Of a stretch of DNA of 25,221 nucleotides, positions 1 through 25,221 are shown one piece after another. Origin of the DNA: a bacterium (GTDB lineage Bacteria; UBP7; UBA6624; JBBIMK01); the NCBI GenBank assembly GCA_037444445.1, contig JBBIMK010000029.1:1-25221 (forward strand). Reading direction: 5' to 3'. Numbering within the stretch: the stretch's first letter is position 1; each line of letters starts with the position of its first letter. The position numbers and the translations under genes were made by a program. The notes beneath the pieces are model-generated. The model ran no database searches and was not told where the DNA came from. It saw only the letters and a program-made list of their open reading frames with translations.

Positions 1-46
1 CTTACCATGCCTTCTGGTGGCAAGGCTTGAGTTTAACACTTCACTC

Positions 47-219
47 AATCGGCCGGGGGCTTCCCCCCCGTGGGAAAACCTCCATCGCGGGTGGGGGCTG
101 GAAAGATGCCCCGAGCAACCGGGGCAAAAGGAGGAAAAAATAAAAGCGGGAGAAACCGGGAATGGGGGCAGAAGCCCCGCCCGCAGAAGCCCCGACCCGG
201 CGGGGAGGAGAGAAATGCA
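47..219 (+). promoter_or_regulatory. GC-hairpin leader element, copy A, directly 5' of the QueC-like gene
   Basis: The first half (aatcggccggggg..cgtgggaaaacctcc..gcgggtgggggctggaaagatgccccgagc..ccggggcaaaaggagg) matches copies starting at 3408 and 5192. The second half (aaagcgggagaaaccgg..ggggcagaagcccc..cgcccgc, about 142-185) matches 1819-1863. There is a stem CGGGGG 54-59 / CCCCCG 65-70. A further hairpin, ccccg-acccgg-cgggg, abuts the SD GGAGGAG at 204-210. Confidence 0.6.
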
Positions 220-852
220 ATGGCAAAGACTGTCGTGATGCTATCGGGTGGGCCCGATTCGACAACGCTCCTTGCACATCTTTTAAACCAGGGAAACACG
301 GTACGGGGAGTGGTGATTAACTACGGTCAAAACCCGCGGACTCAGGAGGTGGCAGCGGCGAGGCGCATAGCTTTGGCCTACGGCATCCCCCTCGACGTTT
401 TCGACCTCGCGGCTTTGCGGGACATGCTGATTTCTTTGACAGACCCTCCGCACATGCTCATGGACACGTGTCGCGACCCCCAGGCTCTGCTTGGCCTCGT
501 CGGGTTCTATGCGGGTGCGCTCTTGTTCGACTCCGTAGCCTACGCCGCGAACCTTCGGGATGTCCAGGATCAGCCCGGCTACCCCAACTTCTTCCCGGCG
601 GCCCAGGTCATGCTGAATACACTTCCTCCCACCCAAAATCTCACGGTGCTCACTCCCTTCATTAACATGACGAAAGCGGCCGTCCTTCAGCTTGGACAAG
701 AACTCGGTGTGGACTGGACTCTCACCTGGTCCTGCTGGAACGACGTTCCAATTCACGATGGCACTTGTGGAGGATGCATCAGGCGGCATCGAGCATTCCT
801 TGACGCCGGTATCACCGATCCGACGCAATATGCCACTTCGCCAGGTCCTTGA
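220..852 (+). CDS. QueC-like PP-loop ATPase (7-cyano-7-deazaguanine synthase family, divergent)
   Basis: The N-terminus MAKTVVMLSGGPDSTT carries the SGGxDS PP-loop. The C-terminus has a Cys cluster, SCWNDVPIHDGTCGGCIRRH, followed by GITDPTQY, as in QueC. The SD GGAGGAG at 204-210 lies 9 nt upstream of the ATG at 220. The longer ORF starting at 70 runs through the leader repeat and is unlikely to be the real start. Confidence 0.75.
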   Translation: MAKTVVMLSGGPDSTTLLAHLLNQGNTVRGVVINYGQNPRTQEVAAARRIALAYGIPLDVFDLAALRDMLISLTDPPHMLMDTCRDPQALLGLVGFYAGALLFDSVAYAANLRDVQDQPGYPNFFPAAQVMLNTLPPTQNLTVLTPFINMTKAAVLQLGQELGVDWTLTWSCWNDVPIHDGTCGGCIRRHRAFLDAGITDPTQYATSPGP

Positions 853-922
853 GCCCATCTGCCTTACTGCCGACGAGCCAGAACGGAATCAAGCGGTTAG
901 CCGCCCAAAGGAAGACTGCGTA

Positions 923-1777
923 ATGGTCAGCGAAGGTTTCACATACCGGAGCGGCGTCAGGATAGAGTACGTGGTTTGGAGGCCGGCGGGGGTTGGAGAA
1001 GTGAACCCTATCATCCTCTTGCCAGGCTTTCTGTCCTCGGGCTGGTCCGCAGAATCCACGGCGGAACAGCTTGCTACGGTGACGGTCGGTGGTCAACGGT
1101 TCCTGGTGGTGGGTGTGTCCTTGCGCGGAAGGGGCAGGAGCGCGTTCGGCCCGGCTGCAGGTTGCTCAATCGAGCATCACGTTCGCGATATTGAGGCTGT
1201 CAGATCTGAACTGGGCCTCACCCGGCCCGTCATATGCGCGTTCTCTACCTCCGTAATATATGCAATCGCTTATGCGCTCAAGCACACCGCCACTTTGAAG
1301 GGTCTCATCCTCGGTGACTATCCCCCAAGGTTTCCTCAGATTAAGGACTCTTGGGTCACGGATATTGAGCGCGGTCCCTGGTCCTTCCCGAACTGGGCTG
1401 AGGCCGAGTCATGGGCCGTGAGAACAGGATTCATCTCCCTTGAGGACATTCATCGGGCCAGGGGTCGCTGGTTCGTGGAGTCCTCCTCGGGAGAAGTGCG
1501 TCGCCTGGGTTCCCAATGGCTGCCGCGGCGGCTCCAGGCCGAAAATGCACCTGTTGACTTCAGTCACTGCCTGAAGGAGATCCGTTGCCCGGTGATGGTC
1601 CTCAAGGGTACCTTTGCTGGTTCACTCTTGAGCGACTCCGATGTGGCCCACTACGAGGAATGTGGTGCAAAAGTGGTCTGCCTTCCCACGGGTCACGATG
1701 TGTTCCGCCATCAATCCGCAGTCCCCGCGATCATGGATTTCCTCCAACAGTTAGAGAGAAGCCAAAGAAGTGCCTGA
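923..1777 (+). CDS. alpha/beta-fold hydrolase
   Basis: It has ILLPGFLSSGW (oxyanion-region-like), a nucleophile-elbow variant AFSTS, and GHDVFRH near the C-terminus. The SD AAAGGAAG at 907-914 lies 8 nt before the ATG at 923. The ORF-track start at 692 would overlap the QueC-like gene. Confidence 0.65.
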   Translation: MVSEGFTYRSGVRIEYVVWRPAGVGEVNPIILLPGFLSSGWSAESTAEQLATVTVGGQRFLVVGVSLRGRGRSAFGPAAGCSIEHHVRDIEAVRSELGLTRPVICAFSTSVIYAIAYALKHTATLKGLILGDYPPRFPQIKDSWVTDIERGPWSFPNWAEAESWAVRTGFISLEDIHRARGRWFVESSSGEVRRLGSQWLPRRLQAENAPVDFSHCLKEIRCPVMVLKGTFAGSLLSDSDVAHYEECGAKVVCLPTGHDVFRHQSAVPAIMDFLQQLERSQRSA

Positions 1778-1816
1778 CGACGGGTCATAATTTCTATTCG
1801 TTCCATCTCCTTTATA

Positions 1817-1888
1817 ATGAAAGCGGGAGAAACCGGAAAGGGAGGGCAGGAGCCCCCGCCCGCTATACGGGGCAAAAGGAGAAAAAAA
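1817..1888 (+). promoter_or_regulatory. GC-hairpin leader, copy B (partial), 5' of lipoprotein paralog 1
   Basis: aaagcgggagaaaccgg..gggcaggagccc..cgcccgc matches 142-185. It ends in cggggcaaaaggagaaaaaaaATG, as in copies C and D. Confidence 0.5.
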
Positions 1889-2431
1889 ATGAAACGAAAT
1901 GGTATAATATCTACGATGGCAGTTGTTCTGGGATTTGCCCTTCTCGTCTCCTGTTCAGGAAGTTTCAAAGACCAATTCAAAAGGTGGTGCAAAGAGCGCC
2001 ACGGTGAATTCCAGGACCTGCCCGAGTTACTGTGCGTAATTCACACGGTTCCGGATCATGCAAAAGCAAAAGACAAAAACGGAGACGGCAAACTTAATCC
2101 CAGGGGAGCGGATAACACATGGTATGTGGGTGATCCAGGGCAAAATGATGATGACGAAATCGCATATTACGACAGGACAGGCGGCAGAATTCAATGCGCC
2201 ATGGTGGTTGCCGACACCCAGGAACTTTGCACCTACAGCGGCGGGACCTGGACTGAACTCAACGGGAGATATCAGTGCTCGTCTTCACAGTGGGAATCCG
2301 TCATCCTCGCAGAAGATAGCAATGGAGATGGAATCATCCAGGCGACGGAGCACTGGTGTGAAGGGAAGGACGAGAATGGCGGTCCGAACGGGCAAGAAGC
2401 ACCGTGCCCTTATGAGGGCTGGGATTTCTAA
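1889..2431 (+). CDS. Cys-rich lipoprotein with EF-hand-type DxNxDG loops (paralog 1, intact)
   Basis: MKRNGIISTMAVVLGFALLVSC has a lipobox (LVSC). The loops are DKNGDGKLN and DSNGDGIIQATE. The conserved C-terminal signature is EHWCEGKDENGGPNGQEAPC. The SD AAAGGAG lies upstream of the ATG at 1889. Confidence 0.8.
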   Translation: MKRNGIISTMAVVLGFALLVSCSGSFKDQFKRWCKERHGEFQDLPELLCVIHTVPDHAKAKDKNGDGKLNPRGADNTWYVGDPGQNDDDEIAYYDRTGGRIQCAMVVADTQELCTYSGGTWTELNGRYQCSSSQWESVILAEDSNGDGIIQATEHWCEGKDENGGPNGQEAPCPYEGWDF

Positions 2432-2557
2432 AAGGGGTCGCCGGGGAAATCATAAAGAATAAACTCAAACAATTTTTGCCGCTTGCTGCCCTCCTTCTTG
2501 TCGGAATACCATTTAATATAAAGGGGGCGCTAGCATTTTTTTTTTGGCCGGATACCT

Positions 2558-3115
2558 ATGGATTATATTGAGTATGAATTTTTTATTAGTTACTTCTGGT
2601 ATTTCGTTCTTGTATTACTTGTGGCTGGTTTATTTCCGGGTGGTCTACGAGAGATAGGCTGGAAGAAAGAAGGCTGGTTCAGAAATCTGCTCCTGGGTTT
2701 TTTTCTTTCTATTCTCGCAAGCGCTCTGGAGGTTCTACTACTATCTGGCATTCCATATCTCTTTCCTCGGTCTGCCGGCTTTTTACCCAGTCCAGTCTAC
2801 CGGTTTCGGAATATCAGGCAAATGTCTTTGGTGGGATTCTGGTACGAACTGCTGATGCGGGGAACGTGGGTTTTGTTTGAAGAGAGTTTTGATGTTTTTT
2901 TGCTGGTCCGCCTGGAGCGAGTATTGGGGAATTCTATCCTTTCTTGCGTGCTTGTCGCTCTGCTCGTTGTTTCCTATCACATAGGGGTGGAAAATCCGTT
3001 ATTAAAGCTCACCTCAATTGGATTCTTTTCATTCGCCGGGTTAGTGGTTTTCACTCGCACCCGTCACATTGGAGCGCTAATTACCGTGCATCTTCTGGGA
3101 GATATAACAGCGTGA
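2558..3115 (+). CDS. CPBP/Abi-like polytopic membrane protein (paralog 1, divergent motif 1)
   Basis: It has multiple hydrophobic helices. The motifs are EESFDVFLLVR, SYHIG and TVHLLGDI (HxxxD). It is alignable to the ORFs at 4108 and 5878. Confidence 0.6.
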   Translation: MDYIEYEFFISYFWYFVLVLLVAGLFPGGLREIGWKKEGWFRNLLLGFFLSILASALEVLLLSGIPYLFPRSAGFLPSPVYRFRNIRQMSLVGFWYELLMRGTWVLFEESFDVFLLVRLERVLGNSILSCVLVALLVVSYHIGVENPLLKLTSIGFFSFAGLVVFTRTRHIGALITVHLLGDITA

Positions 3116-3161
3116 AGGTGAAGGTGGCGGTAAATACTGCACTCTGGTATCTGATAAGGCA

Positions 3162-3386
3162 ATGCTGAAGAAGGGTAGTTTCTGGCATTGTGCTGGCATT
3201 TTTGCCATCCTTCTCCTGTTTCTTGACTCCCTCTGGGGTGCTAAACTTTATCATATTCATTTTTATGTGACGGAGCCCCCTATATACGGCTACATAGTGA
3301 GCCTTTTGTTTACCCTCTGGGCAGTAGCCATGTGGTTTTATGGTCGGAAGGTGCTGATGAAGGAAAAGGGAGCGGGTGATGAATAA
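3162..3386 (+). CDS. small two-TM membrane protein (cassette 1)
   Basis: The ORF is hydrophobic. Its C-terminal 19 aa, AMWFYGRKVLMKEKGAGDE, are identical to the C-terminus of the ORF at 4871-5170. Confidence 0.55.
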   Translation: MLKKGSFWHCAGIFAILLLFLDSLWGAKLYHIHFYVTEPPIYGYIVSLLFTLWAVAMWFYGRKVLMKEKGAGDE

Positions 3387-3507
3387 TCTATGGAGCAGGT
3401 AAGTCCGAATCGGCCGGGGGCTTTTCGCCCCCGTGGGAAAACCTCCAGAAGCGGGTGGGGGCTGAAAAGATGCCCCGAGCGTAACGCCGGGGCAAAAGGA
3501 GAAAAAA
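3327..3507 (+). repeat. Leader/junction repeat, copy C (3' end of the small membrane gene plus a structured intergenic leader)
   Basis: 3327-3436 matches 5111-5220 with 1 mismatch in 110 nt. Stems are CGGGGGC 3415-3421 / GCCCCCG 3427-3433, GGGGC 3458-3462 / GCCCC 3472-3476, and the mutually exclusive GCCCCG 3472-3477 / CGGGGC 3488-3493. The last stem ends 4 nt before the SD GGAG at 3498-3501. Confidence 0.7.
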
Positions 3508-4075
3508 ATGAAACGAAATGGTCACCTCAAGGGGATAACGGTTCTGGCAGTTACCCTTCTTGTTTCCTGTTCAGGAGGCACATTCAAAAGGGCTTTCGGA
3601 ACCCTGTTTTGTCTAACAATTGACGCTGTTCGTGGTCCCCCTGGACGGCTATTACTATTGCACGAGAACGAATCCCACTAATCCAAACGATAAGGTCACG
3701 GGGGTTGGAAAGGACAAGAACGGGAATAATAAGGTTGATGAATGGGGAGCGGACGGCAAACCCGGGACGGACGACGACGAGGTCTGGTGTGTTCAGGGAG
3801 AAGATAATTTAACGGGTCCTCCCATACCCTGTCCTCCCTGGATTAAGCCCAGAACTGTGGCTCAAGCGGATTGCGTAGAGAACGGGGGGAACTGGTCACA
3901 ATCGGACTCTGTCTATCAATGCACCTCATCGGGCTGGGACCGGGTGTTTTTCTGGGAGGACTTGAACGGGGATGATGGCATCCAGATAGATGAGTACTGG
4001 TGTGAATACAAAGATGCCAACGGCAACCCTGATGGAGTGAAAAAACCCTGTCTGGAAAATGCAGATTGGGAGTAA
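3508..4075 (+). pseudogene. Lipoprotein paralog 2, interrupted by a +1 frame change after the signal peptide
   Basis: The ATG at 3508 encodes MKRNGHLKGITVLAVTLLVSCSGG.., which stops at 3679-3681. The mature Cys-rich domain (DKNGNNKVDEW.., DLNGDDGIQIDEYWCEYKDANGNPDGVKKPC) is open in the next frame from 3617 to 4075. The two frames overlap across a C5 run at 3637-3641. Confidence 0.7.
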
Positions 4076-4107
4076 AAAACAGGACGCAATTCCGAATTAA
4101 GTTATAA

Positions 4108-4860
4108 TTGTATCAGAGAAAGAGGCGAGGATATATAAAAAGGGGGTTAATTTTTTTACTATTTCTTCCCGCTTTGTTCCTTTACTATCTGCTGTATGGC
4201 GTCGTTCAACTTCCCTATGTAAAGGTGGGGATAATTAATGTGTTGGCGGGGGATTTTGAGGCATTTGTTCCCGAAGCGGTTATTACCTTGCTCATTGCCG
4301 CGATGTTCCCTGATGGGCTTCGCCAGGTGGGGTGGAGAAGAGACCGCTGGGGAATCAACATTCTGCTGGGGGTGCTTCTATTCGTGAGTTTCTGGCTTGT
4401 CGGGTCCGGACTCAATTATCTGGGGATGTTTTTCTTTCCGGCCTGGGTTGCCCGGTTAGGCTCCGGTAGTCCTCTCTTTCACGGCATCCTGCAACATACC
4501 CTGCTGGGAAATCTCGCTGGCTTCATTCTTTTATTTCTCAATTCCGTAGCAGAAGACACCTTTGACATTTTCCTGTTTATTCGCCTGCGGCAGTGCTTTA
4601 AGGGGCGCTTGCTGGTTCCTTTTGTGGTCGTCATCCTGATAGACGCTGTGTCTCATTTTGAGTTTGGCTTCCCCACAAGTATCGCTGCAATGAGTCACAC
4701 TTTGACCGTTTCTACCTTTGTATTCCTCAAACTGGTCGTTTTCTACTACACCCGACACATTGGAGCGCTGGTCACCTGGCATACCCTGCATAATTTCTCA
4801 TTGGACATCCACAGATATATTGTAGCGGACCTGGAGTGGATTCTCAGAGGCGGAAGATAG
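4108..4860 (+). CDS. CPBP/Abi-like polytopic membrane protein (paralog 2, divergent motif 1)
   Basis: MFPDGLRQVGWRRDRW aligns with LFPGGLREIGWKKEGW of paralog 1. The motifs are AEDTFDIFLFIR, VSHFEFG and WHTLHNF. The start is uncertain: a TTG at 4108 with no clear SD. Confidence 0.6.
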   Translation: MYQRKRRGYIKRGLIFLLFLPALFLYYLLYGVVQLPYVKVGIINVLAGDFEAFVPEAVITLLIAAMFPDGLRQVGWRRDRWGINILLGVLLFVSFWLVGSGLNYLGMFFFPAWVARLGSGSPLFHGILQHTLLGNLAGFILLFLNSVAEDTFDIFLFIRLRQCFKGRLLVPFVVVILIDAVSHFEFGFPTSIAAMSHTLTVSTFVFLKLVVFYYTRHIGALVTWHTLHNFSLDIHRYIVADLEWILRGGR

Positions 4861-4870
4861 GGAAGCGAGA

Positions 4871-5170
4871 ATGAGAAGAATCTGGGAGAATAGACTGTTC
4901 TGGGAATGGTTGGGGGTTTTGTGCTTGTTGATGACATTTGCTCATAACTTGAGACTGCAATTGTTGTTACCGGTTCATATTCCTTGCGACATAAAAAAGT
5001 ATGGGAAAATATGTGAGGTTGCGACAAGCAAACTGCCTTTATTCGGCGGTCCCTGGTTCTGGAAGCCCTACGCAACGGTAGTGGGCATTCTCTTGTACAT
5101 CTGGCTCCTCGCCATGTGGTTTTATGGTCGGAAGGTGCTGATGAAGGAAAAGGGAGCGGGTGATGAATAA
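4871..5170 (+). CDS. small membrane protein (cassette 2)
   Basis: It has hydrophobic segments and the identical C-terminal 19 aa AMWFYGRKVLMKEKGAGDE. Confidence 0.55.
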   Translation: MRRIWENRLFWEWLGVLCLLMTFAHNLRLQLLLPVHIPCDIKKYGKICEVATSKLPLFGGPWFWKPYATVVGILLYIWLLAMWFYGRKVLMKEKGAGDE

Positions 5171-5305
5171 TCTATGGAGCAGGTAGGTCCGAATCGGCCG
5201 GGGGCTTTTCGCCCCCGTGGAAAACCCTCCAGAAGCGGGTGGGGGGCTGGAACATCGCCCCGTAAAGGGTGGTAAAATATCACCCGGGGGCGAAAGGAGG
5301 AAAAA
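5111..5305 (+). repeat. Leader/junction repeat, copy D
   Basis: It is near-identical to 3327-3436 and then diverges, while keeping GGGGC..GCCCC..CGGGGG pairings and the SD AAAGGAGG before the ATG at 5306. Stem: CGGGGGC 5199-5205 / GCCCCCG 5211-5217. Confidence 0.7.
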
Positions 5306-5865
5306 ATGAAACGAAATGGTATAATATCTACGATGGCAGTAATCATTCTTATTCTTTCCTGTAGTGATCCGGGAAGAGATAAGGATTATTACATAAGGAT
5401 TATTACAAAAACAAATGCGTCTATTATGTAATGGATATGTATGAGTGGTACGAGCCGTATCCGCCCTATGACTGGGCGTGTTCTAACGGCCAGAGTCGCT
5501 ATGTTGGTCAGGACAGAAACGGAGACGGTAAATATAAGGCGAAAGGGGATCCCGATGAGCTGGACGAGAGTAAGCGTCCCGAGGTGTGGTGCCAGAACAA
5601 ACAGTCTGACGGCACCTGGAAAAACGGCTCCTGTCCATTTGCAACTATGCAGACCGCAGAAACAGAATGCACTGTCAACGAGGGTTCCTGGTCCCGGTTA
5701 TCTCCCACGCAAGCCTGCTGTGCTTTCCCTGCTGGCGACCTCGCTGTTCTCATCCACGACGATAATGAAGATAGGCTTATCTACAACACCGAGTTCCATT
5801 GCGAGGGACTTAATGAGAACGGAGAACCTGACGGGCAGGAGATAACTTGCCCGGGGGAGGAGTAA
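5306..5865 (+). pseudogene. Lipoprotein paralog 3, split into a signal-peptide ORF and a mature-domain ORF
   Basis: 5306-5431 encodes MKRNGIISTMAVIILILSCSDPG..IM followed by a stop. The stop TAA overlaps the ATG at 5431 (TAATG). 5431-5865 encodes the Cys-rich domain (DRNGDGKYK, DDNEDRLIYNTEFHCEGLNENGEPDGQEITC). The mature frame is already open from 5383 and overlaps an A5 run at 5406-5410. Confidence 0.65.
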
Positions 5866-5877
5866 TTCGGGAGGTCT

Positions 5878-6561
5878 TTGGAACGATTCAGAAAGCCTGA
5901 ATTCTATCTTCTTCTCGCTTCTATCGGAAGCGTTTTTTTAGGGGAAGCGGTATTATTGGCCTCTATACTCGTAATACCGCGAGAGTTAAAAGACCTTTAC
6001 TTTGATTTCTACTATTATTTTAAGGAAGTTACCACCTGTCTTGGATGGATTGGCATCTTTGTAAGTTTTCTTCTCCTTTCAGGATGTGCGAGGGAATATT
6101 GGAAAAGAATACCTGTGGCAGTTCTTTTCAGGGCTACCTTGACGGCAGGAATCTTCAGTGGGCTTGCATCTGTCATTTTGCTCTCTGGGGAGTTTCTACT
6201 CACGAGTGGCAAGATTCCGGGTTTTGAACTCTCGGAGGCTCCACGAGGACTCATCACAGTAGCCCTGTTCGTTTTCCGTGAGGGCTCCAGCGTAATTCTT
6301 CAGGAAATTTTGATGCGTGGCGTGTTCCTGTTTTTTCTGATGAAGGGAGGGATTCCTTCTCCTCTTGCCAATTTTTTTCAGGCCATTCTTTTTGCTCTGG
6401 CTCACCCGAGAGCCCAACGTCAGTTTTTCTGGTTTCTCTTTTATTCACTTTTTGGATGGATTATGGGCTGGTCAGTTCTGCGTTATAAGTCCCTATATCC
6501 TGCCATAATGGTTCATACTCTGGGGAACTTTTTAAGTTATGCTCTGGGCTATGAGATATAA
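5878..6561 (+). CDS. CPBP family intramembrane metalloprotease (paralog 3, near-canonical motifs)
   Basis: The motifs are LQEILMRG (EExxxR-type), FALAHP (FxxxH) and MVHTLGNF (HxxxN). It is polytopic. It starts at TTG, preceded by GGGAGG at 5869-5874. Confidence 0.8.
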   Translation: MERFRKPEFYLLLASIGSVFLGEAVLLASILVIPRELKDLYFDFYYYFKEVTTCLGWIGIFVSFLLLSGCAREYWKRIPVAVLFRATLTAGIFSGLASVILLSGEFLLTSGKIPGFELSEAPRGLITVALFVFREGSSVILQEILMRGVFLFFLMKGGIPSPLANFFQAILFALAHPRAQRQFFWFLFYSLFGWIMGWSVLRYKSLYPAIMVHTLGNFLSYALGYEI

Positions 6562-6901
6562 AGAGGCTTTTATATATTCTGTTTGGGCAATTCTCGTGTA
6601 TATTTTCTTCTTTTCCTGGATGAATGCATGGAACCCCCTTGTACAATTTACCTCAGACCCTCTCATCCAGAATACCTGGGAGCCCCTGATGGGCATGCTT
6701 CTGGGCACATTATCCCTGCTGACTTTCACCACCGTGCGACCAGACCTCAAGCCGAGACCTCTTCCCAAAATGTATGTGTACTTAGCCTACATACTGTTTT
6801 GGAGCAGTTTGATAGGGTATTTGTTAATGGTCTTGCTGTTGTTATTCCTGCGCTGGCAACATTCCGCTTTTGGGGGCCTGACCCCAAAAGGTGGTGCTTG
6901 A
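6551..6901 (+). CDS. small three-TM membrane protein (cassette 3)
   Basis: The ORF is hydrophobic and overlaps the stop of the CPBP gene. It occupies the same position as the small membrane genes of cassettes 1 and 2 but has no sequence similarity to them. The start could be 6539 or 6551. Confidence 0.45.
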   Translation: MRYKEAFIYSVWAILVYIFFFSWMNAWNPLVQFTSDPLIQNTWEPLMGMLLGTLSLLTFTTVRPDLKPRPLPKMYVYLAYILFWSSLIGYLLMVLLLLFLRWQHSAFGGLTPKGGA

Positions 6902-6945
6902 CCCCATAAATAATGTCGCTTTTGGGGGCCTGACCCCAAAAGGTG
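6865..6945. terminator. Two copies of a 29-nt hairpin unit between convergent genes (candidate bidirectional terminators)
   Basis: cgcTTTTGGGGgcctgaCCCCAAAAggtg occurs at 6865-6893 and again at 6917-6945. Each copy has a perfect 8-bp stem and a 6-nt loop. They lie between the stop at 6901 (+) and the stop at 6949 (-). There is no U-tract beyond the stem. Confidence 0.45.
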
Positions 6946-6948
6946 TCA

Positions 6949-7710
6949 TTATTCCCTCTTTCCCTCTGGAGTATAGTGTGGCAGGAGTTCTTTCAGAAGC
7001 TGGAAGGTGTTCTGGATGACTTTCAGAGTCTTTTTCAGGTCAAACTCGTGCCAGGTCATCTGGGAAGCTTCGTAAGAGGCTTTCGCCTCTGATAGGCGGG
7101 AGCGTTCATTTTCTGAAAGATGCCCGGAGGACCGGGCTATTAGAGAGGTTTCTATGGCTTTCAAAAGGGTGGCATTCTGTTCCAGGGATAGCAACAGCAG
7201 GGAGGCATTGTCTAAGATTTCCGGGTGGTTTCCGGTTCGCTCGTTGTGGCAGAGGGCACAGAAGTCTTGCACCTCTTTTGACAGGGCTACGGTGGTGTGC
7301 ATAGAGCCGTGGCAGGTGCCGCAGGTGGGTCCCCGCTGGTGTTTCTGCAGGACTTGATAGTGGGTGCTTCGCTGGAAAGCAATCCATTGGGCGCCGTGGC
7401 AGGCTCCGCAGGTTTTCGCCACCTTCTGAAAGTGTATGAGGCTGTTCTTATCCGAGGCAGGGAAAACGCCAGAATGGGCTTCTAAGAGGGCAGGCTCCGA
7501 AGGGTTTCCTCCGTGGCACCGGTCGCAGGTGATAGTTGCCCTGCCGTGGGCGGAGTCTTTCCAGCCCTCGTAAGCCCAGAAGTATTTTCCTGCCTTCTCT
7601 TTCTGTTTATGGCACTGGAGGCACGAATTTTCTCCCGTGAAACTGAATACGAAGGTCAACCCTGCCAGCCCAAAAATTCCTGCCCCCACCAGAGATTTCA
7701 GAGTATTCAT
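6949..7710 (-). CDS. pentaheme c-type cytochrome, membrane-anchored or secreted
   Basis: It has five CxxCH motifs (CLQCH, CDRCH, CGACH, CGTCH, CALCH) and an N-terminal hydrophobic signal/anchor, LVGAGIFGLAGLTFVF. Confidence 0.9.
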   Translation of the reverse strand: MNTLKSLVGAGIFGLAGLTFVFSFTGENSCLQCHKQKEKAGKYFWAYEGWKDSAHGRATITCDRCHGGNPSEPALLEAHSGVFPASDKNSLIHFQKVAKTCGACHGAQWIAFQRSTHYQVLQKHQRGPTCGTCHGSMHTTVALSKEVQDFCALCHNERTGNHPEILDNASLLLLSLEQNATLLKAIETSLIARSSGHLSENERSRLSEAKASYEASQMTWHEFDLKKTLKVIQNTFQLLKELLPHYTPEGKRE

Positions 7711-7810
7711 TCTCGCTCACCACCTATGCTTTTACCAGAGCACCCGTGAAAATGCAAGGATGAATGAAAAGACCTGGTGGGGAATTCAGACGCAGGGAAT
7801 CACGCTTCAT

Positions 7811-7840
7811 TTGACAGGCTCTTTTCCTAACGGTTATAAT
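7811..7840 (+). promoter_or_regulatory. sigma70-type promoter for the exbB operon
   Basis: TTGACA at 7811-7816, an 18-nt spacer, then TATAAT at 7835-7840. It lies 35 nt upstream of the exbB ATG. Confidence 0.6.
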
Positions 7841-7874
7841 GGTAGTTAGTGAACGGGAAGGAGGAATAGAGGTT

Positions 7875-8534
7875 ATGGGATTCGGGCGAGTGTGGGAAAT
7901 TTATCAGAATGGCGGTCCGGTGATGCATTTCCTTCTCCTCTGCTCCATCATCGGCGTGACGATTATCATTGAACGAGCGAGAAGCCTCTGGAAAGCCACT
8001 GTGAATACGAGAATTCTTATGGACAAGGTCAAGGCGCTGATTCTTCAGCAGAACGAGACCGCATTAAAATTGCTTCTGGAGGAAACGCCCGGACCGGTGT
8101 CTCGTGTCCTTTCCACCGGGTACTCGTTGAAAAATCTCCCGCGGGAGGAAATCGTGGAAGGGGTGAAAGAAACAGCCATCAACGAGGTTGCCCGAATGGA
8201 ACGCGGGTTGCCCACGCTATCCACACTGGTGACCGTTGCCACCCTTCTGGGTCTTCTGGGAACCATCCTGGGCTTAATCCAGATTTACAATGTCATCTCC
8301 GGGGGGAGAATCGGGGATGCAGAAGCCCTGGCGGCCGGGATTGCGCAGGCCCTTATCACCACTGCCACGGGTCTATCTATTGCCATCCCTTTCTTGATTG
8401 CTCATAATATCCTCCGGCAGAAAGTGGACAGCCTGACGGATGAAACGGAGCGAAGCCTTCATGAGTTCATCAATTTCCTTAAACTGGAGGCGATAGGGCA
8501 TGGTGAAAAAGTTCGCGAGACCTGGAGCGAATAG
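7875..8534 (+). CDS. exbB: MotA/TolQ/ExbB proton-channel protein
   Basis: It has the TolQ/ExbB-type layout, with GLLGTILGLI and GIAQALITTATGLSIAIP in the C-terminal helices. The SD GGAAGGAGG precedes the ATG at 7875. ExbD and TonB genes follow. Confidence 0.85.
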   Translation: MGFGRVWEIYQNGGPVMHFLLLCSIIGVTIIIERARSLWKATVNTRILMDKVKALILQQNETALKLLLEETPGPVSRVLSTGYSLKNLPREEIVEGVKETAINEVARMERGLPTLSTLVTVATLLGLLGTILGLIQIYNVISGGRIGDAEALAAGIAQALITTATGLSIAIPFLIAHNILRQKVDSLTDETERSLHEFINFLKLEAIGHGEKVRETWSE

Positions 8535-8943
8535 TTCCACTGTTAGATTGGAACTGACTCCTCTGATAGACACGGTATTCAACCTGCTGATTTTCTTTGC
8601 CGTCTCCACGACGCTGATTTCATCCCGGACGGGATTACCGGTGGATTTGCCTCAAGCAAAGACGGCAGAAACGCAGAAATCTAAGGTTATGGTTTCTGTG
8701 GACCGGGATGGGCGAATTTTCTACGAAGAATCCCCGGTTACCGCTGAAGAGCTGGAAGTTCGGCTGAAACAGGCATTCGCACAACAGCCCCAGGTTCTGG
8801 TGATTGTGAATGCTGACCGACGCGTGGTGTATGACCGTGTGGTTCAGGTGCTGGATGTGGCAAGGAGCGCGGGTATCAGCAACCTCGCCCTGGCGGTGAA
8901 GAAGGAGAAACCCGCAGAAGAATCCCCTACAAAAACCCCATGA
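8500..8943 (+). CDS. exbD: biopolymer transport protein ExbD/TolR
   Basis: It contains LELTPLIDTVFNLLIFFAV and the later VIVNADRRVVYDRVVQVLD, both typical of ExbD. Confidence 0.85.
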   Translation: MVKKFARPGANSSTVRLELTPLIDTVFNLLIFFAVSTTLISSRTGLPVDLPQAKTAETQKSKVMVSVDRDGRIFYEESPVTAEELEVRLKQAFAQQPQVLVIVNADRRVVYDRVVQVLDVARSAGISNLALAVKKEKPAEESPTKTP

Positions 8944-9530
8944 ACCCCCGGGAAAAAGAGAATCTGTTGGAATCCTTTATTGCTTCCTGCATCTTTCATT
9001 TCATTCTCTTTCTGCTGTTGGCGGTTTTGATTCCCCCCCAGATTCTGAAGGCGGGAGAGGTGATGGGGTTCGTGCGTATCGGTGTGTGGGAGATAGAGAC
9101 GGGAATTCCTGGTGAGCCTTCCGCTACAAAGAAGAGGATGCCTCGGCCCCGGGAGGAGAAGGGGAAGCAGAAAACCCTGACTGCACAACAGGGGAAAACA
9201 TTGGCGGAGGCAGGTGCAGAAGGGGCGAAAGAGAAGGGATATAATCCGGCGGATTATCCGGGCGACCATGAGGCGGGGCTGTTATCCTCCGCCCCCGCCA
9301 TCTACCCCAAAACGGCTCAAAATCTGGGCTACCAGGGCACGGTCAGACTCCGCGTCCTCGTGGATGTGAACGGCCACGCAAAGGAAGTGAAATTGCTGAA
9401 ATCCTCCGGATATGAAATCCTGGATAAAGCGGCAGTTCGTTCGGTGAAAAACTGGCGTTTTGACCCGAAAGTGTTCAAAGGGAAAAAAGTGGAAGGGTGG
9501 ATAGAAGTAGAAGTGCCGTACACGCTGTGA
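8940..9530 (+). CDS. tonB: energy transducer TonB
   Basis: It has an N-terminal anchor, a charged linker, and a TonB C-terminal domain (YPKTAQNLGYQGTVRLRVLVDVNGHAKEVKLLKSSGYEILDKAAVRSVKNWRF). The start overlaps the exbD stop (ATGA). Confidence 0.8.
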   Translation: MNPREKENLLESFIASCIFHFILFLLLAVLIPPQILKAGEVMGFVRIGVWEIETGIPGEPSATKKRMPRPREEKGKQKTLTAQQGKTLAEAGAEGAKEKGYNPADYPGDHEAGLLSSAPAIYPKTAQNLGYQGTVRLRVLVDVNGHAKEVKLLKSSGYEILDKAAVRSVKNWRFDPKVFKGKKVEGWIEVEVPYTL

Positions 9531-11563
9531 ACTCCTCGCTGTCCTCCCGATGGTTTATCACTGGATTATTTCTATGGCTGGCTATGGGTATTTTTGGGGT
9601 TCTACAGGCCTCAAGCAGTGGAGAGGAAAAAGCCCTTCCGGAGGTTTCTTTTGAAGGCTTGATGACTGTGGAGAATGAATTTGTTCGCCTGCTGGTGAAT
9701 GTGGACACCCTGGATGCGGGGCGATACTCCCTGGAAACCACCGGAGGGGACCCGGCTCGCCCCGATGATGATAAGCAGATTCTCCTTTACGGACATCCTC
9801 CGATGCAGATGACCAGGCCCTGGACTTCTTATACAACGGTTCGGGTGGATGATGTGAATTATGCCTTCGGCGGGGAAACGAAGAGGCGAGCGGGCGCTTC
9901 TACACGCTTCGGCTTCCTTTCCCAGCCCCCCACCCGCCAGGAAGATGGTTCTATCCTCACTACCACCACCTTCGGCGATATACAGGTCACCCAGCGCCTC
10001 TCCCTGGCTCGTAGCCCCACCACTCGCATGCTGGATTCCCTTCAAATTGAATACCGGGTCGTAAACTCCGGAATCCAGCCGCATACCGTGGGCTTACGCA
10101 TCATGCTGGACACGATGCTGGGCACCAACGATGGAGCACCTCTACGAGCAGGGGCGGAATCCATTACCGCAGAAAAATGCTTCTCCGGTGATGCAGTGCC
10201 GGATTTCTTCCAGGCATTTGATTCCCTCTCTGAACCTCATGTAATCGCCCAGGGAACTCTGAGGGGTGAAGGGCTTACCCCCCCGTCTGCTTTGTATATC
10301 GCCAACTGGGGCACCCTCGCGGATGAGCCCTGGGAAATGGAATGCCGGGAGGGCGAAAGCCTGATTCGGAAGGGTGAGGAGGAAGTGGACAGTGCGGTAG
10401 CGCTATATTATAGCCCCCGAACCCTGTCTTCCGGCGAATCGTTCACCATTCGCACCCTGTATGGCCTGGGTGGCATTACCACCACGCCGGGGAAGCTTCT
10501 GCTGGGTATTACCGCACCGATGGAAGTGGCGTTCAAGCCCAGAGGCACCCCTCCCTTCACGGTGGTGGGCTACCTGGAGAATACGGGCGGGTTCCTCTCC
10601 CGCAATACCGCTTTACACCTTCGTCTCCCGCCAGGTTTATCTCTCCTCAGGGGAGAAACGGACATCCCTGTGGGGGATTTCTCCGGCGGGCAGGCCTTCC
10701 AATATGCCTGGCAGGTCGTCCCTGACGGGAAGGCTTTCGGTCTGCAAGACTTTCAGTTGAACGCTACATCAGAAAGTTATGAGGAAAATACAGCCAGAAG
10801 AGGGATTTTCATCCATCCACCGCCCACGCTGAATCTCGTCATCACGGCGCCAGAGCAACTCTCGGTGAAAGATACCACCCTGGAAAATAATCCCTTCGTG
10901 GTGAAAGCCACCCTCACCAACCCCGAAAGTATCCCAGTGAACCACCTCCTTTTGTCCATTTCTCTGCCCGAAGGACTTTCCCTTCCCCCTCCGGAGAAGC
11001 CACAGAAATTCCTGTCGGAATTAGAGCCAGGAGAACTGGCGGAATTCTCCTGGAAGGTGAAAGCCCTGGAAGGGTTAAGCGAGGTGGAATATTCGGTGAC
11101 AGCGGAGTCGGAAGATATTTTTCCAGCCACCGGCAGAAAAAGTATTTTTATCCCTTCCATCTATCCCCGCCTGGCTTTGTCTCCTGCCTCCATCACTTGC
11201 CCGGTGGGTGAATATTTTTACCTGGATTTGCTGATAGAAAAGGTGTCGTCTCTCTCCTCAGGGCAGTTCACCCTCACCTACGACCCTTATCAAATACGCC
11301 TCGTCATGGTCCGCCCCGGAACCCTTTCTTTGAGAAATGGCTTCAAAATGACCTCCCTGCATCGGGAACCCGGCAAACTCTCTTTCTCCTTTCTGATTTC
11401 CCCCGATACCCCGCTGGACACCTGGGAAACGCTCATCCGCCTGTACGCCAGAGCCCTGCAACCCGGCTCCACAAAATTCTCACTGAATTCCTGGGAGTTA
11501 AAGCAAGGAGATACGCTTCTGGACCTGCCCTTTCGCAATGCCAGTATTACGATTTTCAAATGA
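9527..11563 (+). CDS. large secreted/surface protein with Ig-like middle modules and a C-terminal cohesin-like module
   Basis: The signal-like N-terminus is RWFITGLFLWLAMGIFGVLQASS. The C-terminus, ..ITCPVGEYFYLDLLIEKVSSLSSGQFTLTYDPYQIRLV.., fits the pattern I associate with cohesin domains. The start is either GTG 9527 (GTGA overlap with the tonB stop) or GTG 9497. Confidence 0.7.
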   Translation: MNSSLSSRWFITGLFLWLAMGIFGVLQASSSGEEKALPEVSFEGLMTVENEFVRLLVNVDTLDAGRYSLETTGGDPARPDDDKQILLYGHPPMQMTRPWTSYTTVRVDDVNYAFGGETKRRAGASTRFGFLSQPPTRQEDGSILTTTTFGDIQVTQRLSLARSPTTRMLDSLQIEYRVVNSGIQPHTVGLRIMLDTMLGTNDGAPLRAGAESITAEKCFSGDAVPDFFQAFDSLSEPHVIAQGTLRGEGLTPPSALYIANWGTLADEPWEMECREGESLIRKGEEEVDSAVALYYSPRTLSSGESFTIRTLYGLGGITTTPGKLLLGITAPMEVAFKPRGTPPFTVVGYLENTGGFLSRNTALHLRLPPGLSLLRGETDIPVGDFSGGQAFQYAWQVVPDGKAFGLQDFQLNATSESYEENTARRGIFIHPPPTLNLVITAPEQLSVKDTTLENNPFVVKATLTNPESIPVNHLLLSISLPEGLSLPPPEKPQKFLSELEPGELAEFSWKVKALEGLSEVEYSVTAESEDIFPATGRKSIFIPSIYPRLALSPASITCPVGEYFYLDLLIEKVSSLSSGQFTLTYDPYQIRLVMVRPGTLSLRNGFKMTSLHREPGKLSFSFLISPDTPLDTWETLIRLYARALQPGSTKFSLNSWELKQGDTLLDLPFRNASITIFK

Positions 11564-11642
11564 TAATCCGCTCTACGATGAACTCCACAGGGAATTTACC
11601 CGGAGGTTGCGTTCTGGATAAAAAAAGAAGGAGGAGAGAAGT

Positions 11643-12263
11643 ATGAGAAATTTTCAATCCTGGTTAATCGTAGCGGTGATGGGGGTCACGGTTGTTTCAC
11701 GCTCCCTCTGGGCTCAGACTCCGAAGGACATCCCTCCCGACCACTGGGCATATAAGATGGTGAAAGAACTGCTCCAGAAGGGGTATTTCAGCCTGTACGA
11801 CGATGGCACCTTTAAAGGGGATAAAGCGGTGGACCGGCTCACCCTCGCAGGCATCGTTTCCAAACTCCTGAGTGAAGTGGGGAAGAAAGAGATTCCCACC
11901 ATATCCAAACGAGAACTGGAGGACCTGAAAACGCTTTCAGAGGAATTCAAGGACGAAATTATTGATTTCAAGGAAAAATCCGCCGCCCTGGAGACTCGCC
12001 TGAAAAAAATGGAGGAAGAGCAAAAACTTCTGAATGATTCCCTCACCCGGATTGTGGATGAAACAGGGGAAATGATGAATAAACTTGCCAGCGATTTAGA
12101 AGACCTGAAAAATGTTCAAAAGCAGGACAAACTGGAACTCCAGGCGAAGATAGAGAGTTTACGCGACGACCTGGAGAAACAGAAGCGAGCGAACCGCAGA
12201 GCTCATTCCACTATGTGGATAGGGATTATCGTTGCCTTCGTAGCAGGTCTCGCCACCAACTGA
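11643..12263 (+). CDS. SLH-domain protein with a coiled coil and a C-terminal TM anchor
   Basis: It has a signal peptide ending SLWAQTP and an SLH motif (DIPPDHWAYKMVKELLQKGYFSLYDDGTFKGDKAVDRLTLAGIV). The middle is heptad-rich (EDLK..LEKQK). The C-terminus is WIGIIVAFVAGLA. The SD is AAGGAGGAG. Confidence 0.85.
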   Translation: MRNFQSWLIVAVMGVTVVSRSLWAQTPKDIPPDHWAYKMVKELLQKGYFSLYDDGTFKGDKAVDRLTLAGIVSKLLSEVGKKEIPTISKRELEDLKTLSEEFKDEIIDFKEKSAALETRLKKMEEEQKLLNDSLTRIVDETGEMMNKLASDLEDLKNVQKQDKLELQAKIESLRDDLEKQKRANRRAHSTMWIGIIVAFVAGLATN

Positions 12264-12461
12264 AGCCAGCAGGCACGGCTTTCGTTCTTCACACCCCGAC
12301 ACAACTCATCAGGATTTCGCCACGCTCCATCAGGCATCCCCTGCACAAACCGCCATTCAGTTCAATTTTTGCGGTGGAGGAGCGGGTGATAAAATAAAAG
12401 TAAGAGCACAGTGAAAACGCAGAAGTAGATGCCTGACTCGCTGCTGGGAAGGAGAAGAGAT

Positions 12462-13058
12462 ATGAAAAGAAGGAAAACGCAAAGGATGAGAATCACCGGG
12501 GTAGTAACGAGAACTGGGGATGGGGGTGAAACTTCTCTCATCGGTGGGAAACGCGTCCTGAAATCTTCTCTTCGCATCGTCGCCGTGGGGGAAGTGGATG
12601 AGTTGAACTCCCTTTTGGGGGTGATTTTAGTCAAGAATCCCCCCGCTTTCCTGCGAAATTCCGTTTTACGCATCCAGAACGAGCTCTTCCTGTTAGGAGC
12701 GGACCTGGCTTCGCCGATGGAAGTAGAAGCCCCCCGCATTCAAGCCCGGCAGGTCAACCGGATGGAGAAAGAGGTGGAAAAAGCCCTGCAGAGGCTTTTG
12801 CCGTTAAAGGAGTTCATTCTGCCCGGGGGTGGGGAAGTGGGGTCGCTTTTGCATGTGTCCCGGGCGGTTTGTCGTCGCGCTGAGCGTGCCGCCGTGGCTC
12901 TCTCCCAATCGGAAACCCTCAACCCTTTTGTTCTCCCTTACCTCAACCGCCTCTCGGACTGGCTGTTCGTCTACGCCCGCTTATCCAACCTTCACGAACG
13001 CATTCCGGAAGTCTCAGCCACATTTCCGAAGCCCCCTGTCAGGAAGAGGAGCACGTAG
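12462..13058 (+). CDS. ATP:cob(I)alamin adenosyltransferase, PduO type
   Basis: TRTGDGGETSLIGGKRVLKSSLRIVAVGEVDELNSLLG is the characteristic N-terminal signature. The SD GGAAGGAG at 12447-12454 lies 7 nt before the ATG at 12462. Confidence 0.88.
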   Translation: MKRRKTQRMRITGVVTRTGDGGETSLIGGKRVLKSSLRIVAVGEVDELNSLLGVILVKNPPAFLRNSVLRIQNELFLLGADLASPMEVEAPRIQARQVNRMEKEVEKALQRLLPLKEFILPGGGEVGSLLHVSRAVCRRAERAAVALSQSETLNPFVLPYLNRLSDWLFVYARLSNLHERIPEVSATFPKPPVRKRST

Positions 13059-13157
13059 ACAGTAAACAGGGTGCCGAACTGAACATATCCCTGTCCAGAC
13101 TCCACTGCTGTATTTTGTTTTGAACATTTTCATCATCACATTGATTCCCCTGTTCTA

Positions 13158-14198
13158 TCAGTTCCTCGTTCCATTCTTCAAAGCCTGTTCTGCCATCCGA
13201 TAGGCGATGCGAACCGGGGAAACACCCTCCCTCTCTGACTCCTGAAAAATCCTTTGAAGGCGTGAAAAAATCCGCATGATTTCTGTCGTATTGTCCCGGA
13301 TGCCTTTGAGGTAGAAGTTGGCGCCCTGGATGAGGGCACCGGCGTTTATGACGAAGTCGGGCGCATACAGGATGCCCAGATGGTGCAGTTCATCTCCCAG
13401 TTCATCAGCCTTTAGAACATTATTGGCACATCCGGCAACGATGGGAGCGCGCAGTTTCTCCACCGTAGAGGAGTGTATCACACCGCCGAGGGCGCAGGGG
13501 GAAAATACTGTCGCAGGGAGGGACAGGATTTCTTCCGGCGTCACGGGCACTGCGTGAAACTCCTTCACCGCTGCTTGAACCTTCTCAGCCTGAATATCCG
13601 CTACCAGGAGGCGGGCGCCTGCGGAATGCAATCTCTTCGCCAGCGCATATCCTACATTTCCCACGCCCTGTAAGGCAATGCGCAGATTCTGAAAACTCGG
13701 AGTCCCCAAAGTATGCTCCAGGCAGGCTTTCATTCCCTCAAAGACGCCCAGCGCCGTGGCATCATTCAAATCCCCCACCTTCTCCACGGATTCATCCACC
13801 ACAAAAGAGGTCTCTTTCCTCATTTCCTCTAAATCCTTCAGGGTGACCCCCACATCCCGTCCTGTAAAGAACTTGCCCCTCAGGCTTTGCACCACCTGTC
13901 CGTAAAGATGAAAAAGAGTCCTTCGGTCCATACCGGGAGTATTCACTATCACCGCTTTTCCTCCACCGCAGTTCAGGCCTGAAACTGCGGCTTTGTAAGA
14001 CATCCCTCTCGCCAGCCGAAGGGCATCCTGAAGTGCATCCTCCTCCCGGGCATAAGTCCACAGGCGTGTGCCGCCGAAAGCAGGACCCAGAACTGTGCTG
14101 TGTATTGCCAGAAATGCCAGAAATCCCAGCCTTTTTTCCTCCACTCGCATGACCTCTTCATACCCCGGAATAGACAGGTGCTGAACGAAAAGCGTCAT
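13158..14198 (-). CDS. Leu/Val/Phe dehydrogenase (Glu/Leu/Phe/Val dehydrogenase family)
   Basis: It contains IHSTVLGPAFGGTRLWTY, DALRLARGMSYKAAVSGLNCGGGKAVI and a Rossmann motif, LQGVGNVGYALA. The internal Met (MTLFVQHL..) gives the typical length. The ORF-track start is at 14255. Confidence 0.88.
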   Translation of the reverse strand: MTLFVQHLSIPGYEEVMRVEEKRLGFLAFLAIHSTVLGPAFGGTRLWTYAREEDALQDALRLARGMSYKAAVSGLNCGGGKAVIVNTPGMDRRTLFHLYGQVVQSLRGKFFTGRDVGVTLKDLEEMRKETSFVVDESVEKVGDLNDATALGVFEGMKACLEHTLGTPSFQNLRIALQGVGNVGYALAKRLHSAGARLLVADIQAEKVQAAVKEFHAVPVTPEEILSLPATVFSPCALGGVIHSSTVEKLRAPIVAGCANNVLKADELGDELHHLGILYAPDFVINAGALIQGANFYLKGIRDNTTEIMRIFSRLQRIFQESEREGVSPVRIAYRMAEQALKNGTRN

Positions 14199-14277
14199 TT
14201 TTCCCCACCCGGAAAATTGTAATATGAAATTCACGGGTGAGAGGGTTCCTTCCACATAATGGTATAATAAAAAGACG

Positions 14278-14709
14278 ATGAAGCGAATTCTGATTCTGCA
14301 CGGACCGAATTTGAATCTTTTAGGCAGGCGGGAGCCAGAAGTCTACGGCTCCATCACGCTGGAAGACCTGAACCACCTGATAGAACAGGAAGCCAACCGC
14401 CTATCTCTGGAAATCAAAATTTACCAGTCCAATTATGAGGGGGAACTTTTAGACATTCTACACGGGCATCAGAACTGGGCCGATGGCATGATTGTGAACC
14501 CGGGTGCCCTCACCCATTCTTCTTACGCTCTCTACGATGCCATCAAAGGCTCAGGCAAGCCCACGGTGGAGGTTCATCTCACCCACCTCTTCCAGCGGGA
14601 AGAATTCCGCACCAGAAGCGTCACAGCCCCTGCCTGCGTCGGCCTCATCACCGGTCTGGGACCCCAGGGCTATCTCCTCGCTCTCCGCTTCCTCGCAGGC
14701 CACTCATAA
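14278..14709 (+). CDS. aroQ: type II 3-dehydroquinate dehydratase
   Basis: It contains ILILHGPNLNLLGRREPEVYG, IVNPGALTHSSYALYDA and VEVHLT. Confidence 0.93.
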   Translation: MKRILILHGPNLNLLGRREPEVYGSITLEDLNHLIEQEANRLSLEIKIYQSNYEGELLDILHGHQNWADGMIVNPGALTHSSYALYDAIKGSGKPTVEVHLTHLFQREEFRTRSVTAPACVGLITGLGPQGYLLALRFLAGHS

Positions 14710-15087
14710 CCTGCAGGCGCAGGAGATTCGCAGTGAAATGAGCAGGTAGAATACGCCCATCAGAAAATAACCCACTTCATAGATGCACGGATGAATCATC
14801 GTCAAAATGGGCGGATGAGTGATTCCCCCCCACCGTTTTCGGGGGGCACCCCGTTTTATTGAAAATCAACCTATACTCGGAAATGTAGGGAAAAACATAA
14901 AGAAATGTTATAAATCTTCCCTGTCACAATACTTCTGAAAATCATTCTGAAATTCCCTTCTCATCGCACAAAAATGATTTATAAGTTTTGGTAAGTTTTT
15001 CTAAACTACGAAGTGGTTTTTCACCCCTATTGGTAAAGAATCTTTTAGTATAGTAACTTGATGATGGCGAAAGGACACTTTTCTGAG

Positions 15088-15166
15088 TTTTCCACAGCCT
15101 GTGGAAAACCTGTGGAAACTGCTCCACGGGAGGGTTTTTCCACAGGTGTGGATAATCTGTGGATAA
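15088..15166. other. oriC-type DnaA-box cluster immediately upstream of dnaA
   Basis: TTTTCCACA occurs at 15088-15096 and 15136-15144. TGTGGAAAA is at 15100-15108 and TGTGGAAAC at 15111-15119. Perfect TGTGGATAA (the complement of TTATCCACA) occurs at 15147-15155 and 15158-15166. An AT-rich stretch at about 14870-15060 lies upstream and is a possible DUE. Confidence 0.8.
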
Positions 15167-16579
15167 GTGTCTGAAAGGATGAATAGAATGGAAAAAATGA
15201 AGGAGGCGGAGAGCAGGATGCGGCTGGAGAGATTGTGGGAATCCACTCTGCGATATTTGTTGAGGAAGAAGAGCGACCCCATTTTACGCTCTTTTTTGCA
15301 GGAAGCCCGGTTGGAGCAGAGGGAGAATCGCTTCATCCTTCAGGTGCCCACTCAACTCATCCGGGATACTTTGAAAAATCGCTATCCTGGAGTGATTGAA
15401 GAAGCCTTGACGCATGTGTTGAAGGATTCTGGCGGAGATGAAGAGATTGGATGGGAAAAAAAGGAGGTGGTGCTGGAACTGGAGATTCACCGGGGACCCA
15501 CCGGGATGGTTGAACAGCCCGGGCTTTTCCCGAAGTCAAAAGGCGACTCTCGCCTCTACCCCGCCCTGAATCCCAACTTCACCTTTGAAACCTTCGTGGT
15601 GGGGAAGAACAATCATATGACCCACGCCGCTGCATTAGCCGTCTCCCAGAACCCCGGCTGTGTGTATAACCCTCTGTTTATCTACGGTGGTGTGGGGCTG
15701 GGAAAAACCCACCTGTTACATTCCATCGGGCATTACATCCTGGAGAATGCTCCCGCACTCCTGATTCAATACACCCCCTCCGAGGAATTTACCCATGCTT
15801 TCATCACTTCTCTTCAGGAGGGGAAAATGAAGGAATTTCGGCGGACTTTTCGCTCCTGCGATGTTCTCCTGATGGACGATGTCCAGTTCTTAGCCCGGAA
15901 GGTGGAAACTCAGGAGGCGCTGTTTCATATTTTTAATGCCCTGCACGACTCTAACCGTCAGATTGTGCTGACCAGCGACCGCTCACCACGAGAACTGTCC
16001 GACATTGAAGGACGCCTCGTCAGCCGATTCACCTCCGGGCTGATTACCGACATCCAGCCTCCGGATTATGAAACCCGCCTCGCTATCTTGAAGCGGAAGG
16101 CGGATTCCCTTTCTGCTCCCCTCACCGATGAGGTGGCTGAATTCCTATCAGAGCAGGATGTGGCAAACATCCGGGAACTGGAATCCATCCTCCACCGGGT
16201 TGTCTCTTTTTCCACCCTGGAACTGCTCCCTCTCAATCTGGATACCGCCCGGGAAGCCTTGAAGGGATTCTTTGAGAAGAAAGAGAAGCCCTGCACCTTT
16301 GAGAAGATACTCCAATTTGTGGCGGAGGATTTCGGGCTGTCGGAAGGGGATTTGCTGTCAAAGAAGCGGACGCAGGAAATCGTCCTCGCTCGCCAGATTA
16401 TCATCTATATCGCCCGCATCCTTACCCATCTTTCCCTCTCCGACATCGGTAGAAGGCTGGGCGGAAAAGACCATACCACCGTCCTTCACGCATTCTCCAG
16501 AATTTCTGCACTGATGAAAGAAGACCCTGCCCTGGAACGCCGTATCCTCACCCTGATCGACGAAATCAAATCCCAATAG
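15167..16579 (+). CDS. dnaA: chromosomal replication initiator protein DnaA
   Basis: It has Walker A GGVGLGKTHLLH, Walker B LLMDDVQFL, sensor TSDR, and the C-terminal DNA-binding helix GGKDHTTVLHA. The real start is probably an internal ATG (15179-15218). The ATG at 15218 follows the SD GAAGGAGG at 15199-15206. Confidence 0.95.
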   Translation: MSERMNRMEKMKEAESRMRLERLWESTLRYLLRKKSDPILRSFLQEARLEQRENRFILQVPTQLIRDTLKNRYPGVIEEALTHVLKDSGGDEEIGWEKKEVVLELEIHRGPTGMVEQPGLFPKSKGDSRLYPALNPNFTFETFVVGKNNHMTHAAALAVSQNPGCVYNPLFIYGGVGLGKTHLLHSIGHYILENAPALLIQYTPSEEFTHAFITSLQEGKMKEFRRTFRSCDVLLMDDVQFLARKVETQEALFHIFNALHDSNRQIVLTSDRSPRELSDIEGRLVSRFTSGLITDIQPPDYETRLAILKRKADSLSAPLTDEVAEFLSEQDVANIRELESILHRVVSFSTLELLPLNLDTAREALKGFFEKKEKPCTFEKILQFVAEDFGLSEGDLLSKKRTQEIVLARQIIIYIARILTHLSLSDIGRRLGGKDHTTVLHAFSRISALMKEDPALERRILTLIDEIKSQ

Positions 16580-16701
16580 CCTTCCTGCGGAATCAAGCCA
16601 CAGGAAAGTTCGCCTGAAGCCCGGGCAGAAGCAGAGTATCCCACGCCCATCAGGTAGTATCTGCCCCGAAGGGTGTAAAATGGAAGATGGGGGTGCGAGC
16701 A

Positions 16702-17358
16702 ATGAAATGGCATCGGCTGAAGGTAGCCCGGGGTATTCTGCTTTTCTCTCTCATCAGCGCCGGCGTTTCCCCACTACTGCCGGAAGATGTTCAATCTGCC
16801 CTGAATAAAAAAGTGAGCCTCCACTATCAGGAGGAGCCAGTGGGATACATTCTCAATGACATCAGCGCTCAAATTGGGGGAAAAGTTAGCCTCTCTACGG
16901 AGGTTTTTGAGGAAGTCGCTTCGGAAAAAATCACCCTCGTGTATTCGGATAAGGTGCCCGCCCATCAAACCTTCACTGCTCTGACGGCACTCTTCGGGCT
17001 GGAGTGGGAAGCCACTCAAGAAGCCTCCAGTGATAAAAAGAGTCTCATCCCGCTTATCCAGGTGTGGAAGAAGAAGGGAGTCCGTGTATCCTCCGAAGTC
17101 TTAAAGAAGGAATATGTGCTCAAGAGCGAGGGTCCCACGCCACTTCTGGATGTGGTGGTTCGGCTGGCGGACGATGTAGGCATCGGGGTGGCTTTCGCCC
17201 CTGGCGCCTACACCGCCTTCAAAGGCACCTATGTTACCCTCGCTATCCCCTCTACCCCGCTGGAGCAGTTACTCAAACTATTAGAGATTCGTGCGGGCAT
17301 CCGTGTAGCCCTTCTGCCCGTGGGCGACACCTACCTTCTTTATATTGACCGCCCGTAG
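16702..17358 (+). CDS. secreted hypothetical protein
   Basis: It has the signal-like N-terminus MKWHRLKVARGILLFSLISAGV and no motif I recognise. Its composition is like the core genome. Confidence 0.55.
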   Translation: MKWHRLKVARGILLFSLISAGVSPLLPEDVQSALNKKVSLHYQEEPVGYILNDISAQIGGKVSLSTEVFEEVASEKITLVYSDKVPAHQTFTALTALFGLEWEATQEASSDKKSLIPLIQVWKKKGVRVSSEVLKKEYVLKSEGPTPLLDVVVRLADDVGIGVAFAPGAYTAFKGTYVTLAIPSTPLEQLLKLLEIRAGIRVALLPVGDTYLLYIDRP

Positions 17359-17607
17359 CCCCCTGAATTATACGACGAAGGAGGTCAACGAACAGCAAAG
17401 TGGATTTTTTTTTCATTCTGTGGTATCAAGATAAAAGGTTAAGGATTGGATGAGCATAAAAATTACTACCCCCCAACCTCCTCCCACGCAAGGGAGGGAA
17501 ATCCAGAAATGATGATAGAATATAAACTTAGAATGACGGGTGAAGGGGAAGAGAAAGAAATTTTAGGAATGGGGGCCGGGTGAAAAGAAATGGCGAAACG
17601 GTGCCTA

Positions 17608-17679
17608 ACACAGCATAAAAGGTTCGCCCCTTACAGCACTTCCCCCCATTTTTGCTTCGCAAATACTTCTTTTATGCTG
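17608..17679. repeat. Island-flanking repeat R1 (left copy), with 11-bp terminal inverted repeats
   Basis: acacagcataaaaggttcgcCccttacagcacttccccccatttttgcttcgcaaatacttcttttatgcTg matches 25146-25216 with 2 mismatches. CAGCATAAAAG at 17611-17621 is the reverse complement of CTTTTATGCTG at 17669-17679. Confidence 0.8.
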
Positions 17680-17725
17680 GAAAACGTTATATGAAATGGC
17701 GATTGAGAGAAAATGGGGGTGAAAT

Positions 17726-18187
17726 ATGAGGCGAAGAGCCGATATTTATCTTGAAAGTTCCGTTGTAAGTATGTATTATGAAGAGGAGGTTCTTCCTCTG
17801 ATGGAGGTAACACGCGAATTTTGGCATACTGTCCTTCCCAAAATAAATCCATTTATTTCAGATATGGTAATTATCGAAATCAGGGCGACGAGAGACCTTA
17901 ACTTACGAAGTAAACTTCTTGAACTTGTTTCGGGATTTAGAATATTACCTCTGACAAGTGAGGCACGAGAATTGGCAGGGATATATCTAAAACATAGACG
18001 ATTACCCGAGCCAGACGCTATTCATATAGCTATTGCATCATTAGAGGGTATGGACCTGCTGGTAACATGGAACCTGCGACATTTAGTAAAACCTGGCACA
18101 CAGTCTATGGTCCGTCGAGTAAATATGGATTTAGGGTTGCCTATTCCACAGATGGTAACACCTGAAGATTTCTTTGAGGAGGTGTAA
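17726..18187 (+). CDS. PIN-domain (VapC-like) protein
   Basis: The pattern is PIN-like: IYLESSVV (first strand), IIEIRAT, PEPDAIHIAIAS, LLVTWNLRHL. The first and last acidic positions appear as E and N. The SD GGGGGTGA precedes the ATG. Confidence 0.55.
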   Translation: MRRRADIYLESSVVSMYYEEEVLPLMEVTREFWHTVLPKINPFISDMVIIEIRATRDLNLRSKLLELVSGFRILPLTSEARELAGIYLKHRRLPEPDAIHIAIASLEGMDLLVTWNLRHLVKPGTQSMVRRVNMDLGLPIPQMVTPEDFFEEV

Positions 18188-18189
18188 TT

Positions 18190-18390
18190 ATGCCAAAACG
18201 AATACCTACTGAAGAAGAAAAGAGAAAAGCTCTTGAAAGAGCAAAGCGCGAATTTCCTGGTAATAAGGTATTACAAGAACTTCATTACATTCGATATCTC
18301 CTTGAAATTGAGTGGAAAGATATGACAATTGAGGAAATTCAAGAAGAGATTCGTAAGGCAAAGCAAGAGCTGGGATTGACAGAAAAATGA
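18190..18390 (+). CDS. small charged protein, putative cognate partner (antitoxin-like) of the PIN protein
   Basis: It starts 2 nt after the PIN stop, behind the SD GAGGAGGTG. It is about 50% identical by eye to the paralog at 24904-25113 (EEEK..EFP..K.LQE.HY.RY.LE.EW..MT.EEI). Confidence 0.6.
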   Translation: MPKRIPTEEEKRKALERAKREFPGNKVLQELHYIRYLLEIEWKDMTIEEIQEEIRKAKQELGLTEK

Positions 18391-21300
18391 TACCCCCAGA
18401 AGTTCATCTTGCGCGCTTAAAAATTCATAAGGAAACAAAAGGAATGAGCGAGGAAGGAACTATGGCAAATAATAAAGTGGAAAAAATTAACACTGAAGAA
18501 ATAACAAAAGAAATTAAGCAGTGTGCTTCACAATCTGCAAACGAAGAAGAACTCAAAATTAAAGTTGAATATCTTCTACGGACACGTGTTCTTGATAGTT
18601 GGCAGATTCCTTGGGCTTCTTATGAACACAGAACCTTGGTATCCGGTGTGCGTAAAGATGCCCTGTATGGAACAGTAATAATTGAATATAAAGCTCCATG
18701 CAAACTTTCAGATAAAAATCAGTTTGAAAACTTTAAAGCAAAAGTAAAACAGTATATCGCAGAAGAAGCAAGAGACGAACGGTTTTATAATAGGTATTTT
18801 GGTGTCCTTCTTGATGGAGAAAAAATAGCATTTATCAGATTTAGAAAGGGAGAATGGGAAGAACCAGAAAAACCCCTTGATATAAATCGATACACAATTC
18901 TGAGGCTGTTAGAGGCTATAAGGGGTTTAACAAGAAAACCCGTTGATGCTGAGTTCTTATTACAAGACTTTGGTCCGAAGAGTACTATTAGTAAAGCCTG
19001 CATTATCTCTTTATATCAAGCATTAAGAAAATCTAAATCTCCACGCACCAAAATGCTTTTTGAAGACTGGCGCACTGTCTTTTCACAGATATGTGCATAT
19101 TCCACTGAGAAACTGAAAGGGCTTATTAAATACTATGAAATAGAAGAGGAAAGCCCTGATGTTGAAAAAATCTTGTTCTCCGTGCATACCTATTATACTC
19201 TGCTTATGAAACTTTTAACCTCGGAGATAGTTACTCTCTTTGCCGACAGTGTGATAGGCTCGTATCTGAAAAAGGTAGAGGAAGCATACTACCGAGGTTC
19301 TCATGAGATGCGTCAAGAATTAGGAGAGTTAGAAGAGGGAGGTCTATTCTATACCCTCGGCATAAAGAATTTCCTTGAGGCAGATTATTTCGCCTGGTAT
19401 CTGGATGATTGGAATGATGAAATAGCGCATTCAATCTCTGAAATTGTGAAAAAACTAATGGACTATGAACCGGCAACAGTTGAACTGAATCCTGAACGAG
19501 TTAAAGACCTTTTCAAAAGGCTTTACCAGAATCTCGTCCCAAGAGATGTGCGTCACAAATTGGGTGAATACTTTACTCCTGACTGGTTAGCAGATTTGCT
19601 TTTAGATGAGATAGAATATGATGGTGATCCGGAGAAGAGTGTTCTTGACCCTGCCTGTGGTTCAGGGACATTCCTTGTATTGGCAATTAAAAAAATTAAA
19701 GATTACGCAGAGAAACATTTTCTTGATAAAAGAGATATCCTTAAAAAGATAATTGAGAGAATAAAAGGCATTGATTTAAATCCACTTGCAGTTCTTGCTG
19801 CAAAAGCAAATTATCTAATTGCGTTATCTGATATGTTAAGATATAGACCAAAAGAAGGCATTGAGATTCCAGTTTATCTTGCTGATTCAATTTTTGTTGG
19901 AAGAAAAGAAGCAGGTCAGTCTGAACTTGAGGTTCAAAGGAGAATAGTATTTGATAAAAGCGCTCAAAAGGAATGGGAAGCATATATAACTACTAATGAA
20001 GGGCAATTCTGGATGCCTATGGAAGTAATTGATAAAGGAAGGCTTTCGAGTGTCCTTGATTTGATTAATGGATGTATAAGAAATAAGTATTCTGAAAATG
20101 AATTTGAAAAAAGGCTCAAAAATACTTTTCATTTTCGACCTTATGCGTATGGGGCACTTAAAAGACTTTATAAAAAGCTTATTGGTTTAGAGCGATATAA
20201 TAAAAACAAGATATGGACAAGATTGCTAAAAAATAGATTTGCACCTCTTTTTATTGGGAAATTTGACTTTGTAGTCGGAAATCCTCCCTGGATAAACTGG
20301 GAGAATTTACCAGAGTACCATAGGAACCAAACCAAACCTTTGTGGGATTATTACGGATTATTAGAAAAGACAAAGGGTAAGGGTTTAGGAAAAGTAAAAA
20401 GAGACCTGGCAATGCTTTTTGTTGCAAGATGTTTTGATAGATATGTAAAAGAGAATGGGATATTGAGTTTTCTTGTGCCCTGGACATTATTCAAAACACA
20501 GGCAGGCGCCGGATTTAGAAAGCTTCTATCAAAGGGGTTTACACACAGGTGGGGCAAAACTAAAGAAGTTCCAATTGAGACGATCAAAGTTCATGACCTT
20601 GTTCAACTTTATCCATTTGAAGGCGCCGTAAATAGAACAGCGCTGATTGCTATTAAAAAAGGGGAGACCAAGTTTCCAATTCCTTGTCAGATGTGGTCAA
20701 ATCCAAGAAAGGAAAATATTCCGATGGAAGAGGAACTTGAAAATGTAAGGAAGAGAACAAAACAGAATGAGATGATACTTACCCCAATTGTAGAAAAAGA
20801 CACAATGGCTCCATGGATGATAATATCAGAGAAAGCATATAAGGCGGTTAAAAAGGTTATAGGTGAATCGGAATATGAAGCATATGAAGGCGTTAATACC
20901 GCTTTGAATGGTGTTTACTGGCTTGAGATTTTAAGAAAGCACCCAGATGGTCTGCTCGTTAAGAATACGCAACTTGCCGGATATAAGAAAAAGGTAAAGG
21001 AGGTTACAGAGATTTTAGAGCCTGATTTGATTTATCCGCTTATCAGGGGAGAGGATGTAAAGAAGTGGCATGGAGAACCAAGCAGGTATATTTTAGTTCC
21101 TCATAACCCATCAACTGGCAAAGCAATTGATGAATCCGCAATTAAAATTAACTACCCAAAAACATACAAATTTCTTTTCGGCCTCAAAGAAGAACTCGCA
21201 AATCGTTCAATTCATAAATTGTGGGGTAAAAATAGTCCATTCTATGCAGTTTATGATATTGGAAATTATACCTTTGCACCTTACAAAGTTATGTGGAAAA

Positions 21301-22178
21301 GGATAGCGGGCGGTATTACTGGTAAAGCTGTTAGTTTTGCATCATGCGTAATAACAACTGTAAAAGATAAATTCTTTGAAGTAGAAAAACCCGTTATTCC
21401 AAATGATTCCTTAATTTTAATTCCTTTGAACAGCAAAGATGAGGCATTCTATATTTGTAGTGTTTTGAATTCATCACCAGTGCTATTTGCCATCGCATCT
21501 TATACTTATGAATTAAGAATGGAAACCCATATTACCAAGTATATTAATATCCCAAGATTTAAGTCACAAAAACCTTTATGTTCAGAAATTTCGCAATTAT
21601 CCATGCAAGCCCATGAACTTGCAAAAGAAGGTAAAACCGAAGAAATAAAAGAAATTGAGGAACAAATTGACCAGAAGGTTGCAGAACTTTATGGTATAAC
21701 CGATGAGGAACTCGCGGAGATTAAGAAGTGTTTACAGTTATTGAAAGAGGGCGAAGTTGAGACTGAAGAGGAAACGGAAGAAGAAGTTATTCCAGAAGCA
21801 CCAAAGGGGATAGGAATTACAGTCAATCCCCTTCTGATTTATGAGGATATAGCAGAACAAATCACTCTGGAAATTCAAAATAATTTTGACGACACGGTTG
21901 AAGAAATTAGTGTTGAAATTCTATTAACCGGCAATAAAATTGCAAAACAATCTCTTAATAGATTAAAATTTAAGAGTAAGTCCCTATTGAATTTTATCTT
22001 ACCTCCATTAAAGGGCGGTGAATACAAATTGAAAATGAATTTAACTTACAAGTTAAATGAAGAAAAACAAGTAATGCAGGTAGAGAAAAATCTGTTTGTG
22101 CAAAGGGAAAAAGCCAAAGAATCTCCAGGAAGCGGTTGGGATGAATCTTTTGAAAGATTTTTAGAGGAGGAAAAATGA
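18387..22178 (+). CDS. Type IIG/IIL-like fusion: N-terminal PD-ExK nuclease motif, gamma-class N6-adenine DNA methyltransferase, specificity region and a C-terminal extension
   Basis: The nuclease motif is D-x8-E-x-K, KDALYGTVIIEYK (GAT 18657, GAATATAAA 18684-18692). It also has LGEYFTPDWLADLL, motif I VLDPACGSGTFLV (about 19641-19680), motif IV FVVGNPPW (NPPW 20280-20291), and AELYGITDEELAEI near the end of the methyltransferase/specificity part. The start may be 18387 (ATGA overlap with the upstream gene), 18444 or 18462. Confidence 0.88.
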   Translation: MIPPEVHLARLKIHKETKGMSEEGTMANNKVEKINTEEITKEIKQCASQSANEEELKIKVEYLLRTRVLDSWQIPWASYEHRTLVSGVRKDALYGTVIIEYKAPCKLSDKNQFENFKAKVKQYIAEEARDERFYNRYFGVLLDGEKIAFIRFRKGEWEEPEKPLDINRYTILRLLEAIRGLTRKPVDAEFLLQDFGPKSTISKACIISLYQALRKSKSPRTKMLFEDWRTVFSQICAYSTEKLKGLIKYYEIEEESPDVEKILFSVHTYYTLLMKLLTSEIVTLFADSVIGSYLKKVEEAYYRGSHEMRQELGELEEGGLFYTLGIKNFLEADYFAWYLDDWNDEIAHSISEIVKKLMDYEPATVELNPERVKDLFKRLYQNLVPRDVRHKLGEYFTPDWLADLLLDEIEYDGDPEKSVLDPACGSGTFLVLAIKKIKDYAEKHFLDKRDILKKIIERIKGIDLNPLAVLAAKANYLIALSDMLRYRPKEGIEIPVYLADSIFVGRKEAGQSELEVQRRIVFDKSAQKEWEAYITTNEGQFWMPMEVIDKGRLSSVLDLINGCIRNKYSENEFEKRLKNTFHFRPYAYGALKRLYKKLIGLERYNKNKIWTRLLKNRFAPLFIGKFDFVVGNPPWINWENLPEYHRNQTKPLWDYYGLLEKTKGKGLGKVKRDLAMLFVARCFDRYVKENGILSFLVPWTLFKTQAGAGFRKLLSKGFTHRWGKTKEVPIETIKVHDLVQLYPFEGAVNRTALIAIKKGETKFPIPCQMWSNPRKENIPMEEELENVRKRTKQNEMILTPIVEKDTMAPWMIISEKAYKAVKKVIGESEYEAYEGVNTALNGVYWLEILRKHPDGLLVKNTQLAGYKKKVKEVTEILEPDLIYPLIRGEDVKKWHGEPSRYILVPHNPSTGKAIDESAIKINYPKTYKFLFGLKEELANRSIHKLWGKNSPFYAVYDIGNYTFAPYKVMWKRIAGGITGKAVSFASCVITTVKDKFFEVEKPVIPNDSLILIPLNSKDEAFYICSVLNSSPVLFAIASYTYELRMETHITKYINIPRFKSQKPLCSEISQLSMQAHELAKEGKTEEIKEIEEQIDQKVAELYGITDEELAEIKKCLQLLKEGEVETEEETEEEVIPEAPKGIGITVNPLLIYEDIAEQITLEIQNNFDDTVEEISVEILLTGNKIAKQSLNRLKFKSKSLLNFILPPLKGGEYKLKMNLTYKLNEEKQVMQVEKNLFVQREKAKESPGSGWDESFERFLEEEK
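18425..18501 (+). repeat. 77-bp perfect direct repeat R2 (left copy), carrying the SD and first codons of the methyltransferase gene
   Basis: tcataaggaaacaaaaggaatgagcgaggaaggaactatggcaaataataaagtggaaaaaattaacactgaagaaa is identical to 24764-24840. Confidence 0.95.
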
Positions 22179-22975
22179 CACAAGCACTTGCAATACCGTC
22201 ATTCCCTACCCTTATTATATTGCCTAAATATAGGGGGGATGCAGAACCCCTTGTTGTTGAAAGAAAAATAAGCAAGCAAATAGAAAACATAATCAATTCC
22301 TTGATTAAATCACGCAAACCCCTTGCAAAAAATATTCACAATTTGCTGCCACAGATATTTGATATCAGGTTCAAATTTATAAAATGGGCGATTGAAAAAA
22401 ATATTGATTTACAACTTATTTCAGAATCGGTTTTGAGTGAATTAGATAAGGTGGCCAGTCAATTAAAACAACCTGATGAAGTTGTTCTCTTTGAAAATGC
22501 AAAGTTCGCATTGAAAACCTTCGCTAAGGTTCTTAACTCTATTACCGCAGAGATTCCATCGTGGACAGAACAAATAAGAGAAGACCTTGAAAAGGGAATT
22601 ACTATTTCTTATGAGCAATTGAAATTTGCAATAGAGTTAGAGCCACTTCCTGAACCTGCAAAGTCAATTATCATAAGACTCATAGATGTCTCATTGTCCC
22701 TTGAATTTGCTTTAATCCTTTCCGCCTTATATATATTCAAAGAACTCAGACTTTCAAAGGCAAGAATAATTGAACTTTCAAAACTTCTAAGAGACTGGAC
22801 ACAAGAATATGGGGCAATGGCTATGAAATTACAACTTTGGAAATCTAAAATGAAGAAAGTCCCCCAGGAGTCTCTCCAATTAACGGCCGAGGAAATTGAA
22901 GAAGAACAAAAATTGGCAGATGCTGGTATATCTTATTATCTGAACCAGATTATTCAGGAAGAGGAAAATGAATAG
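22175..22975 (+). CDS. hypothetical helical protein with an acidic C-terminal tail
   Basis: It overlaps the stop of the upstream gene (ATGA) and overlaps the downstream MazF-like start by 8 nt. I recognise no motif. The C-terminus is ..AEEIEEEQKLADAGISYYLNQIIQEEENE. Confidence 0.7.
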   Translation: MTQALAIPSFPTLIILPKYRGDAEPLVVERKISKQIENIINSLIKSRKPLAKNIHNLLPQIFDIRFKFIKWAIEKNIDLQLISESVLSELDKVASQLKQPDEVVLFENAKFALKTFAKVLNSITAEIPSWTEQIREDLEKGITISYEQLKFAIELEPLPEPAKSIIIRLIDVSLSLEFALILSALYIFKELRLSKARIIELSKLLRDWTQEYGAMAMKLQLWKSKMKKVPQESLQLTAEEIEEEQKLADAGISYYLNQIIQEEENE

Positions 22976-23306
22976 TTATCAACCTGGCGATATAGTTGTA
23001 GTAGACTTGGGCGAAACCATCGGACATGAACAAGAAGGTAGAAGACCTGTGGTGGTCGTTTCTCAAATATTAATTGGAAATCTAATTGTAATTATTCCAT
23101 TAACAAGAAAAGAGAAGTCCTGGTGGACAGTAGTGCGGATTAAAGAAGGAGAGGGTGGAGTAAAGATGGATTCATTTGCGTTGTGTCACCAAATAAGGTC
23201 TATCTCCTTGAAACGAGTTATTGAAAAATGGAGTCGTATAGAATCGGATACTTTAGCCCGCATAAAAACAGTCCTTGCTAACATCTTTGAATGGAGCCCA
23301 CAATGA
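22968..23306 (+). CDS. mazF: MazF/PemK-family endoribonuclease toxin
   Basis: It contains PGDIVVVDLGETIGHEQEGRRPVVVVSQ, VIIPLT and DSFALCHQIRSISLKRV. These fit the PemK/MazF pattern (GDI..VD..P..G.EQ.G.RP..V.S ... PIT ... Q.R..S..R). Confidence 0.88.
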   Translation: MNSYQPGDIVVVDLGETIGHEQEGRRPVVVVSQILIGNLIVIIPLTRKEKSWWTVVRIKEGEGGVKMDSFALCHQIRSISLKRVIEKWSRIESDTLARIKTVLANIFEWSPQ

Positions 23307-24727
23307 ATCAAGATGAATTAAATGCAAAACTAAAATATTACTTTAGCGATTGCGTTGTTAATAAGAAACTCTCTGAAAGACAGGAAATAATTAGGATTCC
23401 AAGGTTTGTTTCTGAGAACCTTTTAACAAAAATTTCTGTTTATGAAAATGACAAAGAACTCTTTTCTGAAAAACTTGCCAAAATGATAGAGTTTATCACT
23501 AATCACTTTCCTGAACCAAGGGATAAAGATAAAATCCTGAATAAACTACTCGAAAAACAAGAATATGAAATTATAGACGAATTCCGGGTTGAAGTGGATA
23601 TAAAAAATGGCATCAAAAAGGCTCACATCCCTTCCCTGAACATCAGAAACGCAATGATCCTTGATTCCATAATTAATGAAAATGAAAATCTGCTTTCTAC
23701 TGGTATCTGGGGATTTGCAAAACTGAGATATACTGACCCAGTATGCGATGAAAATGAAAACCCTCTTACCGTTCCTGTTCTGATAGAAAGTTTTAAACCC
23801 TTTCAGGTTTCCAATATTGATATGAAAGATTTTATTACAAAGAGAGAGCATTTTACCCTTGATGAATGGATTGATGTAATCATTAATACCATAGGTTTGA
23901 ATCCAAGCATCTTTGATAAGGAGCAAAAGTTAATATTAATTTCCCGCTTCATTCCGCTCGTTGAAAACAATGTAAGTATGCTTGAATTTGGCCCTCGTGC
24001 AACAGGAAAAACATATTTTTACAGGAATATATCCTTTTATACCAGGATAATTTCAGGGGGTCATTTAAGCCCTGCGGTTCTGTTTTATAATATTGCCACA
24101 AAAACTGTAGGAGAAATAGGAATAAAAGATTGTATGGTATTTGATGAAATAGCCAAAATCAGATTCATAAATGCTGACGAAATGATGGGAAAACTGAAGG
24201 ATTACATGGAGAGTTCTCATTTTGAAAGAGGTCCTAAAAAAACAACCTCTACATGCTCAATGGTATTTATGGGGAATGTGGATGTTAAAGGATTTATTCC
24301 TGTGGAAGATTTTACTTATATATTACCAGAATTTATGAGAGACAGCGCTTTTGTGGATAGGATTAACGGTATAATACTAGGATGGAAGTTGCCAAAAATT
24401 AAGAAACCTGAAATCCATCTTTCTCAAAATTATGGATTTTCTTCTGACTATTTTTCTGAAATCCTTCACGAATTAAGAAAAATAGACTTCCAAACAGAAT
24501 TAAAAAGGATTGTGGATTTGGAAAATGTAACCATAAGGGACTATAAGAGCGTTTTTAAATTGTTAAGTGGCATGATGAAAATCTTATTTCCTCACAAAAA
24601 GTGGGAAGTGCCTGAGTTTGAGAGAATAATAACCTTTTGCATAGGATATCGCGAGATGGTCTGTGAATGGCTGCATAAAATGGCACCTGGGGAGTTTGAA
24701 AGGAAGAGAATTGTGTTTAAAGTATGA
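23303..24727 (+). CDS. BrxL-like AAA+ ATPase (short form, no room for a Lon-like C-terminal domain)
   Basis: It has Walker A FGPRATGKTYFY (23990-24013) and Walker B CMVFDEIA (GATGAA 24143-24148). The N-terminus LNAKLKYYFSDCVVNKKL and the core ..GPR.TGK..Y......ISGG......LF.N......G.....D...FDE.. resemble BrxL as I remember it. The ATG at 23303 overlaps the MazF stop (ATGA); an alternative ATG is at 23291. Confidence 0.7.
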   Translation: MNQDELNAKLKYYFSDCVVNKKLSERQEIIRIPRFVSENLLTKISVYENDKELFSEKLAKMIEFITNHFPEPRDKDKILNKLLEKQEYEIIDEFRVEVDIKNGIKKAHIPSLNIRNAMILDSIINENENLLSTGIWGFAKLRYTDPVCDENENPLTVPVLIESFKPFQVSNIDMKDFITKREHFTLDEWIDVIINTIGLNPSIFDKEQKLILISRFIPLVENNVSMLEFGPRATGKTYFYRNISFYTRIISGGHLSPAVLFYNIATKTVGEIGIKDCMVFDEIAKIRFINADEMMGKLKDYMESSHFERGPKKTTSTCSMVFMGNVDVKGFIPVEDFTYILPEFMRDSAFVDRINGIILGWKLPKIKKPEIHLSQNYGFSSDYFSEILHELRKIDFQTELKRIVDLENVTIRDYKSVFKLLSGMMKILFPHKKWEVPEFERIITFCIGYREMVCEWLHKMAPGEFERKRIVFKV

Positions 24728-24763
24728 GTATATTGCATATCGCCACCAAGCAAAACAGTCGTC

Positions 24764-24840
24764 TCATAAGGAAACAAAAGGAATGAGCGAGGAAGGAACT
24801 ATGGCAAATAATAAAGTGGAAAAAATTAACACTGAAGAAA
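24764..24840 (+). repeat. 77-bp perfect direct repeat R2 (right copy)
   Basis: It is identical to 18425-18501. It begins 37 nt after the BrxL-like stop. Confidence 0.95.
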
Positions 24841-24902
24841 AGTTACCAATTCCCACAATTTTGACACCTGAAAAATTTTTTGAATTCAAGGAGGAGGTGT
24901 AA
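24841..24902 (+). pseudogene. 3' remnant of a second PIN gene, fused in frame to the R2-encoded start (chimeric micro-ORF 24783-24902)
   Basis: KLPIPTILTPEKFFEFKEEV-stop parallels the C-terminus of the intact PIN protein, GLPIPQMVTPEDFFEEV-stop. The same SD/stop/start geometry follows (ggaggaggtgtaatATG). Confidence 0.7.
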
Positions 24903-24903
24903 T

Positions 24904-25113
24904 ATGCCCAGAAGAGAAGTTTCAGAGGAGGAAAAAGAAAAAATACGCAAACGTGTTGAGATAGAATTTCCTGAGGATAAGTGCTTGCAGGAAATTCACT
25001 ACTATAGATATATTTTAGAGTTAGAATGGGAAACTATGACGCCAGAGGAAATATTGATGGATATAAAAGAAGGCGCTCGCCGGGTGAAAGAGGGAATGAA
25101 AGAAGAACATTGA
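24904..25113 (+). CDS. paralog of the small PIN-partner protein
   Basis: MPRREVSEEEKEKIRKRVEIEFPEDKCLQEIHYYRYILELEWETMTPEEI.. aligns with the product of 18190-18390. The SD is AAGGAGGAGGTG. Confidence 0.7.
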   Translation: MPRREVSEEEKEKIRKRVEIEFPEDKCLQEIHYYRYILELEWETMTPEEILMDIKEGARRVKEGMKEEH

Positions 25114-25145
25114 AAAACTATGCGATGATACCGCAAGTTCATATC

Positions 25146-25216
25146 ACACAGCATAAAAGGTTCGCTCCTTACAGCACTTCCCCCCATTTTTGCTTCGCAA
25201 ATACTTCTTTTATGCC
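25146..25216. repeat. Island-flanking repeat R1 (right copy)
   Basis: It matches 17608-17679 with 2 mismatches. The terminal inverted repeat is 10/11 here. The window ends 5 nt later. Confidence 0.8.
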
Positions 25217-25221
25217 GGGAA

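Follow-up and report, generated by a model that had tools for sequence, protein, structure and literature searches.

A rare three-gene lipoprotein and CPBP-related envelope module in three partly broken tandem copies in an uncultured bacterium

The array described here contains a rare, hitherto undescribed envelope module of three genes in three tandem copies, and it is partly broken. We analyzed a 25,221-nt window (assembly GCA_037444445.1, contig JBBIMK010000029.1), the whole stretch coming from one assembly of an uncultured bacterium. Each cassette carries genes for a lipoprotein, a multi-pass membrane protein, and a small membrane protein on the plus strand (1889 to 3386, 3508 to 5170, and 5306 to 6901; Table 1), and the triplicate order claimed in a preliminary description of this DNA is thus borne out. 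The genes are tightly spaced; apart from the 23-nt overlap of CPBP3 and small gene 3, the gaps are 10 to 126 nt. In related loci, stops and starts overlap or abut, indicative of gene coupling. The module type switches jointly across all three genes. Cassettes 1 and 2 are of type A, and their lipoproteins, membrane proteins, and small proteins match those of L002/L003. Cassette 3 is of type B, and its lipoprotein, CPBP3, and small protein match L005/L001/L095. The genome is of the diderm type, with TonB/ExbBD near the array. No phage link, plasmid link, or delivery or secretion system was detected near the array.

Table 1. Features of the array and its surroundings (window coordinates)
Feature	Position	Strand	Description
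Fourth junction/leader copy	47..145	+	Hairpins, Shine-Dalgarno-like GGAGG; upstream of QueC-like gene
Leader sub-element B	139..217	+	Directly before QueC-like start
Cassette 1 leader	1816..1888	+	Sub-element B, GCCCC...GGGGC hairpin, AAAGGAG, A8 spacer
Lipoprotein 1	1889..2431	+	180 aa; lipobox LLVSC, 7 further Cys; loops DKNGDGK and DSNGDGIIQATE
Membrane protein 1, type A, CPBP-related	2476..3115	+	Annotated ORF 2558-3115, 185 aa; first helix 2476-2545 out of frame
T10 run	2536..2545	+	Frameshift site of membrane protein 1; longest homopolymer in the window
Small membrane protein 1	3162..3386	+	74 aa, two hydrophobic segments
Junction 1-2	3295..3507	+	Small-gene 3' end, hairpins GGCCGGGGGC/GCCCCCG, GGGGGC/GCCCC, GCCCCG/CGGGGC, AAAGGAG
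Lipoprotein gene 2	3508..4075	+	Frameshifted; signal peptide and lipobox in frame 1 (3508-3681), domain in frame 2 (3620-4075)
Membrane protein 2, type A, CPBP-related	4108..4860	+	250 aa, intact; motifs AEDTFD, SH, HTLHN
Small membrane protein 2	4871..5170	+	99 aa; Cys pair in loop; related to L002 small protein, E about 4e-6
Junction 2-3	5079..5305	+	Element as in junction 1-2, plus hairpin inserted in loop of last stem
Lipoprotein gene 3, type B	5306..5865	+	Broken by 14-bp tandem duplication ATAAGGATTATTAC x2, 5379-5406
CPBP3, type B	5878..6561	+	227 aa; Pfam Rce1-like 3e-13; motifs QEILMR, FALAH, HTLGN
Small membrane protein 3	6539..6901	+	120 aa; 23-nt overlap with CPBP3
Paired palindromic hairpins	6865..6945	.	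Two identical 29-nt copies, 6865-6893 and 6917-6945; array end

Members of the family are Sec/lipobox lipoproteins of about 160 mature residues in which some eight cysteines are conserved and two DxNxDG loops occur. The lipobox pattern [LVI][ASTVI][GAS]C is satisfied by LLVSC in lipoproteins 1 and 2 and by ILSC in lipoprotein 3, and lipidation is predicted on that basis; comparable lipoboxes occur in the relatives P0004, P0008, P0010, P0016, P0019, P0021, and P0024. The second loop fits the EF-hand pattern DxNxDGxIxxxE in all three copies (DSNGDGIIQATE, DLNGDDGIQIDE, and DDNEDRLIYNTE), and across the family the first Asp of this loop does not vary and the fifth position hardly varies. From the sequence, we infer that the lipoprotein would bind calcium and form disulfide bonds. 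The Pfam EF-hand_1 model reached 14.1 bits on the first loop (cutoff, 25.4), and a low-quality AlphaFold model predicted strands rather than helices at the loop flanks; both models made were poor (pLDDT, 47.5 and 44.4). The C-terminal half is conserved in the family, and the N-terminal part is variable. The C termini have 1 to 11 mostly acidic residues past the last Cys (e.g., CPYEGWDF and CPGEE) and no hydrophobic segment. The view that these are not housekeeping genes stands: a profile and structure search of the lipoprotein gave no Pfam or NCBIfam family and no fold match. PDB sequences likewise gave no match of any weight, and no toxin or delivery domain was recognized.

The second gene of the module encodes a predicted multi-pass membrane protein of the CPBP/Rce1-like intramembrane glutamic protease superfamily. 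Three CPBP/Abi-like proteins had been proposed. This holds by direct match for CPBP3, which scored 50.3 bits against Pfam PF02517 (cutoff, 22.4; E = 3e-13), but for membrane proteins 1 and 2 it holds only via relatives. Neither of the latter matched PF02517 even at E ≤ 10; three of five type A members did (best E, 1.7e-5). BLASTP shows membrane proteins 1 and 2 to be homologous (E, 1e-21), and CPBP3 has no detectable pairwise similarity to either (E, 0.22 and 2.7). The type A and type B profiles aligned weakly in hhalign (E, 9e-4; probability, 23%), with the Glu, His, and His-x3-Asn in register.

The catalytic Glu motif, EExxxR, was found in none of the three membrane proteins. Its first Glu has a catalytic role (PMC11980579). 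In CPBP3, as in L005, L012, L014, and L095, Gln replaces that first Glu (QEILMR in CPBP3). The type A proteins keep the Glu and have no Arg at +5 (EESFDV in membrane protein 1 and EDTFDI in membrane protein 2). The FxxxH and HxxxN/D motifs read FALAH and HTLGN in CPBP3, VVSYH and HLLGD in membrane protein 1, and DAVSH and HTLHN in membrane protein 2. Both His and the Asn/Asp are therefore kept in all three, and the Phe is present in CPBP3 only. Because of the Gln in type B and the missing Arg in type A, catalysis by these proteins is uncertain. Some CPBPs, namely LnsB and SpdC, are not proteases (PMC7387801).

The third gene of the module encodes a small membrane protein that has one or two helices. 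The resemblance between small proteins 1 and 2 is concentrated in the last 33 residues, which are 70% identical. Small protein 3 could not be aligned with either, and it shares the motif F-[YF]-[SA]-W with its counterparts in L005 and L095.

The module is rare. An exhaustive search of 1.84 billion protein representatives returned 22 lipoprotein matches at E ≤ 1e-3, a figure that includes the three of the window and one repeat-protein artifact; a word-indexed set of 5.8 billion yielded four lipoprotein-family proteins. The lipoprotein gene precedes the membrane protein gene in 11 other metagenomic loci, the second gene mostly carries PF02517, and the small gene comes next wherever the contig extends far enough. 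The loci with the module are L001, L002, L003/4, L005, L006-8, L009, L010, L011, L012/13, L014, L095/96, and L097. It occurs in one to three copies, and its distribution is sporadic, in uncultured bacteria. In related genomes, the module lies repeatedly next to an rRNA operon or a truncated 16S copy.

The preliminary description regarded the lipoprotein and CPBP paralogs as homologous but strongly diverged. The lipoproteins are indeed so (44% and 35% identity to copy 1; tblastn E values between copies, 1e-11 to 1e-20); for membrane protein 3, pairwise comparison did not support homology. The mature parts of the lipoproteins are 33 to 44% identical between copies. Relatives elsewhere are P0013 for lipoprotein 1 (63%), P0009 for lipoprotein 2 (48%), and P0004 for lipoprotein 3 (51%), and the same comparison gave 33 to 42% among the three copies. 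All cassette 3 genes, as well as lipoproteins 1 and 2, have nearer relatives in other organisms than within the window. This argues against a "diversifying" array, as had been suggested, and indicates that the copies are old types. Only the leaders, the signal peptides, and the small-gene 3' ends are near-identical between copies, and within-genome homogenization was limited to them.

The junctions had been called almost identical, and we found 90% identity between junctions 1-2 and 2-3 across 167 nt (3295 to 3461 versus 5079 to 5245). The similarity continues as far as the ribosome-binding site. Upstream of cassette 1, just the last 30 to 75 nt of the junction element are shared. A fourth copy, outside the coordinates first described, is fuller than the cassette 1 leader and has ATA at the position of the cassettes' ATG. 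The 5' 30 nt of sub-element B (139 to 168) are repeated at 1816 to 1845 with 87% identity. The motif CGGGGCAAAAGGAG occurs four times, versus 0.42 expected by chance. The paired hairpins at the end of the array lie between convergent genes and are probably a two-way terminator.

Each cassette has one slippage-type lesion, a feature that had escaped the preliminary description: a T10 run in cassette 1, a C5 run in cassette 2, and a 14-bp tandem duplication in cassette 3. Deletion of one T at the T10 run gives a 212-aa membrane protein 1. Lipoprotein gene 2 is frameshifted at the C5 run (3637 to 3641), and removal of one C gives a 188-aa lipoprotein with a 15-residue Cys spacing identical to that of lipoprotein 1. 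Without one 14-bp copy, lipoprotein gene 3 encodes 181 aa, collinear with P0004 and P0008. Only lipoprotein gene 1 is intact, and the other two are broken. As assembled, an intact type A set is possible only from lipoprotein 1 and membrane protein 2.

We tentatively suggest, at somewhat less than even confidence, that the array is a dedicated CPBP-lipoprotein partner module. In this scenario, the membrane protein would be the dedicated partner of the neighboring lipoprotein. It would bind the exported, lipid-anchored lipoprotein at the inner membrane and would most likely cleave or mature it, and the small membrane protein may be a third subunit. The partner role is proposed because other pairs have one CPBP beside one substrate. 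MrtJ, a CPBP, and its single target protein form a two-gene neighborhood, and cleavage by MrtX was shown experimentally (PMC11980579). Like the MrtJ/JDVT-CTERM and MrtX/MYXO-CTERM systems, the array has a CPBP beside one exported, Cys-bearing, lipid-modified partner (lipidation being predicted for the array), a sporadic distribution, and conserved His and His-x3-Asn/Asp motifs. The NCBIfam equivalog cutoffs were not reached (MrtJ, 24.9 bits versus 75; MrtS, 23.3 versus 130). Unlike the MrtJ, MrtS, and MrtX partners, the array lipoprotein has an N-terminal lipobox and lacks a C-terminal Cys-helix-basic sorting signal. The third small membrane gene and the Gln of type B also set the array apart from the MrtJ and MrtX systems.

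Several considerations count against this reading, the uncertain catalysis and the missing C-terminal sorting signal among them. The lipobox is normal, and therefore no special peptidase is needed. If the protease only matured the lipoprotein, an intact CPBP beside a broken lipoprotein would be unexpected unless the breaks were recent. In Staphylococcus aureus, N-acylation of lipoproteins requires the CPBP-like protein LnsB (PMC7387801). Therefore, the CPBP fold can perform lipoprotein tailoring without proteolysis. We liken LnsB to the array proteins by description, claiming no sequence relation: it has a CPBP fold, acts on lipoproteins, and has diverged catalytic motifs. However, it serves all lipoproteins together with an NlpC/P60 enzyme, not one neighboring lipoprotein. 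CPBP3 resembles the type II CAAX prenyl protease Rce1 (PF02517) in its Pfam match and its FxxxH and HxxxN motifs. Unlike Rce1, the array has no prenylation context, CPBP3 has QExxxR rather than EExxxR, and membrane proteins 1 and 2 by themselves do not match the model.

The name CPBP abbreviates CAAX protease and bacteriocin processing, and Abi/CPBP proteins of Firmicutes act in bacteriocin self-immunity. It is possible, if rather doubtful, that the array is an effector/immunity system, in which the lipoprotein would be a released or contact-delivered antagonist and the CPBP, perhaps with the small protein, would protect the producer. As in Abi/CPBP immunity, the CPBP gene directly follows a small exported-protein gene, there are several diverged pairs per genome, and some CPBP genes are orphaned beside broken partner genes. 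Cassettes 2 and 3 of the window and L095/L096 have broken or 5'-truncated lipoprotein genes beside an intact CPBP, which is the appearance expected of orphan immunity genes. L001, from the same sample as L095/L096 and 95% identical in DNA, has an intact lipoprotein gene, and L003b and L097 have short lipoprotein forms. The rare, sporadic distribution also fits. However, no toxin domain, fold match, or nearby secretion or delivery gene was found, and the lipoprotein is conserved C-terminally and variable N-terminally, the opposite of what polymorphic toxins show. Here the partner is a predicted disulfide-rich lipoprotein of 160 residues in a diderm-type genome, not a double-glycine-leader peptide, and Pfam and NCBIfam recognized no bacteriocin in it. 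CPBP-type genes are broken too, in window cassette 1 and L006; the tally of about six lesions in lipoprotein genes versus two in membrane protein genes, among about 17 genes each, is too small for significance. Relatives 42 to 63% identical indicate ordinary divergence.

We consider it unlikely that sequencing or assembly error produced the homopolymer lesions and that the cassettes are really intact save for the duplication. Two lesions do lie in homopolymers, which are known error hot spots, and removal of one base gives proteins collinear with relatives. However, long unbroken open reading frames of the contig (1,263, 688, and 470 aa) cross many 5- to 7-base runs, a 14-bp tandem duplication is atypical of read errors, and related loci have independent lesions, reproduced across separate samples.

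The Vlp proteins of Mycoplasma form a variable lipoprotein multigene family in which the 5' region is conserved and homopolymers act as switches. The array likewise has tandem lipoprotein genes whose leader and signal-peptide DNA is nearly identical and whose mature parts have diverged, with homopolymers at or near 5' ends. Unlike vlp genes, each lipoprotein gene is accompanied by membrane protein genes of its own, the mature parts represent old conserved types rather than repeat-driven variants, and switching is putative. Phase-variable surface lipoproteins, with the lesions as reversible switches and the conserved leader and signal-peptide region serving expression and recombination, would fit the slippage type of all three lesions, the length of T10, the single lipoprotein gene in frame, the contrast between nearly identical 5' DNA and diverged mature parts, and the A6 to A8 spacers (ribosome-binding site to ATG) that vary among copies, but they are very unlikely, since C5 is short for a contingency tract, tract lengths come from a single assembly, related loci show different sorts of lesion (TAG stops and a 5' deletion), and slippage is also the commonest path to ordinary pseudogenes.

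The partner module stays our tentative reading. A bolder one, which we regard as quite unlikely, is a new envelope conflict system: a calcium-dependent lipoprotein effector would be neutralized or processed by its cognate CPBP, with several specificity types per genome, and reversible slippage would silence effectors while the protective membrane genes stay on. If this were true, the proximity to rRNA operons and 16S copies would mark a preferred site of insertion or expression.

The same succession of open reading frames occurs in three sets on the + strand between positions 1817 and 6901. In each set, the gene for a protein bearing a signal peptide and lipobox comes first, that for a multi-pass membrane protein second and that for a small hydrophobic protein third. 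This three-cassette layout, reported in the preliminary description, is real and far beyond chance. The lipoprotein domains can be aligned from end to end; the other two are 44% and 35% identical to copy 1, and 29 columns are invariant (tblastn between copies, 1e-11 to 1e-20). Membrane proteins 1 and 2 are 32% identical (BLASTP, 1e-21), and the common part of small proteins 1 and 2 is mainly the last 33 residues (70%). The earlier statement that the copies are clearly homologous is correct for the lipoproteins and for the first two membrane proteins, but not for the third, CPBP3, which has no detectable similarity to membrane proteins 1 and 2 either pairwise (E of 0.22 and 2.7) or against their two-sequence profile. 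Small protein 3 did not align with small proteins 1 and 2.

The lipoprotein family, which the first reading had not recognized, matched no Pfam or NCBIfam model. A word-indexed search of 5.8 billion proteins returned just the three window lipoproteins and one JGI protein. When 1.84 billion representatives were searched exhaustively with HMMER, 22 proteins passed E ≤ 1e-3, including the window's own three and one repeat-protein artefact (P0025), and 16 passed E ≤ 1e-10. The genome collection searched with the lipoprotein profile contained no relative, nor did the viral contigs and plasmids; all sources are poorly known uncultured bacteria. Features common to the full-length members are a lipobox, a mature part with about eight cysteines, the motif C-x3-GG in the N-terminal region, a first loop of the DxNxDG type and a conserved C-terminal half with the consensus CE..GG.W....C....D.N.DG.I...E[YF][HW]CE..DENG.P.G....CP.[DE]E. 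In each of the three window copies, the second loop agrees with the canonical EF-hand pattern DxNxDGxIxxxE; Pfam EF-hand models scored 14 bits, below threshold. Calcium binding and four disulfides are therefore no more firmly placed than plausible predictions from these motifs. This is a small, new, cysteine-rich family with calcium-binding-type loops, undescribed in the libraries searched.

Several candidate assignments for the lipoprotein failed. A CAAX-like C-terminal box was ruled out because the even number of cysteines suggests that the last one lies in a disulfide, and the tail after it varies from 1 to 11 residues. A PDB sequence match to Pumilio (E 0.007) was rejected, its alignment covering a low-information stretch, and the C-type lectin CLEC4C (E 0.23-1.6, not significant) is a lead only. 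The AlphaFold2 model of lipoprotein 1 (pLDDT 47.5, from a 4-sequence alignment) was discarded; a Foldseek search of the PDB with it gave no match at E ≤ 0.001.

CPBP3 matches PF02517 at 50.3 bits, carries the motifs QEILMR, FALAH and HTLGN, and is a genuine Rce1-like/CPBP protein. Membrane proteins 1 and 2 gave no match at all to PF02517. The type-A alignment (cassettes 1 and 2 with relatives from the metagenomic loci L002 and L003) matched PF02517 in three of five cases (best 1.7e-5). Compared with the profile of type B, to which cassette 3 belongs, it gave E 9e-4, and the Glu, His and His-x3-Asn/Asp positions lined up. We accept membrane proteins 1 and 2 as probable divergent CPBP relatives. 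The canonical EExxxR is intact in neither type. The sole match in a metagenome scan with the profile of type-A membrane proteins was a sister copy of L002, a PDB sequence search with the membrane proteins gave no match, and an AlphaFold2 model of membrane protein 2 (pLDDT 44.4) was rejected.

Look-ups of family members yielded 11 further distinct loci (L001, L002, L003/L004, L005, L006-L008, L009, L010, L011, L012/L013, L014 with L095/L096, and L097). A multi-pass membrane protein gene follows the lipoprotein gene in all 11; at L006-L008 a second lipoprotein paralogue lies between the two. Eight loci have a recorded PF02517 match, carried by that membrane gene or, at L012/L013 and in the second L097 module, by the gene beyond an intervening membrane-protein gene. 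Next comes a small membrane protein gene of 52-99 codons in L002, L003/L004, L005, L006, L095 and L097; its place at L012/L013 is taken by a partial paralogue of the 207-aa membrane protein. Stops and starts within these modules abut or overlap, which suggests translational coupling. The three-gene unit is undescribed in the libraries searched.

The three module genes co-vary by type (see the comparison below), and proteins of L002 and L003 match membrane proteins 1 and 2 and small protein 2. Copy number varies, as the preliminary description proposed to survey: the majority of loci carry a single module, whereas L003 and L097 contain two each, L095 at least two and the window three. The proposal of a diversifying array did not stand. 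The genes of cassette 3 and lipoproteins 1 and 2 have closer relatives outside the window than inside it. The array is therefore no local triplication of recent date undergoing diversification; it brings together three old types (A1, A2 and B), and homogenisation of their regulatory and signal-peptide ends came later. The paralogues are saturated, and the sole close pair, L001/L095, has about 90 lipoprotein-gene codons in common.

Closest relatives of cassette proteins (P numbers, lipoprotein relatives) elsewhere and within the window
Protein	Best elsewhere	Best in window
Lipoprotein 1	P0013 63%, P0009 42%	42% (lipoprotein 2)
Lipoprotein 2	P0009 and P0010, 48%	42% (lipoprotein 1)
Lipoprotein 3	P0004 and P0008, 48-53%	33%
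CPBP3	L005 protein, 33%	none detectable
Small protein 3	L005 and L095, through a common F-[YF]-[SA]-W motif	none detectable

The near-identity of the junctions was borne out. Across a stretch of 167 nt that begins within the small genes, junctions 1-2 and 2-3 show 90% identity, and similarity extends beyond it to the ribosome-binding site and start codon; 40 nt around the start codon are identical in lipoprotein genes 1 and 3. A fourth copy, beyond the region covered by the preliminary description, lies at 47-145 ahead of the QueC-like gene and has ATA where the cassettes carry ATG. A sub-element (139-217) recurs ahead of cassette 1 (1816-1888). Each of the four copies terminates in a GCCCC...GGGGC hairpin, with AAAGGAG following a few bases later; in junction 2-3 an extra hairpin is inserted in the loop of this last hairpin, so that the stem is kept and the loop altered. 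Rfam gave no match for the whole window at the gathering threshold and only a spurious one (Xist) for positions 1-7100 at E ≤ 1; therefore, the leader is no known riboswitch or RNA family. The four copies all come from one genome. Their folding z-scores (-0.2 to -2.3) are unremarkable, and an exact-pattern scan of JGI metagenome contigs did not find the motif. We infer a shared 5' leader or an intercistronic processing or stability element, homogenised via gene conversion. The QueC-like and α/β-hydrolase genes are absent beside the module in every related locus, and their tie to the cassettes may be regulatory or accidental. A 29-nt perfect palindrome, CGCTTTTGGGGGCCTGACCCCAAAAGGTG, occurs twice in identical form, 52 nt apart, within 6865-6945, separating the last small gene from a convergent multihaem cytochrome c gene.

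TonB/ExbB/ExbD-like open reading frames near the array point to a diderm envelope. Next to this cluster, a 688-aa exported protein with weak NEW3 and cohesin-domain matches and a 206-aa protein with an SLH domain followed by a coiled-coil region hint at an S-layer or SLH-anchored envelope. The dnaA gene is situated about 8 kb 3' of the array. The best DnaA matches, in Acidobacteriota and other MAGs, are 44-48% identical; therefore, the species-representative genome set contains no close relative of the source organism. One related protein comes from "bacterium JZ-2024 1" (unclassified) and one related locus from groundwater of the serpentinising Oman ophiolite. The 3' end of the window is a low-GC island (about 35% versus 50-58% elsewhere) with defence and toxin genes.

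Modules in related loci lie directly beside rRNA genes. At L006, a truncated 16S gene, which matches the full gene at 100% identity over its first 758 nt, is directly upstream and a complete 16S-23S operon directly downstream. At L003, a 16S-23S region ends 270 nt ahead of the lipoprotein gene, its 23S about 1 kb longer than the Rfam model. Fragments of 16S lie just upstream at L007, L008 and L014 (Rfam) and at L001 (blastn only). The L003 and L006 16S genes are 95.5% identical, and the rRNA-adjacent position may therefore be inherited synteny in one lineage. The window contains no rRNA pieces.

Coordinates of features in the window and in related loci
Feature	Source	Coordinates	Remarks
QueC-like PP-loop protein	window	217-852	Pfam QueC 3.6e-29, below TIGR00364 equivalog cut-off
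α/β-hydrolase gene, neighbour of QueC-like gene	window	region 217-1777	shares cassettes' leader element
Junction 1-2	window	3295-3507	
Junction 2-3	window	5079-5305	
Multihaem cytochrome c	window	6949-7710	minus strand
TonB/ExbB/ExbD-like cluster	window	7839-9530	
688-aa and 206-aa proteins	window	9497-12263	
dnaA	window	15167-16579	
Low-GC island	window	17400-25221	
PIN-domain protein	window	17726-18187	low-GC island
Type IIG restriction-modification enzyme, 1263 aa	window	18387-22178	low-GC island
MazF/PemK toxin	window	22968-23306	low-GC island
BrxL-like Lon-type ATPase	window	23291-24727	low-GC island; no other BREX genes in view
rRNA regions	L006	9056-9903, 12803-17538	
rRNA region	L003	3880-9539	
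rRNA region	L007	1-342	
rRNA region	L008	2-276	
rRNA region	L014	1-275	
rRNA region	L001	1-143	
rRNA region	L097	10004-10089	
Class I SAM-methyltransferase gene	L003	12801-13379	directly 5' of P0013
Class I SAM-methyltransferase gene	L097	4296-4931	directly 5' of P0012

One frame-breaking lesion, overlooked in the first reading, is present in each of the three cassettes. Lipoprotein gene 2 is split into a signal peptide and lipobox frame (3508-3681) and a domain frame (3620-4075). Removing one C from the C run at 3637-3641 restores a 188-aa lipoprotein with a 15-residue gap between its first two cysteines, equal to that of lipoprotein 1. Lipoprotein gene 3 is interrupted by a perfect 14-bp tandem duplication (two copies of ATAAGGATTATTAC, 5379-5406); with one copy removed, it encodes 181 aa collinear with the intact P0004 and P0008. 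Membrane protein 1 as annotated (2558-3115) is missing the first helix present in all relatives. This helix is encoded slightly further upstream, in a different frame and behind a T10 run (2536-2545) that is the window's longest homopolymer, and T9 would yield a 212-aa protein.

Related loci also carry lesions. The 5' half of the lipoprotein gene is missing from L095/L096 and intact in L001 from the same JGI sample; between L095 (800-1568) and L001 (612-1080), DNA identity is 95% over the stretch that runs from halfway along the lipoprotein gene to within the CPBP gene. In L095, another CPBP gene, 89% identical to that of L014, precedes the truncated gene. The short forms P0013 (L003) and P0012 (L097) consist of the conserved C-terminal half only. 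Both have a methyltransferase gene beside them, a pairing seen at two loci with different module types. An in-frame TAG (L006 11028-11030) occurs in the second lipoprotein paralogue of L006-L008, the same in three assemblies. A second (11794-11796) splits the CPBP gene of L006 and L007; L008 ends before this gene. Both stops recur at the same positions in L007, an independent assembly. Eleven genes near the L006 module use six TAA, five TGA and no TAG stops, and when TAG was treated as a sense codon, other L006 open reading frames did not become clearly longer. Recoding, read-through and stable pseudogenes are possible explanations. Lesions number about six in lipoprotein genes versus two in membrane protein genes, too few for significance.

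Broken lipoprotein genes beside intact CPBP genes are what an effector/immunity array might leave behind, and the several module types within one genome and the Abi precedent fit it as well. However, there is no toxin or delivery signature and the lipoprotein C-terminal half is conserved, and we consider this explanation doubtful. Sequencing error at the two homopolymers, which would bear on the lesions and not on function, is unlikely; the contig's other long open reading frames (1263, 688 and 470 aa) are unbroken, and therefore widespread error across the contig is also unlikely. Phase variation is very improbable, although all three window lesions are of the slippage type.

We infer that the three module products act together at the envelope. 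Our tentative preference is for a dedicated partner/substrate module. In such a module, the CPBP protein would bind the neighbouring lipoprotein at the inner membrane and probably cleave or mature it, and the small protein would be a subunit. The best precedents are the two-gene neighbourhood of MrtJ/JDVT-CTERM and MrtX, for which cleavage of lipidated MYXO-CTERM proteins was shown by experiment (PMC11980579). LnsB has a CPBP fold that serves lipoprotein tailoring without clear catalytic motifs (PMC7387801). The array would work like other pairs of a CPBP protein and a neighbouring exported partner. Unlike in the Mrt sorting systems, the window CPBP scores below the cut-off and its partner has no C-terminal sorting signal, and the array cannot be classed as an Abi immunity pair.

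Prokaryotes very commonly encode CPBP proteins, and to our knowledge a partner or substrate is known for just a handful of them. The module is a clean conserved case of one CPBP protein, one neighbouring lipoprotein and one small membrane protein, and its at least two co-varying types make cognate specificity directly testable by partner swaps. Should the intact CPBP genes next to broken lipoprotein genes be a sign of retained immunity or of on/off switching, the array would amount to a new system of conflict or surface variation; otherwise, it would be an envelope module confined to its lineage, of modest general interest. Restricted to a few uncultured lineages, the unit is well defined and open to testing and probably represents new biology for an under-studied protease family.

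Follow-up and report, generated by a model that had tools for sequence, protein, structure and literature searches.

The window, that is, the whole stretch of 25,221 nucleotides that was analysed, contains three full copies of a structured leader, one before a QueC-like gene and two before lipoprotein genes, and two diverged ones. The copy that precedes lipoB (LB) is ~100 nt long and carries three tandem GC hairpins, P1, P2 and P3, which are followed by the ribosome-binding site of the gene. Its parts are the following.

3408-3507, + strand: leader copy LB, from AATCGG to the last base before the lipoB start, a segment common to L0 (47-142) and LC (5192-5305)
3415-3433, + strand: hairpin P1, 7 bp, CGGGGGC-uuuuc-GCCCCCG (pair probabilities 0.8-0.99)
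3442-3461, + strand: hairpin P2, 6 bp including one G-U, CCUCCA-gaagcggg-UGGGGG (pair probabilities 0.66-0.75)
3462-3470, + strand: A-rich single-stranded linker CUGAAAAGA from P2 to P3, unpaired in the ensemble
3471-3494, + strand: hairpin P3, 7 bp, UGCCCCG-agcguaacgc-CGGGGCA (pair probability ~1.0)
3496-3510, + strand: Shine-Dalgarno (SD) sequence AAGGAG (3496-3501), A7 spacer and the lipoB ATG (3508-3510)

P1 begins 29 nt past the upstream stop codon, and its arms (CGGGGGC at 3415-3421 with GCCCCCG at 3427-3433) form the 7-bp hairpin that had been described in the original prediction, which missed P2 (CCUCCA at 3442-3447 with UGGGGG at 3456-3461), the third local hairpin. The pairing of GCCCCG (3472-3477) with CGGGGC (3488-3493) that it had described was also present, its full form being UGCCCCG (3471-3477) with CGGGGCA (3488-3494). 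P3 ends 3 nt before GGAG (3498-3501), whose mean unpaired probability in LB is 0.89. The pattern GCCCCG-N3-30-CGGGGC was found twice in the window against an expectation of 0.03, and all six of the looser CCCCG..CGGGG hairpins in the window sit 0-4 nt upstream of AGGAG. A stable hairpin beside a strong unpaired SD, the arrangement by which a stabiliser is recognised, was found in all of the copies as well as in the homologues.

Several further readings of the segment were rejected. An upstream ORF or leader peptide (3390-3623; 33 codons in LC) is broken by indels of 2, 1 and 4 nt among L0, LB and LC, and the products differ. The CCUCC at 3442-3446 does not serve as an anti-SD, because its pairing probability with the SD is 0 and the motif is missing in the homologous leaders. 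No sigma-70 promoter within the identical tract described below passed the scan, and the similarity of 3327-3414 to the promoter region of JZ-2024 was marginal (p 0.02-0.05). Positions 1-50 of the window showed no significant similarity to a 23S trailer. Integron attC sites and diversity-generating (DGR) repeats were discarded because the Pfam scan of 37 ORFs returned no integrase or reverse-transcriptase domain; in the DGR test, the repeats 3327-3436 and 5111-5220 differed at one position, with many A positions identical. A boxA-like reading of GGGAAAACC was set aside because the CUUU core of that element is missing.

Other copies of the leader in the window

A covariance model (R1), which was built from two of the window copies, scored 132.9, 112.6 and 88.7 bits on the three full copies. 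The copies other than LB and their parts are listed below.

47-142, + strand: leader copy L0, 92% identical to LB (P1 54-70, P2 79-97, P3 107-126)
129-134, + strand: SD-like AGGAGG of L0
139-219, + strand: second leader module, diverged, immediately upstream of the QueC-like gene (ATG at 220)
1816-1888, + strand: diverged leader LA, before the intact lipoA, its 5' part resembling 139-168
5192-5305, + strand: leader copy LC, before lipoC (P1 5199-5217, P2 5225-5246, P3 5255-5293, SD 5295-5300)

L0, which lies upstream of the QueC-like gene, corresponds to the "copy A" of the original prediction, and the pairing CGGGGG-cuucc-CCCCCG that had been reported for it, a 6-bp version of P1 with an altered loop, was confirmed. 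It is followed by ATA and not by ATG, so that no start codon directly adjoins it. L0 and LB differ in 16 alignment columns, all but one of which lie outside the 40 paired columns. In LC, P2 is longer by one C-G pair because of an insertion on each strand, while P3 shows a change from U-A to C-G and has a 25-nt loop that holds an inserted 8-bp hairpin (GGGUGGUA-aaa-UAUCACCC). The module at 139-219 forms the hairpins GGGGGC-agaa-GCCCC (164-178) and GCCCCG-acccgg-CGGGG (189-205), the second of which abuts the SD GGAGGAG (204-210). In LA, to which the match of R1 was weak (E 0.025), a GCCCC..GGGGC hairpin (1852-1873) stands 2 nt before AAGGAG (1876-1881), and there is a perfect TATAAT at 1813-1818. 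Two of the three lipoprotein genes are frameshifted; the array has a frameshift at 3614-3680 and a duplication of 14 nt at 5381-5408.

Homologous leaders in other genomes

Conservation outside the locus, on which the original prediction had been made to depend, was found: R1 detected the leader in other assemblies, both MAGs and metagenomes, with matches that stop precisely at start codons (E 9e-8 to 7e-4). The matches to the 3' module were at the loci L005 (E 3e-7 and 3e-6), L018 and L019 (9e-8) and L020 (7e-4), and the local alignments of the leader with L005 and L020 outscored 2000 of 2000 shuffles. Behind the homologous leaders there are orthologues of the QueC-like protein (80-82% identity) and two mutually unrelated proteins; in the lineage as a whole, the genes that carry the leader encode the QueC-like enzyme, Cys-rich lipoproteins, a secreted protein and a GNAT acetyltransferase. 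The Rfam search that the original prediction had recommended gave no match to the leader at gathering thresholds and only chance-level ones at E up to 10; across the window, L005 and ten related loci nothing relevant was found except rRNA genes, and on the coding strand no preQ1, metal or other riboswitch appeared at E up to 10. The leader is an undescribed motif.

The P3 arms recur in L0, LC, L005, L018, L019 and L020, where they enclose loops of 6 to 25 nt. The stem of the middle hairpin has a different sequence in each of three lineages, with the pairing kept, the position of P2 being taken by CGCGGGG/CCCUGCG in the JZ-2024 MAGs and by GGCGC/GCGCC in L020, and the counterparts of the linker at 3462-3470 are AGAAAAAA and GUAAAAAGU, respectively. 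The JZ-2024 assemblies are GCA_054402615.1, GCA_054402775.1 and GCA_054402875.1. The copies of JZ-2024 have a G-C pair inserted in H2 and G-U in place of A-U in a closing stem; this version folds as a three-way junction followed by a hairpin (z-scores -2.8 and -3.4). Since these copies also have TGTTATAAT ~110 nt upstream of H3, H3 is not at a primary 5' end there. Across the lineages, the P3 stem is kept together with the linkers (G)AAAACC and xGAAAAGAU, and the other stems change. Stems and short linkers that persist beside loops of freely varying length and sequence are the reverse of what a typical aptamer shows. As to covariation, for which the original prediction had asked, the middle hairpin covaries between the three lineages available, but the P3 stem is nearly invariant (four of seven pairs do not change) and its score was reached by 71 of 500 shuffles, so it shows no statistical covariation. 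Moreover, the homologues all come from a few closely related uncultivated genomes, and the apparent conservation is therefore inflated by shared ancestry and conversion.

The leader was absent from several lipoprotein-family loci of other lineages (L008, L009, L016 and L017). An exhaustive HMM search yielded ~20 relatives, a word-indexed protein search with lipoA returned lipoA alone, and a search for related loci that started from a lipoprotein alignment gave no confirmed relative. The leader DNA pattern had four chance matches in public genome contigs, all in GC-rich genomes; one of them was within a coding region and another was a GC hairpin in a GC-rich Gaiellaceae contig that was otherwise unlike the leader. 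In metagenome contigs, the same pattern had no match.

Near-identity of the LB and LC regions

The near-identity of the two regions extends beyond the leader. As had been observed originally, 3327-3436 and 5111-5220 differ at one of 110 nt (position 3402/5186, A vs G) while the flanking paralogous proteins are diverged (30-47% identical). The features involved are the following.

3162-3386, + strand: gene of a small membrane protein of 74 aa in cassette A
3320-3461, + strand: high-identity (gene-conversion) tract, shared with 5104-5245, with one mismatch in 3327-3436 and sharp borders
1884-1923, + strand: second patch of identity, all 40 nt being the same as in 5301-5340

The ungapped similarity of 3295-3461 to 5079-5245 is 90%. 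The three-gene cassettes are 20-50% identical overall in DNA. In a MAFFT alignment of the three cassettes that was evaluated in 60-nt windows, the DNA identity was 100, 98, 97 and 88% in the windows starting at 3328-3408 and mostly 10-50% outside the tract. Uniform identity through the flanking genes, which had been named as the sign of a simple recent duplication, was not what we observed, as the identity falls sharply to 10-50% on either side. Included in the tract are the final 20 codons and the stop codon of the small membrane-protein gene upstream as well as the first half of the leader with P1 and P2, and the C-terminal 19 residues of the 3162-3386 product (AMWFYGRKVLMKEKGAGDE) are the same as those of the ORF 4871-5170, nucleotides included. 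All 16 degenerate codons in the tract are identical against a baseline of 41.5% (P ~8e-7), which leaves 60 nt of coding sequence without any synonymous change, the signature of the gene conversion that the original prediction had offered as its alternative.

The second patch comprises the A-rich spacer after the SD and the first 12 codons of lipoA and lipoC, in which lipoB differs. LB itself is a mosaic, its 5' half matching LC and its 3' half matching L0. A sharp-bordered block of identity in diverged paralogues, zero synonymous differences and mosaic donors were thus all found, and the mosaic patches, including the 40-nt one of lipoA and lipoC, point to repeated gene conversion. Judging from these patterns, the near-identity of LB and LC is a recent gene-conversion tract that was probably seeded by the conserved leader, and it is not caused by the function of the leader. 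Gene conversion that starts from a conserved regulatory element can overrun the adjacent coding sequence, and the resulting islands of identity in old, diverged paralogues could mislead motif hunters into over-reading conservation.

Possible roles of the leader

The original prediction proposed a cis-regulatory RNA that controls the translation of the lipoprotein genes. The structured leader conserved beyond the locus survives from this proposal, but the riboswitch or attenuator with mutually exclusive helices does not, nor does the control of lipoprotein genes specifically, because the leader also precedes the QueC-like gene and unrelated genes. A switch in which a ligand (7-deazapurine, metal) toggles between GGGGC:GCCCC (3458-62/3472-76) and GCCCCG:CGGGGC (3472-77/3488-93) is in our view very unlikely, even though the G and C runs permit a chain of mutually exclusive helices, one leader copy stands before the QueC-like gene and the JZ-2024 version has the junction-and-hairpin fold and z-scores given above. 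The helix of GGGGC (3458-3462) with GCCCC (3472-3476) is possible on paper, but its computed probability is ~0 at 37 C; it is at most 0.03 in LB up to 85 C, and in LC 0.02-0.03 up to 70 C, rising to 0.18 only at 85 C. The alternative costs +2.3 to +5.7 kcal/mol and is populated to less than 3%, while the three local hairpins dominate the ensemble in LB and LC and leave the SD unpaired at 0.7-0.9. The alternative helix makes no contact with the SD, neither state hides the SD and the terminator scan found no plus-strand hairpin with a U-tract in 3387-3507 or 5171-5305; there is, therefore, no expression platform. The homologous leaders of other lineages do not keep the alternation of G and C runs on which the competing helices depend, the order of the runs being different in JZ-2024 and L020, and stems are kept where loops and junctions vary. 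The preQ1 riboswitches (Rfam classes I-III) are the usual leaders of queC operons, and the leader resembles them in having a small hairpin, then an A-rich tail and an SD, upstream of a QueC-family gene. It differs from them in lacking a covariance-model match at E up to 10 and any visible loop-to-tail pseudoknot complementarity, and in serving functionally unrelated genes (those for lipoproteins, GNAT and a secreted protein); in addition, the score of the QueC-like protein (85.6 bits) falls short of the QueC equivalog cutoff (150.3 bits).

The leader could be a translational operator or regulon leader, in which the P3 stem (UGCCCCG/CGGGGCA) and the A-rich linkers would be the target of an RNA-binding protein that acts in trans and would block or aid 30S binding beside the SD so that all leader-bearing genes are co-regulated. 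The retention of the P3 stem sequence and of both linkers across lineages in which the other stems change, the occurrence of the module before unrelated genes within the same genomes and its fixed position relative to the SD (0-4 nt) argue for such an operator, and sequence-specific recognition by an RNA-binding protein would account for the conserved stem sequence and linkers better than a passive hairpin does. However, the Pfam and NCBIfam scans found no candidate RNA-binding protein encoded in the locus, recent common ancestry and conversion also account for the conservation, and LC accommodates a stem shift and a loop of 25 nt. We regard the operator as unlikely. That the leader has no RNA function, being a residue of recent segmental duplication or gene conversion at the cassette junctions with incidental GC palindromes, is improbable. 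The identity of the B and C cassettes does enter coding sequence without a synonymous change, the identity patches are mosaic and the frameshifts in two of the three lipoprotein genes suggest a decaying array, but assemblies that cannot have undergone conversion with this locus also have the leader, in front of orthologous as well as unrelated genes. Furthermore, the differences between L0 and LB avoid the stems in all but one column, LC has joint changes on the two strands of P2 and of P3, the middle hairpin pairs with three different sequences and every copy adjoins an SD. This universal plus-strand adjacency also stands against a role of P3 on the opposite strand or at the DNA level, as an antisense intrinsic terminator or a REP-like dispersed palindrome, which we consider highly improbable. 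On the minus strand, P3 is followed by AUCUUUUC (U6-7 in JZ-2024), the terminator scan flags 3494-3471 and L005 has a weak Rfam similarity to the terminator ends of sRNAs, but the U-tract is good only in JZ-2024, whereas L0, LC, LA and the 139-219 module have a poor one or none, and the locus has no minus-strand gene to terminate. At the DNA level, one stand-alone hairpin copy is intergenic in L012 (19090-19109); in the comparison with REP/BIME elements, this was the only copy outside the leaders within the 25 kb window and ~130 kb of related loci, where the other hairpins were rRNA-internal or belonged to ordinary terminators.

The explanation that we favour, at somewhat less than an even chance, is a portable structured mRNA leader with a constitutive post-transcriptional role, two copies of which were homogenised by gene conversion. 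Its function would most likely be mRNA stabilisation or processing together with the presentation of a strong ribosome-binding site. The leader would act as an intercistronic region or 5' UTR of ~100 nt, in which three GC-rich hairpins are joined by short A-rich linkers and the last one abuts a strong, exposed SD, and the same leader would have been set before several unrelated genes in an uncultivated lineage. P1, just past the upstream stop codon, may shield the preceding segment against 3' exonucleases or cause a partial attenuation of readthrough, the A-rich linker could plausibly be cut by an endonuclease or serve as a standby site for ribosomes, and P3 with the strong SD may serve as a 5' stabiliser that presents the ribosome-binding site, similarly to the ompA and aprE leaders.

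Intercistronic stem-loops confer segmental mRNA stability in the malE-malF REP of E. coli, in puf of Rhodobacter and at the early RNase III sites of phage T7, and cryIIIA STAB-SD is a further stem-loop/strong-RBS stabiliser at the 5' end of an mRNA. Like the intercistronic elements, the leader places GC-rich hairpins between a stop codon, which they follow directly, and the ribosome-binding site of the next gene in a same-strand array; unlike them, it has stems of 6-7 bp, which are too short for RNase III (a site for this enzyme was rejected for that reason), and in the DNA examined it is not dispersed in the manner of REP. With the stabilisers of the ompA, aprE and ermC type it shares the stable hairpin immediately upstream of a strong accessible SD. 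[quoted passage not shown] The retention of L0, which keeps the hairpin and the SD despite the change of ATG to ATA, would be explained by this mechanism, in which ribosome binding and not translation is reported to stabilise the mRNA (PMC7509114). Unlike the ompA/aprE type, the leader consists of three hairpins with conserved linkers, recurs in front of several genes and inside an operon-like array, and has no sequence relationship with these stabilisers.

The conversion pattern has a parallel in the surface-lipoprotein families of Mycoplasma (vsp/vlp) and Borrelia (vlp/vsp), whose 5' regions undergo concerted evolution. Both there and here, tandem genes have near-identical upstream and signal-peptide regions and strongly diverged bodies, with mosaic patches of identity and some frameshifted copies. 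In contrast to these families, the present locus is without a site-specific recombinase or inversion site, the conserved tract includes the end of the preceding gene, and the leader serves non-lipoprotein genes and occurs in other species too.

If functional, the portable leader would be an undescribed cis-acting RNA module of an uncultivated bacterial lineage that is unclassified at NCBI, as well as a compact natural hairpin-plus-RBS part. Its reuse before unrelated genes is the pattern expected of shared post-transcriptional control or of a stabiliser element. It is also conceivable, though rather unlikely, that it is a lineage-specific regulatory RNA, bound by a protein or a small molecule, that defines a small regulon of accessory genes and is perhaps coupled to rRNA transcription or processing. 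This putative regulon could comprise the QueC-like enzyme with an alpha/beta hydrolase, the cassettes of Cys-rich lipoprotein, CPBP protease and small membrane protein, the GNAT and the secreted protein; since these genes are physically tied to rRNA operons in the relatives, the leader RNA might couple their expression to rRNA transcription or processing.

The gene neighbourhood deserves a separate remark. In related genomes, the lipoprotein/CPBP cassettes and the QueC-like gene adjoin rRNA operons, which may be more unusual than the leader itself. There, these genes lie directly downstream of the 23S gene or beside duplicated 16S/23S fragments and copies of the rRNA promoter and leader.

Setting and identity of the repeated element

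Overlaid by a gene-conversion tract, the element at 3327-3507 is a real structured leader that had not been described before but belongs to a known general kind. It is located at the junction of cassettes A and B and has a twin at the junction of cassettes B and C. The window is a complete contig of 25,221 nt and is chromosomal (dnaA at 15167-16579), and the first 7 kb of the window form an array of genes that all lie on one strand.

Features of the array
47-142, + strand: leader copy L0, array start
139-219, + strand: second leader module, after L0
220-852, + strand: QueC-like gene (85.6 bits; the QueC equivalog cutoff is 150.3 bits)
923-1777, + strand: alpha/beta hydrolase gene, 3' of the QueC-like gene
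Three paralogous cassettes (A, B and C): each a Cys-rich lipoprotein gene (lipoA, lipoB or lipoC), a CPBP/Rce1-like membrane protein gene and a small membrane-protein gene; leader copies LB (3408-3507) and LC (5192-5305) precede lipoB and lipoC
6865-6893 and 6917-6945: two identical hairpins CGCTTTTGGGGGCCTGACCCCAAAAGGTG, 29 nt each, array end

Both copies of CGCTTTTGGGGGCCTGACCCCAAAAGGTG are perfect hairpins (arms TTTTGGGG and CCCCAAAA) that face the convergent multihaem cytochrome gene (6949-7710, minus strand) and are probably a bidirectional terminator pair.

The original observation of a near-identical 110-nt repeat between diverged flanks was confirmed: 3327-3436 and 5111-5220 differ at position 3402 alone, the paralogous proteins are 30-47% identical, and the three helices that had been described were all found at the coordinates given. 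GCCCCG-N3-30-CGGGGC occurs twice in the window compared to 0.03 expected, and all six CCCCG..CGGGG hairpins end 0-4 nt 5' of AGGAG. The repeat and its hairpins are real and far above chance.

A three-hairpin leader and its homologues

In LB and LC, the minimum free energy and ensemble structures concurred on three tandem local hairpins: P1 (CGGGGGC/GCCCCCG; pair probability 0.8-0.99), P2 (CCUCCA/UGGGGG; about 0.7), which had not been listed originally, and P3 (UGCCCCG/CGGGGCA; about 1.0). The Shine-Dalgarno sequence (SD) 3' of them is mostly unpaired (0.89 in LB, 0.71 in LC). The mutually exclusive helices that had been proposed next to the SD held only in part; the G/C runs allow several such pairings, but none of them covers the SD, and in LB the probability of the competing helix (3458-3462 with 3472-3476) never exceeded 0.03 across the temperatures tested (37-85 °C). 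In LC, this was 0.02-0.03 up to 70 °C and 0.18 at 85 °C, and forcing the helix cost +5.7 kcal/mol in LB and +2.3 kcal/mol in LC. At 92% identity, L0 and LB differ in 16 alignment columns, only one of which is among the 40 paired columns. In LC, a C added on the 5' strand of P2 and a G on its 3' strand create one extra pair, the closing U-A of P3 has become C-G, and the P3 loop of 25 nt contains its own 8-bp hairpin. These changes strengthen P2 and P3 with no gain for the alternative helix.

A covariance model, R1, which was built from L0 and LB, matched leaders at related loci from other MAGs and metagenomes, all from a handful of related uncultivated genomes.

Matches of R1, each ending exactly at a start codon (E-values are rough owing to a shortened calibration)
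L005, 17808-17883: E 3e-7
L005, 19030-19108: E 3e-6
L018, 179-254: E 9e-8 (identical leader in L019, 178-253)
L020, 270-339: E 7e-4
L012, 12171-12270: E 0.01

The genes in L018, L019 and L020 are 80-82% orthologues of the QueC-like gene of the window, while the leader genes of L005 encode a secreted protein and a GNAT protein that have no similarity to each other. The conserved leader, with its three hairpins and a strong, exposed SD, is reused before unrelated genes. Aligned locally with the leaders of L005 and L020, LB scored above all 2000 shuffles, and the L020 alignment spans the first linker, the middle hairpin, the A-rich linker, P3 and the SD. Read side by side, the leaders share the order hairpin, (G)AAA(A/U)CC, hairpin, A-rich linker, UGCCC(C)G..(C)GGGCA, AGGAG. 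Three stem sequences occur in the middle hairpin: CCUCCA/UGGGGG for the window, CGCGGGG/CCCUGCG for the JZ-2024 MAGs (including L005, L018 and L019), with a G-C pair insertion within that lineage, and GGCGC/GCGCC for L020. Relative to the window, the first hairpin of the other lineages is strand-flipped. The P3 sequence is kept across the lineages and is 96% paired on alignment A13, on which there was no statistical covariation (four of its seven pairs are invariant, and 71 of 500 shuffles reached its score). The evidence for P3 lies in its conserved arms together with loops of 6 to 25 nt, a combination that fits an RNA hairpin and speaks against a fixed-spacing DNA operator.

In the JZ-2024 MAGs, the same segment of about 50 nt, with an extended -10 box TGTTATAAT at its end (18966-18974 in L005; 114-122 and 1816-1824 in L018), precedes each leader copy. 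Because this promoter-like segment is repeated with the leader, the repeat unit there is a promoter plus 5' UTR. Upstream of the segment, L018 and L019 extend for only about 80 nt, and the window has just 46 nt before its first leader copy; such contig ends would be expected of a repeat at which assemblies break. R1 also matched weakly (E 0.04) at 7067-7154, within the cytochrome gene on the minus strand (GAAAGATGCCCGGAGGACCGGGC), a similarity that was put down to chance.

Gene conversion and possible roles of the leader

Recombination or gene conversion, the other possibility that had been raised originally, was partly borne out. The identical tract covers the final 20 codons of the small membrane-protein gene, in which 16 of 16 degenerate codons are identical (P about 8e-7) compared to a baseline of 135 of 325 (41.5%) at residues that are conserved between the paralogues elsewhere in the locus; the protein-level conservation of the orthologous tail in L008 is not strong. 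Moreover, LB equals LC up to 3436 and is L0-like thereafter, and lipoA and lipoC share a separate patch of 40/40 nt (1884-1923 and 5301-5340). At the sequence level, this codon identity and mosaic is what short gene conversions leave behind when they recur, and the copies were homogenised by them. The homology comes from the selected leader, and the tracts extend into the flanks. A pure duplication is less likely. Uniform identity through the flanking genes, its proposed sign, was not found in the three-way cassette alignment, in which the identity in 60-nt windows was 88-100% from 3328 to about 3461 and 10-50% almost everywhere else.

We infer that the leader acts constitutively on the fate of the mRNA. 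P1, which follows the upstream cistron, may protect its 3' end or act as an attenuator, the A-rich linker may be a cleavage or standby site, and P3 with the SD may be a 5' stabiliser. L0, which retains P3 and the SD with a start codon that is now ATA, fits the aprE/ermC/ompA precedent, in which a 5' stem-loop together with ribosome binding at a strong SD stabilises the mRNA even without translation (review PMC7509114). The main rival, a sequence-specific RNA-binding protein that would recognise the leader, is suggested by the sequence conservation of both the P3 stem and the linkers. As the SD is uncovered and no U-tract was found after the plus-strand hairpins, there is no recognisable expression platform, and the leader had no match in Rfam; a riboswitch or attenuator could therefore not be demonstrated and is less likely, and of the original interpretation it is the structured leader and gene conversion that stand. 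An antisense terminator or REP element is also less likely.

ORFs of 77 codons (3390-3623, LB) and 33 codons (5174-5275, LC), whose ATG lies 4 nt past the upstream stop, traverse the leader. A leader peptide is improbable, as neither frame nor product is conserved between the copies; ribosomes that reinitiate there could unwind the hairpins.

Lipoprotein family, rRNA neighbours and low-GC island

The lipoproteins (1889-2431; relatives P0004-P0024) are Cys-rich with DxNGDG-type motifs and a conserved C-terminus, E(Y/F)HCEGLNENGxPxGQExxCP. The family is very small: it had no match in Pfam or NCBIfam, no close homologue was found, and of 1.84 billion representatives searched exhaustively with a profile, only about 20 were relatives. 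Their genes are always followed by those for the CPBP/Rce1-like and small membrane proteins, and this cassette is kept at the loci of the relatives, most of which have leaders that differ from those of the window. Two of the three lipoprotein genes in the window are frameshifted. In lipoB (3508-4075), removing any single base from 3614 to at least 3653, the stretch tested, which contains a C5 run at 3637-3641, regains a 188-aa ORF; lipoC (5306-5865) is disrupted by a 14-nt tandem duplication (AAGGATTATTACAT/AAGGATTATTACAA, 5381-5408), and taking out one copy yields a 181-aa ORF. The assembled sequence is equally compatible with pseudogenes, phase variation and an assembly error.

The cassettes and QueC-like gene of the relatives adjoin rRNA operons or rRNA gene fragments.

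rRNA-adjacent regions and repeat/rRNA-leader regions
L005: 9056-17538, rRNA-adjacent
L012: 3880-9810 and 11950-12270, rRNA-adjacent; 3510-3700, repeat/rRNA-leader
L015: 1675-1870, rRNA-adjacent
L016: 1-130, rRNA-adjacent
L020: 1-77, rRNA-adjacent
L014: 15004-15089, rRNA-adjacent; 11300-11700, repeat/rRNA-leader
L009: 1-140 and 1850-2145, repeat/rRNA-leader

In L005, a 5' partial 16S is followed by the cassette, a full 16S-23S and the leader genes. The cassette of L012 begins 270 nt after the 23S, whose end and trailer are duplicated 5' of the next gene, and the QueC-like gene of L020 begins 263 nt past the 23S end; a 5S gene was not detected at any of these rRNA-adjacent loci. This adjacency, which recurs in independent assemblies, could be real biology or an assembly effect. 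Additionally, the L014/L009 lineage has tandem repeats of about 60 nt (GTATAGCCGTTTGACGCGGATCGTGCAGGATA...) and a structured segment 5' of the lipoprotein gene. The structured segment matches L012 sequence that separates the 16S gene from a CTTGAC...TATAGT promoter, so that an rRNA promoter and leader appear to have been duplicated in front of these lipoprotein genes. The 23S match in L012 (5587-9539) is 3953 nt long although the model has 2925 positions, and this excess suggests that about 1 kb is an insertion or intervening sequence.

Window positions 17600-25221 form a low-GC island (35-38% compared to 46-59% elsewhere) with genes for a PIN protein, a BREX PglX-like methyltransferase (18387-22178), a MazF-like toxin and BrxL (23291-24727). 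A 77-nt segment at the pglX start (18425-18501) is copied at 24764-24840, and a 76-nt segment (17608-17683) is repeated with 96% identity at the contig end (25146-25221). These repeats suggest either a module that is duplicated or rearranging, or a wrap-around of the assembly.

Follow-up and report, generated by a model that had tools for sequence, protein, structure and literature searches.

A type IIG restriction-modification gene and a short brxL form a conserved pair, separated by a putative toxin-antitoxin pair in a UBP7 bacterium

In the window analysed here, a stretch of 25,221 nucleotides from a bacterium of the UBP7 lineage (contig JBBIMK010000029.1, assembly GCA_037444445.1), four genes on the forward strand overlap at every junction. 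The sequence-only reading of this stretch took them for one composite defence system, and the question is whether the four genes belong together or whether smaller units have been combined. The genes are:

18462..22178, + strand: gene 1, type IIG restriction-modification enzyme, 1238 aa from the ATG at 18462
22175..22975, + strand: gene 2, 266-aa all-helical protein, putative MazF antitoxin
22968..23306, + strand: gene 3, MazF/PemK endoribonuclease toxin, 112 aa
23303..24727, + strand: gene 4, short BrxL, 474 aa

All four claimed reading frames were present in an ORF check, and the three overlaps between them were read directly from the DNA: ATGA at 22175-22178 (genes 1 and 2), the 8-nt overlap ATGAATAG at 22968-22975 (genes 2 and 3), and ATGA at 23303-23306 (genes 3 and 4).

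The four genes are located in a low-GC island (36% GC) that adjoins dnaA in a chromosome of 52% GC, and the drop between these two values lies at about 17.4 kb. The island was probably acquired horizontally. The following flanking features were found in it:

17608..17683: left copy of direct repeat D2, at the left margin of the low-GC island, about 40 nt 5' of a PIN gene
17726..18390, + strand: flanking cassette, a PIN-domain gene (17726-18187) followed by a 66-aa gene (18190-18390)
18425..18501: left copy of direct repeat D1, containing the gene 1 ribosome-binding site and first 13 codons
24764..24840: right copy of D1, 36 nt past the gene 4 stop
25146..25221: right copy of D2, 96% identical, running into the contig end

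D1 is a perfect repeat of 77 nt that brackets the module, and its right copy is joined in frame to the final 20 codons of a second PIN gene (24841-24902); D2 is 76 nt long. The PIN-domain gene of the flanking cassette matched PF01850 (1.1e-6), and a truncated paralogous copy of the cassette was found at 24841-25113, with 65% nucleotide-level paralogy. The two repeats and the GC drop were absent from the first account of this DNA.

In the public record gene 1 is a 1263-aa form that starts at 18387, and the first account suggested that it could be coupled to the small upstream gene through an ATGA at 18387-18390. That sequence is present, but the ATG at 18462 (MANNKVEK..., with GAGGAAGGA just 5') is most likely the start, because this is where full-length homologues and the PADLOC profile start, which makes translational coupling to the 66-aa gene upstream unlikely.

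Gene 1 consists, in order, of an N-terminal PD-(D/E)xK nuclease, a helical domain, a gamma-class N6-adenine methyltransferase, a target-recognition region, and a C-terminal extension. It matched the PADLOC profile REase_MTase_IIG over its full length (1074 bits) and the Pfam families Eco57I, N6_Mtase, and MmeI_Mtase. The earlier description of the enzyme as MmeI-like holds only loosely, as the MmeI_Mtase match was just above threshold (28.7 bits, cut-off 27) and the other MmeI-specific Pfam domains did not match. The catalytic motifs that had been claimed were all found at the positions read:

18654..18692, + strand: nuclease motif KDALYGTVIIEYK (D-x8-E-x-K), read directly
19644..19673, + strand: methyltransferase motif I, LDPACGSGTF, SAM binding
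20280..20291, + strand: methyltransferase motif IV, NPPW, catalytic

The nuclease D, E, and K were invariant in alignment A4 and were kept in 15 of 16 scorable BrxL-linked homologues; the type IIG homologue of locus L028 has E-x-E instead of E-x-K. Motif I and NPPW were likewise kept in the aligned BrxL-linked homologues (the homologue of locus L026, which is disrupted by an insertion sequence, was left out of motif scoring). Judged by this conservation of both sets of motifs, gene 1 is catalytically equipped. The closest PDB fold to its AlphaFold2 model (pLDDT 79.6) was BrxX/PglX, the BREX methyltransferase (9EWZ, E 2.9e-18), followed by CamA, DrdV, and LlaGI. Gene 1 has a nuclease domain, whereas PglX has none.

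The BrxL-like identity proposed for gene 4 was borne out by matches to BrxL_N, BrxL_ATPase, and TIGR02688 (491 bits against a cut-off of 329), and the Walker motifs were at the positions read (Walker A, GPRATGKT, from 23990; Walker B, MVFDE, from 24134). The claimed start at 23303 also agrees with homologues, which begin MNQDEL, and with the public record, which has the 474-aa form. The protein comprises the N-terminal DNA-binding region of BrxL and an MCM-like AAA+ ATPase, and aligned with residues 4-463 of the Acinetobacter BrxL 8EMC (E 2e-74). A Lon-like C-terminal domain is absent.

Homologues of gene 1 were encoded directly 5' of a short BrxL in Nitrosocaldus, Bathyarchaeia, many other archaea, and a few bacteria. 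A gene 1 homologue was present in at least 22 of 80 GTDB loci retrieved with BrxL, and BrxL in 19 of 80 metagenome loci retrieved with gene 1. The two genes were immediately adjacent in most of roughly 60 loci that contained both. Genes 1 and 4 are thus a conserved two-gene pair, mostly archaeal. Because the window ends 494 nt past gene 4, the locus could in principle be a fragment of a canonical BREX system with PglZ and BrxC genes just beyond the right contig end, which we regard as extremely improbable. Neither PglZ nor BrxC was detected in the gene 1-BrxL loci examined, among them homologous loci with 6-11 kb of flank on each side, in agreement with the earlier statement that BREX partners are missing from the window. 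PglZ lies 5' of BrxL in canonical BREX, while here that position is taken by the type IIG gene and the toxin-antitoxin pair; gene 4 is followed by a repeat, the remnant of a PIN gene, and a small gene, and the nuclease domain of gene 1 also speaks against a BREX fragment. A 2026 survey of BREX diversity considered BrxL to be specific to BREX types 1 and 4. A description of a type IIG-BrxL system was not found in the searchable literature, consistent with the first assessment of the system as not described, and the two genes apparently constitute a defence pair without prior description.

The C-terminal extension of gene 1 provided a further link to BrxL. It is modelled as a disordered acidic linker, an eight-stranded beta-sandwich, a disordered basic stretch, and a terminal helix:

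21753..21806, + strand: acidic disordered linker (EGEVETEEETEEE...) between core and extension, model residues 1060-1077, pLDDT 27-44
21810..22103, + strand: Ig-like/CARDB-like beta-sandwich of eight strands, model residues 1079-1176, pLDDT about 80-86
22137..22172, + strand: C-terminal tail helix WDESFERFLEEE, behind the basic disordered stretch, model residues 1188-1199

The sandwich matched macroglobulin MG domains and CARDB (3IDU) in fold, PF07705 (CARDB) was precomputed on some gene 1 homologues, and the sandwich occurred in relatives of gene 1 that have a BrxL partner. BrxL was encoded downstream in 41 of 41 loci with an extension of at least 100 aa and in 1 of 32 with an extension of 25 aa or less (Fisher p = 8e-20, a value that overstates independence since related loci were counted). 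The single short-extension locus with BrxL was L173, whose type IIG protein has a tail-like ending, ...KLEDVVND. For P0334 and P0285, which have neither extension nor tail, the absence of BrxL was predicted beforehand, and was confirmed both times. Relatives without the extension were up to 61% identical to gene 1 and relatives with it were as little as about 36% identical, indicating that the trait does not simply follow clade membership.

This nearly perfect co-occurrence bears on the idea that gene 1 is an ordinary stand-alone type IIG enzyme beside an orphan or remnant BrxL from a degraded BREX system. In its favour, type IIG enzymes are known to work as single polypeptides, many close relatives of gene 1 have no BrxL, and defence genes gather in islands. 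However, the two genes were adjacent on the same strand in dozens of loci from archaeal phyla and some bacteria, the ATPase motifs of BrxL are intact, and BREX remnants were not found nearby. Together with the association with the extension, these observations make chance neighbourhood very unlikely.

The extension also resembles the C-terminus of PglZ from BREX systems that contain BrxL. A profile of the extension matched the extreme C-termini of PglZ proteins preceding a short BrxL (HMM search of a small database, E 5e-4 to 1e-2), and a comparison with hhalign gave 79% probability and E 1.6e-5, a moderate match that involved six PglZ sequences. The PglZ C-terminus is reported to be an Ig-like beta-sandwich, which gives way to a wHTH in type 2 and is missing in type 3, the two BREX types without BrxL (PMC12839542).

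Model confidence was low for the terminal helix (pLDDT about 31-33), which is to be expected of a tethered peptide and uninformative alone. Its ending, basic-[S/T]-[W/L/F]-[D/E]-x-x-[L/I/F], was shared by five families encoded just 5' of BrxL: type IIG, PglZ, DUF499, a 1085-aa family, and a 230-415-aa family. A model trained solely on type IIG tails distinguished these C-termini from the other ORFs of those loci (Mann-Whitney p 6e-15), and the tail regular expression gave 21/40 versus 20/525 in an enrichment test. Whatever the partner family, tail class went with BrxL clade: L026 and L028 encode type IIG proteins whose tails are of the DUF499 type, and the BrxLs of both loci group with those linked to DUF499. 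The tails were still conserved at loci with further genes between the type IIG gene and brxL, so they do not simply arise from the ribosome-binding site of brxL. From these patterns we infer that the extension and tail may be a docking module for BrxL.

Alternatively, the extension and tail could serve gene 1 itself, in oligomerisation, DNA contact, or invader sensing, with BrxL cooperating undocked, for example through DNA. Ig-like domains are common, fast-evolving add-ons and are versatile, and invader sensing has been proposed in the literature for the PglZ beta-sandwich. Against this, the tail motif occurs in at least five unrelated partner families of which a downstream BrxL is the sole common feature, tail class goes with the clade of BrxL and not with the family of the partner, and L173 has a tail and BrxL without the beta-sandwich. 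A role for the extension in gene 1 alone is accordingly quite unlikely.

The sequence-only reading was right to call gene 3 a MazF/PemK toxin: it matched PF02452 (5.7e-22), and MazF, EndoA, and Kid were its matches in the PDB. Its RRP and PLT positions align with what we take to be the catalytic Arg and Thr. Gene 2, in which no motif had been recognised, had no match in Pfam, PADLOC, or NCBIfam and no sequence or fold match in the PDB. Its AlphaFold2 model (pLDDT 88.7) has a C-terminal helix (238-265) behind a flexible linker. Homologues of gene 2 were encoded directly 5' of MazF (L001, L003, L170/L171) or of PIN (L002), the C-terminus varied with the toxin partner, and 187 remote relatives of about 250 aa were found. 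Gene 2 is probably the MazF antitoxin, an unusually long stand-in for MazE.

Conservation of the gene combination was divided. Whereas genes 1 and 4 recurred widely, gene 2 and MazF were found in only 2 of roughly 60 gene 1-BrxL loci, namely this window and the close relative L003, and about a third of these loci had other, unrelated genes at the junction, including PIN, Argonaute, and GmrSD. The first reading holds in part, since its gene identities stand, but a single four-component system, as it proposed, is not supported: the toxin-antitoxin pair is an independent, rare insert between the core genes.

The possibility that all four genes form an obligate composite, with restriction acting first and MazF causing abortive infection through gene 2, BrxL, or both, is unlikely. 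The overlap at every junction suggests co-translation, L003 has these four genes in this order together with one additional gene, gene 2, MazF, and BrxL are kept together in L001, and RNase toxins are over-represented among junction inserts (PIN four times, MazF twice). A back-up effector role has been proposed for auxiliary RNases that lie within BREX loci (PMC12839542). However, the three loci with gene 2, MazF, and BrxL represent one close lineage (BrxL 88-89% identical), a gene-2-like and MazF pair stands alone beside IS elements in one case, and in another a gene 2 relative with a different C-terminus is paired with PIN. In L001, which lacks gene 1, BrxL has decayed by internal deletion while gene 2 and MazF are intact, which fits a selfish addiction module outliving its host locus. 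MazF overlaps the brxL start in all three relatives that have gene 2, MazF, and BrxL, and MazF may therefore be functionally linked to BrxL in this lineage.

The locus is probably best explained as two nested units, a restriction-modification enzyme-BrxL pair and an inserted toxin-antitoxin pair, expressed as one translationally coupled operon on a horizontally acquired island. Genes 1 and 4 would form a two-component, BREX-related restriction-modification system, in which gene 1, as a nuclease-active PglX-like type IIG enzyme, would methylate host DNA on one strand of an asymmetric site and cleave DNA that lacks this methylation. Gene 1 would have gained the acidic flexible linker, the Ig-like beta-sandwich, and the short C-terminal helix, which its stand-alone relatives lack, and this module would bring the short BrxL ring ATPase to gene 1 bound at unmodified sites. 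There, BrxL might load on foreign DNA and block replication, or it might move or hold the DNA and so enable productive cutting by the nuclease. Genes 2 and 3 would be an independent type II toxin-antitoxin pair that entered a recurrent "cargo slot" between the core genes, and the C-terminal helix of gene 2 would neutralise MazF. The pair would stabilise the locus, and may be an abortive-infection back-up if expression of the operon is shut off. The type IIG-BrxL pair itself appears to represent a variant of restriction-modification/BREX-type defence not described before.

The four genes of this locus probably form two units, one made up of gene 1 and gene 4 and the other of gene 2 and the MazF gene between them. 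The genes are arranged as follows.

18462..22178, + strand: gene 1, predicted type IIG enzyme
18654-18692, + strand, within gene 1: nuclease motif D-x8-E-x-K, of the PD-(D/E)xK type
22175..22975, + strand: gene 2, 266-aa protein
22968..23306, + strand: gene 3, MazF
23303..24727, + strand: gene 4, short BrxL

The four + strand ORFs overlap as the sequence-only reading had described, by ATGA at 22175-22178, by ATGAATAG at 22968-22975, and by ATGA at 23303-23306, and all of the motifs it quoted were found where it had placed them. The start it had considered for gene 1 at 18387 was rejected. The most likely start is the ATG at 18462 (MANNKVEK, behind GAGGAAGGA), because full-length homologs and the PADLOC profile begin there, and this casts doubt on coupling to the 66-aa gene upstream. 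The start of gene 4 at 23303 was retained, and the resulting 474-aa form is the one publicly recorded.

Gene 1 matched the PADLOC type IIG restriction-methyltransferase profile from end to end (positions 10-1098 of 1100, 1074 bits), and it also matched Eco57I, N6_Mtase and, weakly, MmeI_Mtase in Pfam. The nuclease motif was invariant in the protein alignment A4 and was present in 15 of the 16 scorable BrxL-linked homologs; the exception, from locus L028, had E-x-E in place of E-x-K, and the IS-disrupted homolog from locus L026 was left unscored. In L026, from Nitrososphaerales, the type IIG gene (L026:3542-5485) was apparently split by a transposase-like ORF, and its remaining C-terminus had a tail of the type found in DUF499 proteins. 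Gene 1 contained methyltransferase motifs I (LDPACGSGTF) and IV (NPPW), which are of the gamma-class N6-adenine type, with a target-recognition region after them. Its AlphaFold2 model (1200 residues, pLDDT 79.6) had an alpha/beta domain at the N-terminus. The best fold match to this model in the PDB was BrxX/PglX (9EWZ, E 2.9e-18), followed by CamA, the type IIL enzyme DrdV, and type ISP enzymes. By its parts gene 1 is a predicted type IIG restriction-modification enzyme, with nuclease and methyltransferase in one polypeptide. The earlier description of this gene as MmeI-like held only for the methyltransferase, which reached 28.7 bits with MmeI_Mtase against a cut-off of 27, while MmeI_N, MmeI_hel, MmeI_TRD, and MmeI_C were unmatched. 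The top 50 fold matches included DrdV but no MmeI chain. Lacking the MmeI-specific domains, gene 1 falls outside the MmeI family. Scores with the NCBIfam PglX models were 23-57 bits, against cut-offs of 400-900.

Gene 4, which had been read as a BrxL-like AAA+ ATPase, proved to be a true BrxL of the short form. It belongs to TIGR02688 (491 bits against a cut-off of 329), matched BrxL_N and BrxL_ATPase in Pfam, and aligned to residues 4-463 of the Acinetobacter BrxL structure 8EMC, ending just ahead of the Lon-like domain. In other words, it is an MCM-like AAA+ ATPase with intact Walker A (GPRATGKT) and Walker B (MVFDE) motifs and without the Lon-like domain. A short BrxL lacking the C-terminal domain is the form reported for type 4 BREX (PMC12839542). 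A scan of viral contigs found no relative of the short BrxL.

Homologs of gene 1 (40-72% identical) were found directly upstream of a short BrxL, often with a gap of 1-15 nt, in Nitrosocaldus, Bathyarchaeia, Aenigmatarchaeota, Methanophagales, Thermoplasmata, Pyrobaculum oguniense TE7, Thermotogaceae, and others, among loci that are mutually related and were retrieved via gene 1 and BrxL proteins themselves. The absence of PglZ and BrxC partners, claimed from the sequence, was borne out by profile searches of the window, which ends at 25221, and of every gene-1 and BrxL locus examined. The possibility that the locus is a fragment of canonical BREX was rejected, since these loci carry neither protein, and because PglZ and BrxC were tested for and not found the locus is not a member of BREX. 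It resembles BREX types 1 and 4 in having a true BrxL, in the type-4-like short form, and in that PglX/BrxX is the best structural match of gene 1. Two further resemblances are the Ig-like beta-sandwich at the C-terminus of the protein that precedes BrxL, where PglZ also has one, and the tolerance of embedded accessory defense genes. However, it lacks the BREX-defining components PglZ, BrxC, BrxA, and BrxB, and has two core genes rather than six. Unlike PglX, which is without a nuclease domain, gene 1 bears a conserved N-terminal PD-(D/E)xK nuclease; restriction is therefore probably by cleavage, and not by BREX-style cleavage-independent exclusion.

The gene-1 type IIG family, which counts about 2900 relatives in all, also holds many stand-alone members, some of them close relatives, and the sequence-only reading had named as one alternative an ordinary stand-alone type IIG enzyme with fortuitous neighbors. 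The distribution of a C-terminal extension in this family speaks otherwise. After removal of duplicates 75 loci could be assessed, and BrxL lay downstream in 41 of the 41 loci in which the protein extended at least 100 aa beyond the enzyme core but in only 1 of the 32 in which it extended 25 aa or less (Fisher p = 8e-20, a value that overstates independence because the loci are related). The sole exception (L173/L174) was without the beta-sandwich, yet ended in the tail-like ...LPKLEDVVND. Predictions made in advance for two gene-1 relatives also held: P0334 and P0285 had no extension and were not followed by BrxL, P0334 being followed by a GmrSD-like gene and P0285 by unrelated genes. Relatives without the extension were up to 61% identical to gene 1, while those with it were as little as about 36% identical, indicating that the extension and BrxL were gained or lost jointly more than once.

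In the model, the extension opens with a disordered linker of acidic character and continues into a beta-sandwich of eight strands (pLDDT ~80-86); a basic stretch, likewise disordered, then leads to a short helix at the very end. The beta-sandwich matched the folds of macroglobulin MG domains and one CARDB domain, and some gene-1 homologs carried a precomputed CARDB annotation. A profile of the extension matched the extreme C-termini of PglZ proteins preceding short BrxL in three archaeal BREX loci (L035, L043, and L079), and profile-profile comparison with PglZ C-termini, represented by six sequences, gave 79% probability (E 1.6e-5) and reached the last residues. When a type 1 PglZ was searched against PDB sequences, its C-terminus stayed unaligned. 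The C-terminus of PglZ has been described as a fast-evolving Ig-like beta-sandwich; type 2 BREX has a wHTH in its place and type 3 is without it, and these are the types that lack BrxL. Invader sensing has been proposed as the role of this beta-sandwich (PMC12839542). The distribution observed in this analysis suggests coupling to BrxL rather than invader sensing.

The extension of gene 1 ends ...SGWDESFERFLEEEK, with the tail peptide WDESFERFLEEE. Proteins encoded immediately upstream of short BrxL tended to have at their C-terminus a basic stretch and then [S/T]-[W/L/F]-[D/E]-x-x-[L/I/F], and tails of this kind were borne by type IIG, PglZ, and DUF499 proteins and by two uncharacterized families of 1070-1100 aa and 230-415 aa (for example ...RRSWDRLLPS, ...KRTLEDLVKAF, ...KRSVDEILDSFI, and ...SLLDDELEELLG). 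A model trained on type IIG tails only gave much higher scores to the C-termini of upstream proteins that are not type IIG than to those of 525 other ORFs from the same loci (Mann-Whitney p 6e-15). A simple pattern was found in 21 of 40 upstream proteins versus 20 of the 525 other ORFs. In the BrxL tree, tail class went with the clade of BrxL and not with the family of its partner. L026 and L028 have type IIG enzymes with DUF499-type tails (RRTLEGLIRKLK and RRALEGLVKKFK), and their BrxLs cluster with DUF499-linked BrxLs. That such tails merely reflect the ribosome-binding site of brxL was rejected as an explanation, because they are conserved even where other genes intervene, as in the window. 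From these patterns we infer that the tail, usually borne on a beta-sandwich, may be a BrxL docking signal.

Short BrxL was also found with DUF499 proteins and with other partners. In three archaeal loci, DUF499 proteins of 1122-1149 aa with tails of the ...KRTLEDLVKAF type were encoded directly before short BrxL (L021:6532-11413, L044:6600-11431, and L081:3774-8554), and the same loci also encode a ~1000-aa methyltransferase. Eleven crenarchaeal loci (L040, L041, L045, L048, L053-L055, L060, L069, L073, and L076) shared one conserved block, located at ~6.7-12.7 kb of each locus and made up in order of a ~1000-aa methyltransferase, a ~1085-aa protein without Pfam match ending ...RRSWDRLLPS, short BrxL, and proteins of 271 and 172 aa. 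This block may be another undescribed BrxL-containing system. A TIGR02688-type BrxL in a non-canonical context was also seen in a cultured bacterium, on the Thermus thermophilus plasmid pTthSNM3-3b (L177, NZ_AP025610.1 18605-37864), where it has two hypothetical proteins (262 and 689 aa) on one side and helicase-related and NYN-domain proteins and a 1338-aa N-6 DNA methylase on the other; no PglZ is annotated in this region. Short BrxL thus appears as a promiscuous module with several undescribed archaeal partners.

Genes were inserted between the type IIG gene and brxL in 13 of the ~44 type IIG and BrxL loci, and the inserts were varied.

Genes inserted between the type IIG gene and brxL
PIN proteins: L011, L016, L028, L095
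Methyltransferase with BrxC/D-like ATPase, plus PIN: L011:5776-9912
DUF6978 and DUF1828: L015:1114-2317
RNase H-like exonuclease: L017:4096-4620
DUF6084: L020
SMC-like ABC ATPase: L026:6908-9409
Argonaute (Piwi and PAZ): L029:335-2461
GmrSD/HNH-type enzyme plus PIN: L095:3019-5666
Gene 2 and MazF: the window, L003

This junction looks like a recurrent landing site for defense cargo, and the MazF pair is thus one among many alternative passengers. The four genes had been proposed as one composite defense system; an obligate four-gene system is unlikely, the MazF pair being separable from the other two genes. Extraneous defense genes are also embedded in known BREX loci (PMC12707154), and RNases in BREX loci have been proposed as back-up effectors (PMC12839542).

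Gene 3 is a MazF/PemK toxin, as had been recognized from the sequence: it matched PF02452 at 5.7e-22, a PDB search gave 23 matching MazF/Kid/EndoA chains, and the catalytic positions align. Gene 2 had no family match in Pfam, PADLOC, or NCBIfam. A profile search against PDB sequences was empty, and a Foldseek search with the confident model (pLDDT 88.7) gave no match below E 0.28. The model is all-helical, with an acidic last helix (238-265) behind a flexible linker, and neither sequence nor fold searches detected an AbrB, RHH, or MazE domain or a DNA-binding fold. The observation that a MazE-type partner of ~80 aa is missing from the window was therefore upheld, the protein encoded upstream of MazF being 266 aa long and all-helical, and because there is no MazE-type antitoxin genes 2 and 3 are not a canonical MazEF pair.

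Only three close relatives of gene 2 were found among 5.8 billion clusters. L001, a WOR-3 contig, has gene 2, MazF, and BrxL between recX and alaS, without gene 1. Its BrxL gene (L001:11114-12144) has lost ~135 codons, including Walker A, by an internal deletion, and gene 2 and MazF are intact, so that the toxin-antitoxin pair seems to have outlived its former defense system. In L002, the gene-2 homolog is followed by a PIN toxin, and its C-terminal 40 residues are divergent, the remainder being conserved. In L003 all four genes occur in the order of the window, with an extra 457-aa gene between gene 1 and gene 2. A profile search identified 187 further distant relatives of ~250 aa. One of these had a readable context; the gene right after it encoded a PemK toxin, remnants of IS21 and of an integrase lay alongside, and no restriction-modification enzyme or BrxL was found near it. 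Because its homologs keep their place next to MazF or PIN and their C-terminus varies with the toxin, gene 2 is a candidate antitoxin, and its family appears to behave like antitoxins with an exchangeable toxin-binding tail. Gene 2 would thereby define a family of ~190 candidate antitoxins that are long and all-helical and for which no relative by fold is known.

The island in which these genes lie has 36% GC, versus 52% for the chromosome, and begins ~1 kb past dnaA (15167-16579). A 223-aa ORF after dnaA (16687-17358) has a hydrophobic segment in its N-terminal part and matched no family. The module is flanked by the following repeated elements.

17608-17683 and 25146-25221: D2, noncoding element of ~90 nt, at both island edges
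17726-18390 and 24841-25113: two paralogous cassettes flanking the module, each a PIN gene and a 66-69-aa gene
18425-18501 and 24764-24840: D1, perfect 77-nt direct repeat bracketing the module, unit length 6339 nt

The left copy of D1 holds the ribosome-binding site and first 13 codons of gene 1, and the right copy is in frame with the last 20 codons of the second PIN gene, giving a 33-aa ORF (MANNKVEKINTEE-KLPIPTILTPEKFFEFKEEV). D1 could have arisen when a 6339-bp circle integrated, by a site-specific or a homologous route, or by deletion between tandem modules, or it could be an assembly-graph loop. No recombinase was found inside the module, and a search for an integrase among ten ORFs of 1-15.2 kb, scanned against Pfam, showed ordinary chromosomal genes. 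The PIN cassettes are in the unusual toxin-first order. The second is down to the last 20 codons of its PIN gene, followed by a 69-aa gene that is a paralog of the gene at 18190-18390; the 66-69-aa proteins had no family match. D2, which has an 11-nt inverted repeat and whose core reads CATAAAAGGTTCG ... CTTCTTTTATGC, was also found just downstream of BrxL in a Nitrosotalea-labelled MAG (L015:3824-3920) and in a viral contig (L172:3908-3970). Three copies lie 40-90 nt upstream of an ORF start, and the right copy in the window is cut by the contig end. D2 had no Rfam match and folded no better than shuffled sequence (z = -1.3). Within 16.5-25.2 kb the sole Rfam match was a weak one to a snoRNA, at the level of chance, and promoter and terminator scans were at background level.

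A description of a type IIG and BrxL system was sought in 7.7 million open papers and bioRxiv, and none was found there, in keeping with the sequence-only reading, which had not recognized a described system. Like the type IIG and IIL enzymes MmeI, DrdV, and Eco57I, gene 1 combines nuclease, gamma-class methyltransferase, and target recognition in one chain. It differs in its added linker, beta-sandwich, and tail and in the obligatorily co-occurring AAA+ partner; to our knowledge, described type IIG enzymes work without an ATPase. Gene 1 and gene 4 together would work like a cross between a type IIG restriction-modification enzyme and BREX. The most complete survey calls BrxL specific to BREX types 1 and 4 (PMC12839542), whereas the partner here is a type IIG enzyme and not PglZ or BrxC. 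The DUF499-centered BREX-related (BR) systems are another restriction-modification-like family tied to BREX through common parts. However, their core ATPase and methyltransferase are different, there is no DUF499 protein in the window, and the published systems have been described with Swi2/Snf2 helicases and not with BrxL (Rakesh and Krishnan 2026).

Genes 2 and 3 resemble MazEF in the MazF-fold toxin, the overlapping upstream gene, and the acidic C-terminal helix behind a flexible linker, but gene 2 is an all-helical protein of 266 aa whose family pairs also with PIN toxins. The type I restriction-modification system EcoprrI carries the embedded anticodon nuclease PrrC. As in that system and in BREX loci with accessory genes (BrxU/GmrSD, PARIS), an RNase or defense gene lies within a restriction-modification or BREX operon, possibly as a second line. 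Unlike PrrC, the RNase in the window has its own candidate antitoxin, and the insert differs between loci.

All of the functional statements on this locus are computational. Gene 4 has the parts of the ATP-driven, DNA-encircling BrxL ring, and gene 1 those of a site-specific one-polypeptide restriction-modification enzyme. In the proposed mechanism, gene 1 would mark host sites by m6A on one strand and recognize unmarked sites on incoming DNA, where its tethered tail would recruit BrxL. BrxL might then either clamp foreign DNA and block replication, a role discussed for BREX, or aid the nuclease by pairing sites or holding DNA. Gene 2 would neutralize MazF via its C-terminal helix, and collapse of operon expression during infection, or loss of the locus, would free the toxin. 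Docking of the gene 1 tail to BrxL has, in our estimate, not quite an even chance of being correct. The broader proposal is possible but tentative: that genes 1 and 4 constitute a minimal BREX relative of two proteins, in which gene 1, as a nuclease-active PglX-like enzyme, recruits BrxL via a PglZ-type beta-sandwich and tail; that the tail is a general docking signal for PglZ, type IIG, DUF499, and at least two uncharacterized families; and that the MazF pair serves as a back-up for abortive infection and can be exchanged.

Papers of 2025 and 2026 describe as unresolved both the means by which BREX stops phage and the part that BrxL plays in this. BREX is hard to dissect because six proteins are needed, and a natural two-protein system would be a far simpler experimental handle, the more so as methylation and cleavage by gene 1 are easy to assay. 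The extension and tail provide a concrete hypothesis for BrxL recruitment, because they are common to PglZ, because BrxL accompanied 41 of 41 extended enzymes against 1 of 32 others, and because tail class follows the BrxL clade, and this hypothesis extends to canonical BREX. If it is true, general docking by the tail would also account for BrxL recruitment within BREX proper, and several new BrxL-dependent defense systems, mainly archaeal, would be defined.

Follow-up and report, generated by a model that had tools for sequence, protein, structure and literature searches.

The locus analysed here raises the question of what kind of enzyme is encoded by a large methyltransferase gene that shares an operon with a BrxL-like gene. 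The window, a stretch of bacterial DNA of 25,221 nucleotides, contains on the + strand at 18387-22178 an ORF of 1263 codons plus a stop codon. In a first-pass annotation this ORF was described as PglX-sized, as carrying an MmeI-type nuclease motif, and as a possible intermediate between Type IIL restriction-modification (RM) enzymes and PglX. Our results suggest another answer: the product is likely a single-chain Type IIG (IIS/IIC) RM enzyme of the TspDTI/TsoI/Tth111II subfamily, with a tail that recruits a BrxL-like ring. The order of nuclease motif, FTP motif, motif I and NPPW given in that annotation was confirmed, as KDALYGTVIIEYK begins at residue 90 and includes the candidate catalytic residues D91, E100, and K102, followed by EYFTPD at 394, DPACGSGTF at 421, and NPPW at 632. 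The specificity region was said to end in ELYGITDEELAEI, which is indeed found at residue 1100, but 151 residues still follow it.

The reading frame of the enzyme is open already from the ATG at 18387 (1263 aa). Translation probably begins at M26 (ATG at 18462), which is preceded by GAGGAAGGA and corresponds in the alignment to the M1 annotated for a homologue (locus L085) that is about 71-72% identical to the window enzyme and has a clear TAGGAGG site at its start. The Type IIG RM gene of the TspDTI/TsoI subfamily is accordingly placed at 18462..22178 (+), on the basis of the model PDLC03630, BLASTP against TsoI, and the L085 start with its ribosome-binding site. From M26 the product would have 1238 aa, and the D-x8-E-x-K motif, placed about 90 residues from the N-terminus when counted from the first ATG, would lie only ~65 residues from it. 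The PglX size likewise holds for the 1263-aa ORF, but it is made up by a 25-codon in-frame upstream extension and a tail of 134 residues, and the usual length in the family is about 1090-1110 aa.

Family membership was supported over the whole length of the enzyme. BLASTP against TsoI (sequence from PMC3384240, Additional file 3) gave 35% identity and 660 bits, end to end, between enzyme residues 36-1129 and TsoI residues 13-1114; residue 1129 is the point matching the TsoI end, as the alignment reaches TsoI residue 1114 of 1116. The PADLOC model REase_MTase_IIG (PDLC03630) scored 1074 bits, with residues 38-1119 aligned to model positions 10-1098 of 1100. There are at least 3000 homologues and at least 570 confirmed genome loci, and the closest relatives among the matches listed are mostly archaeal. 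The R-Mh-Mc-S domain order is common to the window enzyme and to TspDTI, TsoI, and Tth111II-TthHB27I (PMC3384240). In the AlphaFold2 model of the full-length enzyme (mean pLDDT 85.4), residues 186-373 (18942..19505, +) form an all-helical domain, which aligns with the TsoI equivalent of the "helical linker" of TspDTI (about residues 160-360). The gamma-class N6-adenine methyltransferase domain (residues 374-800; 19506..20786, +) was assigned from Pfam matches (Eco57I, 53.5 bits; N6_Mtase, 42.1 bits; MmeI_Mtase, 28.7 bits) and from the motifs EYFTPD (19566-19583), DPACGSG (19647-19667), and NPPW (20280-20291). The latter two are identical to those of TspDTI and Tth111II/TthHB27I; for TsoI, PPACGSG is given in a table of PMC3384240, but the deposited sequence has DPACGSG. 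The target-recognition domain (TRD) with C-terminal helices, residues 801-1129 (20787..21773, +), was delimited by the TsoI alignment and Foldseek, and the best Foldseek matches were the MTase+TRD enzymes M.BseCI and CamA.

The putative N-terminal nuclease domain comprises residues 26-185 (18462..18941, +), as judged from conservation, alignment to TspDTI/TsoI, and an alpha/beta model. The enzyme is rich in E and K, and the bare D-x8-E-x-K pattern is thus unremarkable in it. The pattern matches twice, at 91 and 1252, and shuffled enzyme sequences contained a mean of 0.64 matches, with at least one in 48% of shuffles; since chance occurrence is expected, the weight of the motif comes from its conservation alone. 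Among 120 close homologues, D was present in 113/114, E in 116/116, and K in 112/116. In 40 diverse relatives (23-57% identity), D91 and E100 were invariant, E80 was at least 90% conserved, and position 102 was K or E. The candidate catalytic residues are E80 (18624-18626), D91 (18657-18659), and E100 with K102 (18684-18692), all on the + strand. D91/E100/K102 align onto D66/E75/E77, the proposed catalytic residues of TspDTI (PMC3384240), at the same positions when counting from M26, and the deposited TsoI sequence has identical residues there. The Thermus enzymes have an "atypical D-EXE", whereas the window enzyme has D-EXK, as found in other homologues (PMC3384240). Hence the motif called MmeI-type is conserved, but in form and position it is that of the TspDTI/TsoI subfamily. 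The domain was modelled with a pLDDT of 85.5 and its catalytic hairpin with about 60. Its fold matches to PD-(D/E)xK nucleases (BpuSI, NucC, RecE, Hjc, and Cas4-like proteins) were only weak; Foldseek returned no match at E <= 0.001, leaving this fold without independent confirmation, and Pfam gave no match in this domain. TspDTI, TsoI, and Tth111II cleave at 11/9 nt (PMC3384240). By homology, the window enzyme should recognize a short asymmetric site, methylate one adenine, and cut at a fixed distance downstream if the site is unmodified, presumably with a similar geometry.

The C-terminal tail, residues 1130-1263 (21774..22175, +), sets the window enzyme apart from TspDTI and TsoI. It was delimited by its absence from TsoI, its all-beta model, and its co-occurrence with BrxL. 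In the model, a disordered acidic linker leads into a beta-sandwich of seven strands (about residues 1142-1238, pLDDT 81-91); in Pfam, the tail weakly matched CARDB and WxLIP_HBD. A search against 1.84 billion representatives found 14 proteins of 82-606 aa, matched at their C-terminal ends only, and no PglX-sized protein; the 14 look like fragments of proteins of the enzyme's own family. In the fetched loci, all matches of a tail HMM were C-terminal and fell in ORFs of the enzyme's family; nearly all of these ORFs lie immediately 5' of a short BrxL gene, and the rest are cut by a contig end.

The BrxL-like partner in the window is a protein of 478 aa (23291..24727, +), identified by Pfam (BrxL_ATPase, 364 bits; BrxL_N, 105 bits), TIGR02688 (491 bits against a cut-off of 329), and alignment to positions 3-465 of the 680-position BrxL model. 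It consists of the BrxL N-terminal domain and an MCM-like AAA+ ATPase without the Lon-like C-terminal domain. Its Walker A is GPRATGKT and its Walker B is VFDE, and 14 orthologues show no variation in the ATPase motifs. The BrxL of BREX type 4 is similar in that it combines N-terminal DNA-binding domains with an MCM-family AAA+ ATPase and lacks a C-terminal extension (PMC12839542). However, the window BrxL follows a Type IIG enzyme outside any phosphorothioation/PglZ/BrxC locus, and long BrxL models gave it 373 bits over their N-terminal part, against 289 and 234 bits from the short models.

Tail and short BrxL occur together. Co-occurrence was counted in GTDB species-representative loci and two metagenome loci, all of which had 2.5 kb or more of downstream sequence. 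A short BrxL lay downstream of 8/9 enzymes with a tail of 90 aa or longer and of 2/40 enzymes without one (Fisher p = 9e-7, kinship ignored). Of these 2 exceptions, one is a frameshifted gene with the tail in a separate ORF. A tail-less enzyme with an adjacent short BrxL is found in L001/L097, and the tailed enzyme without one (L024) has a 96-residue tail unmatched by the tail HMM. Conversely, metagenomic short-BrxL loci with 4 kb or more of upstream sequence numbered 44; in 35 of them the enzyme's family is encoded upstream on the same strand, and 2 further loci keep just its tail-bearing 3' end. The two genes lie on the same strand in a fixed order, often only 14-80 bp apart, in loci whose enzymes are about 37-60% identical to that of the window. 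Between L085 and the window, BrxL is 89% identical, above the value for the enzyme. In an NJ tree, tailed and BrxL-linked enzymes were dispersed among tail-less ones, suggesting that gains and losses are frequent. Short BrxL genes also neighbour DUF499, Type III-like Mod/Res, and SMC-like proteins, so the partner of short BrxL is not exclusive. We found no description in the literature of a TspDTI-type enzyme paired with a short BrxL, and such an operon partner is unreported for the Thermus enzymes. The pairing suspected in the first-pass annotation is thus real, conserved, and tied to the extra length, which makes a functional parallel with the PglX-BrxL of BREX plausible. We propose that the tail is a docking domain for the short BrxL.

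The cassette is an operon of four genes whose start and stop codons overlap. A 266-aa helical protein of undefined family with an acidic C-terminus (22175..22975, +) has a start that overlaps the RM stop codon and gave no match in Pfam, NCBIfam, or PADLOC. It is followed by a MazF/PemK-like endoribonuclease toxin of 112 aa (22968..23306, +; Pfam PemK_toxin, 78.4 bits), which is cargo embedded in the operon. L085 contains a 51%-identical copy of the 266-aa protein in the same position, ahead of a PemK gene whose product is 62% identical to the window toxin. The 266-aa protein may serve the MazF-like gene as its antitoxin or partner. In other loci the cargo between enzyme and BrxL is AIPR, GmrSD-HNH, an AAA_15/21 ATPase, or MTase+ATPase+PIN, and the enzyme-BrxL pair is kept together despite these changes.

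A position midway between MmeI-type Type IIL enzymes and the PglX of BREX, which lacks a nuclease, is highly improbable for the window enzyme, whether in evolution or in function. Such a reading draws on the BrxL-like neighbour and on the MmeI-like domain order, since MmeI and DrdV also join nuclease, helical linker, gamma-class m6A methyltransferase, and TRD in a single chain, with D-xn-E-x-K close to the N-terminus. The cassette has no separate methyltransferase gene, so one-strand modification is likely, as in the MmeI family. However, similarity to that family is confined to motif I (MmeI_Mtase positions 22-88 of 259), the window enzyme has no match to Pfam MmeI_N, MmeI_hel, MmeI_TRD, or MmeI_C, and PDB sequence searches gave no match to MmeI or DrdV, even by family profile at E <= 10. 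Similarly, very limited similarity between TspDTI enzymes and MmeI has been reported (PMC3384240). PglX was the top PDB sequence match of the family profile, at a weak E = 7e-5 and over motifs I-IV only, and full-length Foldseek TM-scores were slightly higher for BrxX/PglX (0.41) than for the MmeI relative DrdV (0.33), but TM-scores of multi-domain models change with how the domains are oriented and do not tell these candidates apart. PglX models reached 23-57 bits, whereas their NCBIfam cut-offs are 400-900, and covered ~60-300 residues in the motif X/I region only, far from the end-to-end agreement with TsoI and the Type IIG model. Like the window enzyme, PglX (BrxX) of BREX type 1 is a large gamma-class m6A methyltransferase with a TRD and an extension C-terminal to the MmeI-like core, proposed as a partner-protein surface (PMC11341690). 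Its BrxL gene also shares the operon, and Type IV (GmrSD) and other defence genes occur inside BREX loci (PMC12839542) as in those described here. Nevertheless, PglX lacks the nuclease that is conserved in motif here, the excess over the usual family length is an unrelated beta-sandwich, the window locus has no PglZ, BrxC, BrxA, or BrxB, and its BrxL has no Lon-like domain. The enzyme essentially falls inside ordinary Type IIG clades, without PglX affinity.

It is quite improbable that the enzyme is a nuclease-dead, PglX-like methyltransferase/specificity subunit with the short BrxL as the effector of restriction without cleavage. The conserved pairing and the unconfirmed fold of the N-terminal domain would agree with this, as would BREX, where PglX and BrxL act without known PglX cleavage (PMC11341690). 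Yet E80, D91, and E100 are (near-)invariant, BrxL-linked members included, which is unexpected if the site were inactive; the characterised relatives are cleaving enzymes; and the tail-less relatives are solitary (48/49 GTDB loci have no BrxL nearby) and must restrict alone. Functional independence of the two genes as island neighbours, with the tail serving oligomerisation, DNA binding, or another role, is rather unlikely. Defence genes cluster generally, unrelated cargo separates enzyme and BrxL, short BrxL has other partners, and one tail-less enzyme adjoins it. The fixed arrangement at close spacing in divergent loci, the near-perfect co-occurrence of tail and BrxL in both directions, and the persistence of the pair while cargo swaps argue against independence.

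For the preferred reading, a Type IIG enzyme with a BrxL-recruiting tail, the following mechanism may be considered. The enzyme would mark self DNA by methylating one adenine of its site and would cleave DNA without this mark a fixed distance downstream. Its tail would contact the short BrxL ring and dock it onto the enzyme. The short BrxL, an MCM-like AAA+ DNA-binding ring, would serve as an ATP-driven accessory factor needed for restriction and not for methylation, by analogy with BREX, where BrxL is required solely for restriction, where tested (PMC12707154). It could encircle or hold foreign DNA; alternatively, it could bring sites together for the enzyme, whose class is known for incomplete, two-site-stimulated cleavage. 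The pair also brackets exchangeable defence cargo, here the 266-aa protein and MazF.

The cassette lies in a low-GC, strain-specific island adjoining dnaA. The GC content drops from about 52% to 35%, and synteny with a related genome ends at 17357. A perfect 77-bp direct repeat, without assigned strand, is present in two copies. The left copy (18425..18501) spans the RM ribosome-binding site together with codons 1-13 counted from M26. The right copy (24764..24840) begins 36 bp after the BrxL stop and forms an in-frame fusion with the 3' end of a second PIN gene.

The open reading frame at 18387-22178 on the forward strand comprises 1263 codons and codes for an enzyme with intact nuclease and methyltransferase motifs. 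The segment KDALYGTVIIEYK, which contains D91, E100, and K102, starts at residue 90, and is followed by EYFTPD at 394, DPACGSGTF at 421, NPPW at 632, and ELYGITDEELAEI at 1100. The first-pass annotation had described a D-x8-E-x-K motif and this motif order, and its account was accurate when the residue positions were re-read. The pattern occurs twice in the enzyme, at 91 and 1252, and shuffled versions of the protein contained a mean of 0.64 matches, 48% of them having one or more. The bare pattern is uninformative in such an E/K-rich protein, and therefore the weight must rest on conservation and homology. In Pfam, the enzyme matched Eco57I, N6_Mtase, and, marginally, MmeI_Mtase.

Judged by its sequence, the window enzyme belongs to the TspDTI subfamily, a group of restriction-modification (RM) enzymes of Type IIS/IIC/IIG. 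This assignment follows from an end-to-end BLASTP alignment with TsoI (1116 aa; sequence from Additional file 3 of PMC3384240), a characterised Thermus enzyme, with 35% identity over 1141 columns (residues 36-1129 against 13-1114, 660 bits), in which D91, E100, and K102 were aligned onto D66, E75, and E77 of TspDTI and TsoI. Counting from M26, the likely start (ATG at 18462), the three residues become 66, 75, and 77, numbers identical to those of TspDTI. In addition, the PADLOC model PDLC03630 (REase_MTase_IIG) matched residues 38-1119 over model positions 10-1098 of 1100 with 1074 bits, and PDLC03580 (1112 positions) gave a second whole-length match with 697 bits. TspDTI, Tth111II/TthHB27I, and TsoI are 1106-1121 aa long, cleave at 11/9 nt, and carry the motifs DPACGSG and NPPW, the SAM motif of TsoI being PPACGSG in the paper's table and DPACGSG in the deposited sequence (PMC3384240). 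The subfamily is characterised by a 5-6 bp asymmetric site, the 11/9 nt cut, and modulation by SAM and sinefungin, and its DPACGSG/NPPW motifs contrast with DPAxGTG/NPPY in the TspGWI subfamily (PMC3384240). The motifs of the window enzyme are of the TspDTI type and not of the TspGWI type. The family is large, with more than 3000 homologues and at least 570 loci confirmed in a scan of species-representative genomes; among the best 80 of these loci, archaea account for most of the closer relatives and bacteria for most of the more distant ones.

The window enzyme agrees with the TspDTI subfamily in sequence, motifs, and domain order, but it does not end with the TRD. Members of the subfamily are about 1100-1120 aa long and consist of R-Mh-Mc-S only, whereas the window enzyme is 134 residues longer. 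The end of TsoI corresponds to residue 1129, and residues 1130-1263 form an add-on, hereafter the tail, so that the enzyme represents a variant architecture within the subfamily. At the other end, translation probably starts after the first 25 codons, because M26 is preceded by GAGGAAGGA and lines up with M1 of a 72%-identical homologue in L085, a locus fetched for comparison, in which a TAGGAGG site lies ahead of M1. The enzyme had been called PglX-sized; the ORF does have 1263 codons, but its excess length consists of 25 probably untranslated codons and the tail, not of PglX-like sequence. In the predicted structure, the tail begins with a disordered acidic linker and continues as a seven-strand beta-sandwich (pLDDT 81-91), and it has weak similarity to CARDB and WxLIP_HBD. 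Homologues form two length classes, of about 1090-1110 aa and about 1215-1250 aa. When the tail was searched with phmmer against 1.84 billion representatives, 14 matches were obtained, all at the C-terminal ends of 82-606-aa proteins that look like fragments of the same family, and no PglX-sized protein among these representatives matched it.

The same annotation had proposed that the protein might be an evolutionary or functional intermediate between the MmeI family (Type IIL) and PglX, the nuclease-less BREX methyltransferase. The Pfam model MmeI_Mtase matched the enzyme marginally, at 28.7 bits against a cut-off of 27 over positions 22-88 of 259, and the cassette has no second methyltransferase gene, which is compatible with one-strand protection as in the MmeI family. 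However, MmeI_Mtase was the only model of that family to match, and MmeI_N, MmeI_hel, MmeI_TRD, and MmeI_C gave no match in the enzyme, so MmeI membership was rejected. In PDB sequence searches, neither the protein alone nor its family profile retrieved MmeI, DrdV, or BpuSI; the only matches were to Type I HsdM and PglX, at the level of motif I. For the full-length model, Foldseek ranked M.BseCI/CamA first, followed by PglX and then DrdV, at multi-domain TM-scores of 0.3-0.4 that cannot decide family membership. The PglX models covered only the motif X/I region, and every NCBIfam MTaseX score was far below its cut-off (BREX-1, 29.6 bits against 500; BREX-2, 56.7 against 400; BREX-5, 32.2 against 900; BREX-6, 23.3 against 900). 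Furthermore, PglX has no nuclease domain, whereas the D/E/K motif of the window enzyme is conserved and has its homologue in enzymes that cleave DNA, and identity as a BREX methyltransferase was rejected on these two grounds. Neither PglZ nor BrxC/PglY was found in the window, which stops 494 bp past BrxL, and the largest window ORF after the RM gene codes for a 688-aa protein with NPCBM_assoc and cohesin domains. In place of a hybrid, the TsoI alignment and the PDLC03630 match point to an ordinary enzyme from a Type IIG family that has been characterised.

Conservation around the D/E/K motif was high. Among 120 close homologues, D91 was present in 113 of 114, E100 in 116 of 116, and K102 in 112 of 116 sequences. 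In 40 relatives with 23-57% identity, G87, D91, E100, and P104 were invariant, E80 was at least 90% conserved, and position 102 was K or E. At the sequence level, such conservation is what a constrained metal-binding site would show, and the motif is homologous to that of DNA-cleaving enzymes. In a PD-(D/E)xK fold, the core is alpha/beta, D precedes the second strand, and (D/E)xK lies on the third; assignment to the fold also calls for a significant structural match to established members. In the model of the N-terminal domain (pLDDT 85.5), VIIEYK lies on a strand that leads into a long helix, and the D91 loop had a pLDDT of about 60. Foldseek searches of the isolated domain against the PDB and viral libraries returned nothing at E <= 0.001. 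The weak matches were slightly enriched in PD-(D/E)xK nucleases and included BpuSI (prob. 0.77), which is a Type IIG enzyme, NucC (TM 0.45), RecE, Hjc, an HsdR fragment, Cas4-like nucleases, cap-snatching endonucleases, and a Type IIG-like 868-aa adenine methyltransferase of a phage (prob. 0.93). Pfam gave no match for the enzyme's own N-terminal domain, and single weak matches for those of the 40 relatives, to MmeI_N in one (5.5e-4) and to PDDEXK_9 in another (0.019). For the TspDTI study, too, HHsearch gave no better than E = 0.087 to HSDR_N (PMC3384240). Independent support for a PD-(D/E)xK fold is weak, and the fold remains a likely one for the N-terminal domain of the window enzyme.

The last gene of the operon (23291-24727, forward strand) codes for a 478-aa BrxL without the Lon-like domain. 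It scored 491 bits with TIGR02688 (cut-off 329), 105 bits with BrxL_N, and 364 bits with BrxL_ATPase in Pfam, aligned to positions 3-465 of the 680-position BrxL model, and retains the Walker motifs. In contrast, BrxL of BREX type 1 has a C-terminal Lon/RadA-like domain. The association of this short BrxL with the tail was analyzed in species-representative GTDB loci and two metagenome loci with at least 2.5 kb of downstream sequence, a tail being counted from 90 aa. A short BrxL lay downstream of 8/9 tailed but only 2/40 tail-less enzymes (Fisher p = 9e-7, phylogeny ignored), and one of the two tail-less cases is a frameshifted gene with the tail in a separate ORF. In the loci fetched, a tail HMM matched only the C-terminal ends of ORFs in the window-enzyme family, nearly all of them directly upstream of a short BrxL and the rest cut by a contig end. 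In a neighbor-joining tree, the tailed, BrxL-linked enzymes were scattered in the archaea-rich half, and TsoI fell in the tail-less bacterial half. Taken together, the co-occurrence, the HMM matches, and the scattered placement indicate that the tail and BrxL behave as a module gained and lost together.

The reciprocal analysis started from the 80 best metagenomic loci of a short-BrxL alignment, 44 of which had at least 4 kb of upstream sequence. The RM family was encoded upstream on the same strand in 35 of the 44, and in another two only its tail-bearing 3' end was present. Other neighbours were found in the remaining seven loci (L114, L119, L135, L136, L144, L148, and L150), namely DUF499 proteins, a Type III-like Mod/Res set with a UvrD-nuclease (UvrD-nuclease, N6_N4 MTase, and ResIII), or an SMC-like gene set with three small unknown genes beside the SMC-like ATPase. 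DUF499 proteins are the core of the recently named 'BREX-related' systems. Short BrxL appears to serve several RM-like systems as a modular accessory. In L094, a locus whose short BrxL has ten kilobases of upstream sequence, all that is present of the RM enzyme is a 203-aa ORF (9385-9996) with its C-terminal helices and tail domain; the ORF may be a relic of the enzyme or a tail protein in its own right.

By homology, the enzyme would recognise a short asymmetric site, mark its own DNA by m6A, and cut at a constant distance from the site, which is 11/9 nt in the relatives that have been characterised. The co-occurrence and the BREX literature suggest that the tail could dock a BrxL ring, which might serve as an ATP-dependent accessory restriction factor; the C-terminal extension of PglX has been proposed as a partner-binding surface (PMC11341690). 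A tentative reading, which we regard as possible rather than probable, is that short BrxL and the tailed TspDTI-like enzyme make up a minimal restriction system of two proteins that stands on its own and links classical RM with BREX. In such a system, the enzyme would provide site recognition, self-methylation, and cleavage, the C-terminal beta-sandwich would recruit an MCM-like BrxL ring needed for efficient restriction, and PglX-BrxL and the window pair would share a modular 'methyltransferase tail plus BrxL' interface. BrxL has been reported as confined to BREX types 1 and 4 (PMC10164562), the type-4 protein being without the C-terminal domain (PMC12839542). No description of a Type IIG-BrxL pair was found in the literature searched, the original BREX paper (Goldfarb 2015) lying outside its coverage. 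The enzyme itself belongs to a known family, and what is new is the conserved link of this family with a dedicated tail and a short BrxL, which occurs on dozens of contigs from hot springs and sediments, most of them archaeal, and in the bacterial island of the window. For studying the function of BrxL, a two-gene system would be much simpler than BREX with its six genes, and the partner of BrxL here is a predicted cleaving enzyme with a readable methylation site.

The four genes of the cassette overlap at their start and stop codons. The RM gene and BrxL are often only 14-80 bp apart in related loci, and genes are interposed in many of them. In the window, a 266-aa protein and a MazF/PemK toxin are encoded between the two (22175-23306); the corresponding cargo is a 450-aa protein, a 264-aa protein, and PemK in L085, and 145-aa and 264-aa proteins in L003. 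Two further loci, L086 and L098, carry similar four-gene sets, the last gene being AIPR in L086, the one of the two that was scanned. Elsewhere, the cargo is a GmrSD-HNH Type IV enzyme, an AAA_15/AAA_21 ATPase, or an N6_N4 MTase with a BrxC/D-like ATPase and PIN, and such interposed cargo was observed in L086, L096, L098, L100, L101, and L007/L111. The RM-BrxL pair acts as a carrier bracketing exchangeable defence cargo, which resembles the extra genes embedded in BREX loci. This cargo (MazF, AIPR, GmrSD, ABC-type ATPases, PIN) offers a useful route to new defence genes. The 266-aa protein is helical with an acidic C-terminus, its gene overlaps that of the toxin, and it matched no family in Pfam, NCBIfam, or PADLOC. 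The pair is conserved in the operon of the closest relative, L085 (5082-6198; 51% and 62% identity), which holds the sole relative found; none was present among the cargo of the GTDB loci, L086, or L087. The 266-aa protein may be an unusually long MazF antitoxin. Promoter and terminator scans of 17.3-25.2 kb gave no excess over shuffles.

The cassette lies in a strain-specific low-GC island (~17358-25221; 35-40% against 50-58%), directly downstream of dnaA and a 223-aa gene, with its right end beyond the window. Near 17.5 kb the GC content drops from about 52% to about 35%, and synteny with the related genome L168 (DnaA 87% identical), which has a glycosyltransferase and a HicB-like gene at this position, ends at 17357. 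Close relatives of the host DnaA (15167-16579; 87-95%) were found only on metagenomic contigs, and the nearest named relatives (43-51%) are from bacterium JZ-2024 1, Firmicutes, Dictyoglomus, and Carboxydothermus. An exact look-up of the window BrxL and DnaA returned no other contig. The host is probably a thermophilic bacterium, and since the closest RM relatives are mostly archaeal, acquisition of the enzyme by inter-domain transfer is suggested.

A perfect 77-bp direct repeat (18425-18501 and 24764-24840, spacing 6339 bp) flanks the cassette. The start of the RM gene, with its ribosome-binding site and initial codons, lies within the repeat, and the right copy forms an in-frame fusion with the 3' end of a PIN gene (MSEEGTMANNKVEKINTEE|KLPIPTILTPEKFFEFKEEV*). 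Because its length is exactly 77 nt, a common assembler k-mer length, the repeat could conceivably be an assembly loop through a circular 6.3-kb form, and the cassette boundaries are provisional and need confirmation at the read level. The cassette is also bracketed by paralogous modules (17726-18390 and 24783-25113), each with a PIN-domain protein and a 66-69-aa protein of the pattern EEEK..FP..K.LQE.HY.RY.LE.EW, the second PIN gene being cut down to its last 20 codons; the two modules are probably toxin-antitoxin pairs. A 76-nt repeat (17608-17683 and 25146-25221; 96% identity, 11-bp terminal stem) has one copy before the first PIN module and the other at the very end of the window, where the assembly probably broke. 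Its interpretation as an attC-like site was dropped, as it folded no better than shuffles (z = -1.3). At the opposite end of the window, positions 1-5400 contain four copies of a 27-nt repeat with a ribosome-binding site, spaced about 1.6-1.8 kb apart, and a 167-nt repeat (3295-3461 and 5079-5245, 90% identity), suggesting that small paralogous genes with conserved leaders are arrayed there in tandem.

Follow-up and report, generated by a model that had tools for sequence, protein, structure and literature searches.

A type IIG restriction-modification operon between two copies of its own 5' end in a putative cassette array of an uncultivated bacterium

How a four-gene defence operon that has no attC site of its own came to stand between two small PIN-domain modules resembling integron gene cassettes, and why the same 77 nucleotides occur at both of its ends, are the questions raised by the window, i.e., the whole stretch of 25,221 bp analyzed here. 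If the arrangement is real, a defence operon has been caught just after entering the cassette array of a deep-branching uncultivated bacterium, and the locus would offer a concrete path by which a multi-gene system lacking attC becomes part of an attC-bounded unit; the origin of cassettes is an acknowledged open question (10.1101/2024.07.02.601719). The rearrangement scar is interesting rather than extraordinary, and current views are not overturned by it.

The repeat and the operon between its copies

The two copies of the repeat, hereafter R77, are identical at 77 of 77 positions according to both a repeat search and a MAFFT alignment; their starts lie 6339 bp apart, and the 100 nt on each side of the left copy show no relation to those around the right copy when aligned. 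With the whole 25,221-bp NCBI contig as the search space, the 32-nt core of R77 was found, allowing up to three mismatches, at exactly these two sites, and at none in 100 dinucleotide shuffles, and simple arithmetic gives a chance expectation of about 1e-38 for one exact repeated 77-mer per 25 kb. These figures, together with the lack of any copy in the JGI metagenome contigs or in IMG/VR, leave a negligible probability for the idea that R77 is a chance match or a common dispersed repeat.

The left copy contains two ATGs, at 18444 and 18462, the second of which is preceded by GAGGAAGG. Because the homologous enzymes start at the second ATG (the homolog at locus L001 with MFNNKSETIDTKE, compared with MANNKVEKINTEE in the window), R77 consists of a 37-nt leader followed by 13 codons, or 19 if counted from the first ATG. 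Eight of the 13 encoded residues are shared with the L001 enzyme, which is 72% identical to that of the window, and since the N-termini of homologous type IIG (IIG) enzymes align through R77, the repeat represents the 5' end of the element itself. On this ground R77 was rejected as a target duplication; it was also rejected as a recombinase site, for the same reason and for the illegitimate look of the junctions described below. The original prediction, namely that perfect repeats bracket exactly a four-gene unit and hold an SD, two ATGs and the first 13 to 19 or so methyltransferase codons, thus agrees with these data, the unit being composed of the genes for IIG, a 266-aa protein, MazF and BrxL (Table 1).

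Table 1. Features of the window around the operon; R1 is the covariance model of the attC-like sites, and J1 and J2 are the junctions to the left of the operon and between its tail and the right R77.
Feature	Position	Strand	Basis or remark
attC-like site before cassette A	17603..17692	+	R1: 62.1 bits on +, 11 bits on -; R1 was built from 21 sequences, this site among them
PIN-A, intact 153-aa PIN-domain protein, putative toxin	17726..18187	+	Pfam PF01850, E=1.1e-6, above the Pfam cutoff
small-A, 66-aa conserved PIN partner	18190..18390	+	small gene directly 3' of PIN in ~60/80 related loci
3' remnant of cassette A, TACCCCCAGAAGTTCAT	18391..18407	+	attC expected next is missing; J1 at 18407/18408
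17 nt between J1 and left R77, CTTGCGCGCTTAAAAAT	18408..18424	+	matches neither the cassette consensus nor the BrxL spacer
R77, left copy	18425..18501	+	native context: leader, SD, first 13 IIG codons; N-terminus conserved in homologs
Type IIG restriction-modification enzyme	18462..22178	+	PADLOC REase_MTase_IIG, E=0, full-length match
266-aa protein	22175..22975	+	gene overlaps both neighbors, at the IIG stop and at the MazF start
MazF/PemK-type toxin	22968..23306	+	Pfam PF02452, E=5.7e-22
Short BrxL-like ATPase	23291..24727	+	NCBIfam TIGR02688, 491 bits vs cutoff 329
Spacer after BrxL	24728..24763	+	36 nt; J2 with right R77 at 24763/24764
R77, right copy	24764..24840	+	outside native context; 77/77 vs left copy
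Chimeric ORF, MANNKVEKINTEE + KLPIPTILTPEKFFEFKEEV	24801..24902	+	33 codons, 39 from ATG 24783; translation and junction alignment
PIN-B tail, codons 138-157 and stop	24841..24902	+	homology to the intact 157-aa PIN-B of L011 starts at 24840
small-B, 69 aa, without its PIN gene	24904..25113	+	53% identical to small-A; ~96% to small-B of L011
attC-like site of cassette B	25141..25221	+	R1: 46 bits, model positions 1-74; 3' part past the contig end

The copies of R77 enclose nothing else than these four overlapping genes. The operon is low in GC. As for its island character, the GC content of the contig drops near position 17500, from 52% to 36%, and searches of the contig found no tRNA, no match to Rfam and neither integrase nor transposase domains. 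The match of the first protein to the PADLOC model spans residues 38-1119 of 1263, and its Pfam matches are Eco57I, N6_Mtase and MmeI_Mtase; a nuclease-like D...EYK motif was recognized by eye. Judged from its sequence, the protein has the type IIG layout: a single polypeptide predicted to carry a nuclease region at the N-terminus, an N6-adenine methyltransferase of the gamma class and a region for target recognition. Its homologs, 4402 in number, are chiefly archaeal or come from thermophile metagenomes. In the annotation the gene starts at 18387, with an ATG that overlaps the stop codon of small-A.

As regards the other genes, the 266-aa protein matched no Pfam, NCBIfam or PADLOC model, and it may be the partner of MazF, as the overlaps of its gene with both neighbors suggest; at L001 a homolog lies ahead of PemK. 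The NCBIfam MazF match of the toxin falls under that model's cutoff. The last product matches Pfam BrxL_N and BrxL_ATPase as well as PADLOC BrxL, and is made of the N domain and the ATPase without the Lon protease domain. The 36-nt spacer that follows has no homology to the sequence 5' of the left R77 and no terminator-like site.

An ATPase of the BrxL family, above the TIGR02688 cutoff, next to a large adenine methyltransferase that weakly resembles PglX recalls BREX. However, PglZ, BrxC, BrxA and BrxB are absent from the window, the methyltransferase is a full-length type IIG enzyme, and the PglX models score it at no more than 57 bits (56.8) against cutoffs of at least 400; the operon was accordingly rejected as a BREX system.

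The flanking PIN modules and their attC-like sites

The PIN gene of the left module is intact. PIN-A has a weak match to VapC (7by2), the PIN family ends in ...LPVPQIVTPEDFFEEV, and PIN-A is 48% identical to the intact PIN-B of a related contig. On the right, the model of small-B has three helices (pLDDT 91), and its fold has no neighbor in the PDB. Truncated PIN genes beside intact small genes recur among related loci, a pattern which would fit a putative type II toxin/antitoxin pair. The related locus L015 has an A-type and then a B-type pair in tandem without the operon, and at L059 a PIN-B tail accompanies small-A and small-B; in none of the 80 loci does IIG, BrxL or MazF lie near the PIN and small genes.

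The left attC-like site has the R'' box GCCTAAC, the L''/L' stem CAGCATAAAAG / CTTTTATGCTG and the R' box GTTATAT, and its core boxes fit the outer cores of attC sites, RYYYAAC (R'') and GTTRRRY (R', where crossover takes place at G/TT), with one deviation in R'; other members of the family read ATATAAC or CGCTAAC ... GTTAGGC or GTTATGC. The right site, which scores 35 bits with R1 when filters are off, has ATATCAC as R'', and its R' lies past the contig end. The two sites belong to the same repeat family (D3) and are 96% identical over 76 nt. PIN cassettes at many loci start with the same GTTATATGAAATGGCGG, 3' of differing attC sequences.

The stem of these sites covaries, with compensatory changes at 8 of 12 pairs in the 21-site set and at 9 of 12 stem pairs in the family. 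Across 45 sites, in an alignment fitted to R1 and for this reason favoring the structure, 93.5% of the cells are paired, against 75% when shuffled and at most 45% when the partners are slid, and the cells in which both sides had changed number 121, compared with 43 after shuffling. All but one of 49 R1 matches (48/49) are on the PIN strand, and arrays of 3-5 sites occur at six loci (L012, L036, L065, L069, L072 and L075). In the window R1 finds only the sites at 17603 and 25141, 7.5 kb apart, with none between 17692 and 25141, and it has no match in the IIG loci.

Like integron cassettes, the PIN and small genes thus end in sites whose L''/L' stem covaries and whose boxes resemble RYYYAAC (R'') and GTTRRRY (R'), and they form co-oriented arrays on related contigs, with defence genes inside the array. 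They qualify as integron-type gene cassettes by their outer cores, by imperfect inner repeats kept as structure more than as sequence, and by arrays of the kind in which every site closes a unit of one or two ORFs. An integron integrase was found neither among the window ORFs scanned nor in any fetched related locus, and tblastn with IntI1 gave a distant tyrosine recombinase fragment in L090 alone; the label "integron" therefore derives from the sites themselves, and the locus is at best a CALIN-type cluster. CALINs are attC clusters lacking an integrase; the cassettes of integrons and CALINs include toxin-antitoxin ones and phage-defence ones (BRiCs, 10.1101/2024.07.02.601719).

The attC-like pair also gives a measure of age: it differs at 3 of 76 positions and the flanking paralogs are about 50% identical, whereas the R77 copies differ at 0 of 77, for which reason the event looks recent, as had been proposed. 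The proposal that the outer PIN and small-protein paralogs are about half identical holds for small-A and small-B; on the right there is no PIN gene to compare, merely the last 20 codons of one.

Junctions and the origin of the second copy

Behind the small gene, many loci continue with ...CCGCCACTTCAT/ATAAC, after which comes an attC. The homology of the cassette 3' end stops in the window after TTCAT, which places J1, and from the R'' box onward the operon stands in place of the attC of the first cassette. On the right side it stands in place of the first 137 codons of PIN-B: the right R77 runs on in frame into codon 138, with a microhomology of 1 nt, and from its edge onward the homology to L011 continues at 309 of 323 positions (95.7%) with the frame kept. 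The junctions show no G/TT core and 0-1 nt of microhomology, and therefore look illegitimate, suggesting that the operon was joined via illegitimate rather than site-specific recombination. Unlike an integron cassette, the operon (6.3 kb, four genes) lacks its own attC, entered at non-attC junctions with deletion of an attC, and has no integrase in the 17.6 kb upstream or in any related locus.

On balance, it is probable that a non-cassette operon encoding IIG, the 266-aa protein, MazF and BrxL entered illegitimately between two PIN-small cassettes, together with a 77-bp copy of its own 5' end. This duplication could have arisen by one of three routes: (a) a tandem duplication of the operon, followed by a deletion that ran from codon 14 of the second copy into PIN-B; (b) the insertion of more than one unit length of a circular or concatemeric form; or (c) the copying of the 77 nt through template switching during repair synthesis. 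As in what is left of a tandem duplication, the tail of the unit is followed at once by its head again, the copies are identical and the microhomology is minimal; the difference is that 77 nt only are left of the putative second copy. Such a remnant has the same outcome as a longer-than-unit or a templated insertion.

A different origin for the same contig is a mixed population, in which an "empty" chromosome (small-A, R77, PIN-B tail, small-B) and a circular or tandem form of the 6339-bp operon were threaded together by the assembler. All four junctions that this requires are those found in the contig, which is of the short-read MAG style and itself ends inside a repeat, and the repeat has the length of a widely used assembly k, 77 being a common largest k-mer of SPAdes, an awkward coincidence; a de Bruijn path, on the other hand, cannot make an identity that is absent from the reads. 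By PADLOC, Pfam and NCBIfam, genes for replication, an integrase or a relaxase are lacking from the operon, which shows no similarity to plasmid or phage records or to viral contigs. Moreover, the empty form still needs a chromosomal 77-bp IIG fragment, most simply derived from the integrated form, so that a mixed population, rather unlikely as it is, would add to the entry of the operon with its own end copy more than replace it. If true, it would mean that the operon is actively excising or amplifying.

The arrangement also invites comparison with the insertion of restriction-modification (RM) units with long target duplications (Nobusato et al. 2000; Furuta, Abe & Kobayashi 2010, PMC2853133), recognized by RM genes, an insert of <20 kb, flanking direct repeats of >30 bp and no mobility genes, and known also for type IIG/IIS units, e.g., with 47/47 repeats in Thermus (PMC2853133). 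The locus shares with these an RM unit below 20 kb (6339 bp), near-identical direct repeats of tens of bp (77/77), and the lack of transposase and integrase. In those cases the repeat is target DNA, single at the empty site; here, by contrast, it is the leader and first 13 codons of the RM gene, aligning with IIG N-termini, and the insertion ends are plain illegitimate junctions inside a cassette array.

This resemblance in form is what speaks for the view that the 77 bp were already at the site and were duplicated, or served as homology, when the RM unit entered, as does a second IIG-BrxL island (L002) that is bracketed by direct repeats identical at 72 of 74 positions. Since R77 is element-derived, though, any prior copy could only be a scar left by a former IIG gene that was already fused to PIN-B, and two IIG-BrxL loci with long flanks (L005 and L174) have no such repeats, which makes this view quite unlikely. 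If instead the operon brought the copy of its end, the RM islands with long direct repeats would be extended to a case in which the element, instead of the target, supplied the repeat. A bolder generalization, to be regarded as unlikely for the moment, is that IIG-BrxL islands spread through a circular or concatemeric intermediate, of which more than one unit length is copied, leaving duplications of about 75 bp of their own end (77 here, 72/74 in L002). If true, such "donor-end duplication" would be the counterpart to the long target duplications known from RM systems, and the landing of an island between cassettes with loss of an attC would be a route for recruiting large non-cassette operons into integrons.

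Possible loss of the operon and expression of small-B

With a perfect 77-bp copy of the operon start at its far end, clean deletion of the operon would be possible by ordinary recombination; plausibly, RecA-type recombination between the R77 copies would remove exactly 6339 bp and leave small-A, one R77, the PIN-B tail and small-B. An unoccupied site was not found in related genomes, the best DnaA relative being only 44-48% identical. If the arrangement is real, a costly defence system would have a built-in route to precise loss, and the embedded MazF module, placed to oppose it, may penalize that loss. The region from PIN-A to small-B has become, with the internal attC gone, one attC-bounded unit of 7.5 kb, which an integron integrase could in principle mobilize as a single cassette.

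The right R77 was further predicted to re-supply translation-initiation signals to what lies downstream. It does open an in-frame ORF of 33-39 codons, whose stop lies 1 nt before the small-B ATG, but small-B does not depend on these signals, having a strong SD of its own, GGAGGAGG (24890-24897), in the PIN-B tail that was retained; small-B would be transcribed by read-through from the operon and translated from this SD.

The possibility that the second R77 was kept by selection, either as a ribosome-binding and start patch for small-B or as an on/off deletion switch of the defence operon, draws on this in-frame fusion, on the recurrence of truncated PIN genes with intact small genes, and on ORF-11 in attI1 of class 1 integrons, a short upstream ORF that ends beside the start of the following cassette gene and is known to boost it (PMC8876359). 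It is nonetheless very improbable: besides the SD of small-B, the truncated cassettes of L059, L072 and L086-88 keep their small genes without such a patch, an in-frame join has a one in three chance, and deletion as a switch would be irreversible unless the circle re-integrates. The chimeric ORF resembles ORF-11 in terminating next to the start of small-B, whose translation it could help, and differs from it in that its downstream gene has an SD of its own, and as a by-product of the duplication and of gene truncation.

The 77-nt repeat and its source

Repeat search and alignment within the window showed that the two 77-nt copies (R77) are identical over their whole length, that they start 6339 nt apart, and that the identity stops abruptly at both edges of each copy. 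Four genes that overlap one another lie between them, so that perfect repeats bracketing a four-gene cassette, as stated in the original prediction, were indeed found. A 32-nt core of R77 has only two sites in the contig at up to three mismatches and none in 100 shuffles, a copy count that covers the 25,221-bp contig, which the window comprises in full; the chance expectation of the R77 match is, by our own estimate, about 1e-38. The core was not found in JGI metagenome contigs or in IMG/VR, and folding of both R77 regions gave no structure common to the two copies.

The number 77 is also a common largest k-mer in assembly. In de Bruijn assembly any identity must already be in the reads, and the sole artefact of exactly k length is the overlap of a circular contig, which lies at contig ends and not inside the contig. 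The length as an assembler artefact was thus rejected, as R77 is internal; the 77-nt sequence is really shared, and the ambiguity left is which junctions pair. The assembly graph fits equally well an empty site accompanied by the operon as a circle or in tandem, a reading that we regard as improbable and that, if true, would be the more interesting outcome.

The source of R77 was indicated by homologues of the type IIG restriction-modification enzyme (IIG), the N-termini of which (MFNNKSETIDTKE, in a protein 72% identical overall, MKEEILLEKIDTNK and similar) align with MANNKVEKINTEE of the window, which begins at the ATG at 18462. Thus, R77 comprises 37 nt of leader, with GAGGAAGG directly 5' of the ATG, and the first 13 IIG codons. 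The left copy is native in place and the right copy displaced. R77 is a rearrangement scar, real, recent and derived from the element itself, in a cassette context that the original prediction had not recognised. Regarding its age, the R77 copies differ at 0 of 77 positions, against 3 of 76 for the pair of attC-like sites in the table, and the probability of no difference in 77 nt at 4% divergence is about 0.04 (own arithmetic). Either a recent event or homogenisation is thereby favoured, which lends support to the recent insertion or duplication that had been proposed.

The small gene on the left (small-A) ends in an ATGA overlap with an ATG in frame with IIG, giving the annotated ORF of 1263 aa. 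In related IIG loci (L002-L007), the gene upstream is a small, unrelated one (HxlR-type or 41-65 aa), and the same ATGA overlap joins it to the start of IIG.

Positions of the features in contig JBBIMK010000029.1, with the matches obtained for them
Feature	Position	Match or remark
Left R77 copy	18425-18501	
Right R77 copy	24764-24840	
Operon (+)	18462-24727	
IIG restriction-modification enzyme, 1238-1263 aa		PADLOC REase_MTase_IIG, E=0; Pfam Eco57I, N6_Mtase, MmeI_Mtase
266-aa protein		without any family match
MazF/PemK toxin		E=5.7e-22
BrxL-type ATPase, 478 aa, without Lon protease domain		TIGR02688, 491 bits vs cutoff 329
attC-like site, left	17603-17692	62 bits; among the 21 sequences used to build the model
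PIN-A	17726-18187	
small-A	18190-18390	
ATGA overlap, small-A/IIG	18387-18390	
PIN-B tail	24841-24902	
small-B	24904-25113	
attC-like site, right	25141-25221	46 bits; cut by contig end
Low-GC island	start, within 15167-17600	
Four tandem paralogous ORFs	47-168, 1816-1960, 3408-3576, 5192-5340	about 1.7 kb apart
Perfect 29-nt direct repeat	6865-6893, 6917-6945	52 nt apart

The operon between the copies

Metagenomic contigs (L001-L007 and L174), mostly archaeal or thermophilic, contain the same arrangement of an IIG gene, middle genes that vary and a short BrxL; this conserved operon, which lacks PglZ and BrxC, may be an unclassified defence architecture. In the middle, the window and L001 have the 266-aa gene and MazF, L174 has an AIPR protein, and L005 has a weakly proteasome-like protein of 264 aa. 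Profile searches found no PglZ and no BrxC in the operon, which, unlike BREX, is therefore not a BREX system by membership. Look-ups of window proteins by exact sequence gave no match. No relative of the IIG protein was found in GTDB genomes or in viral contigs, and blastn with the 6.3-kb unit matched no plasmid or phage; the plasmid matches of BrxL belonged to ordinary BREX or other operons, and were set aside. In a promoter and terminator scan the sites did not outnumber those of shuffled sequence, and no terminator was seen from BrxL to small-B.

Direct repeats of about 74 bp (72/74) also enclose a second, distantly related IIG-BrxL island, that of L002 (its IIG is 57% identical); they lie at 8052-8124 and 16842-16915 of that locus. 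The downstream repeat makes up the 3' end of a gene fragment adjoining BrxL, and the upstream repeat stands as an orphan. The IIG-BrxL islands with long flanks in L005 and L174 have no such direct repeats.

Flanking cassettes and the junctions

The modules on either side of the operon are gene cassettes of integron type. In about 60 of 80 metagenomic loci a PIN gene (153-157 aa) is directly followed by a gene of 64-71 aa, the two forming a module of their own; at none of these loci was IIG, BrxL or MazF found nearby. At many of these loci a conserved …CCGCCACTTCAT lies 3' of the small gene, followed by an attC-like site that consists of ATATAAC, an imperfect inverted repeat and a GTTRRRY-like end (GTTAGGC, GTTATGC, GTTATAT), the integron core site being defined as in PMC8876359. 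The inner stem is kept as structure rather than sequence, with 8 of 12 pairs compensatory among 21 sites; among 45 sites, in an alignment fitted to the covariance model, 93.5% of the cells are paired, where shuffles reach 75% and slid partners no more than 45%. The same model detected 49 sites in the PIN loci, 48 of them on the PIN strand and in arrays of 3-5, and zero in the IIG loci. Co-oriented arrays were seen in L012, L036, L065, L069, L072 and L075. Furthermore, the PIN cassettes of different loci all start GTTATATGAAATGGCGG, 3' of differing attC sequences, as crossover at a G/TT core would produce.

No integron integrase was seen among the window ORFs scanned or in any of the loci compared, so the correct label is an attC cluster without a known integrase. 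A tblastn search with an approximate IntI1 sequence gave no more than a fragment of a distant recombinase, beside a likewise distant PIN gene of L090, and an IMG/VR match to the cassette 3' motif, in an RNA-virus contig, was attributed to chance. Defence systems within integron cassettes are already known (10.1101/2024.07.02.601719).

In the window the covariance model finds two attC-like sites only, which bound the 7.5 kb from PIN-A to small-B and leave none within. The 3' end of cassette A is conserved 3' of small-A up to TTCAT (18407), where the R'' box and the remaining attC are absent and replaced by 17 nt, which match neither the cassette consensus nor the spacer after BrxL, followed by the left R77. 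At the other end, the reading frame past the right R77 continues as KLPIPTILTPEKFFEFKEEV and a stop, the C-terminal signature of the PIN family (the left PIN ends …LPIPQMVTPEDFFEEV before its stop). An intact 157-aa PIN-B, with small-B, is present in a Logan contig (L011), the homology of which to the window (309/323 identical) begins at 24840, the last base of R77, indicating that 137 of the 157 PIN-B codons are missing. The operon thus replaced one attC and most of PIN-B. Related loci contain a tandem A-type/B-type pair without the operon (L015), small-A with a 24-codon PIN-B tail and small-B (L059), or the A module alone (L016), which makes an A-B tandem a credible ancestor of the window arrangement. 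To our knowledge, no attC-less 6.3-kb operon embedded by deletion of an internal attC has been described.

At the join between R77 and the PIN-B tail the frame is preserved and one A is common to both sides; the result is a chimeric ORF of 33 codons from 24801, which ends at 24902, 1 nt 5' of the small-B ATG. The original prediction that the right copy re-supplies initiation signals downstream holds for this ORF, which starts in R77 in frame with the tail; small-B keeps its own strong SD (GGAGGAGG) within the retained tail and so does not need the signals of R77, though these could help. A truncated PIN with a retained tail that bears the SD of its partner is recurrent (window, L059, L071, L072, L086-88), and fits, on sequence, a pattern of toxin decay with antidote retention. 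A PIN gene truncated or frameshifted beside an intact small gene was seen in L059 (10686-10840), L071, L072, L082 and L086-L088. The small partner, encoded on both sides of the operon, gave a confident three-helix model (pLDDT 91); it belongs to no family in Pfam or NCBIfam, and its structure has no neighbour in the PDB. The reading of the 36-nt spacer that follows BrxL as the 5' leader of cassette B was rejected, because its match of only 11/14 (p about 0.03, for one target out of three) is far under the 95.7% identity of the PIN-B tail.

Formation, consequences and host

The three junctions (18407/18408, 24763/24764 and 24840/24841) show microhomology of 0-1 nt and no G/TT core, and there are no inverted terminal repeats; neither a tRNA nor an Rfam family occurs in the window. 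Integrase-type crossover was rejected, as neither the first nor the last junction lies at a G/TT core. The duplication could have arisen in three ways, which fit equally well: the operon was duplicated in tandem, and a deletion then ran from IIG codon 14 into PIN-B; a copy, longer than one unit, of a circular or concatemeric form was inserted; or repair synthesis added 77 nt by templated insertion. The 6339-bp unit with its repeats has the formal features of restriction-modification insertion with long target duplication (Nobusato et al. 2000; Furuta, Abe & Kobayashi 2010, PMC2853133), but the defining trait of that mode, a repeat that is target DNA, is contradicted here.

The implications of R77 for mobility are plausible but unproven. 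Shen and Huang, in 1986, reportedly found that RecA-dependent recombination in E. coli takes a minimum of about 25 bp to be efficient, and since 77 bp exceeds this length, the 6339 bp would be expected to undergo precise loss at a low rate. A circle would be required for gain by this route, and the operon is without replication or integration genes. Loss might be penalised by MazF, encoded within the unit, should the 266-aa protein be the antidote of this toxin.

The best relatives of the DnaA protein in GTDB genomes are 44-48% identical (Acidobacteriota-like), which points to a deep, poorly sampled host lineage. The low-GC island starts about 1 kb 3' of dnaA, and GC falls from 52% to 36% near 17500. 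The four tandem paralogues have a lipoprotein-like signal peptide (MKRNGIISTMAV…LLVSCSG) and conserved upstream regions, with a GC-rich hairpin 5' of each and two 5' regions identical over 40 nt. The 29-nt repeat pair sits between convergent genes, one of which encodes a multihaem cytochrome; each copy contains the palindrome TTTTGGGGGCC…GACCCCAAAA, and the pair probably represents twin terminators.
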